Assembly: GCA_030704615.1 (NCBI GenBank)
Contig: CM060733.1
Location: forward strand, 3,348,001-3,412,000
Reading direction: 5' to 3'
Source of the DNA: Takakia lepidozioides
Taxonomy: Eukaryota > Plantae > Bryophyta
Length of the DNA: 64,000 nt
A program made the position numbers and the translations under genes. Below are positions 1 to 64,000 of this stretch, one piece after another. The notes below the pieces were generated by a model. It did not search any database. It worked only from the letters and a program-made list of their open reading frames with translations, and was not told where the DNA came from. Each line of letters starts with the position of its first letter. The first letter of the stretch is position 1.

Positions 1-103
1 ACGGCAATGAATGATGTGAACATGTTGGTTTCTCATTCTACATGTTCCACTTGTGGTTCCGTTCTTTTTTGATTGAAGACCTTGAATTTCATTCTGACTT
101 ACA

Positions 104-2957
104 GATATCATTCTGCAGAGGAACGGAGACATCGCATGTCAAAACGAGTTTGGTTCACACACTGTATAGGATACAAAGGATAGGGCAGATGCCCTTGACC
201 AACTTCAAGACCATCCTTTCAGCAGAGATGTACAAGAAGTGCGAAAGCTCCAAGACATCGGAAACGTGGTACTCGTTGACCCGTGAGGCTTTCATGGAGT
301 ACATGTACACGGTGAGATACATCTTCCTTCATCTGGTCTTCCATATTCCACATGTTTGTTTCTGTTTGTTTCCCTTGACCTTGTGCTGATGCAACTCTCT
401 TGCATTCCCTTGCAGCAAGACATTGCAGATGCAGGGGAGCGTGGCAAACTGGAATACTACAGCTCTACCCCTGAGGAGAGAAGGACAGCAAAGGGGGTTG
501 AGAGTCGCATCCAGAAAGAGATGACCTCTACAAGAAGGACTATAATGAGTGCTTTCGTGAAGCAGTTGAGAATTGCCGACCCATCATTCGGACCGCAGTT
601 TCTCCTGGAGATAAAAAAAACCATTATAACAAGCCAGGCAAGCCAGAAATGGCCCAGGAGAAGTTGCACAGGCTGTCTACCGCCGTTGTGTCTCCAGAAC
701 AAAAGGTGAAGTGGCTGCAGATATGGAACTCCGATCCCACAGTTAGGGATACCCACATGTTCCCAAGGCCGGAGAAAGAGAAGAAGACCCAGCGTGTCAT
801 TCCTGTCAGTGACAATGTGCTGGACACCTGGCTTCACAAGGCCACTTACTGGAGCCAGGTGTGATGTCCTTCCCTGTGTCACTGTCTTTTCTCTTTTCCT
901 GTCCTTATCTTTCTATTGCCTCTTACATTCGCTGTGATTGCTTTTGGTTTCATTCTTGCATTTGTATTGTTTTGCAGTTGGAAGAAAGGGCCAGATCGGT
1001 TCTGCATACTCAACTGGCTGATTATGGCATCAGTATGATAGCACCAAAGGTGTCCTTCGAAGCATACATGAGGAAATGGAGAGCCACAGTGTGGCACTCT
1101 TGTTTCTTTAGAGAGTTCAGCAAGGAGGGTGGCATCAGTCGAACAAATGAGCTGGACCAGCAAGAAAAAGGAGAGGAAGCCTGGAAACGATGCCTTTACA
1201 GGTGCACACTCTTGCACTACTTATTTGTGCTGTGGTTGCAATGTGTTGTGTGGCATACTGTTTAAGGGGGTCTTCCTGGTGTGATGGAAAAGTTGCCACA
1301 CAATATTTCCATTGTAAAATGAGGTTGTCTCTGTTGCTGCAGGTACATAAAGTTTGTTCTCCTGGAAGAGCTGGACAAACATCCAGATTTCGTGGACCTG
1401 TGGCTTGTCCCTGCTGGCAACCAGACCATGTTCACTACTGGGATCTTGCATGACTGGGGCCCAGACCATCTTTCTTCTTGTGGTTGGTATTTGGATTGCC
1501 CTCCTTCTGAGACCCCAGCTCCAGAGGTGTCTTTGAGGAGAGAGAATGACCGTATTGCAGCCACTGCCGCAGCAGCCGACCTCGACATTCATGAACGAAA
1601 TTTGAGGACTCTTGCAGAGAAGGAGCCTCCCGCTCACGATACCCCAGGTAGAGGAAGAAAGGCAAAGGGAAAAGATGTTGCTGGTGTTGTGGGGAAGGGA
1701 AGGGGTAGAGGGAAGGTGGCACAAGGGCAGGGAAGTGTTGCAGATATTGGCCCTGTGGAGCATGTCCAGCAGACTCCACCGCATGGTAGGGGATCCGGGA
1801 GAAAAAACAAGGGGGTGGTTGATCCCAAGGACCCGTACCATGCAGTGGAACATCCCACGAGGGTCATTCGCCCAACCAGGTTGGAGATGGCCAACGTCGG
1901 GTTCCTTGCCATGATGGAGTCGAAGAAATCTGATTACAAGGGCGAGCCATCACCAGTGTGGGACAGGATTGTGCAGTTCCTCAGCACGGTGCGTGTTCTC
2001 TTTGGGTTCTGTGGCTTCTGTTGTTTTTGTCTGCTGTGGGCATGGATCGTTTCTAAACTTGTTAGAATACCATTGTATTTTTGTTTGCAGGCTAAAATGA
2101 CCAAATCCTGGGTGAACGGGAAGGAGAAGCCATATGCAGCCGAACTCATCATCTTGGACATCCCTGATGGGTTGGCAGTCCCGGATATCCCTCCATCGGG
2201 TGCTTGTCCGGGTTGGAATGCTTTTGATGAGCGCTACTGGCGGTGGGTTTTCTCCTTTTGCAACTTCTTCCTGTCCGATGCTGGTGTTTTGGTGCTCATC
2301 CAGTCCATCGACGGTCGGTGTCGCCGTGCACTTTCCAGCTATTTGAAAGCCTCGGGCATGAGAGTCGTGAAGACATGGAATTGTGTGAACAGCATGTACC
2401 TTACGAAGGGGGATCGCCCGGGAGAGATGGTGAGTTTGCCTTCTTCTTCCTCTTCTTGGTTGTTCTCCGATGGGGTTGTATAGGTCGCTCGAACTCATAT
2501 GTAGGGGCCCGATTTTTTTTTGGTTCTTAGTTCCTTGTGGATGTCATGTTCGCAGACTCGTCTGTTTGAAGCTATTTGTCTCGTCCGGGTGCATCCACAA
2601 ACGACTCCGGCCGGCATTACCGAGTTTGCCATCACTCATGGGGCCAAGTTCATAGATGACAGGACAGATCCCCCCACGGATGACATGCATCACAACTACG
2701 TCGACAGCAACGTGTGCTTGCGAAGGGGGAATGAGGTTCCTTGGAGAGGGGCGAGGGAGAGGAGTCCGGCTTTCATTCAAACGATTGTGGAGTGCTGCAC
2801 CTACATAGACGCCAGAGTTCTGGCAGTCCTCCTCGGTCTTGCGTGCTACCTGTCTATGCGGAGGCACTCGCAGCAAGCATGTCCGTTCATGGCACTCCGA
2901 GTCCACCTTACGACGGCCTTCGTAGAACACGTGGTGTTGGGGCCAGAATCTTTGTAG
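104..2957 (+). pseudogene. Multi-exon transposon-associated gene (5' part outside window) ending in a beta-class amino-DNA-methyltransferase-like domain; probably frameshifted
   Basis: GT-AG bounded exons approx. 104-311, 415-859, 978-1201, 1343-1989, 2091-2429, 2556-~2957. Exon 2091-2429 has AELIILDIPDG (motif IV-like, cf. DLIITDPPYG) and FFLSDAGVLVLI (cf. RLLKPGGSLFI). Exon from 2556 has PWRGARERSPAFIQTIVECCTYIDARVLAVLLGL (cf. HPTQKPxxLxxxLIxxxTxxGDxVLDxFxGxG). The RGRGRG-rich linker is at ~1650-1810. Confidence 0.55.
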
Positions 2958-3370
2958 ATGACATAGCACAGGAGGTGGACACTGATTGTGATGACTGCGA
3001 CACTTGATATGAAGTTTTCTTTTGGTTTAATTCTGGGCCAAATTTGAAATGGGATGGTTGTGTGTCCTTGTTGTCCTGTTTGCAATGTGTGCCTGGAATT
3101 CACATTCATGGTTACAAACTATTGTTGGAGATGGGGGTTGCATGGACTGCCTGGATTGTTCCTTCAATCTATTTGATGTTTTGTGGACCTCACAGACTGG
3201 AGTACATTGCGAAAACAAACAAACCACTTTGGTTCGTGTAGAGCATTCTCGCATCATTTGCTAGTTGGTCCCCAAACTATTCCTGCTAGAAGAATGGTTG
3301 GTGAATCCATCACGGTGAAGTCCACCTCATCAAAAACTGTTCAGGCATTCTCAATTCTACCCACATCAAC

Positions 3371-3520
3371 CCGCGGAAATAGGTGACACCACTCGGAAAT
3401 AGGTGACATCCGCGGAAATAGGCACTGTTTGCATGCTGACGTGGCGTGAGCCTGTGCTGGGCCCACGCTTTCCTGGGCTCACAGGCTCACGCCTCCGGGC
3501 TCACGGAATAGCACCCCCCC
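3371..3520. mobile_element. Probable right terminus (TIR/subterminal region) of a DNA transposon, Mutator-like
   Basis: Three CGGAAATAGG(TGACA) direct repeats, a perfect 13-bp inverted repeat GCGTGAGCCTGTG...CACAGGCTCACGC, and an end ...GGAATAGCACCCCCCC after which the sequence appears to become LTR-retrotransposon leader. Confidence 0.5.
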
Positions 3521-3618
3521 ACCAGGATCATCATCTTTTGGGCCGTTCCGCTTTCGCTTTGGCTTGCCCGACCCCATGATGAGGCCAATCCCAAGGACGA
3601 TCACGTACTGAACTCTAA

Positions 3619-3630
3619 GCTCTGATACCA
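3619..3630 (-). promoter_or_regulatory. Primer-binding site, tRNA-iMet (TGGTATCAGAGC)
   Basis: GCTCTGATACCA on + strand, 2 nt from the LTR end at 3633. Confidence 0.9.
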
Positions 3631-3632
3631 AG

Positions 3633-4361
3633 TGTCGCGCATCTCACTTTGGTAAGCTCCCCTTCAGGTCATAGTTGCTAGCTTGATTGCGCGCGCCTAA
3701 CTCCCAACCTGGCCGCCAGACCAACTTGGAGCTTCGGCTGCTCACCGGGGCATAACGGTCCCCCTTTGAACTCCCAAAGAATCCTCCACCGATTTGGAAC
3801 CAGCGGGAATTCCCTTTGGTAGTTGGCAGTCCGGAACAGCTCCCCACTCTTTGGTCGCTTTCCGGCTCGCTCGCTTACTCACTAGTTTTTGGTCACCAAC
3901 GGGCTTGCACCGTTCTCGGGGTTACTACTCCCTATATATACTTCTGTAGCTGTCCGCGGGGGTTTCACAACCAGCCATGCCATTTTATGGCGAACCACCA
4001 CGAAAACCCTCGACTCCCGGTGATGAGTCGCGGTGAGTCTTGGCCCACTCACCACGGTCCCTATGGACCGTGATGAGTCCCAAGACTCCCCACGACTCCC
4101 ACCACGAGGTCTCCGCCCCCATGGTGAGTCCTATGCCACCCCCACTAAGTCCCGCTAAGCTACCACCACCCCTTGTGGAGCCACCCCCACTGCAACCCGG
4201 TGTGCGGGGCTCCACCTAGTGAGCGCCTCCGCCTCCTTGAGTGCCTTGGGCACTCAAGGGTGCTTCAGCCCCCCCATACCTATCGCTGCCGCTGCCCCCA
4301 CCACAGGGGCAGCCCCTCATGTGTCCCGACCCCCCTGCCCTCAAGGCAAAGGGCCGCGACA
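3633..4361 (-). mobile_element. 5' LTR (729 bp) of a chromovirus-type Ty3/gypsy element
   Basis: TGTCGCG...CGCGACA termini, adjacent PBS, and a closely similar inverted copy at 61047-61776 that follows a chromodomain integrase. Confidence 0.9.
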
Positions 4362-4999
4362 GCTACAATGTCCCCCGGTTTTCAGAATCGGACTACAGAA
4401 TTCCAGCTCTTGTCGGATTCCGACTTGTCTTTAGACGGGAGAAATATCGCGAAGTGTGGACAGAGTTGCACAAACACTACCGGTTAGGGATTTGGAGCTC
4501 TATGATGTACAAGAACTTGCAGCCCATCCTGGATTTTTTGCTTCGTGGTCTACCTCAACCGGCCTTCGTTATGTCTCAAAAGGATTGTATTTCATGCTCT
4601 ACTTTGGTTCACCCTCAATTCAAATCAGGATTGGACCCTCCTCATTTGTTTTTGAAGCCACTGGTCAAGGTCTGGCAGAGATTTGGTGGGAAATACACCA
4701 AGAGTAACACTCTGCTCATTGACGACACCGCCATGAAGTGTATATTGAACCCGCCCGACTCATGTCTTGTTCTCAAACCATTCCAGACCGTTGAGACTGA
4801 TGGTTGTTATCTTCTCAAGGTTCTTCAGACCTATTTGCTTGGAATGAGGAAACATCCCACTGTTTCAAGCTATCTTAGGAAAAAAAGGATAGGGTTGAGT
4901 TTTTTTCCCAATGTTTCAAACGATCCCAAGTTTAGCCCACTCTGGGATTTTATTGAGGACAATGGTTTTAAGAGTCTCAGATATGATGCTTCAAAATAA
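4362..4999 (+). pseudogene. FCP1/NIF (HAD-like CTD phosphatase) domain ORF, N-terminus cut off by the LTR insertion
   Basis: LGIWSSM, FVMSQKDC, FLKPLVKVW and YTKSNTLLIDDTAMKCILNP match NIF/FCP1-family motifs. The first ~40 codons of ORF 4241-4999 are LTR sequence, and the DxDx(T/V) motif is absent. Confidence 0.7.
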
Positions 5000-5712
5000 A
5001 TTATTTTTTATCAATCCCATCTCACTCGAGCTATTGAATATCTTCATGGTTTCTTTCATGTTTCAATGCGGGTACAATGTGGCAGTCGGTCTTGGGATTG
5101 CCCGGAATGTGTGTCAAGAATTCAACTGAAAATGAGTCAAAATGAGAGTACCATATCTTTCACGTGTGTAAGTGTTTTCTGGACGTGTTTTTAACGGAGG
5201 CTCTCCTTGCATGTGAGTATGATTCTTCATTTGTCATTCTTTTTCAGAGCCTCTCGACAATTTTGTTTGTTTTATGGAAGAAAAAAAATGATGTCTTGCA
5301 CCTATTAGTAGAAAGAAAAAGGTCCATTACTATGGGATATTGAAGAAATGCAAGCTGATATCGAGATCAAAGGTATAGTTCCTTCAACTTAAATCCCTTT
5401 TTATTAGACCGTCAAATAAATCGTTTACTACATGAAGAAGAAGAATAACGGACAGTAGGTGAAGTAGATGAATGATCTACTCTTGGTCTGCGTTTTGTTT
5501 AATTTTGGATTTGGATTGATATTTGTGTACATGTTGTGTTTTGGGATTGGAGATGATATATATCCCCTCTCCTCAATCACAGTTTCACTTTGCTATTCTG
5601 GCGTGAAAATAATCATAAATCCTCGGTTGCTTGCTGCATAACTTGTGGAACACTTGCTAAATTGCACATTTTGACATTGCTCACTAAAGTACTTATTGAG
5701 GCTAAGGCAGTT

Positions 5713-7290
5713 TTCTATTAATTAATGTAGCTATGTTGCCATGTTTGTATTTTTTTGGGGCGTGCCTGTAGGCCCACCAAAGCAGTTGCTAACTTAATAA
5801 GTAAGTAATAAGATCCGGAGGAGAGAGTTCTCCTCCTTTATATACCAATCTTAGGGCGGTGGCCCGACCACGTCAAGCTAAAAGGCTACCACACATGTCA
5901 TTCTCTAGATTCCTTGATCCCACCACTTATGCAAAATGTTTTGAGGGAATCGTGACGAACAATATTTCAGATTGTTTAATAATAATGAATGCAAATCAAA
6001 CTATACTTGAAGCTAATCAAGTATAAATATTTATTGTATCTTTGGTGGATTCTAATAAATAGATTAAAAAATTAATGACTCATCTCATTATAATGAATGA
6101 TGATTCTATACAGTTTGTACATCTATTTCGTAATTTGGTTACGATTACAGTCATTTTTTCACAAAGTGCTTGGCCGCTCCCCCGAAAACTTTCAAGTGTA
6201 GCTTTTCTGAAAAAATATATTCAGAGAACAGTTTTTTTTTAATCTTTTAAAAAGGCTTTCCCGGTATTTATTTATTCCATTTGCAACATCAATCAGTGAA
6301 AAACACGTGTACATCGACCATCCCACCATCGTCCACCAAGTACCGCGAATTGATTGCAGCATGTACTTGCCCGCCACGTCCAGCTAAAGTCATTCGTACC
6401 TGTAGTACCCTCTACCACGTCATGCTAAAGTCCAAAACTATTAGGCCACGAGCTCCACATAACATTGGAAATTCTTGAGTGAATTAGTGTTGGATTGGTA
6501 TACCTGGTTTAACCTAGGTATGGAATACAGGTATGAATATATGTATTGAAGAACATACCAGTCGGATATGAAAGAACCAATGTACCCATGTGATACACGT
6601 ACTGGGGGAGTATGGCTTTAGGATTCCCCGCTAACATACCACACCAGTATGGTATATGGAGGAATAGCATGGTCCCCGATACCAGTATTGCGGTTAGTTC
6701 ATGGCGAATGGAGGTAGGTATGAGTATATGTTAGTGCAGCTAGTTATACCCTGTACTACAATTTGGTTAATTCAAGGCTCCATGTTGCAATTCAGACTTC
6801 ATTTGCTGTTTCATGCTACTTTGGGTTACCTTTGCCTAATGTTTCACGGCTTCGATTAAAATTAGCTATGTGCTAAATGACATTTATTTCTATGTATGGT
6901 GAGCTGTAGAAATACCATGCCAGTGCTCATACCCCCCAGTATCACTACAGAGAAAGGGCAATACCAATACCATACTCATATACAGCCCAAAGTACAACTA
7001 CTCATACCAGATTCATACCCAAGTTGCTCATACCTGTATAGATACCTATACCAGCCTGGTATGAAAAAGGGGTGGGACCCTTCATACCAGGACCAGTCTA
7101 GTATTAGAAAATGGTCATACCAGTCCAACACTGGAGTGAACCCAGCCAATTATTTTTAGCACCCGGCAAATTCCTTTGGCCGAGCTCCTCCCACATGGAA
7201 GGACGCTGTTACTAGTACCTAGGGGGCTCTACACACGTAGGGGCCAGGGCCCAAAAAAAAATGCAAACCATGACATAATAAATTAATAGA
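5713..7290. mobile_element. Possible old non-autonomous TIR element hosting the hAT MITE
   Basis: Degenerate inverted ends TTCTATTAATT...CATGTTTGTATTTTTTTGG and CCAAAAAAAAATGCAAACCATG...AATTAATAGAA. Confidence 0.35.
6485..7133. mobile_element. Non-autonomous hAT element (MITE), copy 1
   Basis: TIR (C/T)AGTGTTGGA(C/T)TGGTAT, 8-bp TSD GAGTGAAT/GAGTGAAC, many GGTAT/ATACC subterminal motifs, and a second copy at 50448-51088. Confidence 0.85.
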
Positions 7291-10077
7291 AGTAGAGGTA
7301 ATGATGAATAACCCCCCTCTTGAGATAGTACTACTGAGATGGTACTAGTGATATACGTTTATAACTGGATAGAGAAGACTTGGGCCCGACAGTAACTACT
7401 TATTGTTGTGCAGACAAGTGTTGGAGATACACCCTGTTTAAGGCAAGTATTTGGAGCGCATTCTCTCATGAATTTGGAGGTGAGATCCTGTGTCCACTAT
7501 TATTAGCTACATCTTCATGATGATAGTTGGAATTGTATACACTTCTTAGTTTCAACATAATTACCAAAAACAAAAAACAAAAAAAACAATACTTACTGAT
7601 TATAGTGGTGCCAGGATCTATGGAGCTTTATTTGGCGCCTCTTCAAGAATCCACAATGGCTTAATTTTGCAATAAAAGCCATAAAAAATTGTTTAAGAGG
7701 AATACAGAAAAAACAAAATAAACCACATTGGCTTGGCTTTGTGTGAGAAGTGGCATGCGAGCAGGGAGATTTGCAATTGGTGCAGACATGGCATCAAGTT
7801 GCTTCTGAAAACAAATCTGCACAGTACCCTATCTCTACTCACTTTCTCAACAGAATCAAACTTGACTCAGCAAAGAAAAGGAAAACATTTACATAAATCT
7901 AACACTAAGTTATGTAACATCAGACTGACAATGGAAGTAATTTTACTAGTGGAAGTTTTGACAGATTGTTCTCCAATGAGCATACATTGGAAAGAGTTCT
8001 TCTTGAAATAATTGAAGTTTAATTAATTATACAGCCTTGCCACAGTTGTTCTAAGCAAATAAAATTAACCCCTACTGTCATATAGAGATTTGTAAACAGT
8101 CTGCAGATTGGTCACCTTTTTGGTCATATCTTTGCAAAGCTTTTGGTCTATGAAAATGGACTGTTGAATTGCGTTGTTACTTGTTACCTCTTCGATCTGC
8201 ACGCCCCACCTGTGTATCCCTAAGATTTCAGAATGTTTGGGCAAGATCTTGGGGATATCTGGTCATGGGTAGTCACTTTTTTTTCTTCCCGTTTCCAAGG
8301 AAACACCAGCCCCAGCAACTGGGGAAAATAAACCCCCTCTCTGAGCCATGGAGGCATTACAGGGGCAGAGCCCCAGCCCCAAGGAAGAGAGACAGATGAC
8401 AGGGGTTTGAACCCCAGACCGGCAGGGCAGCCGAGTCTGCATCCTGAATTGGCAGTCGACCTTGCGGGATTTCAGACTGCCGCCCCAGCTCTTAATGCCA
8501 CGGATGGGTGCGGATTAGCGTATTATGCCTCCCTCTAAACCGTATTTTTCATGTGCATTTTGAGGGTATGCCACGTCGATATTTCATCCATCCATCTCAC
8601 TTAGTCCCCAAGACGCAACACACCGACCAGAAGGCCGACGTGGACAGACATGATCGATCCGCAGCATGGGGCGCTGGAGATCGTCCCACGAGCGAGACGG
8701 AACCAGATCGCAGCCGTCGAAAACGCGGAGGAAGGTGAGTGCCAGTTTTGGAGGCAGGGTGAGGTGTGCGGGTGTTGAGCATGCAGTCTATGGGCAACCT
8801 CCAGCTATGAATGCTTCCAAGTTCCTATTACTTATAAGCTCTTGACCTTTTCTGCTGCCTAGTGTGGCGTGGAGCTCCATGCGTGTGCCTTGACTAACTC
8901 GGTAGACCATTCAGCCGAGTTGACCTCAATTCAAAACGCCCGGAGTTACATTGTGAAATGGAAAATACGGTATGCAGAACGAGATTGAAGCGGCTGGAAA
9001 CTTCGTAGTAAGTATGCTAGAGTCTCCGAAGTCAGTGGGTCCAGTGTGAGCCGCCTTCTCCGTGCCACATATTCATGCTGCACAACAGGAGCTGCTTCTC
9101 CACTGCACGACAGTCGAATCAATTTATCAACTGACACACACGTCGAAGTATGTAATCGCTTCGCGTTCACACATGTACGTGTCACGTCAAGTGCCACCGG
9201 CCAACGAACTTGCAATGTGGCATCCTGCTGTTGTAACGTTGTAACGTAGTAACCGACTCGCCTGAAACTTCGACATCAAGGTGTTTGTACTGGTTTCAAA
9301 TAGTAGGGACACTACTTTTATAGTTCGAGCCTCCGTTTACCCAACAACCCACCACGTAGCTTTGTTGAAGACTTACTGAACTGGTGGGGCCCCTCTTTTC
9401 CTGTTATGACTTCGTGCGTTTGACAAATTACATGTGTCGATGATACTTCAAATGGCATCTCTGGCATGGAATGCATTAGAATAACTCACTTTTCGACATT
9501 CTGCAAACAACATGATGATGCTTCCCCTGGAAACCACCTGCCCAATTTTTAATCGGAGTTGGAGCGCATACTTATCTGTAGCCACACTGCACTATTTGGG
9601 TTGCACCCGACATCTGAAGTCGATACTCCATGTTCTCTAACGATCGATCGAATCGATCGAATCGTTATTATTAGAAGAAAAATGTGAACAAGTGCTCGGT
9701 GGTGATTAGGCACGTCACACAAAATGCGCTGTTTCCAACATTTGCACCACCTACCGAAAACCCGTTTGACACATAAAAAGAACAGCTGTACAACACACAT
9801 GCTTATTACAAACCATGGAGCCCCCTCATCATCGCTCTAGTCAACACCAATGCGCGGGGAAAGGGGAGCTAACATCTGAACTGGATAAACTGCCCACAAA
9901 AAACGATTCCTGTAACTGGAAGGGTCGGCCACCACCGCGTGTCATGCACTTCAGACACTTGGCAGTTCCGCGAGCTGTTGTCAGATCGACAAGAGATGTT
10001 AGAGCTCTAGGAATGCAACTCTTCAGCATCTACCTACAAAGAAGTTCTCCTGCTCAGCTGAACTATACCGCAGAAAG

Positions 10078-13000
10078 ATGGCCAGGCTTGAGCTGCGGGC
10101 GTCGCTCTGTTTGTGCTTTCTAATCTCTGCTTCGAGTATAGTTGCAGGTAAGATTGTCACATCACTGGGTCTACCTGAGACTCTCTTGCAAACGTGTGTA
10201 TCTTTGTGAGAGAGGGTGAGGGAAAGAGCGGGGGAGAGCGAATTTGGAACAACTGGTACAAGAGAATTGTTTCACAAACTCATGTTTTAAACACTCTTTA
10301 AGTCTTAAGTACTCTTTAGACATGTATGCTGGTGGCTTAAATGCAATACCTTTCCAAATTTCTATCTGTTAATGAACCAGAAGGGCTTTGAGCTTTCTGT
10401 GTGCGTTTTTGAGTATCCTTCCTTCAAGTTCGGTCTCTCTCTTCCTAGAGCTCAATTTCTTTCTTCTTTCATCCTCACTTGAGCACATACACAGCGCTCT
10501 GAAACTCTGTCTCTCACAAAGAGCGTCGTGTCCATGATTGGCTGTGTTTTGCAGCGGAGAAATTGTTCTTTGCGTTTGGTGACTCATGGGCGGACACCGG
10601 CAACCGTCCCAGTAGCGGGCCACGAATTGGCTCGGGCTGGAAGTATCCGTACGGCATAACCTGGCCCAAACACCCTGCCGGTCGCTACTGTGATGGGCAT
10701 ATTCAGACCGACTTTTATGGTATGTTCCAAAGCTTCAATGTTCTCTTCACAGAGACCGGAGGGCGGGGAGAGGGTGGTCTACAGGCGCTTGGATCCTCGA
10801 AACCTGATCTAATCTGGAAAGAGCTGAGCTGAGCATAATTTAAGGGTAACTCTGTCTTAATTAAGGTGTTTCAAGTTGCTCGAACCAAATTGGAAGGGAC
10901 CCTGTACATGAGAGATTCTGTTGGCACAGTTTTTACCATGGCCCTTGAGTTCCTTGCACATGGTGATGTCAATCGCATATTTCTGAAAATTTCAACATTC
11001 ACCAATCTGTATGTACATCGACCATAGCTCCATCAGATAATGATTCAGCTCCTAGACCTTCAATGTAACAAGTGACAGAGTGTGTAAGTTAACCCTTCTG
11101 AGGGAGTAGACACAACAGCGACTTTGTCTTCACAAGACACAAGTAGCTTTAAATCATATACATATATACCACTGTAAGTGAGTCTATAGTCCTCGAGTTC
11201 AGCTAGTAGACGAGTTCGAATTGTTTTTGCTCAATTGGTATGAAGCGGGTATTTCGCTGTATTGGTTTTGAACGTGAAGAGATCGAAACTGAAGCGGGTA
11301 GCTGCATCTGTGCATAACCTGGTGTTTACCTTAATCAAACACTCAATTTCCCCACTTGAATTTACAGATGTTGAAGTTGAAGTCCTGTGCATATACAAAG
11401 ATAGTCGCTCAGAAATCAAACATCGTCGTGGTGGGCGGTGCTAATGATCTCCGCTTTCATTATGTCGAGGTCTGATTATTGGAAACGGCGTTGGTTTCTG
11501 GCTTGCAGCCGATATCCTAGGCATACCTTCACCGACACCATATCTGCACACAGCAAGCCTGGAGAGCACAGCTAACGGCATCAATTTCGCTGTGGCGGGT
11601 TCTGGCATCACGTTTGCTTATGGCCTATTGCCTCTTGCAGGCCAAGTAGACAACCTGGAGCTTTATCTTCGCACAGACCCCTACTCCAAGAGTGAATTGG
11701 CTAGGTCACTCACGCTAGTATCAAACATCGGCAATGACTACACCGCCTTCAATGGCACTTCCCAGGTACCTATAATTTTGAAATATTGAAGGTCATAGGC
11801 GATCATTTCAGACTATATTCCAGCTCGCAATCACGAGAAGCTCGCAGTGATCAATGTCATTGGTGTGAACGACAGATTGAATAAATTGAAAGGTCATGTT
11901 CTGTTCTTGTGAGAGGGAGAGAGAGAGAGAGAGAGAGGAAATGCAGTTTTTTGCAGGAGTTTTTGGCTAGGGATACAAAGCTGTGCATGGCCCCGAGAGA
12001 ATTTTCAAATTTGTACTCAAACTTTTTCATAACTTGTGTTTGCCGGGGACCATTGAACAGGAATTAGTTATCTATATTCGAAGAGTGGTGGAGGGGATGG
12101 CTACGAGTCTAGGGCGGCTGTATGACTTCGGGCTCCGAGATATTATGGTGGCTAATTTGGCCCCTTTAGATTGTCTCCCGGTACGTTCCTATATCAACGA
12201 CTTCAAACACTGTGATAATCGAAGTGCTTCGTTCGTGGCCATCCACAATGCGTTGTTACTGGGGGCCATTGAAAATCTAAACAAGCTACCAGGCGCACGC
12301 TTCATCATATTGGATCAATTTGCTGCGTTCTCTCACCTTATTAGACAAGCTAAAGCTGTAGGTATGTCATTCATGACGTACCAACCTCTCCTCTGAGCTT
12401 GACCTGCTGTCTCCCTCGTATTTGTCTACTTCATCTCGATCTTGCGGATGGGTTGGCTTTGTTTGTAAGTGAGCGAGGACCGCCCAACCGGTGGTCCCGT
12501 ACATTACATCTTAAAAGGGGCGAAGAATCTATGGCATGGATATTAGTACCGGTCAATGAGATAGCATAAATCCTCTTCCAAGTCACTAAGATTTAAAACA
12601 AGAACGAGCTGAAAAATATGCGCCAATTCGTATGCGTCGTCAAATCTGATCCAATTACGCTTAAATCTAACTCAGAAAGCTCGATGTATGTGCACAGGTT
12701 TTACCGATGGTCTGGCGCCTTGCTGTCAAGGGATCAGTCAGCAACACTATTGCGGCGATGTGGATGATCAAGGAAGACGACTTTACACGGTCTGCAAGCA
12801 TCGAGGAAAGGCTGTGTTCTGGGATACTCAACACCCCACGCAAACGGCTTGGAAGTATATAGTTCAACTCTATACTAAGCACCCTGATTTCATCTTGCTA
12901 GCAGACGCGCCCACCCTCTTGAAGTGGTTGAAAATCGACGAGGTCGGCCCGGTGCCAGTGGCATCCCCAAGTCCTCAACCAGGTAACCTATCTTTTTGAT

Positions 13001-13702
13001 TGTGGACCGTATGTAGTCGTTCCTTTTCGTGCTTCGTGATCTGCTCCCTCCTAATCGAGATATGCCCTGTATATAGCATCACCCTTAGTTGCATATCCGT
13101 CTCTATCAGGCCCAAGTTACCAATGCTTCATCTTCATTCATGACTACTTTGTATGTTCAAAGCTCCATCTAGCAGCCGTTTTAAAGCCTGTGTTTCAACA
13201 GTTCGATTGGACAACTCTAACACACTTATGTTTGACCTGAATTGCAGATGCTTCTCTTGCATCTTACGAAGTGAACGAAGCTTTGGATGCTCTAATCTCA
13301 GTACCAGATTATTCCGAGGCTCTAGCGTTGCTAGGGTCGACAAACTTCGAACTTGTTTTGGGCAATTATTCACAGAAGCTGCTCACTGTGTTCCTTCCGA
13401 ACAATCAAGCCTTCCTCGTTACCCCTTCTACTTCGATTAACAAAATATTCTCAGAAGATCGTGTCAACGAAGTTTTGTTGTACCATGCTGTAAATGAAGT
13501 GTATGACGCCCACCGACTTGAAGCTGTCAAGCCAGTGAGCTTAGTGACCTTATCTGGTCTGCATTTTCCCGTCAGTGTAACGTCACAAAGAATCTTAGTG
13601 GGTCCGAATTTGAGTGCTAAGGTGGTAAGACCAAATCTGTATACTTCTACGCAGCTAGCCGTTCATGGGATTGACCAAGTTCTCTTCCCTCCTGGATTTT
13701 AA
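10078..13702 (+). CDS. Secreted GDSL esterase/lipase with C-terminal fasciclin (FAS1) domain; 6 exons: 10078-10147, 10555-10719, 11509-11765, 12061-12361, 12698-12982, 13248-13702
   Basis: Signal peptide MARLELRASLCLCFLISASSIVA, then FAFGDSWADTGN, GINFAVAGSG, IGNDY and VFWDTQHPT (catalytic S/D/H). The last exon has FAS1 H1 TVFLPNNQAF, the YH motif and H2 VHGIDQVLFP. All introns are GT-AG and phase-compatible. Confidence 0.88.
11915..11938. repeat. (GA)n microsatellite in GDSL intron 3
   Basis: Run of GA dinucleotides seen directly. Confidence 0.8.
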
Positions 13703-14299
13703 TGAGCTTTCCGAATTCCGATGCTTTTTCTAGATCGAGCTTGGATTCAAAAGAAGGCTCTGTGCAGGCAAACATCATCGATCTCCACACTTGCGTGTCC
13801 AAGATTTTGCAGTGAGTGTCTTATACAAGTAGTGTATCATAAAATGCAACCGCTGTATGAGATTCTTGAGCTGTTTCCAGCTTTTTGGCAAACCCTTTTA
13901 GCCCACAGGGATCTCGAGAGAACTTACCTCTTCATAATAAAGTCGTTATCGAAATTTCCTTCGTTCCTTCCTCCCCTCCTCTATCAATAAATCGCTGGGC
14001 TCCGGCCTTTCCATAAAAAACAAACACAAAAAAACTACAAAATTTCTAAGTGGGCATCTCGGCCACTTTCTCAAAAAAATCTCATATCATGCTCAAAAGT
14101 GTACCTCTGTAAAATCCAGTCCCGCGCATGGCATCCTCATTTTTCAATATTAATTACCGTGCGCGGCGGGGAATCGTCAGCGCAGTGTCGAGTTGAATTT
14201 GATGACACGAAACACTTGGCGGGTTCCTTTTATTAGGTCAAGGCTGGAGCATGAATCAGTTCTTCAACGATCTGACACAATGGTGGGGCATTAAGTTAG

Positions 14300-17060
14300 C
14301 CTTGAAGGCGAGGGATCTTCATGTAGATGAGAAGGAGTCTGAGAGAGTTTGACTAAACTCTGGTAGATCGTACTGCCTCGACCCGGGCGGAATTGTGTGG
14401 GACTGGGTTGTACCCCAAGTTCTTGAAGTTGGAATCTCGCTTTGCTCTACAAAAACTGCTTTTACAGTCCGTATCGAGGCTGTTCCTGAGAAGGGCATGG
14501 AAGTAGGATGGTGCAAGGTCAGTTTGCAAGGTACTCGGGAGGGTTGGGACTGTACGTGGCTGCCGAGCTGCCGATTTTTTTTTAAAATCCTTCACAATGA
14601 CAACCGCAATTTCAAGGTGTGGCTTTCTGACTGCTCGATGGAATCCTGCAAGTGAGCTCTTTGGGTGGATCTACGGTGGTTTGGAGTGATTTTGACGTGT
14701 TACTGCCGATGTGGCAAGAGGAAAAATCCAAAAACAGATAACAAGGACTAGGAGAAGCTGTGGATCGAATATTTTTCAGACCCCAGTCAATGGTGGTGAA
14801 TGCCTGTTCAATTACAGAGAGAAGCAGACAACATATGCAAATGTCATTGTCAGCTGCTAATAGTAAGGCGAGTATCTATGTACATACATGACTGGTGTAG
14901 AGGAAAGGATATATAGCTGAAGGAGCAGGGATAGAGTGTGGGTCCAGATTCACCAAAAGGACCAGATTTCAAGCACAAAATTACCTATGATTCCCTGTGT
15001 ATGGATAGGTAAAAGAAACGATGATGAATCAATTGGAAACAGCAGCAGCTGCAGCACAATTGATAAAATCAGGGCCAATGAGGACACCTTCTTCAACACA
15101 TTTCAGCCTGTTTTGCTCTCTTATCAGTGTAGTCCCTAATTTTTTAAGTTGGATTACTTTTGACATGTTACTGCCAATGTGGCAACAGGGAAGTATTCAA
15201 AAACAGACAACGGGACCAAGGAGAAGCTTTTGAAGGAATATTTTATCAGACCCAGTCAATGGTTGGACAATGAAGGCAGAAAGGTGGATGCCTGCTTAAT
15301 TACTGCGAGCAGCAGACAACAAAATAGATTGGCAAGCTTTGTTGCAAACCGTCATACTCTCTCTCCCCAACACATTTGGGTATGTCGTGGGAGAAATTCA
15401 GCAAAGGAACTAGTGTATGGTAAGTAGGTTTGGAGTGTTTGCACTCTGTATTTTAGGCTGTCATTCACAGCTGCTAGTATTATTGTTTCCAATGCAGAGA
15501 TAGTTGAAGTAGCAGGGATGGAGTGTGGGTCCAGACTCCAGACGTCCAGACTCATCTGATATAGCCACATAATTTCAAGATATAATTCCCTGTGGATTGA
15601 TAGCTACAAAACATGCATGGTTAGGTGGTCCACTGGAAGTAGCAGCAGTACCATAGTTAATAAATCAGGACCTCCTGCATGACCACAGCTTACGAAAGAC
15701 GACCAAGGGAGTGGGTCCACAAAAAGTCTTTTGGCACTTCTGGGCATGTGAGGATGCTAGTGAGGCTTGCAAGGCTCTACAGATTTTGAAGGAAGGAGGG
15801 AGTTCAGCAGTACTTATGTCTCTCTCTTGCAATGCATGTGCAAGCTTGGCATACCTGGAAAAGGGAAAAGAGCTCCATGGTGACATCGTCAAAGCTGGAG
15901 TCGTTCCACATGTCATTTTGAACTGTGTCCTGATGAAATTGTATGCCAAACATGGGAGCCTTGAGGATGCAAAGGGGTGTTTGAGATATTGCTGAACGAG
16001 ATGGGGTGTCATGGGACTCTATGATTGCAGGATATGCCTGACATGGGTGGAAAGCTGAATGGATTCTAAAGTTTTGGCATGGTTGGAGCTCGAGTCATCG
16101 TCCCACATGACAGATGCGTACAGTCAGGTAGGTTTAACAATATTGCTGAGCATGGTCCTTTTCACTTCAGTTTTAATCCCTTTGTAGTGGAATAAATTTG
16201 TGAGACCTAAACCTTTGAATTTTGCTGTTTGTAGCACTTTTTGTAAATGCGCATCCCAGTTACATATGGAAGAAATCTCAACACCAATATATGTGTAGGA
16301 AGCGGGCAGGAAGGGAGCACATGGATCACCGCCCCATCTGAGATCCCCTCCTCCCTCCTAATGATCATCAAAGGCCACTACCACATTTAATAGCATTGGC
16401 TTCTAGCCTTCATAGGTTAAAAGTACCTCTTTGCATGTGGCGGTTTGGGCTTTCCAGATTTCCTCTAGAAAGGCTGCCCACCACAAGCATCAATGTGTGA
16501 GCTGCCCAGCACCTAGGCACCAACAGGGCTGGGGCTTGATAGGCTCAGCCTGAAGATTTTGAAAAGTTGGAGGTGCAGGGACTATGTTCCTGATGGTCCT
16601 CTGATGAGAATACCCCGGACATGGTATCAGAAAATGGAGATTGTTTCACACTGTCAACATGTATGTCAAATATGGGAGCATTGTGGATGCACAATTGATG
16701 CCTGAACTAGTGTTGATAATGTGGAATATGACGATGGCAGGATTTACTAAGCATGGGTTTTCAGACATGAGCAAATGATGTGGGAAGGGGTGAAGCCCAA
16801 CCACATAACGTTTGTTTGTGTTTGCAATGCGTGTGCGAGCCAGGGCAACGAGGTCTATGGCGAATCATCAAAGCGGGAAGTGTACCAGATGTCATTCTGA
16901 ACACTACCCTGGTGGACATGCATGCCAAATGTGGGTGAATGAAGGAAGCAAAGGGAGTGTTCAACAATATGGCCAAACGAACTGTGATTGCAGGATATTC
17001 ATGGGTGTGGGATCAAGGCTTTGGGATATCGACGAGCAAATGTACCAGGTATTGGAAGAG
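14300..17060 (+). pseudogene. Decayed PLS-class PPR gene with OSB-type PDF motifs
   Basis: EKLWIEYFSDPSQWW* (~14752), PKGPDFKHKITYDSL (~14952) and EKLLKEYFIRPSQWLDN (~15221), followed by PPR fragments CNACASLAYLEKGKELHGDIVKAG...LYAKHGSLEDA (15810-15990) and 16650-17040. Many stops and frameshifts. Confidence 0.7.
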
Positions 17061-17414
17061 GAAGGTGGCATAAGATGGAGGATATAACTAGTGTGGCAGA
17101 TACTGGATTTCCTTGGAAGAGATTTTTTCCCCAGCTTAGGAGAGCTTTTAGCCACCCCAAGCGCTTCTAAGCAGCTTATGTGCCTGAGGCACTTCGCCAG
17201 GTTCCTAAGCATTTGCAGTTTGATTTTTGTTCCGTTTCTGTGCTTGTAGTTGTTGGACATTCGTCCCATAAGCCTAAGTTGGGGACGGGTTCACTCAATT
17301 TCGGGCACCCTCTCTCTCTCACATTCTTTGAACATTATGCGGCACTGTGCCATTGCCTCTTCAACAGACTCTGCATGTCTGCCCATTGTCTGTATTTTGG
17401 CTTTCCATGAGTAT

Positions 17415-17445
<31 letters not shown>

Positions 17446-20400
17446 AGCGGCAGCACGTCGGCGCTCGCGCGTCGGCGCTGCGCTCATGGGCGTTGGCGCG
17501 CTAGCGCCATCTCCACCACACCATGACGTCCAAACGCCAAAGGACGGCTGCCGATGAGGTAGACTACCCGTCTCCCTCTCGTCGACCTGATTCTCCTCTG
17601 CTTCTTCTTCCTGCCCCTGTCTCTCATCAAGCCTCTCCTTTGCGTCAGTACTCCACAAGGAGTGCTGATGTTCAAACGCTTCGGGACCAAATCTCCATCT
17701 TACAAACGAAATGCATGTCGGAGGAGACTGTGCAGCAAGTGCTCGCTGCCCGTGACAATGACTCGGAGGAGCGGTTGGCTTCCCTAGACAAAGACTGGGA
17801 GACGCGGATGGCTTCCCTTAACAAAAATTGGGAAAAGCGCATGGATTCCTTGAACAAAGATTGGCAGAAACGCATGACTTCCTTGGACAAAGATTGGCAG
17901 AAGCGCATGACAGACAGATACACAAACTTGGAGAACAATATGCGAGTTCAGGATAGCGTTTTGCGGGCCTCTCTTCAGGAGTGCACTAGCAAACTTCAAG
18001 GTCTGGCGAAACATCTCAATGACAAATCCACACATATGCGTCTTTCAAAACTTGAAGGCGAAGTGAAGACCTTCATAGAGAAGAGCCTCCCAGATCCCCT
18101 CACAGCAAGCATCCACCTGCAGGTGGAATCCCTTAGCAAAGAGCTGGAAACACACAGAACTGCGACGGCTACAATGGCTCGGGAGCTCCAAGCTCACAAG
18201 GCAGAGACCTCCTCCTGGGCTAATATAGTTAAGGGGAGCACATCCAACAACAGTCCTCACTCTCTGGAGGAGACAGTCTCGGCTACCTTGCGTGAGGAAC
18301 AACAACGGGCTTTCAAAGCCCTTAACATCAGGGTCACTGGGAAGCTAGGGGGCCTTGCTGAGGGGGACCCTCTTGACGCTGCCACCAGCCTTATTCAGCA
18401 AAACCTTGCTCTCCCACGGGGCGCGAGTGGCATTGAAAGGGCTTGGCGTGCAGGATCTTCAGAGCACAAAGTTATCATCATTAGATTCAAGGACAAGGGT
18501 GCTCGGGATAGAGTCCTCAGGCAAAGGCCTCAATTGAGAGGTCAGGGTATGTACCTCAACGATGACTTGACCCCTTTGCAATACAACGCCATGCGGGCGC
18601 AACTCTTGCAGGTTAAGCAAGCTCGAGCTCAAGGGCACTATGCCGTGTACCGAGATGGGAGGGTAATTGTCCGGGAGCACGAACGTCGCCCCTCTAGCTC
18701 TAAATAGGGGTTGGGGCACCATGAGACCAACGCACGCTCACATCTACACATTGGCTCATGGAACTGTAATGGCTCGTTGTGGAGCCACCCTCAAGGGCTT
18801 CTCGATATTCTTTCCAAGTGTGATGTTCCTTCTCTTTTGGAAACTCATGCGTATGAAGGAAAGGACCCCCCTTTTATTCTCGGGTATAGCTTTCAGTCAG
18901 TGATTCGTCCACGTACAGGTCTCAAAGGGTGGAGGTGTGGCTTGTTACTTTGCTGACTGGCTTCTCTCACTTATCTCCTTCCCATACAAAGACCCACTGA
19001 CAAGGTACATTTGGTATCACATCAAATGCTACAACATCCTACTGGCAGGATGTTATTTTGCTCCGGCCGCATCTCCGCACAACGGCCTACATATTCGAAC
19101 AGATTCACCATATGTTCCATTGGAAGACGATATGGCCCGTCTCCGTACCCCACAAACGGACATTTTCTTGGTTGGAGATTTCAACCAATATAGGATTTCA
19201 ACCCGTATAGGATCACTACAGACCCCCACCTTCGACCACACAGATCCTCTACACATCCAACACTCGCATACGGAATTGGAGAGGCAAAGTGCAGATTCCT
19301 CTTGCGAAATCACAAGTTACGGTCACCATCTACTCAAGTTAACTCAGGGGCTGTCCATTTACAATGGAACAACCAACTTCAAATCCTCCAGCCAGTTCAC
19401 TTGCCACACGTACAAGGGCCAAAGCGTGGTTGACTATCTCTTGGGGAGCCCCAACAAGCATGATAGAATAAGCTCCTTTTACATCACGAGGTACCCGGAT
19501 TCTGATCACTCTTGCCTTTCCTTTGCATTTCCTTCCATCTCCCTCCCCGTGAGGATCCCCTCTGCGTCTCTTCCCTTATACCCACGTATCCACTTTAATA
19601 CCCCTTTCTCTCACGTACATGACGCCGAGTATGAAACATACCTAGCGTCAACCCTCCCTTCCATTCTACATCTATCATCTCCTAACGACAAGGCTACACA
19701 TCTTACTCAAGCCCTTTGGGACTCAGCCCTACGATCTTTTCCCGTCACCCTTCCATCTACCTCCTCACCCTTCTCCACTCGTCGTTACGCACCATTTTAT
19801 GATGAGGAATGCAAGACTGCTAGACGTCGCATCAAATTTTTACTACTTGATACCAATTCTTCTCCAGAGTCCACTAATCTTGCTCTTAAGCACTATAAGT
19901 CCCTCATTAGATCCAAAAAGCAAGCCTACACTATCAAGTTGCAATCTTCTTTCTTTGCTAAAATCAGATTTTCTCCTCGATCTTTTTGGTCCCTCCTTAA
20001 ACCTCATAGAGATCCCCCCCAATCACTGACATTCATGTCTGGCATGAGTATGCACAGTCTTTGTACCATTCCCCAACCCAAACTCCTTCTCCTATAACCT
20101 CTAAACCCCTTCACTTCTCTCTCTTTACTACAGCCAATGTCAGTAAGGCAATCAAGAAGCTGCAAAATGGCAGAGCGGTGGACATTTCAGGACTTCAGAG
20201 TGAATTCATCAAGCATGCTGCACCTACTTTAGCCCCTTTTATAGCTAACCTCTTCAATGAGGTGGTGCAACGGGGCTTTCCAACAGAGTGGACAAAGAGC
20301 ATCATCCACCCACTTTTTAAGAGCGGTGACAGGCTCGCACCGACAAATTATCGTACTATCATGGTGTCCTCATTACTTGCTAAACTGTTTGGGGCAGTAG

Positions 20401-21492
20401 TGGCCATGGAACTGGATGATTGGGCTGAGTACTCTCGCATTCGTGCTGAGGGACAGGCTGGTTTCCGTTGAAACTGATCCACTATTGACCACATCTTCAC
20501 TCTTCAAGTTATGGTGGAAAGTGCACGCTATGACAAAAGAATGGTCTATGTTTGCTTCGTGGACTTTCACAAAGCCTTTGATTCAGTTCCTCGGGACCTT
20601 CTCTTCCAACGGCTCCATAGAGTGGAAGTCCCTCCAGACATCCTTTGTGCCATCTCTTCTATGTATGAGATTGTCACTGGCATGGTCAACGTCGCTGGTG
20701 AATTCTCAGCCGAGATCCACAGCAACATTGGAGTCAAACAGGGCTGCCCCCTTTCACCTACCCTGTTCGGGATCTACATTGACGCCTTGGAGAATTACAT
20801 ATCAAAAAACCATGGGGTTGGGGTCCCATTGGATGGGGGACCAACCCAATCAGATCTCCTCTATGCTGATGATGTTGCCCTTTTGGCACAATCCCCGGTC
20901 TTTCTGCAACGCCATCTCAAAATTTTGGAACAGTTCTGCAAAGACTATGGGATGCAGGTCAATCTTAGCAAGACCAAGATCATGGTCTTCAATGGCCAGG
21001 CTGATCGTAGATTCATCTTCAACCAGCAGGAAATTGAGATTGTGAAATCATACCGGTACCTAGGTCTGGTTATCCACTCCCCCAAGTTTCACTTTGCAGC
21101 CACTGCCTTGGACAGGTTGACTAAAGGTAAGGCGGCCTCCGTCCGCCTTCAGGCCAAATGCAAGCAAATACATCTGCGGCATCCCCCGACCAAAAAGTGG
21201 CTGTTTGACACCGTCGTCAGCCCTGCTACCATCTATGGTTGTGAGTTCTGGGCACCTGGTGTCCCTGTCTCCTGGTGGGAAAAGAATTTGGAACCATTAC
21301 AGTCATCTTTTCTCCAAGCAATGCTTGGCGCCAGGAGCACAACTCCATCTCAGATCCTAGGTGCAGAGTTCGCATGTGTACCATTGCAATCCGAGGCCCT
21401 CTTCAGGCTTACAATCTTTCTCCATAGATTGCAGGCCCTTCCACCCAAAGGGCTAGTGGCAAGGGCCCTCACAACTTCTATGAGGCTCAAAG
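17415..21492 (+). mobile_element. Non-LTR retrotransposon (LINE) with APE endonuclease and RT, 3'-truncated
   Basis: (CT)n(CG)n leader, ORF1, then ORF2 motifs IGSWNCNG, LLETH, VGDFN, SVVDY, SDH, NYRTI, CFVDFHKAFDSV, GVKQGCPLSP, LYADD, YRYLG. Homology appears to end near 21490; boundaries approximate. Confidence 0.88.
17523..18707 (+). CDS. LINE ORF1 (coiled coil with 11-residue repeats, RRM-like and C-terminal domain)
   Basis: Intact 394-aa ORF. It has LDKDWETRMAS-type repeats and NIRVTG...IERAWRAG...IIIRFKD...GMYLNDDLT, typical of the LINE ORF1 C-terminal half. Confidence 0.85.
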   Translation: MTSKRQRTAADEVDYPSPSRRPDSPLLLLPAPVSHQASPLRQYSTRSADVQTLRDQISILQTKCMSEETVQQVLAARDNDSEERLASLDKDWETRMASLNKNWEKRMDSLNKDWQKRMTSLDKDWQKRMTDRYTNLENNMRVQDSVLRASLQECTSKLQGLAKHLNDKSTHMRLSKLEGEVKTFIEKSLPDPLTASIHLQVESLSKELETHRTATATMARELQAHKAETSSWANIVKGSTSNNSPHSLEETVSATLREEQQRAFKALNIRVTGKLGGLAEGDPLDAATSLIQQNLALPRGASGIERAWRAGSSEHKVIIIRFKDKGARDRVLRQRPQLRGQGMYLNDDLTPLQYNAMRAQLLQVKQARAQGHYAVYRDGRVIVREHERRPSSSK

Positions 21493-21620
21493 ATTTGAAT
21501 TTCCTTCAATGGTTCATGGAGCTCTACTTGTTGACTGGCCATGTTTATGTATCTCCCCAAGACAGTCTGATTGTACAGGATTGGTCTCACCAACAATTAG
21601 TGCTCTTGAAATGTTGGTAA
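18708..21620 (+). pseudogene. LINE ORF2 (APE + reverse transcriptase), disrupted
   Basis: Split among ORFs 18711-18956, 18937-20097, 20061-20471 and 20511-21620 by frameshifts and a TGA at 20469. Confidence 0.85.
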
Positions 21621-21839
21621 TCTGAACCCTGCATCTACAGCTTTCAAACAATGCAAGTAAACGTCTGAACATCGCAATATGTCGACTCTTCATTGAGGTA
21701 AAGCGTACAGTAAAGATTCCACTCTTTCAATATGCAATATAGGCTAAGTTTCACAGGCAGAATACTACATCAATTTGCAGGCTCATGTTTCTCATCATGA
21801 CTAAACAGAAGAGCTAGACCTCACAATCAAAGGTCTTAA

Positions 21840-24413
21840 CTAGACATCGTATTTCCTTGCCCATGTTTTAAGCATCGGACCTAAGTGGGTGAAGCCAGAT
21901 ACAGAGGAGTAGAGATCAATAACTGCCTTCCATGCCGCCTCAGTGGGATGTACACCATCAAAGAAAACTGACTTCGAGGGATCTTCACATACTGTATAAA
22001 GTGGTTCCCCTTCACTGTCCAGGTAGCCACAAATGGTAAGATTATACTCATATTTTCCCGTGCAACAAGGTGCCAATGGCTTCACAAATCCTGCATCAGA
22101 CACAGTTTCAGTTTTAGTTTCGGGCATAAAATCAGATGCCCGTCCGAAGCTGTGGGTTGGAAGTCTCAACGTCAACCAGCAGTTCCGATACTCGGAGTAT
22201 ATTCATGAGTTTAGCTCGTGTGAGAGGTACCTCGAAATCATCCTTGCAAGGAATTGGAGAGTTTCTTGAAACTTTAATAAGAGTACATAACATTTACAGT
22301 ATTAACATTTACAGTACATAACAACCTCCGCCTAAGATCGAGTTTATATACATGTCCTTCCTCTTCATCAAAGGGCTAAGATTTCCAGTGAAATTTGGAG
22401 CACTAGAACTCGAGAGCCACAAGACTGAGGGGCGAGTTATCCACGTACAAGTGGGAGGCTTGAGCATTGACCAATGTACAAGCTGCAGACACTGAGAACT
22501 TTACATGTTCAAAAGTCATGCAAGCTTACCATAATCTTCGCCATTATTGATGAGATATTCAAAAGCCTTTGTCTGGTTGAGAAGTACAATGTGGGCTCCC
22601 TTCAGACCCTTGTTGAGTGTCCCCAGAGCCTTCTCCAACAAGAGGTTGTGCTGTACAGTCTCATTGTTTATAGTTACATTGTTCACGCATTCGGTGAAGT
22701 TTACAGGTGCAGTGATGAATGGCACACATGGCATAGGAACCACGTTCGCTACCATGATGTTACGAATGCCCAGGTTGTAGATACGCCACACACTGTATGC
22801 AATACCATCCACCACAGTGGTTTCCATTGCAGGTACCGCCTGCTCCAACCCCCAACCGAGCTCCAACCAAAATGACAGGACGTACTTGACACCATGTCAC
22901 CAAATTGGCAGTTTGTAGATTATAGTACACGGGATTTCCAAAGATTTATACATGTACATAGTCAAATCGATTCGTAATACTGGCCAGCACAGATTGAACT
23001 TCACATTTCTACTTAAAACTGATCAACGTGCGTGGTAAAGCTCTAAGTCGTGATAAAGCTCGATGCAAGTAGTACTTAAGACCCAAGTGTACCTCAACGG
23101 ATCCATGTATGTTGAAGGCAGAGTAGTCGTTGATTGCCAAAGCCACCAAAGCAACAGACCTTGCTAGATGCTTCTTGGACAGGACTCCCCCCTCCACGAG
23201 TCCCTCAAACTCATCCACTTGAGTACTCAAAGAACGATATCCGAATGCGTAGGTAACACCAGCACCTCCGAAACCAAAATTTATTCCGCCGACGCTCTCA
23301 TTATCCTTTATCTGTCCGTAGGGTGTTGGTGATGGCAATCCAAACAGCTCCGCTGCCATGAGCATTTTCAACGTCACAGTACATTGCACATTAGATTCGC
23401 ATCGTGGACGTAACTTGGATGGAGAAAGCAACTGTGGGTTTCACAATCAGTAGAGAACCTCTACAGCTTCAAAGGTAATCTCAAAGAATGTGCACATGCA
23501 TTGATTTAAAATGCTTAAATCTCGACCACATCAATTGACTCTTGAAATTTATCAATGACCAGTTTGAATGAGCACCTCACCTAAATAATCAACTTCACTT
23601 CGTCCATCGGACCATCGGCCAGTGGCATAGCCTGGCCATGTACATCCATACGGATAACCCCAGCCAGATCGGTTACTGTTGCCGGTATCTACAAAAGAAT
23701 CCCCAAACGCATAAAGGGCTTCTGCTGCATCCACAGAACCTGCAGATAACACCCAGCAGCTCTGGTTCTCGGGCAATGATTTAAATTTACTAGCACGAGC
23801 AACAATTTAGGAGCTGAAACACGAGCACATACATGTCCAGTAATTTAATTCTAGTTCAGACTTTCCAAAAATGAGCATTGAGCTTAGAAATTGGGAACAG
23901 TATGTTACTGTCGATGCCCAAACACATTCCCTATAGCAATATTGCCTTGAAGCTGAACCAGCAGCGCCAGCTTGACTAGGAGACACTCTGGCATGAGAAA
24001 TGACAGAGATTTAAGACAGTAGCCTGTTGCGAAACCCTCGCGTGCAATCATAAAGAATGAATTTGAATTTCAAATCGACTTACGAATTTCCCATTGAGGA
24101 GTCTGACTTGAGCAGCCCTACGTGTAGAGATAAAGACACTATTATAATCATGTAGTCCAGGCTTGAAGGATATCGTACATGCCTTGAACAGTACACGACG
24201 GTCCTGATTATGTCCGTCTCAATTCACCTCATACACGACCCTATTTCTTGCTTCAATTGATTGTTAGAGGTCAACAGCTCACAATCAACCAATTTCACCT
24301 GGGATGGATGTTATACCATAATCGGATAGCACAAACAGGAATGCGAGGTATACAGCTCGAGCTACCAGTGAGACTTCCAAGACGAAAATGGAGGTCGGCC
24401 CTGTTCTCATCAT
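21840..24413 (-). CDS. GDSL esterase/lipase; 5 exons: 24413-24299, 23739-23581, 23352-23093, 22839-22530, 22090-21840
   Basis: LYAFGDSFVDTGN, GRWSDG, GINFGFGGAG, AINDY and VFFDGVHPT motifs. Intron positions and phases match the GDSL gene at 10078. Exon 1 (hydrophobic leader) is the least certain. Confidence 0.88.
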
Positions 24414-24628
24414 TTCAAACAGAATTGCAGAATTCCTCCTTAAAACACAAGATATTCGAAGTGATGCAATCTTAAGATGTACAAGCTTAAAAACAACTCT
24501 CCACGTGCAAGTCTCTGAGTATTCGAGTTCACTTCTTATAATGTATCAATTTGAGTGTGGACGCCCGTACTAAATTCACTCTTTGTGATCTGGACACACC
24601 TCTGACAGCTATTTTCTAAGATCCTCAT

Positions 24629-24652
24629 CTCCACTCCACTCCACTCCACTCT
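24629..24652. repeat. (CTCCA)n microsatellite
   Basis: Four to five tandem CTCCA units. Confidence 0.7.
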
Positions 24653-26759
24653 GTCTTCCTTGTTCTTCCACCTCCCAACTGTCGTGAAACAAAACGAAGT
24701 ATCCGGGCACAATGCTCAGCGATTGTGGCCGTAGCCCTTTTAAACTTTTTCAGGGTTCTACTCTCAAACGGCTACTCGGGCAAAAGTTTTAATCTCTGGG
24801 CTTGCAAATGTCCAGAATGATAGTTTGCTCACTGACCATTGAAACCTACAGAGCCTTAGTATAAAACATGTGCTCAAGTGCTTGAACTTTATGCATTTCG
24901 TCATAAGAAAATAGGAATGTAGGACGGTCGTATCGTGTCTTTTCTTTTCTGATCGACACTGGTACTGAAGTGGCATGCATTTTCTGCCTAATCCTCAATC
25001 TCTACGCAATCCTCATAAGTGTGTGATGATGGATAAGGAGCCAACTGTAAGCGGCAAGTCATCCTAGACCTCACGTAGGATGATGGTAGTCTAATGGGGA
25101 AAGGGTGACCTATGAAACCTGGAAAGGTATTGGAATAGAAAAATCCCAGAACCGCGCTCTCGAGTGTGTACAAGTTCTAGAAAGTATGCAACGGACAAAG
25201 GAGGCAAGACCCGTCACATAATACATATTTTCAAGGAGGCAGGTGGGTTACTCCAGGGAGCTATGGCGGCCCCTCAGTAAATGCACGTCGAATATCGAGT
25301 CGACACAAGTTGGTTCTTTCCCTGATTGGCATGAAATGATATGTGTGAGGTCTGTGGAAGGATCTGATAAGCAAGGGGCTTGAATTTCTAATTAGCCTGA
25401 ACAAGGACAATTTGTTTTGTGGTGTGGCACCAAGTTCATGGTTGCCTCCTCGCCCACAAAAAATGGTCACAAAACTTTAATGAGATGTGTGCAGTACACC
25501 ACGTTATCGATTTGTCACGTTTAAAAAATGATCCCTAAAGTAAGGAACTGGACGTCAAATCCAAGTAAGGATTGTTTCTAGATCATTTATGCATTTCAGA
25601 TGCTTTGGCTTAATTGGTTGCCGTATCTGGCAACGGTGTAAGTTCCATGAAGTTAGACTGTAGACAAATTTATAGCATACGAGTTCAGCTTTCTCGCAAA
25701 TCATATAGAGATCAGCCCGAGTATTTTTACCTTCCAAAGAACCGGGTACTTAGTTCCTCTGGAAGGGTGAACATTATCTACATTGAGTCCCCACAACGTC
25801 GGTCCTCATCCTTCCATCATGTCCTCTCTTCAAACACGTTTCCTACCTCGACCCATTCAAAGTGACCCACCACAAGATTGAGCCTGTAGCATTCAACAGA
25901 GAGTTTTTTAGGGGCATGGATGATCACGACAACCCCAGGACAGGGAATCCATCAGTTCACCTCCCCGACCTTATCCTCGTCCAGGGTCTGGATGGGAGCC
26001 CGAGAGGAAGGGAAGATTTAGTGCATGGTCCCGACCAAGTTGCAAATTTTGGAGAGAGAAAGGGGCCCGGCAATGAAGTGACCTGCACTTTGATTAACTG
26101 TGACAACAGACATCCCAGTGCGATCCCTTTCGGCCATAGTCTACACGACTGGTCCCAAGCCTGGACTCTTGCAACTGGACCCAGTGAGTCGTGACGACGT
26201 AGTTGCTCGAGATCCACACACATCAGCAGATTAGAAAAACCGATTTGGAAACCCTTCCATGTCTCACAGTTAGTTGTTGGAAATGGTAATGTCACTTCTG
26301 GTTGTGGATTATGTCTCTCTCAGTACTCAATGAATTATGGTGATTCGAAGTTTCAGTTAGGCGTAGGCATCCTGCAGCTAAAAGCTTGAAGCTACTACTG
26401 CAACATCGCAGCTGTCACCGTTTTGTTCCAGTGAGATTCTACCTTAACTGTTGTTTACAACTACAATCAAGTTTGTTGCAAGGGTCTGATCTACATGAAT
26501 TATGGACGAGATTGGAGGAGTTAGTGGATACATCGTCAGTGACAAAGCCCATGCACTGGCAATATTCAACTACTAGATGATTTCTCTTCATTACCCCGGA
26601 ATGTTGGAGAGTCAATCTCATATCATTAGGGTAGGAATTGCAAACACTGCAGTCTGATCAACTAGTATTAGTACTACTGCGAAGGGGGGTTTAAAAACAG
26701 TAGGAATTTTATTAATATAAATATTTAATGAACAGATGGGTATGAATTTGTTTTATTAC

Positions 26760-26973
26760 AAAAAAGGAAACGTGAGAACCACGGGGTGTTCACAGTCCAG
26801 GCCCTTGAGGAGGGGGAAAAGTTAACCACCTTTTCCAAGCCATTGGGCACACAAGAGAGAAACATCACCCAAGACCAGCAGGTCGCAAAACAAACTACAC
26901 CACAGAACAGAGTAGCAGGATTTGAACCCCGAACCACTAGGGTAACAGCACTTATCCAACTGAGCTACCCGCC
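26760..26973 (-). mobile_element. tRNA-derived SINE-like element
   Basis: Minus strand begins GGCGGGTAGCTCAGTTGG (A box)...GGTTCAAATCC (B box), with a shortened middle that cannot fold a full anticodon arm. 3' end approximate. Confidence 0.6.
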
Positions 26974-27020
26974 GCAAGGTGAAAATTTCTTTTGCAAGCT
27001 TGCAAGTTTCTAGGTGTTGA

Positions 27021-28871
27021 TCAGACAAACTTCAACAACATTCCTTCTATGGTTATTCCAGGTCCAAAACCAAGAGCAATTGTCCAGGGGTTCATTGGAG
27101 CGCTGGAAGCTTTTTTGTCATTCCAAAGCTTGTGGAGCACAAAAATGAGTGTAGATGAACTCATGTTTCCATACTGGTCCAGAATAGCCCTGCCAAAACC
27201 ACCACAAGTACAGAAATAGTACAGATACGTGTAACCCATGTACTGAAAGTGATGTTCAAAACTGTCTAGCTGCACATATGACAATCACATTGATATCATT
27301 GATAGTATTATGCAAATGCACTCTATCAACTGCTACAGTATGGCATCTGAACTGACTTTTGTTTTTTTGAAGTGACATGCCAAATGTTATATGCAAGTAC
27401 ATTGGAGATCATAGATTCTACCGACCACTATCTGGCTAAAGAAAGTGAAGTGGTAGAAGAAACCTGGATACTTCGAGCTGGTTAGGTGCCAGCTGACAAC
27501 CTTTTTGAACTCTGTCAAGAATAGTTTTCCCACCCGGATGCACAGCCCAGTTAAGACAATGGAAGTTTAGGTCAGTCTCCTTCAACATTGTAGCCACAAA
27601 CTCCTTGGAATGGGTGGCAACGATCTCTGGAAGAGTCTTACTCAAGGAGGCTATGAGCCCTGACTGGGTAATCTGTGCGCTGATGCAGTGATCCGTATTA
27701 GGAATGTATGATGTATTAGACTTGTGGATTTCGTAGATAGGAGTCTCAGTTATGATGGGTTGTGCTCCAATCACAACGGCTGCTGCTCCATCTCCAAATA
27801 TCGCTGCACAAACTATGTTGTTCATCCCACAAGTAGCAGGATCCACCGCTTGACCCTGACAAGAGTTAACCTCCACACAAACAACCAGGACTCGATTGAT
27901 AGGGTCTCCACTGGAAATCTCTGCTGCAGTACGCATAGCCACAAGGCCTGCATGACAACCCAGAAAGGAAAAGCCGAAGTGCTTGATAGTGTGGGCAAGG
28001 CCAAAGCCTTTTATGAGCCGCATATCCATGCCTGGGAAAATCATTCCAGTAGTGGAATATGTGATCAGGTGGGTGATCTTTGATTTGTCCCCTCCCCAAT
28101 CATCGATGGCTCTGGCGACAGCAAGGGCTGCGATCTCCATGGCTGCTCCCTCGAACAATGCGAAACGGTCATTCAGCGAGGGTGCTCCATGCGTGAGCAT
28201 GTTGGGGTTAGCACTGTAGATCTTGGGCGTAATTGCTAGATGTCTTTTTGTAATCCCAGTGCTCTTGGCTGTAAGAAAATCACAAGAAAATGGTCACATT
28301 TGATTGCGTTATAAATAAGTTGAATTCTACATAATAATTGCAAATTTCTATGGGACGTAATAACATAGCAGGATTCTCGATGAAGTATTTGAGAAAATAT
28401 TTCAAGAGCTTAAATAGTCTATAGATTTTCGGGTTGTAAACCAAAAACCAAAACCTCAGGTCCAATATCTCTGGGAAATACCCAACCGTCCCTGACAGGT
28501 CCATATATGGTATTAAGAACTCTCCATGTCCTTTCTTTCATTTCTAGGATTACTTAATTAACTAGACTATTTTTTTCTTTAGCTATTCGAGGCAGATAAT
28601 TTCATTTTGATATGGAAATAGTTCTTATTGCAGTACAGGTCTTTATGGGTTTAATATACTCACAAACTCGCCTACAAAACTCCTGGACTGCAGGGTTGGT
28701 GTAGTTGAATCCCTCAATCAGCTCGTCCGCAAATCCGTCCGTCTTTGTAATGGAATCCGGATTAGCTATCCCAATGCCCAAGATATTTGGCAGCACAGAT
28801 GGTGGACTTCTCTTTGTCGCTGCCATGAAACCATTTGCATAAGATAGCCCATCGGATGCTGCTCCAGTCAT
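27021..28871 (-). CDS. Type III polyketide synthase, ORS (alkylresorcinol synthase)-like; 3 exons: 28871-28664, 28268-27464, 27189-27021
   Basis: Catalytic triad in FLGCHAG, AVHPGG and YGNMSS, plus IFGDGAAA and GFGPG. The first intron is at the conserved CHS-family position. Q occupies the CHS Thr197 position and A the Phe265 position. Confidence 0.92.
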
Positions 28872-31734
28872 TATGAATTAGACTCCTGCAACTTCAGAGT
28901 GCCCATTTAGTATGGTCGACCGCTGCCATGTTAGTTGTCGCTAATGGTAAAAGATTGCATTGGATACTTCAACAAATCAAGCCTCAAAGTAAAACACCTT
29001 GACCCTAATTAGACTAGCAGGAGGATCACACTCTTAAGAGAATAATGATAATAATAAGAACATGAAAGCTTAAGTATATATATGTAGTCGATTGGCTCTG
29101 CAGAGGCTGGATTGTGGCATCCACCTTTGCAGTGCCTGGAAAAAATGAGGATGAAATTCTTACATAGTAATATGAAAAATGTGTCCCTACGATCCTACAG
29201 GTGGTCGCTGACTTTTGCTAAGAAGTGCTAAGACTGCACAGGAGGTTCAAATACAGAGAAAGAAGAGAGTTCACTGACAAAGTGAACTCATTGCTATGAA
29301 AGATTGATCACTCTGCTAATCAATAGCTAGAGAGACACCTCATTTCACTCACACTCGTGACTTGTATTTGAGCCAAATCATGGCCTGAAACGTATTCACG
29401 ATTCCCAACAATATGATCAAAGCTCACATAGATGCAAAAACAATTAGCTACTGTTAGTTTCCACACACCAACGTTGCAGCTACGTTAGTCAATCCAAGTG
29501 GAGCAAGGCTATTTTGATGATACCAATGAATTATATGTTTGAGCATGGACCTCTAGCATATATATTCGCATGAAATGGTTGTGAACCCTTATAGTGGCTA
29601 ACTAGGGGGACATTGTATCTGCACACATCATAAGGCAAATTGAAGCGGACGTTGATGACTAACCTGGAAATGCCACCACATAAAGATGCGAGAATATGTG
29701 GACGAAGGAGCACTTGGATGCAGTCCTACAAATTATGGTGGGCAAGCTGTTGGAGATAAGCTCAGTGTGCAAGAATGATCGAAATCTCGTAAGTATCACC
29801 ACCTACGTTAGCGATCGCAACGACTGGGTAGGCTAGGCTAAATGTGACAGACTACTGCGATCTAAATCTGTACACAAAGTTCATTAACCAAGGTGGATGC
29901 CAGCCAGCACTAGCGAACGCACCAACACGATCTATCAATCTAGCGAGTACCAAGCTCTTGGCGGCCAATATCCGCGCACCTCCAACAACACTTCACACCA
30001 CCAAGCCACCAAGCAATAGAGATGGATCTGATCGGACACTGCCCCCGAGCCAAGGAGAGCACTGAACACTCGCTCATGCACTCACTCTTATATACAGACT
30101 AGATCATAGCGGGGCAGAGAAAAGCAGAAGCAAGAGGCAGGCTCGAGGCCGGACGACCTCGGGAGGACTTTGTTGACCCCTAATTACAACCACTCTCGGG
30201 GAGAACTTTGGGGATCCGTAATTAGCGGCACTCTCGGGAGACACAGTGAGCAGCGACAATATAATTAATCCTTGAAATATTGTAGAGTTCACATTTAATA
30301 CTGCAGTTCTTATCTCCACATTGGGCCATCCTCAAAAAACTAAATGATTTTGTCGCCTTATCTCCACAAATGATGTGACTACATGCATCCACCGCCCATT
30401 CATCCGACAACCAGTTTTCGCTGCCCTTCGCGTCAGCCTATCCTGCCGCTCGACAGCTCCATGGATAGGAAATAATAATATGAAAGTTTTCCGCTCCCAG
30501 GTTTTTTAGGGCTTCCGTCCCCTTTCTTTAATATTAAAGAATCAAATACATATTTTTCTTCAATAAATAGACCCCTGTTGTTCCTTGCCCCTGCATAACA
30601 GAGATGATCCGGGGTTCAATCCCTCTAGATGTTCTTCAAGGGGCTACACGTTGAGCAGTAGGCTCCGTTTCCCTAAAACATACTTTGACTTTAACCCTCT
30701 TTACGAGGTTATTTTTCCTGGGTTCTTTTACTGGTGATTCGATTTCTACGGTCCCTGTTTTAAAATTTAAGAAAAAATAAAACACTCAAATTTATTTTTG
30801 GTGAATTTCCTCGTTTTGGAACTCGCAGGCTCCAGCTAAGCGCGTCCTTCCATGTGGTCAAACCTGACCAAAAGATGATGTCATCACTGGCCTATGGAAT
30901 GTGTGCTTTGGAAGGAGACGGGCAAGGCAACCTTACGTCTTGGGAAATCGGGTGGCTACATGGACGGACCCGTAGCAAAGCCACTGGTCGGGCCCTTGGT
31001 CAAATCCTTTCCCACGATGACGTCATTAGACTGGGTCGGGTCTACATGGAAACAGGCTCTAACAAGTGAGCCTGGATTACTCACATTAATGTGTATAGAT
31101 ATATTGTTTTTAAAGGAAAGTATAGATATAAATGTAGATAATTTCTTTTTCTGTCTCCAGAAGAGAGAACACTGAAAAAAAAGAAAAAAGAAAAAAGAAA
31201 ACACTGAAAGAGCACGAAGAAATTAACCATGGCTACTTGAAGTCCTCACAAATCAGGTCCTCTTTCATGGACCAAAGTATGTCGATGGCAAGATGTGACT
31301 AGAAACTTGAAAGCCATCAGCAAATTGCTGTAGGTAGACCTCCCTGTTTTGCCAATCCGTAGGTAAATAATATTAAATATTATGGAATTAAGTTGTTGTA
31401 TAATCATAATGTTAATAGGTAGTACATTTGGAGTGAGATAAAAATAAAAAAAATAAAAAATAACAATTTTGTCATAAAAGTCACATTGAACACATCATTG
31501 GGCACCTATGGTAGTCAATATGTACTAGAGAACGCGCCCCCTAGGGCTCATTATAGCTCCTAGTGAGTCACTAGGGCGAGGCGCCTCAGAATTTTGTGTG
31601 GCCTCGTCGTTATGAGGCCACACGCTGCAGAGGGGACAGCCCCTCCTGTCACGGGCCCCGCACGCTTGGGGCCTTGACCTGCAGCCCCTCCTCATTCCTG
31701 CCCGCCCCTAACCTCCTGCCCAAGACCCTCCTGG

Positions 31735-31873
31735 CCTAACCCCCAACTAACCTAACCTAACCCCAATCTGACCTGACCCTCAACCCTAACCTGACCCAAC
31801 CGACCTGACCCAAGCCCAACCTAACCTACCCCTCACCCTAACCCGACCTTAATCTAACCCCTCAACCCAACCC
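31735..31873. repeat. Degenerate C-rich CCTAA/CCTGA/CCCAA pentamer tract
   Basis: About 25 imperfect pentamers seen directly. Confidence 0.7.
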
Positions 31874-32524
31874 ATAGTCCACTTTTGAACCAGGGCTAGT
31901 TATCGTCTCTCTCTCTCCATCAACGTAGGCCTTGTCGACCAGCTTTGCTATCGAACTTCAATAGCTTTCTCTTTCATGCATCATCATCATCAGCTTCTAT
32001 TAGTTCACATGAGGAAAGGAGGAGGAAAGGAGAAGGTGGAAGAGGAGGTGCAAAGAAGAATCACAAATACAAGGTTTTTCTTTTGTATTGATAATTACTT
32101 GTAGATAGTGTGTTGACAACTTCTTGTAGATAGTCATTTTCATTCAATTTTAGGTTGGATCTTTGTTTCTCTTTCTCACTTCTCGCTCTCGCTCTCACTC
32201 TTATTCATTTTCATAGTACAACCTAGATAGACATTTCATTTCAAGTTTAGATTAATTTAAATTCTCTTTTGTCTCTTTTTCTATGGTTTTTCTTTTTATC
32301 TCCCTCTCTCTCGCTCTCCATCTCTTTCTTTCTCTCTCTCACTCTTTCACACAATAGCATTAGGAGGATTTTATAGATTTGTTACTAATCTATCTTCCAT
32401 AATATGACTTCTTCTCAATTTTTAGAATAAACACGGCAATAGAAGGCATGGACTACGAGCCTCTGAGCTCCAGTAGGCTCTAAATATCTTTCATTGCATT
32501 GAGGATGTAGTTGCGGAATCTTAC

Positions 32525-34974
32525 ATGGCAGAACGATTTGAAGTACAAAATCCTACTTCTAAAGTGTTTAGGTTTGGGGATTTGAAATGGATTCCACAAA
32601 CACGGTGGGGAGGTGGAAAGAAGGTGAACTGTATTATTGCGTATATTCCATGGGACCGCGTGAAGGATTTTATTGAAGGAGAGAAACAACACCCACATGC
32701 CCCTACAAATTTCACACTTTACAAGAGTCGGAAAGGAGATCCAAATCTGTCAGTTCCCAATGACGACAGTTTCATTACCCACAAATGGTATGCTACTTAA
32801 GCTTATGTACTTTGAGTGTTTTTTTCTATGATGCATTGTTTGTACCTTATCTTTTATCTAGTACCATAATGGAAATTAGTTGAATAAGAAGTGGATGATC
32901 AAACTATAGGTACCAATGTGTGTGGGGCACACGACATTACCATCAACAGCCATTGCCACCCAAAATTCCAAATCGCAAGAAACGAAGAGACAAAAGTGCG
33001 CTTGGCGAAACATCTAATCGCGGTTGTCTCTACAAATTCTCAGTCAAACAATTATTCTTGTATCCATCAATTGCGGAGGTGGCATTTTATCGTTGGGACC
33101 ATACAGACGCGGAAGGCAATCCTAGCCATGGGATTTTGGATCATCGGTCAGTTAACACTCGGAATACAAACGAGCTACCAAAAACAGAAAATGTTGGAGT
33201 GGGGACATGAAGGATTGGTATCGTGCGATGCCACATTTGGCACAAATAACCAAAAGTTCAAATTGTTCACTCTGTTGGTATTTGATAAACAGTTCAATGG
33301 TGTGCCTGTAGCATGGATAGTCACAAGCAGAGGACAAGCCAATGATCTTGTACAGTGGATGACAGCACTTCAGGCTTATATAAAAGATTATGATCCACAT
33401 TGGTTACCTTCATTTTTCATTGTTGATGATGCAGATGCAGAGATCAATGCTATAAGGTATATTCAATTCTCTTATTTGCGCTTACAATTTGTTTTCAACA
33501 TGTTTATCGTGCATGTTCGCATGTTGCGGTTTGTACTTAGAGTGAAATGATGAATATTAATTTTGTTAAGATTTTTTGGTGATTGCAGGAAAGTGTGGGG
33601 GCCATCTATGCCCATTTTTCTCTGTTTGTGGCATGTTCAGAAGGCATGGAGAAAGAATGCTTGCAGTAAGGTGGGAGATATTGTTGTCCGCAGTGCACTA
33701 TTGGAGGGTCTTCGTCACATTATGTATATGTCATCCTTGCCAAACGAAAGTCCCAGAGACATCAAGATCAAAGCAATTAACAGTGTGAATGCATTATTCA
33801 TGAAGTACCCTACCGAAAGGGTTTTTGAGCAATATTTCCGTAGGGAATGGCTTTCCAAAACGAAAATGTGGGTGACAAGTATTCGAAAAGTTCCACATGC
33901 TGGTCAAGAAACCAATGCAGCCATTGAGGCTTACCATGGTAATTTAAAGTCTCGACTATCTGAGTCGAAAAAAACTATGAAGGGCAGGAGAGTGGATTGG
34001 CTTATATATGGATTGGTGGGCGATGTTGCAAGACATTATTCATACATGGACCACATGAAGACCAACGGGTTTGTGACTAATTCCAAAGCAGAATTGTTGA
34101 TTGAAAGTTCTGTTGTGAGAGCAAGCAATATACTTGACTCCGATGTTGTGTATCCATCAAGGGATGGAGAGCCCTTTCAGGTACGAAGCACTCAACATCC
34201 TTTCACAAAATTCCATCAAAGTATATAATCCCATAGGTGAATGGGCATGTTGCACATGTGATTGGGCATTGCGGGACAACTTGTGTAAACATCAAATTAA
34301 GGTTATACAACTGATCAAAAACATCCCTGGTACTCAATTTGTGCGAATTTGTGGTGCCGAGTTGGGAGCTACTGGGAGCGATCTTCATGCCTTATTTGAA
34401 GACACCAACAACTCACACCACACAGAACTCATGTTGGAATTCCTTATTTATGTACATCTTATATTTTTGTAAGGTATAAAAACCTATATATATCTATATC
34501 TATATCTATATATATCTATATCTATAATGAAACAACTATAAGCAAAGTGTATTTCTTATAATATATCCATGTGGGTTAATATAATGTTATTTTCATTTGT
34601 TATGGCATACAGACGAAGCTTCCCCAATTGACAACCTACCTTCCTGTCAAAACATTTGTGATATTGTGAAGTCTGATATGCGATCTATTGCCAAAACAAT
34701 GGAAGACATCATTCATACTATGGAAGGGGCTAGTCCACAATTGGTTGGTCATACTCTGGCTATGGTGAAAGCAGTGTATGGTGAAGTGCGATCGCTGAAG
34801 AGTTTAGCAGAAGAAGACATGATGCATCCTTCTCAAGCCTTTCGGAAAATCGACGATAATGGTGACAACCCCATTCGCCGAAAGAAAGATTTTTTGGAAC
34901 GTAGTAAAGGTTGGAAGCGCACGAAAACATCCGGAAATGACACTATGCATGTTAGTCTAGCCCATAGTTCATGA
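32525..34974 (+). pseudogene. Mutator-like (MULE) DDE transposase with SWIM zinc finger, spliced, frameshifted
   Basis: CDATFGTN, GVPVAW, FIVDDADAE, LCLWHVQKAW, TNAAIEAYHGNLK and SWIM CTCDWALRDNLCKH. The N-terminus EVQNP...GDLKW...IPWDRVKDFIEGE resembles plant SWIM/MULE genes of the At1g60560 type. Frame changes occur at ~33150 and ~34215. Confidence 0.85.
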
Positions 34975-35149
34975 AAACATTGAGCAACGAAGAATGTCTA
35001 TATGGATTTCTTGCTATATTATAAAATGTGAAGCCCCGGGGTCGCTTCTTGTTGATGCCAATAAACAAACACTAAATTATACTTCGGTCAAGCTTCAAAA
35101 CCCATAAACTTCATGGAAAATGGTTGAAAACTTGACAATATCTTGAATC

Positions 35150-36600
35150 TCATACTACCTACGTGAAGGTAATTCTTCAAAGATAGTTTGGCATTAACCA
35201 ATAGTGAGTGTTGTTGGAAATAGGGCACTACCCACATGCAAGTAGTCCCAAAGTTTCAGGAAAATTGGGGGGTGCCAAACTACCTACGTGTGGGTAGCCC
35301 AGAAAAGACCTCTCTAAGTTGTTGGAAATAAGGCACTACCCACGTGCAAGTAGTCCCAAAGTCTCTGGAATATTTATCTATGCCTGACTACCTTCGTGCA
35401 GGTAATTCGGAAAAGACCCTTTCTAAGTTGGAAATAAGGTCGGTACCTACGTGTAGGTAGTCCGAAAGCCTCTGGTACATTTAGGTGTGCCCAAGTACCT
35501 ACGTGCAAGTAGTCGAGAAAAGACCTCTCAAAGTTCTTGAAAATAAAGTCAGTACCTACCTAGTAGTCGGAAATGACCACCCTAATAACTCGCCAGTCCC
35601 TACCCACTACCTGCACGTGAGTAGTGACATTTCCAACAACTTACGGAAGGCCATTCTCAGACTAGGTCGATTTTCAAAGGATTTTAAAGTAAACGTAGTT
35701 CCAACATTGTTAAATGCATTGCAAGTTTGGGACTACCTGCACGTGGGTAGTACCTTTATTTGCAACTTATGGGAAGAGTACATTTTTCGGACTACCTGCA
35801 CGTAGGTAGTTTGGTGTACTAAAATTTTCCAGCAAGTTGGTGCACGTGGGTAGTGCCTTTATTTGCAACTTATGGGAAGAGTACTTTTTTCGGACTACCT
35901 GCACGTAGGTAGTTTGGTGTACTAAAATTTTCCAGCAAGTTGGTGCACGTGGGTAGTGCCTTTATTTGCAACTTATGGAAAGAGTAATTTTCTCCGACTA
36001 CCTGCACGTAGGTAGTTTGGTGTACTAAAATTTTCCAGCAAGTTGGGGACTACATGCACATGGGTAGTGCGTTTATTTCCAACTTAGGAGAGGGTCTTTT
36101 TTCGGACTACCTGCACGTAGGTAGTTTGATGTACTAAAATTTTCCAGCAAGTTCGGGACTACCTGCACGGGGGTAGTTCCTTTATTTCCAACTTAGGATA
36201 CTTTTTAAGGACTACTTGCACGTAGGTAGTTTGGGATAGTCAAGTTTTCCAGCAAGTTAGGGACTACCTGCACGTGGGTAGTGCCTTTATTTCCAACTTG
36301 GGAGATGGGACTTTTTCTGGACTACCAACACGTAGTAGTTTGGGTAGTCAAGTTTTCCAGCAAGTTCGGGACTACCGGCACGTAGGTAGTGCCTTTATTT
36401 CCATCTTAGAGAGTCTTTTTCCGGACTACCTACATGTAGGTAGTTTGTTGTAGATAAATTTTCCAGCAAGTTTGGGACTACCTGCACGTGGGTAGTGCCT
36501 TTATTTCCAACTAAGAGAGGTCTTTTTCGGACTACTTACATGTAGGTAGTTTGGTATAGATCATTCAGGGCCTACTCACACTAGCTAGTTTGGTATAGCT
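35150..36600. repeat. Two oppositely oriented arrays of ~105-110 bp units, each with two near-palindromic ACTACC-TGCACGT(A/G)-GGTAGT motifs
   Basis: CGGACTAC unit starts recur at ~35788, 35891, 35995, 36103, 36209, 36319, 36422 and 36528. The reverse-complement form (GTTGGAAATAAGGCACTACCCACGTGCAAGTAGTCCCAAA) occurs at 35150-35630. Confidence 0.9.
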
Positions 36601-37064
36601 CAATAATCTTAAGACATTGTAATGACTAGGTAGTGATATAATTTCCAATGACTTGAGTCTTGAGGAAGGTAGTTTCATAAAAGAAATGATAAAATGGGTA
36701 ATGGACCGAATGTGATATCCTTCATGACGACCATGTAGGTACTCTTGTGAAGCCCCATAAACTAGAAGACAGAGTGTGCATTAATGCGTGGGCTATGATG
36801 CATGTAGGTAGTATTGAGTGAATGTCCAACTATCTTTCTTAATGGGTCAATACACAAGAAAAAATTGAAATGTCTTGGAATTTTTATACATGTAACGTGT
36901 CGGTACAACTGTCTTGAGTGATCTTGCTTGCACATTTATCCCCTAGTTCTCCCAATAAGAAGGCGAGCCCCTATGCCATCACCCATGCTCGCAAAATATT
37001 GAGATTCTGAAGTAAATCCCATCGATTCGAGTTGTTCACGAGTGGGTGTTACTCTCGTATGAGG

Positions 37065-38520
37065 TCATGTACTTAGTGAGGTGACACGAGCATGGGCACG
37101 ACCACGTCCACGACCTCGACCTCGACCTCGACTAGTAGAAGCAATATGATCTTCCACTATTTGGGCTACACTATCCTCATGGGCGGTTTCATGTTCCTCG
37201 GGATTAACTGAGAATGTCCACAGGAGAATTCTCATAGATGGAAGGAGTTGGAATAACCTCACTTTCGTCCACGTTCTTCTCCAACTGTGAGACGGAGTCA
37301 ACTGTAGAAACCTGGACATCGACCATCATTTCTTGGCTTTGTGAGGTTGAACCGTGCTCATGAATAGGAGACGATGCAGGACTTTCCTCATTATAGACAA
37401 CAAGACCCGTTGAAGTGGATGGGAGATTGCCCGTATATTCATCTCGTGCCTCTGCAAGAACACTATCAATTGTGAGGACACGACCATCACTTGTCTTCTC
37501 TGGACTCCTCTCCGGACAAATAAATAGATCCACATCTTCACCATCCGGACCACATCCACCATGGACATACGTTGCATGTGGACAAGTCAATGAATGCAAA
37601 CCTTCATCATTCGGATCGTCATCTCCACCATCGTGCACCTCATTGTCCGAAATCTCTTCACTTGAGTCAAATACAGGCAATCCATGTTTGAGCATGTATG
37701 TCATTGTTGCCACATTACTTTGTTCCACGCGCATGTTCTCCTTCAGTTTCCAAGTCGCCATGGCTTTCGACACATAAGAAGCCATGAAGTCGTCCTTGCT
37801 TTTCTCCCATCTACAAAAACATGTGTACATTTGTGACTTTGAAGCAAACAAAGAAACATATACATACAAACAAGACGCCGAACATATACATCAAATGAAT
37901 CAAACAAAAACATATTTGTAACTCTCCAACGTACACTTTGTTGATCATGATACTCCAAAGTCGAATCCAGTTGCTGAATGCGAGACTCCAACCCACTATC
38001 CCACCTACTTTTTGTCCATGTTTTCCTCATGTCTGCCTATTCAGCTTTGGAGTAGTTGTTGGTTTTCAATTTCTTGAAAAGACCCAACACATACTCTCGG
38101 GTGTTGTGGTCATTTAATTTACGGAGATCTCGCAACTCTTCATCTCCCCAACAGTTGATACCTGTAGCAGCATACATGTCCACGTCCAAAACCTCCGCAA
38201 GTAACGGTTTGGGGATCCACTCAGGCATAGGGGCCAAACCCGTGGTCTCTTTGTCATACAGCTTCTCTGCCGCAATTTGTATCTACGTCGTGCCTTACTT
38301 TGGGCATTGGCCAACCGTTTGTGAGATTAGAGAAAGTGTGCATGTTGTTGCGCTTGCTCTTTTCCTCATCATATGGTCTATTCATTCAAATCTGCGCCTT
38401 CAGATTTGCCAGTTGCCATTACCAACCCATGACCTCCCTCATCATATGCATACTAAGCCCCGCTTTCCTACTATACCCCACTTTTGGGCCTTTCTGGCAT
38501 AATAGACACTTGTAAAATCC
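37065..38520 (-). pseudogene. Unknown spliced gene convergent with the MULE transposase (accessory, mudrB-like position)
   Basis: Overlapping ORFs 38037-38237, 37743-38030, 37204-37869 and 37065-37319 with a probable intron at ~37811-37930, an acidic region and an RGRGRGRGR tail. No recognisable domain. Confidence 0.45.
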
Positions 38521-38947
38521 GGAGGAGACGTCTTGTTCATAGTGCACACCTTCTGTTGCTGTGCTCATTCTAGAAACTTGGAAATTATATTAATCACAAG
38601 CTCATAAGCTATATCTTAGAGATGATCATTCTATACCCATATTATCATAAGCAAGGGAGGTCAGGACCCCACAACACCTTTTAAAAGGGAGAATCGGTAG
38701 CCATCATTTCACTCTCTTATAGATGACACGAATGAGAAGTAACACAAGTTGAAGCCTGAGTTCGTACCCTCACTAGATGGTCATCTTCTAGATGTTTTGT
38801 CCATTGTATCTACTTAGAGAAGCTTCATGCCGTGATTAGGACATAGGCTCCACTAGAAGGCTCCACTTGAATTGGTCGAAGAATTCCAGCCCTTGCTTTC
38901 CTAGGATTAAGGACTTACTCTAAATGCGTGAGAGAAAGAGAAAGAGA

Positions 38948-39447
38948 NNNNNNNNNNNNNNNNNNNNNNNNNNNNNNNNNNNNNNNNNNNNNNNNNNNNN
39001 NNNNNNNNNNNNNNNNNNNNNNNNNNNNNNNNNNNNNNNNNNNNNNNNNNNNNNNNNNNNNNNNNNNNNNNNNNNNNNNNNNNNNNNNNNNNNNNNNNNN
39101 NNNNNNNNNNNNNNNNNNNNNNNNNNNNNNNNNNNNNNNNNNNNNNNNNNNNNNNNNNNNNNNNNNNNNNNNNNNNNNNNNNNNNNNNNNNNNNNNNNNN
39201 NNNNNNNNNNNNNNNNNNNNNNNNNNNNNNNNNNNNNNNNNNNNNNNNNNNNNNNNNNNNNNNNNNNNNNNNNNNNNNNNNNNNNNNNNNNNNNNNNNNN
39301 NNNNNNNNNNNNNNNNNNNNNNNNNNNNNNNNNNNNNNNNNNNNNNNNNNNNNNNNNNNNNNNNNNNNNNNNNNNNNNNNNNNNNNNNNNNNNNNNNNNN
39401 NNNNNNNNNNNNNNNNNNNNNNNNNNNNNNNNNNNNNNNNNNNNNNN
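38948..39447. other. Assembly gap (exactly 500 N)
   Basis: Round-number N run, typical of a scaffolding join of unknown true size. Confidence 0.99.
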
Positions 39448-40932
39448 CCACCAGGGTGGACCGCCACGCCACGGAATGCAAGTCCAAATTGGTACCTTTC
39501 AGAAGCTCGCGTGACAATGCCGTGTCACCTCAACCACGCTTGGGGGACAACTTTAATCTCTATTCGCCAGTAGGCCAGTCTGGGTGATGAAAGCTGTGAT
39601 GTTCTTGCCAGAATCGGGAACCACAAAAGACTTGCACCGGTGGATCTCGAATAAAGGTCTCTCAGTTTGGGTTGGTTTGCCTACCACTACAGCAGAAGCG
39701 CCATCACCAAAGATGGCTGCTGTCACGAAATTGTTTATGAGGGTGTATTCTGGATCGATGTTCTGGATTGGGACGGAGGGGACTTCGACGCAGAGTACGA
39801 GAACACGGTTGGCAGGATTGGCCTGGGCAATCTCAAAGGCTGAACGCAGGCCAACCATTCCGGCATGGCACCCAAAGAAGACGGCCGATTGGTGTTTGGC
39901 GGTATTTGGAAGATTTAGCGCTTTAACCAACTGGATGTCAAGAGCTGGTAGGGTCATGCCAGTGGTTGAGAACGTCATGATATGGGTGATGTCGGCTCTG
40001 TCCCTCCCAACCGCTAGAGCGCGTGTTGCGGCAAGCTCAGAAATCTTCAGTGCCGCAGGCGCAAACAAGGACAATCGGTCATCCAAGGAAGGTGTACCAA
40101 AGTTGTAGAGGCTCGGGTAGCTTTTAGCCTGTTGGGGAGATAACGCTGAGTACTTTTTTGATATGCCAGGAAGCTTTGCTGCATGATCAAGCATACGTCC
40201 ACGGATGTTACGCACCAGCTGTCTAGCGACTGTTGTAGCACTAATTATAATTATGTTGACCTCAAAATTGCAACAGGGTGTGTAGGTTCACTTCAGCGAC
40301 ATGAGAAGTATCCAACTATCAATATTCAAAGATCCAAATTACAAAGGAACTTTCCCGCACTATATTATTTCCAGATCATTTTCAGCTCCGTTCTAAGTGC
40401 TGTAGCATGGGGAGCAGTTCAAGCAGTTCAAACTGGCCTGTAAACCCGATCGTCAATCATCTAAGATTCCAAATATAAGCTGAACTCACGACCTCTAGAT
40501 TATCCATCAAGAAATTACAAGGCAAGGTGGAGGTCCTGGGCACAGGACTGGTTAGGGAAGTCGTGGAATTTGAACTTAACCAATGCGGTCCAAGAAGTAC
40601 CTTCCTTCTGGGGGCACCTGAAATTCTTTATCTTCGAACATCCGAGCAAAGTCTTTCATCTCAAAGGACCAGTCGGGATTGGCTGAACCAATTCCCAGAA
40701 CGCATGGCACGCCTGTTGCGGCCACCGGTTCCGAAACGGGTGAGGAAACATGGGGCGCGTGACCATTGCTGCTGTTCTTCAGATTGAGCGATGGAGTATC
40801 ACTAGCGGCTGGAATTTTTGATGGGCCACTTAGTGCTAGAGTCCCATTTGCGGCGGTCAAGCAACTCGTTGCCAGCAGGCCTTTGGTCGACCCATTTGCT
40901 GAGGACGTTTCCAGAAAATCGGTGATTGCCAT
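39448..40932 (-). CDS. Second type III polyketide synthase (ORS-like), 3' end lost in gap; exons 40932-40581 and 40178-<39448
   Basis: VLGIGSANP, FFGCHAG and IFGDGASA motifs, with the same first intron as the PKS at 27021. ELLKGTNLDLHSVAW and VHPG are recoverable through indels just before the gap. It has a ~75-aa Ser/Ala-rich N-terminal extension. Confidence 0.85.
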
Positions 40933-42386
40933 ACTGCAGAAGGACAGCCAATAGCTGAAGTGAAAGCAAAGTCAGAACTGTAGGGAGAGAGCTGGACGAC
41001 CTCGACCCGCAAGGGGCAAATTATCGCACTAGTGATACCTGCTAGAAGTGGACCGAATGTGGGATGAAAATCGGCAATTCGGAACAGCAGTTTTGTATCC
41101 TGAGGCTAAAGCCAAGGAAGCTAGTACAATACTGAGGGAAACAATAACCGCTCAGAAGTGAGCTTAGAAGCTGGGAACAGACAGCAGCCGGTTCAACTAA
41201 AAGGAGGTGAGCAGCAAGAAGATGGAGACTTAGGACTACTCGGCACTTGGGCTTAAATACATCTCGGAAGGAAGTAGGTGCGTGCTGATTTGACTGAAAA
41301 CCTCTCCTCTCTTAATTGTAGCCTGTACACGTCAAATTGCAGGGCTCTTTATGTTGATCGTGCATGAGTCAGTGGCCTCCCCAACACTCAGCATATACAA
41401 ATTACTCTCCAGCAAGTCTGAACTTCACGAAGGGAAAAGAATTCACATGATTAACCAGAATCTGCAGGGGGGCTATGACCTGGCATTCTCTTCGGCCTAG
41501 AAAGTAGAATAAAACCAGCGAATGGCTCCACTCTGTTCATATTGCAAGTCTACATCAACTCTATCAATGTAGGTAGGATTGTAGTATAAGATATCACAAT
41601 AAGATAAAATTGCTGAAAAGAAAATGTTGCTATTGAAAAAAAATTGAAATTTAGAAACGAAATACCTTTCAGTCACGTGGGTAGTAGTAAAAACTTGAAA
41701 TTCAAGGGACAAATATGAAGAGATAAAACTAATGAAACTTAGGGATACTGAAGGGAACTGAATACAATGGAATTGGATGTGATATGATAAATCTGGAATG
41801 AATTGAATATAATGGACTTCCAAAAATTTAGTTATTACTAATCTTTGTCAATATCAAATACAATATATATACACATATATATTTGATTTTGTAGCAGTAC
41901 TAAAAAAGAGGAAGAAATATATCTTTTCTTACTTTTCTTTTTTTTTCTTTTTGTAAACAGGGGACAGTGGCCCTGGCTGTAAGTTTTATTTGGACTTATA
42001 AGTTACTTATTAAAATACTCAGAAAAATATTAGTTCACTATCACTCCTTCTCCATACCTACATATAGCACTCATCACAGGGGATGAAAGGGTGATAATAG
42101 ATTACTGAAATTTTAAATGTTTGACTAGTACTTTTCCTTTCCCTTGGCCCTCCGAAGCACAAAACAACTGGGCCACATATCCCTAGTGTATTTAGGGGGC
42201 GCCTATTTAGCGGATTTCCCGCCTGTCAGTGCAGTGCATTCTCTCGAAATGGAATGCACCGGTAGATTATGCGCCCCGTGTAATGCACTGCTGCTCATCT
42301 TTTACTCTCAGGAAAAGAAATGTGTCCAGTTCTTTACGCTGGGGAGGGCCTCTCGTGTCGGGCCCTCCAGTAAATTTATGCCCTCC

Positions 42387-42894
42387 TGTAAAGCCAGATT
42401 CTCACCCACCCCGTTATTCCTCTTCCTCTACGGGTGTTGAGCTATCAGGGAGATGTGTGCTCGGTAAAGCAGGCTAGCGAGATAGGCAGGATCCAACGGA
42501 GAAGAGTCAGAATCAGTCACACGGTTTAACAGCACATCCTCACTCACACCTTCTTCATCCAAAACCCACACAGAGGTATAGTAGGGTTTCCTCACCAAAC
42601 ATACACCGCCGCCTTAAGCGTCGTGTTGATCTCTTTTACAAACGAAGGCCCACAATCTCATCTAACCAAGTGGCAAGCCCTGATTGGTCACTTGGATGCC
42701 ATCCGGGTGTCTGTCCAGATAAGACGCCACCTCATTCTATTTTAGAGATAAACTAGCTCTTAACATAAGACAACACTTAGTTTAAAAATAGATTGTTTCC
42801 GGCTGTTTCATCCGAGCCTTTTTTCAATGGTCATCATCCAACGTCTGTTCATCCAAATGTCGAAAAGGTAGGTAGAAGGAATCTGGCCATTACA
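42387..42894 (-). repeat. 3' LTR (508 bp)
   Basis: TGTAAAGCCAGATTC...GAATCTGGCCATTACA; direct repeat of 49658-50117 plus 51266-51296. Confidence 0.88.
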
Positions 42895-43218
42895 TATGTA
42901 AAGCCTCCTGGCACACAGAGAAGTGAGCTCAAGTGAGCTAGCTAAATAAACACTATGCTCAAAACAGGGAGCAGGGTCATTCAAGGTCACACCAAGATAG
43001 GATGAAAAAACCGCAAAAAGGAAAACCTTGCTCTGCAATTTGAGCGAAGGACAAAACCTTGTTGTGGAAAAACCCTATCTTGTGAGGTGTGCAACTTGAA
43101 GAACTACAAAGAAAACTGAGAGAGATCCTATGTAGGGAGCAGCTGAATAAAAAACAGTGTCATGAGGAAGTCTAGGTAGCAACTGAATCAGAATCAAGCC
43201 GAGCACGCTTCTTCGGAG

Positions 43219-46200
43219 TTAAACCACATGCCGATTCTCCACATTGAGGCAGGTCAAATCAAACTGCAGCTTAGAAGGGACCAGTTGAGAAACATGAACT
43301 GTCCCTGCAATCTCCGCCGTAGAAGGATGCTGAGGAAGAAGACGGTACTGTCGACCAGGCAGAATCGCATGAATCAGATAAGGCCCATCAATCCGCATCT
43401 TGGATTTGGTGACCTGTTTGCCAGGCTGCAATCTAACACAAACAGTCTGGCCTAGAGAAATTTTTTCAGAATAAACAACCCTACGGTTATAATTTCTAGC
43501 CTGAGCAACCGAGGTCCTGTAGGCAAATATGAGAATGGGTAGAGTAACATCCCAGTCTTCAGTGAGAGCCCCGTTCTTTTTTAACAACTGGCACATGGCT
43601 TTGTTGAACCTCTCTGTAAGCCCGTTGCACTTGGGGTTGTAGGGAGCAGTCAAGCGATGCTTGACATCTGTATTAAAGCACACAACCTCCATAAGCTGAT
43701 TACAAAACTCCGTACCCTGATCAGTTAAAATTTCAAGGTGACAACCATGGCGTAGCAGGATTTCATCAAAGAAGAATTGAACCACCTCATCACTGTCCTT
43801 AGCAACCAACAGTCAGATCTCAACCCACTTAGACAGGTAATCAGTAGCACACCAATGTAGCTATTGCCCTTAGTCGTAGTTCTGAGGGGTCCAACAAGAT
43901 CAAGCCAACTCGGGCAAACATCTCAGTCACCGGAATTGGTTGTAATTTAAGAGGAGCTATGGTCCTAGGCAGCAATGTTTTAGACTTACATGGAACACAC
44001 TTAGAAATGAAATCTGCCACATCCTTAGTTAACCCTTTCCAATGGTATTTTTCCTGGAGTCGCTTGACAGTTTTATCAACGCCTAGATGACCAGCATATA
44101 GTGAGCAATGGTAAAGCTCAAGCAACGCAGGCATAGAGCTCCTAGTAGGGACCTCCACGGCAGTCTCTTGCCCATGAACATGAACTACCTTAAGCAACTT
44201 ACCTTCATGTTCCCGATGAGAGGGGAGATGATAGTTGACTTGCTTGAGGAGATGGGAAGAGAGGCCCGACAGATGAGTGTTGGTCTTACACTTCTGGAGG
44301 AGGGCTTGGTGAAGTAGGTCCTCCATGGTTGCAGCTACCATAGCCAGCCCTTGGGTTAGTGTGAGCCTATCGGAGTGTCCGCCTCAGTGATCTCCAGGGG
44401 AAGGCTGTCAGCTCAACTGAATGATAAGGGAGACTTCATGAAGATGCAACCAAGGACAATGAAGCACAATAGCAGATTTCCCTATGGAGAGGATTCAGCG
44501 CCAAAACCAGAACTAGAAGAAGAAATGGACAGTTCAATCATAGAAGAGAGAGTGATATCATACCTAGAATATTACCGCAGTGATAGTACAGCACTCTAAA
44601 CCAACTTCAACCAGCAGAAAAGGAGAGCAAATCCCATTCAGACATGAGATCAAGTGGAAGAAAATGAACAGTGGCAAACAAAGCAAGTAAATCGGACCCG
44701 TCAGGAGAGGAAGAAGGCAAGGATGAAGCACCAAATGGTAAGCAGTGTGCAAGGTCATCTAAAGTACCACAAGGGTCAGAGGACTTAGTCTCCGTGCGTG
44801 TGAGAGCGTCAGCATTGCTGTTGGCTTTGCCCTTCTTGTACTCAATGTCGTATTCAAACATTTGAAGAGTAAGTGACCACCGAGCCAAGCGTCCCGAGAG
44901 TGCTCGTGGGGTTTTGAGAGCCTTCAAAGGAAGATGACCAGTCTGAATAACAAAGGGCAGCCATGGAGATACTGCCGGAAATGTTTTACCCCAAAAATGA
45001 CTGCAAGGCCCTCTTTATCAGTGATACTATAGTTCTTTTCATGTTTGTCAAGCCGCCTGGAAGCATAGGCCACCACATGTTCCATGCCATTTCTCTTTTG
45101 GCATAGAATAGCTGAAACAGCCAGGTCAGAGGCATCAGTCTGAAGAATAAATGGTAGGGAAAAATCAAGAAAGACCAGAATGCGTGCACAAGCGAGGGCA
45201 ATTTTGAGTTTCTCAAAAGCAGTGATTTGGGACTTGCCCCAAAGAAGCGAACATCTTTGCATAACAACTGATTAAGCGCAACGGCAATGTAATGAAACGA
45301 CGATATTAAGAGGCTAACCCAAGAAAAGCATGGACACAATTTTTGTTACGTGGAGTAGGATATTCCCCAACAGCCTGTATTTTGGCAGGATCAGGGCTAA
45401 TGCCTTGGGCTGAGAGAAGGTGACCAAGAAAATGAAGCTCCGTCATGCACATGTCACATTTCTTGGCTTTCACTTTGAGACCTGCTCCTCTGAGCCTGCA
45501 CAAAACGCGCTTCAGGTCCAGCATGTGAGAATCAAAGTCAGCTGAGTAAACGTTGATGTCATCAACATATACCAATGCACATTCCCAGCGCAAGTTCCCT
45601 AGAACAACATCCATGAGACATTGAAATGTGGCAGTGGCATTACATAATCCAAAAGGCATGGTTTCAAACTGAAAGAGGCCCATCTTACAGGTAAATGCAG
45701 TTTTCTCCTTGGCTGACTCTGTGAGGGGAACCTGCCAAAAACCCGCAGCAAGATCCAAGGAAGAGAAGAGAGTGGCACCATTGAGTTGATCCAAAGTATC
45801 ATTAATGCGAGGTAAAGGATATACATCTTTTTTAGTTAGGGCATTGAGACGTCGAAAATCAACACAGAAACGGGTGGTACCATTCTTTTTGGCAACCAAC
45901 ACGATGGGGCTGGCCCAGGGGGAAATAGAGGGTTTAATAACGCCTGCATCCAGCATCTTGGTCAGTTGGTTTTGCATAATTTCGCGCTTTTTGACGCTCT
46001 CTCTATAAGCATATTGTTTGACAGAGCTACCTTCAGTGATAATGTCATGATGTAGAACCTCGGTACGTCCCAAATCATGAGAACTAGCACTAAAAACATC
46101 AAGATTGTCACGAATAATACGAAATAAACGAGACCTCTCATTGTCAGTGAGACCAGAGCCTATTTTGATATCAGTCAGGACTTGATCAAGATGAGCAGAT

Positions 46201-47232
46201 TGCGCATGAGTGAGGGGACTGACCTGGGGTGCAGCGACAGATTGTGCTAAGAGATGCAATTGATCTACAGGATCATCTGACAGGCCAATGTCAGCAAAAC
46301 TTAAAGCATGTTGCACCTCTCCTAAATATGTCAATGGGGTGGCAGTGAGTCGAGCGAGGACCTGACCCTTGCGGATGGTGATAGGTATGCATTCTGGGTT
46401 GGCAACAAGAAGTCTGAGCTCCCCTCGAAAGCCCCAATCTAGCACCCCGGATGTAATTAAACAATGTTTGGAAAGCATCAAACATTTCCACCCCTCGACT
46501 TCAAGATAATGACCTTGTGGACAAAGAAATGTGAGGCCAAGATAAACAATTTTTTGGGAGGAGGCAGGTATGACAAAGTCAGCGGGATTGTGAAGAAGAG
46601 TGGTGTTACCAGGGATTGCAATGGGAGGGCCACTCTTCTTACCAGGCAAAGGTAGCTGCCACTGATGCAGGGTGAAGGGAGCCGTCTTGGCAAAGTTAAA
46701 GTAGCGTGTCCAGTTGTATTGCTCACCCACCTGCCGCTTTGTTTCAGCAACAAGGGTTTGCATGTGGGAGAGATGGGTAGTGGCACAACCAGCAGGCAAG
46801 ATAGAGTTGAGTTGCACCTTGTGGGGGGAGGAGCTGCCACTGGCAAGCCACATGATGTTTTCAACTACATCAATCTTTTGCCCCTACAACACACATCCAA
46901 TCCAAGCCTAACAGCAACTGCTCACCAATGGTGACGATACAAGTTAGTGTGACCGACTTGCAACTGACCTTAATGGGGACGGTGACCAAACCTAGGGGTT
47001 CATAACGTGTGCCATCTGCAATGGTCACCTGCAGACCCTTGGCTGAAGTGAGTTTGAGACCAAGTAGTCGATCCATGGACAATGGAACAGCAGACATGGT
47101 ACAGCCTGTGTCAACTACACATGAAAATGAGAGGTGCCCTATGTGACATTGAGTTATGAGAGGGTGCACTCTCTCCTTCCTAAGCTTTCTATTGGCTTCA
47201 CAATGCATCAACTTGAATTCATTGGATAACAT
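43219..47232 (-). pseudogene. pol: aspartic protease, dUTPase-like domain, RT, RNase H, integrase (frameshifted)
   Basis: VVDTGCTMS (PR), GVLDWGFRGE (dUT-like), RFCVDFRRLN, MPFGL and VYVDD (RT), LQTDASD (RH), H-x5-H...CxxC, TDQGTEF and NGLTERFN (INT). Confidence 0.9.
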
Positions 47233-47268
47233 TACAGAAACAATGAAGTCATCCTTCGCAGGGTGTGT

Positions 47269-47316
47269 GGGCTACTGACCGCTTGGCCCCTTCACAAGCG
47301 ATCGGGTTCGTTTAAA
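47269..47316 (-). promoter_or_regulatory. -1 programmed ribosomal frameshift signal (U UUA AAC plus H-type pseudoknot) at the gag-pol junction
   Basis: Minus strand reads CCT TTA AAC GAACCC GATCGCTTG TGAAG GGGC CAAGCGGTC AGTA GCCC. The -1 frame is the protease frame. Confidence 0.75.
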
Positions 47317-48521
47317 GGTTGTTTGCCCCTCTGTTCGCGTTGAATGCGTTTGTGTTCTTCAATCATACCAGGGACAAGAGTGGCATAGGTGCAGAAGCGG
47401 GTCCAGTGCTCAAGTGACCCACAAATGAACCAAGCCACACGTTTACCTTGAACCTCATACCGTGGGCCAGTCTAAGTGTGGCCACGATGAGAATCAGCAG
47501 GAGGAGGCTTGGCAGGTGTGGCCCTCCAGGATCCTTCTGCCCTTACAGCCTGAAGCTGAGTATGCAGCTCTTGTTGTAGGTTTTTAACTTCCTCCAGCAA
47601 TGTAGGAGAGGTCTCTGTAGAGCCACCCTTAACCATGGCAACCCCATGAGAACAGTCGGAAGTATGCTGATGAGCAGAATTAACAACAGGCTGATAGCCT
47701 TTGCCTAGTTTAGCATTCTTAAACCACATACGCTCATCCATCATCTCTACCATATGTCTCTCATTGCGATAAGGATGCTTTTGTAGGTAGACTTGATCAG
47801 AGGCAGGCAATCCGGTAATGAAGTAGGTTTTAAGGACGGCAATCCGTTCAGAAGGTACTGGAATGGCCTTGACCACCGTGATTTTCAAGTCAGTATAGTA
47901 TTTCCAGATACTCTCACCAGGTTGATAAGGACGATCAGGCATGGTGTAATTGATGGGCATGTCTGCATGTAACAACTGAAGTGCCAACTGCTTGGCCACT
48001 CCCCATTGCAACTCACCCTGATCCTTGATACTAGCTTCAAAGAGGTCACGAGCCTCACCTTTGAGACAAAAACGAAAGGAATCAGTAATCATAGAAGCTG
48101 ACAGCTCATTGAATTTAACACTCATCTCAAAAAAATTGAGGAAGTTGTCAAAGTCTTGGCCTACCTCATAATCAGGATAAGGCCGTTTGTGAGCACGATG
48201 GATCTCCTTGAGCTTGGTAACTGAGGGCGAACCTACTTGTTTATCCAAAAAGAGCTGCATAAGAGCTGGACAACTAGACAACGTAGCCATAACATCACAA
48301 ATGCCTTGACTATTTAGGTTAGGCACATTACTAGAGGCTGGAGGGACCCCTTGGGTCGGACTAGTATTATCACCTGGTAGTGGCTCCTCAGGAGACAAGG
48401 TTTCAGACATAGGATCAGGAAGAGCGTCACCATCAACTTTCACATCATCAGTAAGATCCACATCATGCAACTCATCTAGCACATTCCAGGGCTCCTTGCC
48501 AGACCGAGTAGTGACAGGCAT
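47292..48521 (-). pseudogene. gag (capsid-like plus zinc knuckle), premature TAG at 47472
   Basis: 349-aa ORF MPVTTRSG... The same frame beyond the TAG gives WFICGSLEHWTRFC (CCHC knuckle with first Cys changed to Trp). Confidence 0.8.
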
Positions 48522-48553
48522 TGTAGTCTGTCATGTTAAAAAAAACAAAGTGG

Positions 48554-49476
48554 TCACCTTCGGCTGGAGGATCGTGCAGGACGCAATTTGGACTCCCAGT
48601 CCTTGATACAATAGCCACTTATGAATCTTTGTTTGTGAAGCATGTAAACACCTTCACCCAGAAAGTGCCACAGTTCTTCGTCCACTTTGAGCCAGAAAGC
48701 CACTCGAATAATGGAGCGGATAAGCTTTTCCTTGGCAAGCAGTGTATGCACTGGATAATCAGTAACAGGAAATCCAGGCAAGTAGTAACCCAGTCGTTCA
48801 TGTCTAAACACAATTGCAAGGAAAATCAAAATATCATGCACAGTATGAGGAAAGCGAGAGACGAAAATGCCTGCAACATGGTCATCCCAAGTTATGTCCA
48901 CATTGTAGTCAGGTTGCCAAGTAGACCGCAGGTTGGCCAAGACAAGTGAACTGCCTCCTTTCACCAGCTCCCACAGACGATGCGCACTGGGTAAGTTGGG
49001 CGGAAGGAAGTTTTCGCACTCGCCAGCAACCTCCCCGGCTACGGTGAATTGCGGAATACCAAGTTCACCCACGAGAGCCGCCAACCTTTCAAGAGCTTGT
49101 CTTTGGCCTCAGGTAATGGAAGCTTGCGGGCTATCTCCGTAGCAAAGAGTCGCTGCAGGGCCTTGGCCGCTCGGGCCCCTTCAAAGGCTTGGATACACTT
49201 TCGCCTTTGCTCCGCTTCTTCTTGCGGGGTGTGGGTGGGCTTCAAACCCTCCAACGCAGCTGTTAACTCAAATTGAGCCACCCAGTGATCAGAAGGTACG
49301 TCGAGGACTAATTCAGGGCGTTCAACCGAGGCACCAAGAGGCGGATAATAAACTTCAACCACCAGGCTAGGATCAATCGAAGCACGCGCAATGCTGGCAA
49401 AAATCGACTCAAAATGACCAGCGGGAGTTTCTTTGTACGCCTGGAGCTCAGCTGGAGGATTAGAAGACGAGGCCAT
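48554..49476 (-). pseudogene. Extra ORF of unknown function between PBS and gag (one frameshift near 49080)
   Basis: Overlapping ORFs 49039-49581 (ATG MASSSNPP at ~49476) and 48554-49084 with globular-protein-like composition. Confidence 0.55.
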
Positions 49477-49643
49477 TACCGTAGGTTGCAGAAGTGCAAG
49501 CAGATACCGTGAAAGCCAGGAGCAAACAAAAACACGAGCGAGAACTGAAACAGTAGAGCGCCGCCATGGTAACAGTGTCAACGTACAGCTACCTGACGTA
49601 CAAGGAAGGAATGTGCAGCTAATGATTAACGAAATCCTGCAAC

Positions 49644-49657
49644 CCCATCTCCACCAA
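49644..49657 (-). promoter_or_regulatory. Primer-binding site complementary to the tRNA-Ala 3' end
   Basis: Minus strand TGGTGGAGATGGGG immediately after the 5' LTR; eukaryotic tRNA-Ala ends ...ATCTCCACCA. Confidence 0.7.
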
Positions 49658-51296
49658 GATTCTCACCCATCCCGTTATTCCTCTTCCTCTACGGGTATTG
49701 AGCTATCAGGGAGATGTGTGCTCGGTAAAGCAGGCTAGCGAGATAGGCAGGATCCAACGGAGATGAGTCAGAATTGACACTCACACGGTTTAACAACACA
49801 TCCTCACTCACACCTTCTTCATCCAAAACCCACACATAGGTACAGTAGGGTTTCCTCACCAAACGTACACTGCCGCCTTAAGTGTCGTGTTGATCTCTTT
49901 TATAAACGAAGGCCCACAACCTCATCTAACCAAGTGGCAAGCCCTGATTGGTCACTTGGATGCCATCCTGTCCAGATAGGATGCCACCTCATTCTATTTT
50001 AGAGATAAACTAGCTGTTAACATAAGACAATACTTAGTTTAAAAATAGATTGTTTCCAGCTTTTTATCCAAGCCCTTTTTCAACGGTCATCATCCAATGT
50101 CTGTTCATCCAAATGTCAATTTATCATAATCCCAAATTTTTTGGACAGGGCACTATGAAATGTTACTGGGCACTTACTTAACACAGGAATTGGAAAACAA
50201 ATATCATCTCATGGGTGTAATTGTGAAAGAAGCCAAAACAAGACATAAATGCTCCATCCCTTTTCTCCTTCAACCCTCCGTTGGCCCCTCGATGGGCTGT
50301 GTGTTGAGCAGTAGGCTCTGTATATTCACTGGACGTTATGGAGACAAACATGGAGCCTAAAGGAACCCAAACTCTCTTTTTTAGCCAAGCATAAGTTGAA
50401 CGCAATGTTCTTGCTGATCAATTGTGAGGGCCTTGTTTGGTGCCTACCAGTGTTGGACTGGTATACCTGGTTGGACCTAGTTATGGAATACAGGTATGAA
50501 TATATATATTGAAGAACATACCAGTCGGTTTATGAACCAACCGGTGTACCCATGTCATACACGTACTGGGGGGAGTATGTTCTTTAGGATTCCCCCCACA
50601 CATACCATACCAGTCTGGGTATATGGAGGCATAGAATGGTCCCGATACCAGTATTGCGGTGAGTTCATGGCGAATGGAGGTAGGTATGAGTATATGTTAG
50701 TTCAGCTAGTTATAACCTGTACTACAATTTGGTTAATTCAAGGCTCCATATTGCAATTCAGACTTCATTTGCTGTTTCGTGCTACTTTGGGTTACCTTTG
50801 CCTAGTGTTTCATACAATTAGCTATGTGCTAAATGACATTTATTTCTATGTATGGTGAGCTGTAGAAATACCATACCAGTGCTCATATCCCCCCAGTATC
50901 ACTACAGAGAAAGGACAATACCAGTACCATACTCATATACAGCCCAAAGTACAACTAATACCAGATTCATACCCAGGTTGCTCATACCTGTATAGATACC
51001 TATACCAGCCTGGTATGAAAAAAGGGGTGGGACCCTTCATACCAGTACCAGTCTGGTATTGCAAAATGGACATACCAGTCCAACACTGGTGCCTACATGC
51101 ATAGCACTGTACATCTATATGTTGAATCATGACCTGCCCAGTCTGCATGGCAAGATACTGGGATGTTTTTGCTAATGATATCTAGGTACTCTGGTAATGT
51201 TCATGTCATAGTTGATGGGAACTTTGAGGATGTGACAGGAAGGCACTGTTGTAAAGCCACGTTGCAAAGGTAGGTAGAAGGAATCTGGGCATTACA
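49658..51296 (-). repeat. 5' LTR, interrupted by a ~1.15 kb insertion (50118-51265)
   Basis: Matches the 3' LTR up to CATCCAAATGTC (50117) and resumes at AAAGGTAGGTAGAAGGAATCTGGGCATTACA (51266-51296). Confidence 0.85.
50448..51088. mobile_element. Non-autonomous hAT element (MITE), copy 2
   Basis: TIR CAGTGTTGGACTGGTAT, perfect 8-bp TSD GTGCCTAC, colinear with 6485-7133. Confidence 0.92.
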
Positions 51297-54200
51297 CGCC
51301 TCGGGCTACCGCCCTCTGCAGCGGGCATAAAATTAGTGGAGGGCCCTCCACTCGAGGCCCTCCCCTAAACTTAAAGACATTCCACCACGGTTTCGCACGT
51401 GTGTAGAGAGAGATGTTTTTTTGCAGGCATATGTATATGTCACATTCATCGTCTTGGTAAAATTCTCATGCTGCTGTGTCGTTACTACGCAAGTGCAGGA
51501 GGATCAGAAGGGCTCGAATTCTAGAACCGAGTGGCTCCAGTATCGTCTATGTACAAAAAATCGGACTGCAGTAATCGGCTACCATGAGTAGCTGGTTGAC
51601 TGCTCTGGAGGGAGAATTTGATTGTGCATAACCAACTTTAGGTACACACTTGAGACAATAATCTGCAACAACGCAGCTCCCTTGACTACGTACACGCTGG
51701 TCGAAGAAGCTTAAATTAGGTCGGGGGCTCATCTTGCAAGTTGCAACTACACCCACCATTGTCGCTGACACATTGAACCCTGTCCCTTGACTCATCTACT
51801 GACTCTCACAGATACCTCGACCGTATTTACGTATTGCAGATGTCATACCGCTGGCGTACAAATTATGTAGTGAATTTATTCAGATGTTAAGCAGATCTCT
51901 GAGGATGGATGGGTACGAAACATCAAGCTTTGATCTGAGGTCACGCTATAAGCGTTAACTGGGGGAGAGTTCTCTCGGGAAGAGCTGTATACCTGTGTTC
52001 TGAATGTATATTGGTGTTCAGAAGTGTGAATGAAATCTCGATGTACAAGCATCTAGGTGTCCTCTGCAGGGATATTCTGTTCCTTAAGCAAAACGAGTTT
52101 TCTTGCTGAGTAACCTTTGACATCTAAACCTCCAGAGAAGGGAGCATATGGAGTAGGACAATCGTGAAAAGCAACACCTACAAGGTAATACCGACAACTC
52201 CCAGTTTGGACGGGGGCTTCGCTATAGCGACTCAGCAAACATGAAATATCCAACATAGGCCTGGAAAGCAATTATAACTTTTCCTTGATCCCTCTCTGCT
52301 GTTGGAAACTATGTAAGTAGGTACGTAGGTACCTTATAATGGTATGAAGATTAGGAAAGTCACATTTGAAGTTGTATAGTTATGAGGTTTTTGTGATCAA
52401 ATGCTTGCACCCCAACTCCGGCTAGACGTGTTATGAAGTCATGGTGTCCGTGGCCTTACAAGGCAAGTATGGTATGACCTCTTTTGATCATGCAAAATTC
52501 TTTCACCTCAAAATCCAGTACACATCCAAAACACCTCGGTACACAAACTCTCCCTAGAGAAGTCCCTAGCTCGCTGCCGAGGGTTGCAATCCTGGACACT
52601 TGCTGTCTTTTCCTAAGAATCTAATTATCTAATTATCCGATTAGGTACCTTGATTATGAAGGGTCCAGGTCTCAACACTCCGATTGATCTCTAAATGACG
52701 TAAAGACCTATGAAAGAGGCATAGGGAGATTCCCTGCCACACCTCGCTGAACATCCTTTCAGTACACCCATGGGCCATCACCTCAAATACCCTCTTGCGA
52801 AATCATTTATTTGGGTTTTGGTTTTTTTTAACTATTGAGGGCCCACTCCGCATACACAGTGAGTTGAAGGCCGAGACGCAACGCTCGGTTCCTGTAGAAA
52901 GTAGACTTCATAATTTAGAAGTGGTTCAAGATTGTGTGACCATAAATATAGTTGACAAATTGGTCACATGTCTACAGTATTGTGTCGCCTGTACTCCATC
53001 GGCCTCTGAGAGGACAGAATTGAAGACATTGACTATGTGAGGAACGTGACAAATGCATCTGCTAACTATCATCAATTTAAGTTGGTGTGCAATCAAGTAG
53101 CAATCAAGATATGACAGTAGTTGACCTTGGTTCTCGTGAAATTGACAGATGACTCAAGTTGACCCTTGTCCTTGACATGGGAGAGGGGAGAAGGAGAGGC
53201 AAGAACGCTTCTATCATCAGGTTAATAAGTTAAAACAGTAGGTTGCATCCAGCAATCCTACCTCATCACAGCACAATCCGAAACACGCCCCGAGACAACA
53301 TGCTAATTATGTTGAAGAGCAGCCGGCAACATCCTTGGAACCTTCCGTTCAAATTTCCAAATGTGGCAATAATGCTTTAGAGTTGCAGTCTGTTTTTTGG
53401 AGCGATGTCGGTTGACACACAAAGTCAACTCCAGTCGAGAAGGGTCCAGACTCCAAGCTGCCGATGATGATGTGTTGCCGGGCACCCTGTCATTGTCGGG
53501 ACTGCAGGAGAGAGCAAAATTAGCAAAATACTAAGACTCACGTAAGATCATGTGGCAATCCAGACGAGGTGGCCCACGTGGGTCAATCGTAGAGTTAAAA
53601 TGCTATAAAGCTATGTAGGGGTATATACTATAGAATTTGGTAATTGGATAAGGACAGTCCCTGACAACAGATTTGAATAGGGTTCCTGTAAAGAAGTAAT
53701 AAAGGCTAAAGACTTGGTGATTGGAGGTATGAAGGATGTGAAGCTCTTTGATGCAAAGCCTGGGCCCTGAACGAAAGTGCTCATGCGTCGTCTCTTGGAG
53801 TGGTGTCAGAGTATGATTGCAATGATAGTGAGATGGGATGGGCTTGCCGCTCTGGAATTATCGAAGTACATATCCCACAGTGCTGCTGGTGGGGACCCAA
53901 CGTCTAAATGCAGCAAGGCCAGCCATGCAGTATAATGCTTCAGTTCGTATTTGACCTGTCCAACTAACTAACTTGGAAGAGTCAATACCCTAAAGCCTAG
54001 ACTGGGCCTGCATTATGATGATTTGCAATATAGGACACCAGTGTATCAGAGGGGGGGGGTGTGGAAACTGGCCGGTGGTTTCCGCGGGGAATGTAAGTCT
54101 TTCGTGGGAAGAGTAACATTGATCAAACAAGCAAGAAATTTGATGTCTTCTTTCAATGAGTGCTTGAAGACCCCATATTGAGAGCCCAATCATGTAGTTT

Positions 54201-54328
54201 GCAGCCACGGTGGTCAGAGGTTGGAAATTAGCCCAATAACCGGTTTAGTACAAGTATGTACTCGATTTGTGAATCTTTCTTTGAAATCTGGCTCTGCCTC
54301 TCAACAGATTTTCTTTGTGTTGTACAGA

Positions 54329-54563
54329 TTTTGCAGATGAGTTGAAGAAGGCACACCAGTTTGGAAGTCTAACGACATTTGGACGCGGCCTGCCCAGAGG
54401 GGGTGAAGTATCAGCTGTAAAATCCATGGATTTGTTGGTTGGTGAAGGTGGAAGAGTTGATGGGGGGTCGCTGGAATGCGGCAGCATCTGTGAATCTTGC
54501 AAAAAGTGGACAACTGAGTCGAAATGCTGCTTGTCCATGCGGCTCTGGAAAGAAGTACAAGAG
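54329..54563 (+). pseudogene. Isolated exon-like fragment with SEC-C zinc-binding motif
   Basis: LSRNAACPCGSGKKYKR followed by a GT donor, with an upstream polypyrimidine-AG acceptor and an internal frame change. Confidence 0.6.
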
Positions 54564-55079
54564 GTGGGTTCTCGCTCTTTTCACAGCTCCTCTCATCTCC
54601 CTGCCCCATTCCAATGGGAGTATCGTAAGGCGGAGAGAAGCAATGTTTCTGGCTGCTTTATCTCACACTCATACTTAAACAAATGGATTTTGTGGCTAGA
54701 TGAGTCAAATTTCAAACTTAAAGCAAAGCAAGTAGTACTATCAAACATCATGTAGCCTGGCAATAAGCTGGCCGTGAGGCATCTGTGGCTTGAACACTAT
54801 CTTACAAGCAAAGTATGCTCCAAATATATTGCCTATCATTTACTAGACCATGACTGGTAAAAATCCGGGGAGTTCTATTGCAAGTGTTGTGGGAAGTCAT
54901 AAGCTTGGACTTGAAACAGGGAAGTCATGCTGCACAAGCACGCACTTATGAAGAGTTTGTGCTATGTTGTGAGGTTAGGTGGCCTCCTGTCGTTTTATCG
55001 TTTTGGTCACTTACTTTCACTCCAAAGGGACTTTGACAGATGCAACTGGGTCTTTACATCTTTACATCAACACTTCCTC

Positions 55080-58000
55080 TGAGCAAATGATGTGCAAAGG
55101 GGTGAAGCCCAACCGCATAATGTTTGTTTGCATTGGCAATGCGTGTGCAAGCCTGGCAGCCCTGGAAAGGTGCAAAGAGGTCCATGGTGACATCGTCAAA
55201 TTTGGAATTGTACCCGATGTCATTCTGAACACTACCCTGCTGGACATGTATGTCAAATGTGAGTGCATCGAGGATGGAAAGGGAGTGTTCGACAGTATGG
55301 CTGAATGAGATGTGCTGTCGTGGAGTGCGACGATTGCAGGATATGCACAGCAAGTATGCGGGATGGAGGCTTTGGAGACCTATGAGCAATTGATGTGCGA
55401 AGGGGTGAAGCCCAACCGCAACACATTTGTTTGTGTTTGCAATGCGTGTGCAAGCCTAGGAGCTCTAGAAAAGGGGAAAGAGATCCATGGTGACATCGTC
55501 AAAAGCTGGATTTGTACCAGATGTCATCCTGAAACTGCCCTGGTGGACATGTATGCCAAATCTGGGTGCATGAAGGATGCGAAGGGAGTTTTCAAATGGC
55601 TGAACAAGATGTGGTGTCGTGGAACGCGATGCTTGCAGGGTATGCACAGCAGGGGCGTGGGATGGAGGCTTTTGAGACCTATGAGCAAATGATGGGGGAA
55701 GGGGTGAAGCCCGACCACACCACGTTTGTGTGTGTTTGCAATGCGTGTGCAAGCATGACAGCCCTGGAAAAGGGCAAAGAGGCGCATGGTTGTATCGCCA
55801 AAGCTGGAACTATACCAGGTGTGATCCTGAACACTGCCCTGGTGGACATATATGCCAAATGTGGGAGCATTGAGGATGCAGAGGGAGTGTTCAACAATAT
55901 GGCTGAACGAGATTTATTGTTGTGGAACGTGATGCTTGCAGGATATGCACAGCAGGGCATGGGATGGAGGACTTGGAGACCTATGAGCAAATGATGGGGG
56001 AATGGGTGAAGCGCGACCACATCACGTTTGTGTGCGTTTGCAGTGTGTATGCAAGCCTGGCAGCCCTGGAAAAGGGCAAAGAGGTGCATGGTTGCATCGA
56101 GCTGGAATTGTACAGATGTGATTCTGAACAATACCCTCGTGGACATGTATGCCAAATGTGGGAGCACTGAGGATGCGGAGGGAGTCTTCAACAATATGGC
56201 TGAACGAGATTTCGTGTCATGGAACGCCATGCTTGCAGGGTATATGCACAGCAGGGGCGCGGGATGGAGGCCTTGGATCATACCTATGAGCAAATGATGG
56301 GGGAAGGGGTGAAATGCAACCACATCACGTTTGTGAGCGTTTGCAATGCTTGTGCAAGCCTGGCAGCCCTGGAAAAGGGCAAAGGGGTATATGATGACAT
56401 CATCAAAGCTGGAATTGTACCAAGGTTGCAATGCGTGTGCAAGCCTGGGAGCCCTGGAAAATGGGAAAGAGGTCCATTGGTGACATCGTCAAAGCTGGAA
56501 TTGCACCAGATTCATCCTGAACACTGCCCTGGCGGACATATGCCAAATGTGGGTGGATCGAGGATGCAAAGGGAGTTTTCAACACTGTGGTTAAAAGAAA
56601 TGTGGTGTCGTGGAACGCGACGCTTGCAGGGTATGCACAGCAGGGGCACGGGATGGAGGCTTTGGAGACCTATGAACAAATGATGGGGGAAGTGGTGAAG
56701 CCCTCATGGAGTGCAATGATTGCAGGATATGCTCAACATGGATCTGGTACAGAGGCATTCAAAATGTATGAGCAAATGCTGCGCGAAGGGGTGAAGCCCA
56801 ACCACATCACATTTGTTTGTGTTTGCAATGCGTATGAAAGCATGGGGGCCCTGGAAAAGCAAGGACAATGTGGTGAGGGCACCTTCTTTGTCGACCTATT
56901 TCAGCCTGTTTTGCGCTCTCATCAGACTCAGCCCTGAGATGCATATTGAATTCTATAAGTTAGCTCGTTGGGTGGATCTGTGGTGGTTTGGAATGACTTT
57001 GACAAGTAACTGCTGATGTGGCAGCAGGAAAGTATCCAAAAACAGATAACAGAGATGAGGATCTACCAAGCATGGGTGTGGTACGAATGCTTTGGAGACC
57101 TATGAGCAAATGATGCATGAAGGGGTGAAGCCCAACCACATCACGTTTGTGCCCTGGCGGACAGGTATGCCAAATGTGGGTGCATTGTCAGACCTGCAAT
57201 TGTACAAAATGTCATTCAGAACAATACCCTTGTGGACATGTATGAAGGGAGTGTTCGACAGTATGGCTGAACGAGATATTGTGTCGTGGAGTGCGATGAT
57301 TGCAGGATATGCACAGCAAGGGTGCGGGATGGAGGCTTTAGAGATCTAGGAGCAAATGTTGCACGAAGGGGTGAAGCCCAACCACATCACATTTGTTTGT
57401 GTTTGCAATGCGTGTGCAAGACTGGGAGCTCTGGAAAAGGGGAAAGAGGTCCGTGGTGACATCGTCCAAGCTGGAATTGTACCAGATGTCATTCTGAACA
57501 CTGCCCTGGTGGACAGGTATGCCAAATGTGGGTGCATTGTCAGACCTGCAATTGTACAAAATGTCATTCAGAACAATACCCTTGTGGACATGTATGAAGG
57601 GAGTGTTCGACATTATGGCTGAACGAGATATTGTGTCGTGGAGTGCGATGATTGCAGGATATGCACAGCAAGGGTGCGGGATGGAGGCTTTGGAGACCTA
57701 GGAGCAAATGTTGTGCGAAGGGGCGAAACCCAACCACATCACATTTGTTTGTGTTTGCAATGCGTGTGCAAGCCTGGGAGCTCTGGAAAAGGGGAAAGAG
57801 GTCCGTGGTGACATCGCCAAAGCTGGAATTGTACCAGATGTCATCCTGAACACTGCCCTGGTGGACATGTATGCCAAATGTGGGTGCATTAAGGATACGA
57901 AGGGAGTTAATTTCAACACCATGGCTGAACGAGATGTGGTGTCATGGAACACGATGTTTGCAGGGGTATGAGCAGCAGGGGCATGGGATGGATACTTTGG

Positions 58001-58704
58001 AGACCTATGAGCAAATGATGGGGGAAGGGGTGAAGCCACATCACCTTTGTGTGCGTTTGCAGTTCGTGTGCAAGCCTGACAGCACTGGAAAAGGGCAAAG
58101 AGGTGCATGGTTGCATCGCCAAAGCTGGAATTGTACCAGATGTGATTCTGAACAATACCCTCGTGGACATGTATGCCAAATGTGGGTGCATTAAAGATGC
58201 GGATGAAGTGTTCAACAGTATGGCTGAACGAGATTCGGTGTCATGGAATGCCATGCTTGCAGGATATGCACAGCAAGGGCGCGGGATGGAGGCCTTGGAG
58301 ACCTATGAGCAAATGATGGGTAAGGGGTGAAGTGCGACCACATCACGTTTGTGAGCGTTTGCAATGCTTGTGCGCATGGTGACATCATCAAAGCTGGAAT
58401 TGTATCAAGGTTGCAATGTGTGTACAAACCTGGGAGCCCTGGAAAATGGGAAAGAGGTCCGTGGTGACATCGTCAAAGCTGGAATTGCACCAGATTCATC
58501 CTGAACACTGCCCTGATGGACATATGCCAAATGTGGGTGGATCGAGGATGCGAAGGGAGTTTTCAACACTGTGGTTGAAAGAAATGTGGTGTCGTGGAAC
58601 GCTATGCTTGCAGGGTATGCACAGCAGGGGCACGAGATGGAGGCTTTGGAGACCTATGAACAAATGATGGGGGAAGTGGTGAAGCCCTCATGGAGTGCAA
58701 TGAT
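55080..58704 (+). pseudogene. Decayed PLS-class PPR repeat array with internal duplications
   Basis: About 10 P-L-S triplets (VVSWNAMLAGYAQQG / EGVKPNHITFVCVCNACASL / DVILNTALVDMYAKCG) broken by many indels and stops. No E/DYW domain is visible. Confidence 0.9.
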
Positions 58705-60142
58705 CCGGAAGGCTTGCCGGAAGGATGAGCTTGCGAAGTCCGTGATGCATGACTTGAGGATGGGGGTTAAATCGCAGTTCCACTTGCAAAATGGACTGCT
58801 CCGGTATAAGCAAAAGCGTCTCTACGTGTCGAAGGGAGGGATCAGGGATAGTCTCTTGAGAGAATGCCATGATAGCCCGCTTGCGGGCCACGACGGAGCC
58901 AAGCGCACTGCGTCACTCTTGAAGAAAGAGTATTTCTGGCCCAAACTGAGGGAGGAGGCAGAGGAGTATGTCAAGACATGCACCACATGCCAACAAAACC
59001 GGAGCGAGTACAAAAAGCAAGCGGGGCTGTTACAACCCTTGCCGATTCCAGAGGGGACTTGGGAAAGCGTCTCGATGGATTTCATGACTGCTATGCCGCT
59101 GTCAAAAGGATTCGATGCAATCATGGTGGTGGTGGATAGGTTCAGTAAAATGGGCCATTTCATCCCCACCAAGGAGACGGCAACGGCACAGGAGACAGGG
59201 CGACTTTACTTTGCCCACGTCTTAAAGCATCATGGAGTCCCGAAGGATATTGTCTCGGACCGCGATCCAAAGTTTACCAGTAAATTTTGGAGGACACTTT
59301 GGAAGAAGATGGGGACGAGGCTGAAGATGAGCACCGCCTTCCGACCTACGACCGACGGCCAAACGGAAAGAGTGAATTCCGTAGTGAAGCAATTCTTGCG
59401 GAATTACGTGTCAGCAGACCAATCAGACTGGATGAAACACTTAGACGCGGCAGAGTTCTGTTATAATAACACAAAACACTCCGCAACGGGAGTTTCCCCT
59501 TTCGTATTGGTCTATGGAAAAGCACCTCTGGTGCCGATAAGTTGGGCCGCCCAGGACGTTGAGGAACCGGCAGTAGCGGAGGTACTAGAAGAACACGAGC
59601 GTTTGTTGAAGCTCGCAAAGTACAACATTGCCAAAGCTAGGAAACGGTATGAAAGGCAGGCGAATCGGAAGCGGAGGGAAGTGAAGTTTGAGGCAGGCAC
59701 GGAGGTCTGGTTGAACATCAAGAATTTCCGACTACCTCCGGAAGTGAGTCCGAAGTTCGTACCTCCATATGCGGGACCCTTTCGCATTCGGAAGGTCATG
59801 AATGAGGATGTGTATGAATTGGAGCTGCCGACAAACAGCAAGGTGCACCTAATATTCCATGTCTCCCTTTTGAAGCCTTACTTCAAAGACGAAGTGCGTC
59901 CGAATCGGCATCAAGTGTTGCGTCCGCCACCTATGCTGTTGGATCATGAAAATGAACCTGAGTACGAGGTGGAGGCAATACTTAAGTCGAGGAGGTTCAA
60001 GAACCGAGAAATGGAGTATCTCGTCAAATGGAAGGGCTATCATCAGGTGGAGGCATCTTGGGTGCGTGCCTCAGAAATGGGAAACGCATCCGAGGCGGTT
60101 GCAGTTTTCGAAGGGCGACCTCAAAAGCGGAAGAAGCGTTGA
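58571..60142 (+). CDS. Chimeric ORF: one PPR motif fused in frame to an uninterrupted chromo-integrase
   Basis: 523-aa ORF whose first ~45 aa are PPR; junction at 58704 (SWSAMI|RKACRK). Expression unknown. Confidence 0.6.
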   Translation: MVERNVVSWNAMLAGYAQQGHEMEALETYEQMMGEVVKPSWSAMIRKACRKDELAKSVMHDLRMGVKSQFHLQNGLLRYKQKRLYVSKGGIRDSLLRECHDSPLAGHDGAKRTASLLKKEYFWPKLREEAEEYVKTCTTCQQNRSEYKKQAGLLQPLPIPEGTWESVSMDFMTAMPLSKGFDAIMVVVDRFSKMGHFIPTKETATAQETGRLYFAHVLKHHGVPKDIVSDRDPKFTSKFWRTLWKKMGTRLKMSTAFRPTTDGQTERVNSVVKQFLRNYVSADQSDWMKHLDAAEFCYNNTKHSATGVSPFVLVYGKAPLVPISWAAQDVEEPAVAEVLEEHERLLKLAKYNIAKARKRYERQANRKRREVKFEAGTEVWLNIKNFRLPPEVSPKFVPPYAGPFRIRKVMNEDVYELELPTNSKVHLIFHVSLLKPYFKDEVRPNRHQVLRPPPMLLDHENEPEYEVEAILKSRRFKNREMEYLVKWKGYHQVEASWVRASEMGNASEAVAVFEGRPQKRKKR

Positions 60143-61776
60143 TGGGGACATCAACCTTGGAGCGTGGGGGAGGAAATGCATGCTTAGCCCGGCTTAGCTA
60201 GCTTAGGAATCCGATTGCAAAAACTTGTATTGTACAAAACGTGCTATAAATGAAATGGCTTCCAAATATTGTGCGTCCTATTTTGTTTGGAATGTTGATG
60301 CATGGTATGGTTGGCTAGTGTGTAGAATGCATGCCAGCTTATAAAAGTGGGAGAGGTAAATTGGGTTAACCGTGTGTTTGCGTAGTGCCGAAATCGGGTG
60401 ACCCCCATCCAAGGGGCAAGGAAACTTGCGACTTCTTTGGGAGTTCACGTGCTAGTGCGCACCTGGCACGTGCGCGTACTATAACTGCGCTACCGAGGGG
60501 GTTGCCTTGTAGTGCGGGCTAACGCGGAAGCTACGTGCTTCCGTTCACGTACTATAATCGTGTAGCCTCGGGACGAAGTCGTAGTGCGGCTTCGGTGTGT
60601 TCCCGTACCTCAGGCCAGCATTCCAAGGTGGACCCAATTGTAGTGATTGGGGCGCACGGTTGGTTCAAGGTTATCTTCCTAGTCAAAGAGGGTTCCAGGG
60701 AACCCTTGCTCAAGGTGATGCCAAAAGCGGCATCATGAGCGATCGCAAGCAATGTTGTTGCAGTAAGGCGATTTGATCCTCGGGGAGGATCGTTCCTTGG
60801 CCTTGAAGTAGGCCAAGAAGAGTGCACTGGGAGGAGCTGGAGAGGCTCCACCCTTGGCCGGGACTTGGAGGAAGTCGGCCAAACTAGCTAGTGGAGAGTA
60901 GAGTCAAGTGTGGGGTTTGGTTCTTTGCCATGGGACGCCATGGTACGGAAACAAACTCCTTGATGTGGGACGCCACAACTTGGATGTTCGTTTCTACAAA
61001 ATGGACAAGTCGATGAGGACATCGACTCCCTGTTGGTAGGGGTGTGTGTCGCGGCCCTTTGCCTTGAGGGCAGGGGGTCGGGACACATGAGGGGCTGCCC
61101 CTGTGGTGGGGGCAGCGGCAGCGATAGGTATGGGGGGGGCTGAAGCACCCTTGAGTGCCCAAGGCACTCAAGGAGGCGGAGGCGCTCACTAGGTGGAGCC
61201 CCGCACACCGGGTTGCGGTGGGGGTGGCTCCACAAGGGGTGGTGGTAGCTTAGCGGGACTTAGTGGGGGTGGCATAGGACTCACCATGGGGGCGGAGACC
61301 TTGTGGTGGGAGTCGTGGGGAGTCTTGGGACTCATCACGGTCCAGAGGGGCCGTGGTGAGTGGGCCAAGACTCACCGCGACTCATCACCGGGAGTCGAGG
61401 GTTTTCGTGGTGGTTCGCCATAAAATGACATGGCTGGTTGTGAAACCCCCGCGGACAGCTACAGAAGTATATATAAGGGAGTAGTGACCCCGAGAACGGT
61501 GCAAGCCCGTTGGTGACCAAAAACTAGTGAGTAAGCGAGCGAGCCGGAAAGCGACCAAAGAGTGGGGAGCTGTTCCGGACTGCCATCTACCAAAGGGAAT
61601 TCTCCTAGGCCCAAATAGGTGGAGGGTTTAGTGGGAAGCGAAGGGGGGACCGTTATGTCCCGGTGAGCAGCCGGAGCTCCAAGTTGGCCCGGGCGGCCAG
61701 GTTGGGAGTCAGGCGCGCGCATCGGAGCGAGTAACTATGACTTGAAGGGGAGCTTACCAAAGTGAGGTGCGCGACA
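58705..61776 (+). mobile_element. 5'-truncated chromovirus (Galadriel/Tcn1-like) Ty3/gypsy element: integrase, chromodomain and 3' LTR
   Basis: HDSPLAGH...CTTC, SMDF, VSDRD, DGQTERVN, YAGPF and chromodomain EYEVEAIL...YLVKWKGY...SW; PPT at ~61035-61046; LTR at 61047-61776. Confidence 0.92.
61047..61776 (+). repeat. 3' LTR (730 bp), same family as 3633-4361
   Basis: TGTCGCGG...GCGCGACA, preceded by a purine-rich tract. Confidence 0.92.
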
Positions 61777-62279
61777 CAACCACCCATAAAAGCAAGCGCC
61801 CAAACCAAACTAGCATGGCGCACATTCAAGCATGCATGTGTAGGAGGATGATTCAAACACAAGAAACTCAAACAACAACACCTCCCACAGCGTAAATCAA
61901 TCGATCTCCTTGCGGGTTCAATAAATCTGCAAGATGGCCAAATCTCTATCCAAACTAGCTCTGCCTCCGCTTACGGAAAAGCTTTGGTCTACAAGAATGA
62001 TGGAAGACTATAGAGAAGGGAAGCTAAAGCAATCTTTAAGCCCAGAATGCTTTCATCCCATTACTCCCCCTATCTTCACACTCATTCTTGCTCAAGCAAT
62101 AGATAAGATCATCCTTAAAGAACCTCTCAAATAACTCTCAAGAGCCCTCAAATTATTGCCATGAACTTCTGAAATCTGCCCTCAATCAGCCCCTAACATA
62201 GACCCACCGAGGTTCAAGAAGTTCGCAAACTTGGATTCTAAACAGTCCACCAAAAGGTCCTAGGCGCCCGCCAATTAGT

Positions 62280-62900
62280 GGCCTCCAAGGTCTCCAACCA
62301 GCCCTCACAATGGCTCCACTGCCCAATATGGCCTCCATGGGCCTCCAAGAGTCCTCCAAACACAGCCCTTAAGAAGCTCCACAAATCTGTAAAGTATTGG
62401 CCTCCAAAGACCTCCAATAGTCCTCCAACAGCCCTTAAGAAGCTCCTCAAATCTGCCAAGTATTGGTCTCCAAGGACCTCCAACAGTCCTCCAACAGCCC
62501 TTAAGAAGCTCTTCAAATCTACCAAGTATTGGCCTCCAAGGACCTCCAACAGTCTTCCAACAGCCCTTAAAAAGCTCATCAAATCTGTCAAGTATTTGCC
62601 CCCAAGGACCTCCAATAGTCCCCCAAAGAGCTCTTAGAAAACTCCATAAGCCTGCCCAATATGGGCCTCCAAATACCTCCAATCGTCCTCTAACCAGCCC
62701 TCACAAGGCTCCACAGGCCTGCCAAACATTGGCCTCAAATGACCCCAAATAGTCTTTCAAACAGCCCTTAGCAGGTTCCACAAGCCTGCAAGATATTGGC
62801 TTCAATAGACCCCAAAATAGTCCTCAAAGCAGGCCCCAATACCTGCTAGATATTGGCCTCAATAGACCCCAAATAGTCCTCAAACAAGCCCCCTGAAGGC
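62280..62900. repeat. 60-bp tandem repeat (about 5 good plus several degenerate units)
   Basis: Unit like GGACCTCCAACAGTCCTCCAACAGCCCTTAAGAAGCTCCTCAAATCTGCCAAGTATTGGCCTCCAA; 20-aa periodicity in the ORF track. Confidence 0.85.
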
Positions 62901-62924
62901 TCCAAAAATATCCACAGTCAGTCG

Positions 62925-63360
62925 ATTTTTCATCCGTCATTGACCGAATTTCATCCAAAACCCCGATTTCTCATCCACAGATCCGATATTTCATCTGCCG
63001 CGATAGTTCATCCGTCGGTGCAATATTTCATCCACTGGTGCGATATTTGATCTGCTGGTGCAGTTTCATCCATCGCTGTGATTTTTCATCCAATGGCACA
63101 ATAGTTCATCCGCTGCCACGATTTCATCCACTGGCGCAGTTTCATCCGTCGCCGGTGATTTTTCATCTGATAGCGCGATAGTTCATCCGTTGCCACGATT
63201 TCATCCACTGGCGCAATTTCATCCGTCGTCGTGATTTTTCATCCGATAGCGCGATAATCCACTGCCACGATTTCATCCGCTGGCGCAGTTTCTTCCACTG
63301 CAACCGATTCTCATCTAGGAGCACCGATTGTCATCCATTGGCTCAATAGTTCATCCGATG
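62925..63360. repeat. Short (~18-21 bp) degenerate tandem repeat with TTTCATCC core
   Basis: About 20 recurrences of (T)TTCATCC(G/A). Confidence 0.8.
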
Positions 63361-64000
63361 GGACAATGGTGGTGCTCCCAACTCTGGGGCAATGTTTCCA
63401 CGCATTCCCATGCATTTCCACAAGTTCCCAAGCGTTCTCTCGAGTTTCCAAGGAGTTCACACGCGTTCCCAAGCTAGGGTTTGCGTCGCTTTGCCTCTAC
63501 GATTGCTGCAACGAGCTATGGCTTCTATGGAGCAACCAGAGGTGCTGTTCTTGGTTTCTTGAGCATCAATAGACCACCGAGAGTGCCTCTAACTCCCTGA
63601 GCAAGCTATTTGCCATACAACAAGCTCTCTTTCTCTATAGAACTTATTGAAACAAGCATAGAACAAGTTATTGAGCTTTCTATGGCATACCCTCTTCTAG
63701 CTATCGCATGCACTCATAGTGTTTCTTTCTACTGCCATAGTGCACCTCTTAGAGCTCTTAATCCAGCCCTGCACTTGCCACTTCCATAGACATGCTCTTC
63801 CCAAGCTTGGGATTGAAACCCCAACTCAAAGCATGTTTTACAAATACAATATTCTGCCCCAAAGAGAAATCAGATGTCTACCTCCACTCATAGCTCTCCT
63901 AAGCTTGAAGTTGAAGACTCCCACAAGCTGAAACCATGCTCCACACATGCACCGCTTGCTCCCTTAACACCCGAGCTCTTCTTGAACTCCTCAAAGCCTG

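What the first reader, a model, noticed from the sequence alone, without database searches (positions are those of the whole stretch)
2091..2957. Transposon-borne, intron-containing gene with a bacterial-type beta-class amino-DNA-methyltransferase-like domain
Seen: spliced exons encode AELIILDIPDG...FFLSDAGVLVLI...GMRVVKTW...TRLFEAICLVR...PWRGARERSPAFIQTIVECCTYIDARVLAVLLGL. A single added base after LGL would continue GVLPVYAEALAASMSVHG. Established: this order (catalytic motif IV first, motifs X-I last) is the beta permutation of N4-cytosine/N6-adenine MTases. Eukaryotic examples are rare (bdelloid N4CMT, Marchantia DN4MT1). Inference: a plant DNA transposon carries a domesticated amino-MTase fold fused to a long N-terminal region with an RGRGRG tract. 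It could mark or protect the element or counter silencing. Motif IV reads DIPD rather than DPPY/SPPY, so it may be a catalytically altered binder.
Basis: partly seen in the sequence, partly recalled or inferred. Interest (0 to 1): 0.78.

Follow-up and report, generated by a model that had tools for sequence, protein, structure and literature searches.

The report
Transposon gene with disarmed methylase fold
A broken copy of a high-copy plant repeat, likely a DNA transposon, carries an intron-containing gene predicted to fold like bacterial DNA amino-methyltransferases, but its whole family lacks the aromatic residue that holds the target base (mostly an acidic one instead), so the protein likely binds DNA for the element rather than methylating it.

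Summary
The gene is real and lies at the right end (3520) of a high-copy element inserted into an LTR retrotransposon. A homologue's predicted structure matches beta-class N6A/N4C DNA methyltransferases (Z 19.8, M.BceJIV). Two corrections. (1) The break after LGL is not a one-base frameshift: it is an internal deletion at 2823/2824 (likely ~0.4 kb) that removed the end of motif I and motif II, which other copies retain. (2) DIPD is not decay of this copy: 0 of 54 family members have the motif-IV aromatic and 48 have D/E there, while SAM-binding residues are kept and synonymous changes are in excess. Distant relatives share the terminal signature and carry their own tandem repeats. Best reading: a likely non-methylating, SAM- and DNA-binding transposon accessory protein. 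Transposase, left end, N-terminal domain and activity are untested. Algal transposons with amino-methyltransferase accessory genes are published; I found no land-plant, family-wide DxP(D/E) version in print. The scan noted similar, possibly the same, plant genes on other DNA (e1-7364677, e1-7226250).

The parts
1..311 (+). Predicted 5' exons (1-27 and 105-311, GT..AG intron 28-104); the gene starts upstream of the window
   Evidence: Read from the sequence; no Pfam/PHROG hit; no homologue found for 105-311
416..1530 (+). Conserved, predicted helical middle region (exons 416-858, 978-1201, start of 1343-1988); frameshift in the A-run 613-620 in this copy
   Evidence: tblastn of P0046/P0022 to the window, E 2e-10 and 8e-21; 31 of 93 phmmer hits match this part; 2 bases left out at 613 in 11 X1 contigs holding over half the summed depth; helical, low-confidence model
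1531..1988 (+). Low-complexity basic linker with the RGRG tract
   Evidence: Poorly conserved in alignment A2; pLDDT under 50 in both homologue models
2091..2429 (+). Methyltransferase-like exon 1: motif IV equivalent D-I-P-D at 2157-2168, then the motif V-VII strands
   Evidence: 62 of 93 phmmer hits match this exon; motif census; X6 and X7 contigs identical to the window across motif IV (records 9 and 17)
2556..2823 (+). Methyltransferase-like exon 2: family motif PWRGxRE (2739-) and motif X to the start of motif I, cut by a deletion at 2823/2824
   Evidence: Alignment A2; loose ends at 2823-2825
2824..3007 (+). Remnant of the last exon (C-terminal LPxYA tail, stop 3005-3007), out of frame with exon 2 in this copy
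   Evidence: tblastn to L001-L004 and L006; LPxYA lies 538-546 nt after WRG in 4 loci but 104 nt after it in the window
3367..3425 (+). Three 20-nt subterminal direct repeats (core CGGAAATAGG)
3443..3520 (+). Right terminus of the element: GCTCAC repeats (3477, 3485, 3499), 14-nt inverted pair, terminal TAGCAC(C/T)CCCCC at 3509-3520; likely a terminal inverted repeat, only one end seen
   Evidence: Same signature ends L004 and, cut short, L003; depth step and loose ends at 3520 in 3 of 4 runs
3521..4361 (-). Host element: 5' LTR (about 3633-4361), primer-binding site (3619-3630) and first ~100 nt of the internal region of an LTR retrotransposon, interrupted by the insertion at 3520
   Evidence: Inverted match to the LTR at 61047-61777, which follows an integrase/chromodomain-like ORF; the PBS label (initiator tRNA-Met) and the domain labels are recalled

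Best explanation
This is a deleted, frameshifted copy of a gene at the right end of a high-copy plant repeat, likely a cut-and-paste DNA transposon, whose product is predicted to have a beta-class amino-methyltransferase fold and likely works as a non-methylating, SAM- and DNA-binding accessory protein of the element. Shown: gene anatomy, repeat status, right boundary, deletion, family-wide D-x-P-(D/E) in place of (D/N/S)-P-P-(Y/F), kept motif I Asp/Gly and motif II acid, excess of synonymous change. Inferred: the fold was taken from a prokaryotic or viral beta-class methylase; loss of the stacking aromatic stops amino-methylation; the protein, probably a dimer like other beta-class enzymes, binds the element's own subterminal tandem repeats, which differ between relatives, and so would help transposition or shield the element from host silencing, much as VANC does for VANDAL and as proposed for algal ParB-methylase genes.
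For: Fold: profile of 10 sequences hits CcrM (E 4e-5) and M1.HpyAVI (E 7e-4); model of P0054 (pLDDT mostly 80-94 over the domain) matches M1.HpyAVI, Foldseek E 9e-12, and M.BceJIV, Z 19.8, rmsd 2.9 over 222 residues, with the top 11 rows all beta-class DNA methyltransferases; a second model agrees. Motif IV: 0 of 54 rows have Y/F/W at position 4, 48 of 54 have D/E, 44 keep D at position 1. The Tyr stacks on the target base in N4CMT (PMC10406627, passages) and Y107G inactivates HP0593 (PMC3036652, passages). SAM site: motif I D and G in 9 of 9 homologues of A2, motif II acid in 3 of 3 that reach it and in 5 of 6 loci. Selection: 14 of 24 exonic differences listed and 18 of 29 listed for the X11 contig are synonymous, against 22-27% expected, p at most 0.0014 and 1e-4. 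Element: 38,040 X1 contigs laid, with a depth step and loose ends at 3520; terminal signature shared with 2 of 6 distant loci; different tandem repeats downstream of the gene in the window and in L002, L003, L005, L006, weak in L004.
Against: No transposase, left end or target-site duplication was seen. No activity, binding or expression data. The fold was modelled on homologues (28-33% identical to the window exons), not on the window's protein. Motif IV keeps D and P in most members and the SAM site is conserved, which also fits a working enzyme with unusual chemistry; unusual strand-4 motifs exist in permuted clades (PMC4738411, passages). 10 of 54 rows have an aromatic at position 2 of the motif. 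The family was gathered with the window's own sequence as query, so members with a canonical motif may have been missed. Binding to the subterminal repeats is an analogy only. The terminal signature is absent from 4 of 6 loci, which are short (1.2-2.0 kb) and may stop before the end.
Confidence: 0.55

Rival explanations
1. Intact copies encode an active methyltransferase with a non-canonical D-x-P-(D/E) active site that marks the element's DNA (6mA or 4mC) or an RNA.
For: SAM-binding motifs kept; D and P of motif IV kept in 44 and 47 of 54 rows; purifying selection; algal transposons carry predicted N4/N6 methylases.
Against: The base-stacking aromatic is absent in 54 of 54 rows; its loss inactivates HP0593 and impairs M.TaqI; no protein reaches Pfam's N6_N4_Mtase cut-off (best 20.8 of 26.7 bits; 2 of 26 proteins with any hit).
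Confidence: 0.2
2. The protein is an inactive partner subunit (like METTL14 or MTA9) that dimerises with an active methylase, the transposase or a host chromatin factor rather than binding the repeats itself.
For: Beta-class enzymes work as dimers that divide labour (PMC10406627); inactive partners exist in this fold (PMC4738411; METTL14 and MTA9 chains at Z about 11).
Against: No partner gene seen; the SAM site is kept, which a pure scaffold need not keep.
Confidence: 0.15
3. The gene is passive cargo: a captured host gene in a non-autonomous element, or an antisense gene of the neighbouring LTR retrotransposon, with no role in transposition.
For: No transposase seen; the gene lies just inside the PBS of an LTR element on the opposite strand; this copy is dead.
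Against: Contigs that carry the LTR element's leader leave the window at 3520 for one shared other sequence (49 X1, 18 X2, 5 X5 contigs), so those copies lack the insert; relatives at 33-43% protein identity keep the same gene-to-terminus layout, which fits long co-inheritance rather than a recent capture.
Confidence: 0.1

Closest known systems
Sola1-1_Ec32 accessory gene of Ectocarpus (PMC12477816; passages, supplementary table rows)
   Same: Spliced accessory gene in a DNA transposon with a predicted N4C/N6A methyltransferase domain at the C-terminus of a long protein; proposed to bind and modify its own element.
   Different: Brown alga; ParB-like N-terminus (not testable here); AACCG-CGGTT termini with a 282-bp TIR, unlike the G-run end here; loss of the catalytic motif is not reported in the passages seen.
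Plavaka PAG2 of Bostrychia (bioRxiv 10.1101/2025.02.11.637652; passages, supplements not seen)
   Same: N6-adenine methylase-like accessory gene in giant DNA transposons; tandem repeat arrays beside an accessory gene.
   Different: PAG2 is detected by PF01555 and fused to a SET domain; red alga; EnSpm/Plavaka.
Beta-class DNA amino-methyltransferases: M.BceJIV, CcrM, M1.MboII, M.PvuII, M1.HpyAVI, bdelloid N4CMT; Marchantia DN4MT1
   Same: Fold and motif order (IV before X-I-II); acidic SAM-binding residues.
   Different: They have DPPY/SPPY (DN4MT1: TSPPY) and are active; 12-19% identity in structural alignments; N4CMT and DN4MT1 are host genes, not transposon cargo. DN4MT1 was not compared by sequence.
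Methyltransferase domains of DIRS1 and DAM-LTR retrotransposons (PMC4738411 passages; bioRxiv 10.64898/2026.05.21.726589 abstract and Results part 1 of 3)
   Same: Amino-methyltransferase domain kept by a transposon; called likely inactive in the 2016 review.
   Different: Retroelements; PCIF1/Dam-type rather than beta-class; the 2026 preprint has a section titled as saying that the catalytic pocket is preserved (heading seen only).
VANC proteins of Arabidopsis VANDAL transposons (PMC5735166; abstract)
   Same: Accessory protein whose targets form tandem repeats that differ between related elements; the working model used here.
   Different: No sequence or fold relation tested; VANC binding and anti-silencing are shown, here they are only inferred.

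Membership tests
Beta-class N6A/N4C DNA methyltransferase | Rossmann-type fold of the beta class | tested here: met
   On homologue models: Z 19.8 to M.BceJIV, top 11 rows beta-class; Foldseek E 9e-12
Beta-class N6A/N4C DNA methyltransferase | Motif IV N-terminal to motifs X-I-II | tested here: met
   Profile alignment to CcrM places D-I-P-E on DPPY and the C-terminal block on motifs X-I-II
Beta-class N6A/N4C DNA methyltransferase | Catalytic motif (D/N/S)-P-P-(Y/F) | tested here: not met
   0 of 54 rows with an aromatic at position 4, none with P at position 2
Beta-class N6A/N4C DNA methyltransferase | SAM-binding motif I and acidic motif II | tested here: met
   Family: D and G in 9 of 9, acid in 3 of 3; other copies of this element read D-L-S-M-G-T-G, without the F of FxGxG. 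Deleted in the window copy
Beta-class N6A/N4C DNA methyltransferase | Methyl transfer to DNA | not testable with these tools
   Needs biochemistry
TIR DNA transposon (any superfamily) | Dispersed high copy number with a defined end | tested here: met
   Depth step and loose ends at 3520; terminus shared with L003 and L004
TIR DNA transposon (any superfamily) | Paired TIRs, target-site duplication, linked transposase | not testable with these tools
   Left end lies outside the window; one match only to the end motif in 64 kb; loci are 1.2-2.6 kb
PIF/Harbinger | G-rich termini flanked by a TWA/TNA duplication | tested here: inconclusive
   End is G-rich, but the flank reads ACC (window) and AAA (L004), not TWA (rule rows); two flanks only, exact end uncertain by a base
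KDZ or Mutator-like | G-run termini, tandem subterminal repeats, 8-bp or longer duplication, own transposase | tested here: inconclusive
   Ectocarpus KDZ rows list GGGGT/GGGGA termini, tandem repeats and two spliced genes, which fits; duplication and transposase not seen. Mutator end features are recalled
ParB + N4/N6 methylase accessory proteins (Sola1-1_Ec32 type) | N-terminal ParB-like domain | tested here: inconclusive
   No ParB hit for the exons in the window; the part of P0046 before the methylase domain is modelled as helical at low confidence; the true N-terminus lies upstream of the window

The most novel reading that the evidence does not exclude
A widespread, unnamed land-plant DNA-transposon family has rebuilt a bacterial amino-methylase into a new anti-silencing tool: it keeps SAM binding and base flipping, and the conserved acid that replaced the stacking Tyr lets it read, shield or chemically alter cytosines (5mC included) in the element's own fast-evolving repeat arrays. 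That would be a new class of sequence-specific epigenetic effector, with one specificity per transposon family.
Probability: 0.15. Interest if true: 0.85.

Novelty: new variant of a known kind. Interest (0 to 1): 0.52.

Why it matters
Evidence for transposon anti-silencing proteins in plants is limited to a few cases such as VANC (PMC12973397, passages). A large, selected, Pfam-invisible family of methylase-fold proteins riding high-copy elements in land plants gives a testable candidate for another, and shows that prokaryotic amino-methylase folds entered plant transposons and were kept after the canonical active site was lost. It also warns against reading such genes as evidence of 4mC/6mA writers in plants. 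This particular copy is a pseudogene.

Tried and rejected
One-base frameshift after LGL: rejected. Pfam on 8 window segments: no methyltransferase hit; PHROGs: hits for 2 of 6 homologues, none for window exons; phmmer of exon 2556-2840 against PDB: nothing; profile A1, which covers mainly the motif IV exon, gave no methylase in PDB. ESM Atlas: exon 2091-2429 gave unnamed clusters at 0.90-0.91 and methyltransferase-clan leads at 0.85-0.89; exon 2556-2840 gave nothing. Word-indexed protein searches: none at 677-2000 aa, 2 of 7996 candidates, both from Logan assemblies and unnamed, none for exon 105-311; weak evidence of absence. No relative in viral contigs (0 of 5 pattern matches) or prokaryote genomes (0 of 389); phage records gave only E 0.3 matches to motif I-II; viral Foldseek hits are 9-17% identical and name no donor. 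The end motif in viral contigs gave 2 chance matches inside a phage gene. No RNA holder listed; X10 and X11 are only guessed to be RNA and showed no splice joints: no evidence either way on expression. The middle domain could not be assigned a fold (not folded alone). Summed contig depth (about 0.5-1.8e5 over 1-3480 in X1, against 46-160 for single listed pieces) is not a copy number; I claim only 'high copy'. Source organisms of the homologues are unknown. The Mutator-like transposase at 33-34 kb belongs to another element (no matching end motif). Literature searches that found no description of this family; the supplement of PMC4738411 holds neither 'PWRG' nor 'REKD' (gapped alignments could hide them). 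bioRxiv supplements (Bostrychia Table 6, DAM preprint) were not seen and might list relatives.

Full report
Observation. The window holds, on the + strand from base 1 to 3007, a gene with GT..AG introns at 28-104, 312-415, 859-977, 1202-1342, 1989-2090 and 2430-2555, read from the sequence. No exon hits a methyltransferase family in Pfam. The host is a land plant, likely a moss according to unchecked notes on the same genome; I did not test this.

Family. phmmer with 1344-2429 against 1.84 billion representatives gave 93 proteins at E up to 1e-3, 5 of them at 1e-10 or better: 62 match the motif IV exon and 31 the preceding exon. I aligned 53 of the 62 (9 short partial hits left out) with two window exons (A1), and the 9 that cover both halves of the domain with one window exon (A2). 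A2 found 6 intron-containing loci among 502 pattern matches in metagenome contigs, and none in viral contigs or prokaryote genomes. The two homologues with a listed source come from Logan assemblies and carry no name or Pfam domain.

Fold. The A2 profile hits CcrM (E 4e-5) and M1.HpyAVI (E 7e-4) and places the family's D-I-P-E on CcrM's DPPY, with motifs X-I-II at the C-terminus. An AlphaFold model of homologue P0054 is confident over residues about 265-555 and matches beta-class DNA amino-methyltransferases by Foldseek (E 9e-12) and VIA-align (Z 19.8, rmsd 2.9, 222 residues to M.BceJIV; Z 18.4 to bdelloid N4CMT; MT-A70-type proteins follow at Z 10-13; unrelated folds at 6 or less). A second homologue agrees. 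The window's own protein was not folded.

Active site. At the fourth place of motif IV none of 54 rows has an aromatic residue; 27 have E and 21 D. Position 1 is D in 44 and position 3 is P in 47. Contigs from two other studies are identical to the window across this motif. In N4CMT the Tyr is modelled to stack on the target base (PMC10406627, passages), and replacing it inactivates HP0593 (PMC3036652, passages). The SAM side is kept: D-x-x-A-x-(T/V/I)-G in 9 of 9 homologues and an acidic motif II in 3 of 3 that reach it and in 5 of 6 loci.

State of this copy. In all 4 runs, contigs leave the window at 2823 and continue into an intact motif I (D-L-S-M-G-T-G), and contigs of 3 runs enter at 2823-2825 from other sequence with loose ends up to 235 nt. 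The frame after the junction (LPVYAEALA) matches the family's last exon in 5 of 6 loci, where it lies about 540 nt after the WRG motif (4 loci measured) rather than 104 nt. So roughly 0.4 kb, with the end of motif I and motif II, is deleted here, and the proposed one-base repair is wrong. A second lesion, in the A-run at 613-620, is absent from contigs holding over half the X1 depth. Among the best-supported differences, 14 of 24 exonic ones (40 of 462 rows shown) and 18 of 29 for the diverged X11 contig (29 of its 40 differences shown) are synonymous, against 22-27% expected: the family's reading frame has been under purifying selection. Each difference was scored alone in its codon.

Element. 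Bases 1-3520 are a high-copy repeat held in runs of 4 studies. Depth rises several-fold at 3520, where 49 X1, 18 X2 and 5 X5 contigs turn off into one shared other sequence: the element is inserted about 100 nt inside the primer-binding site of an LTR retrotransposon on the minus strand, whose LTR recurs at 61047-61777. The end, GCTCAC repeats followed by TAGCAC(C/T)CCCCC, recurs at the end of L004 with a different flank and, cut short, in L003, although these proteins are only about a third identical to the query. Between gene and end, each relative has its own tandem repeats: 3 x 20 nt here, 3 x 139 nt with a 26-nt palindrome in L003, 40-nt and 23-nt units in L006, 54-nt in L002, 284-nt-spaced units in L005. 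The left end, duplication and transposase are outside the data. G-run termini with tandem repeats fit KDZ elements as tabulated for Ectocarpus or Mutator (recalled); the two flanks are not the TWA of Harbinger; the termini differ from those of Sola1-1_Ec32. The rows shown do not include this element's end joined to other flanks, so dispersal of the end rests on the depth step and on L004.

Mechanism. Best reading (0.55): a non-methylating accessory protein that binds SAM and the element's own repeats and so aids transposition or protects from silencing. Anatomy, motif census and selection are shown; loss of activity follows from known beta-class chemistry; repeat binding is inferred by analogy with VANC (PMC5735166, abstract) and the algal proposals. 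Rivals: an active enzyme with a non-canonical site (0.2), an inactive partner subunit (0.15), passive cargo (0.1).

Known and new. Transposon-borne N4/N6 methylase genes are described in brown and red algae (PMC12477816 passages and table rows; bioRxiv 10.1101/2025.02.11.637652 passages), and likely inactive methylase domains in DIRS1 elements (PMC4738411 passages). Marchantia DN4MT1 (bioRxiv 10.1101/2021.02.12.428880 passages) and N4CMT (PMC8885841 passages) are active host enzymes. Nine searches found no description of a land-plant family with a fixed D-x-P-(D/E) motif; the library lacks most subscription papers, including the journal version of the Marchantia work, and bioRxiv supplements were closed. 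Other agents of this scan reported plant transposons with ParB-methylase genes, and two broken genes that may be this family; I could not compare sequences (searches found no look-alikes). It is not a member of the active beta-class family (motif IV not met) but is built like one. Verdict: a real, unnamed variant of a known kind; this copy is dead; interest 0.52.

Noticed in passing
window 31500-38500: A separate Mutator-like element: MULE transposase on + (32888-34228; Pfam MULE E 3.7e-8), a convergent unknown gene on - (37204-37890), and between them an array of 103-109-nt repeats with a near-palindromic ACTACCTGCACGT(A/G)GGTAGT core in two opposite orientations (35224-36558). The layout recalls VANDAL.
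   Followed up: partly
window 4241-4999: A 252-aa frame that begins inside the LTR and runs out of it; its 3' part is an NLI-interacting-factor-like phosphatase (Pfam E 1e-7) and is itself multi-copy.
   Followed up: no
window 3632-4361 and 61047-61777: Two 90-100% identical LTRs of one very abundant family in opposite orientation, 57 kb apart; the second follows an integrase/chromodomain-like ORF at 58517-60142.
   Followed up: partly
window 55075-58704 and 15806-17016: Degenerate tandem PPR-like repeats of about 300 nt, with frameshifts (the PPR label is recalled).
   Followed up: no
window 27436-28293 and 39553-40287: Two chalcone-synthase-like (type III polyketide synthase) frames on the minus strand (label recalled); assembly gap near 38949-39450.
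   Followed up: no
L003:2080-2384: A 26-nt perfect palindrome centred on GGATCC, repeated every 138-139 nt between the gene and the terminus: a candidate binding site for that family's protein.
   Followed up: partly
window 2373-2412 (run contigs): Loose ends in X1, X5 and X6 show a diverged subfamily of the same gene in the same organism.
   Followed up: no
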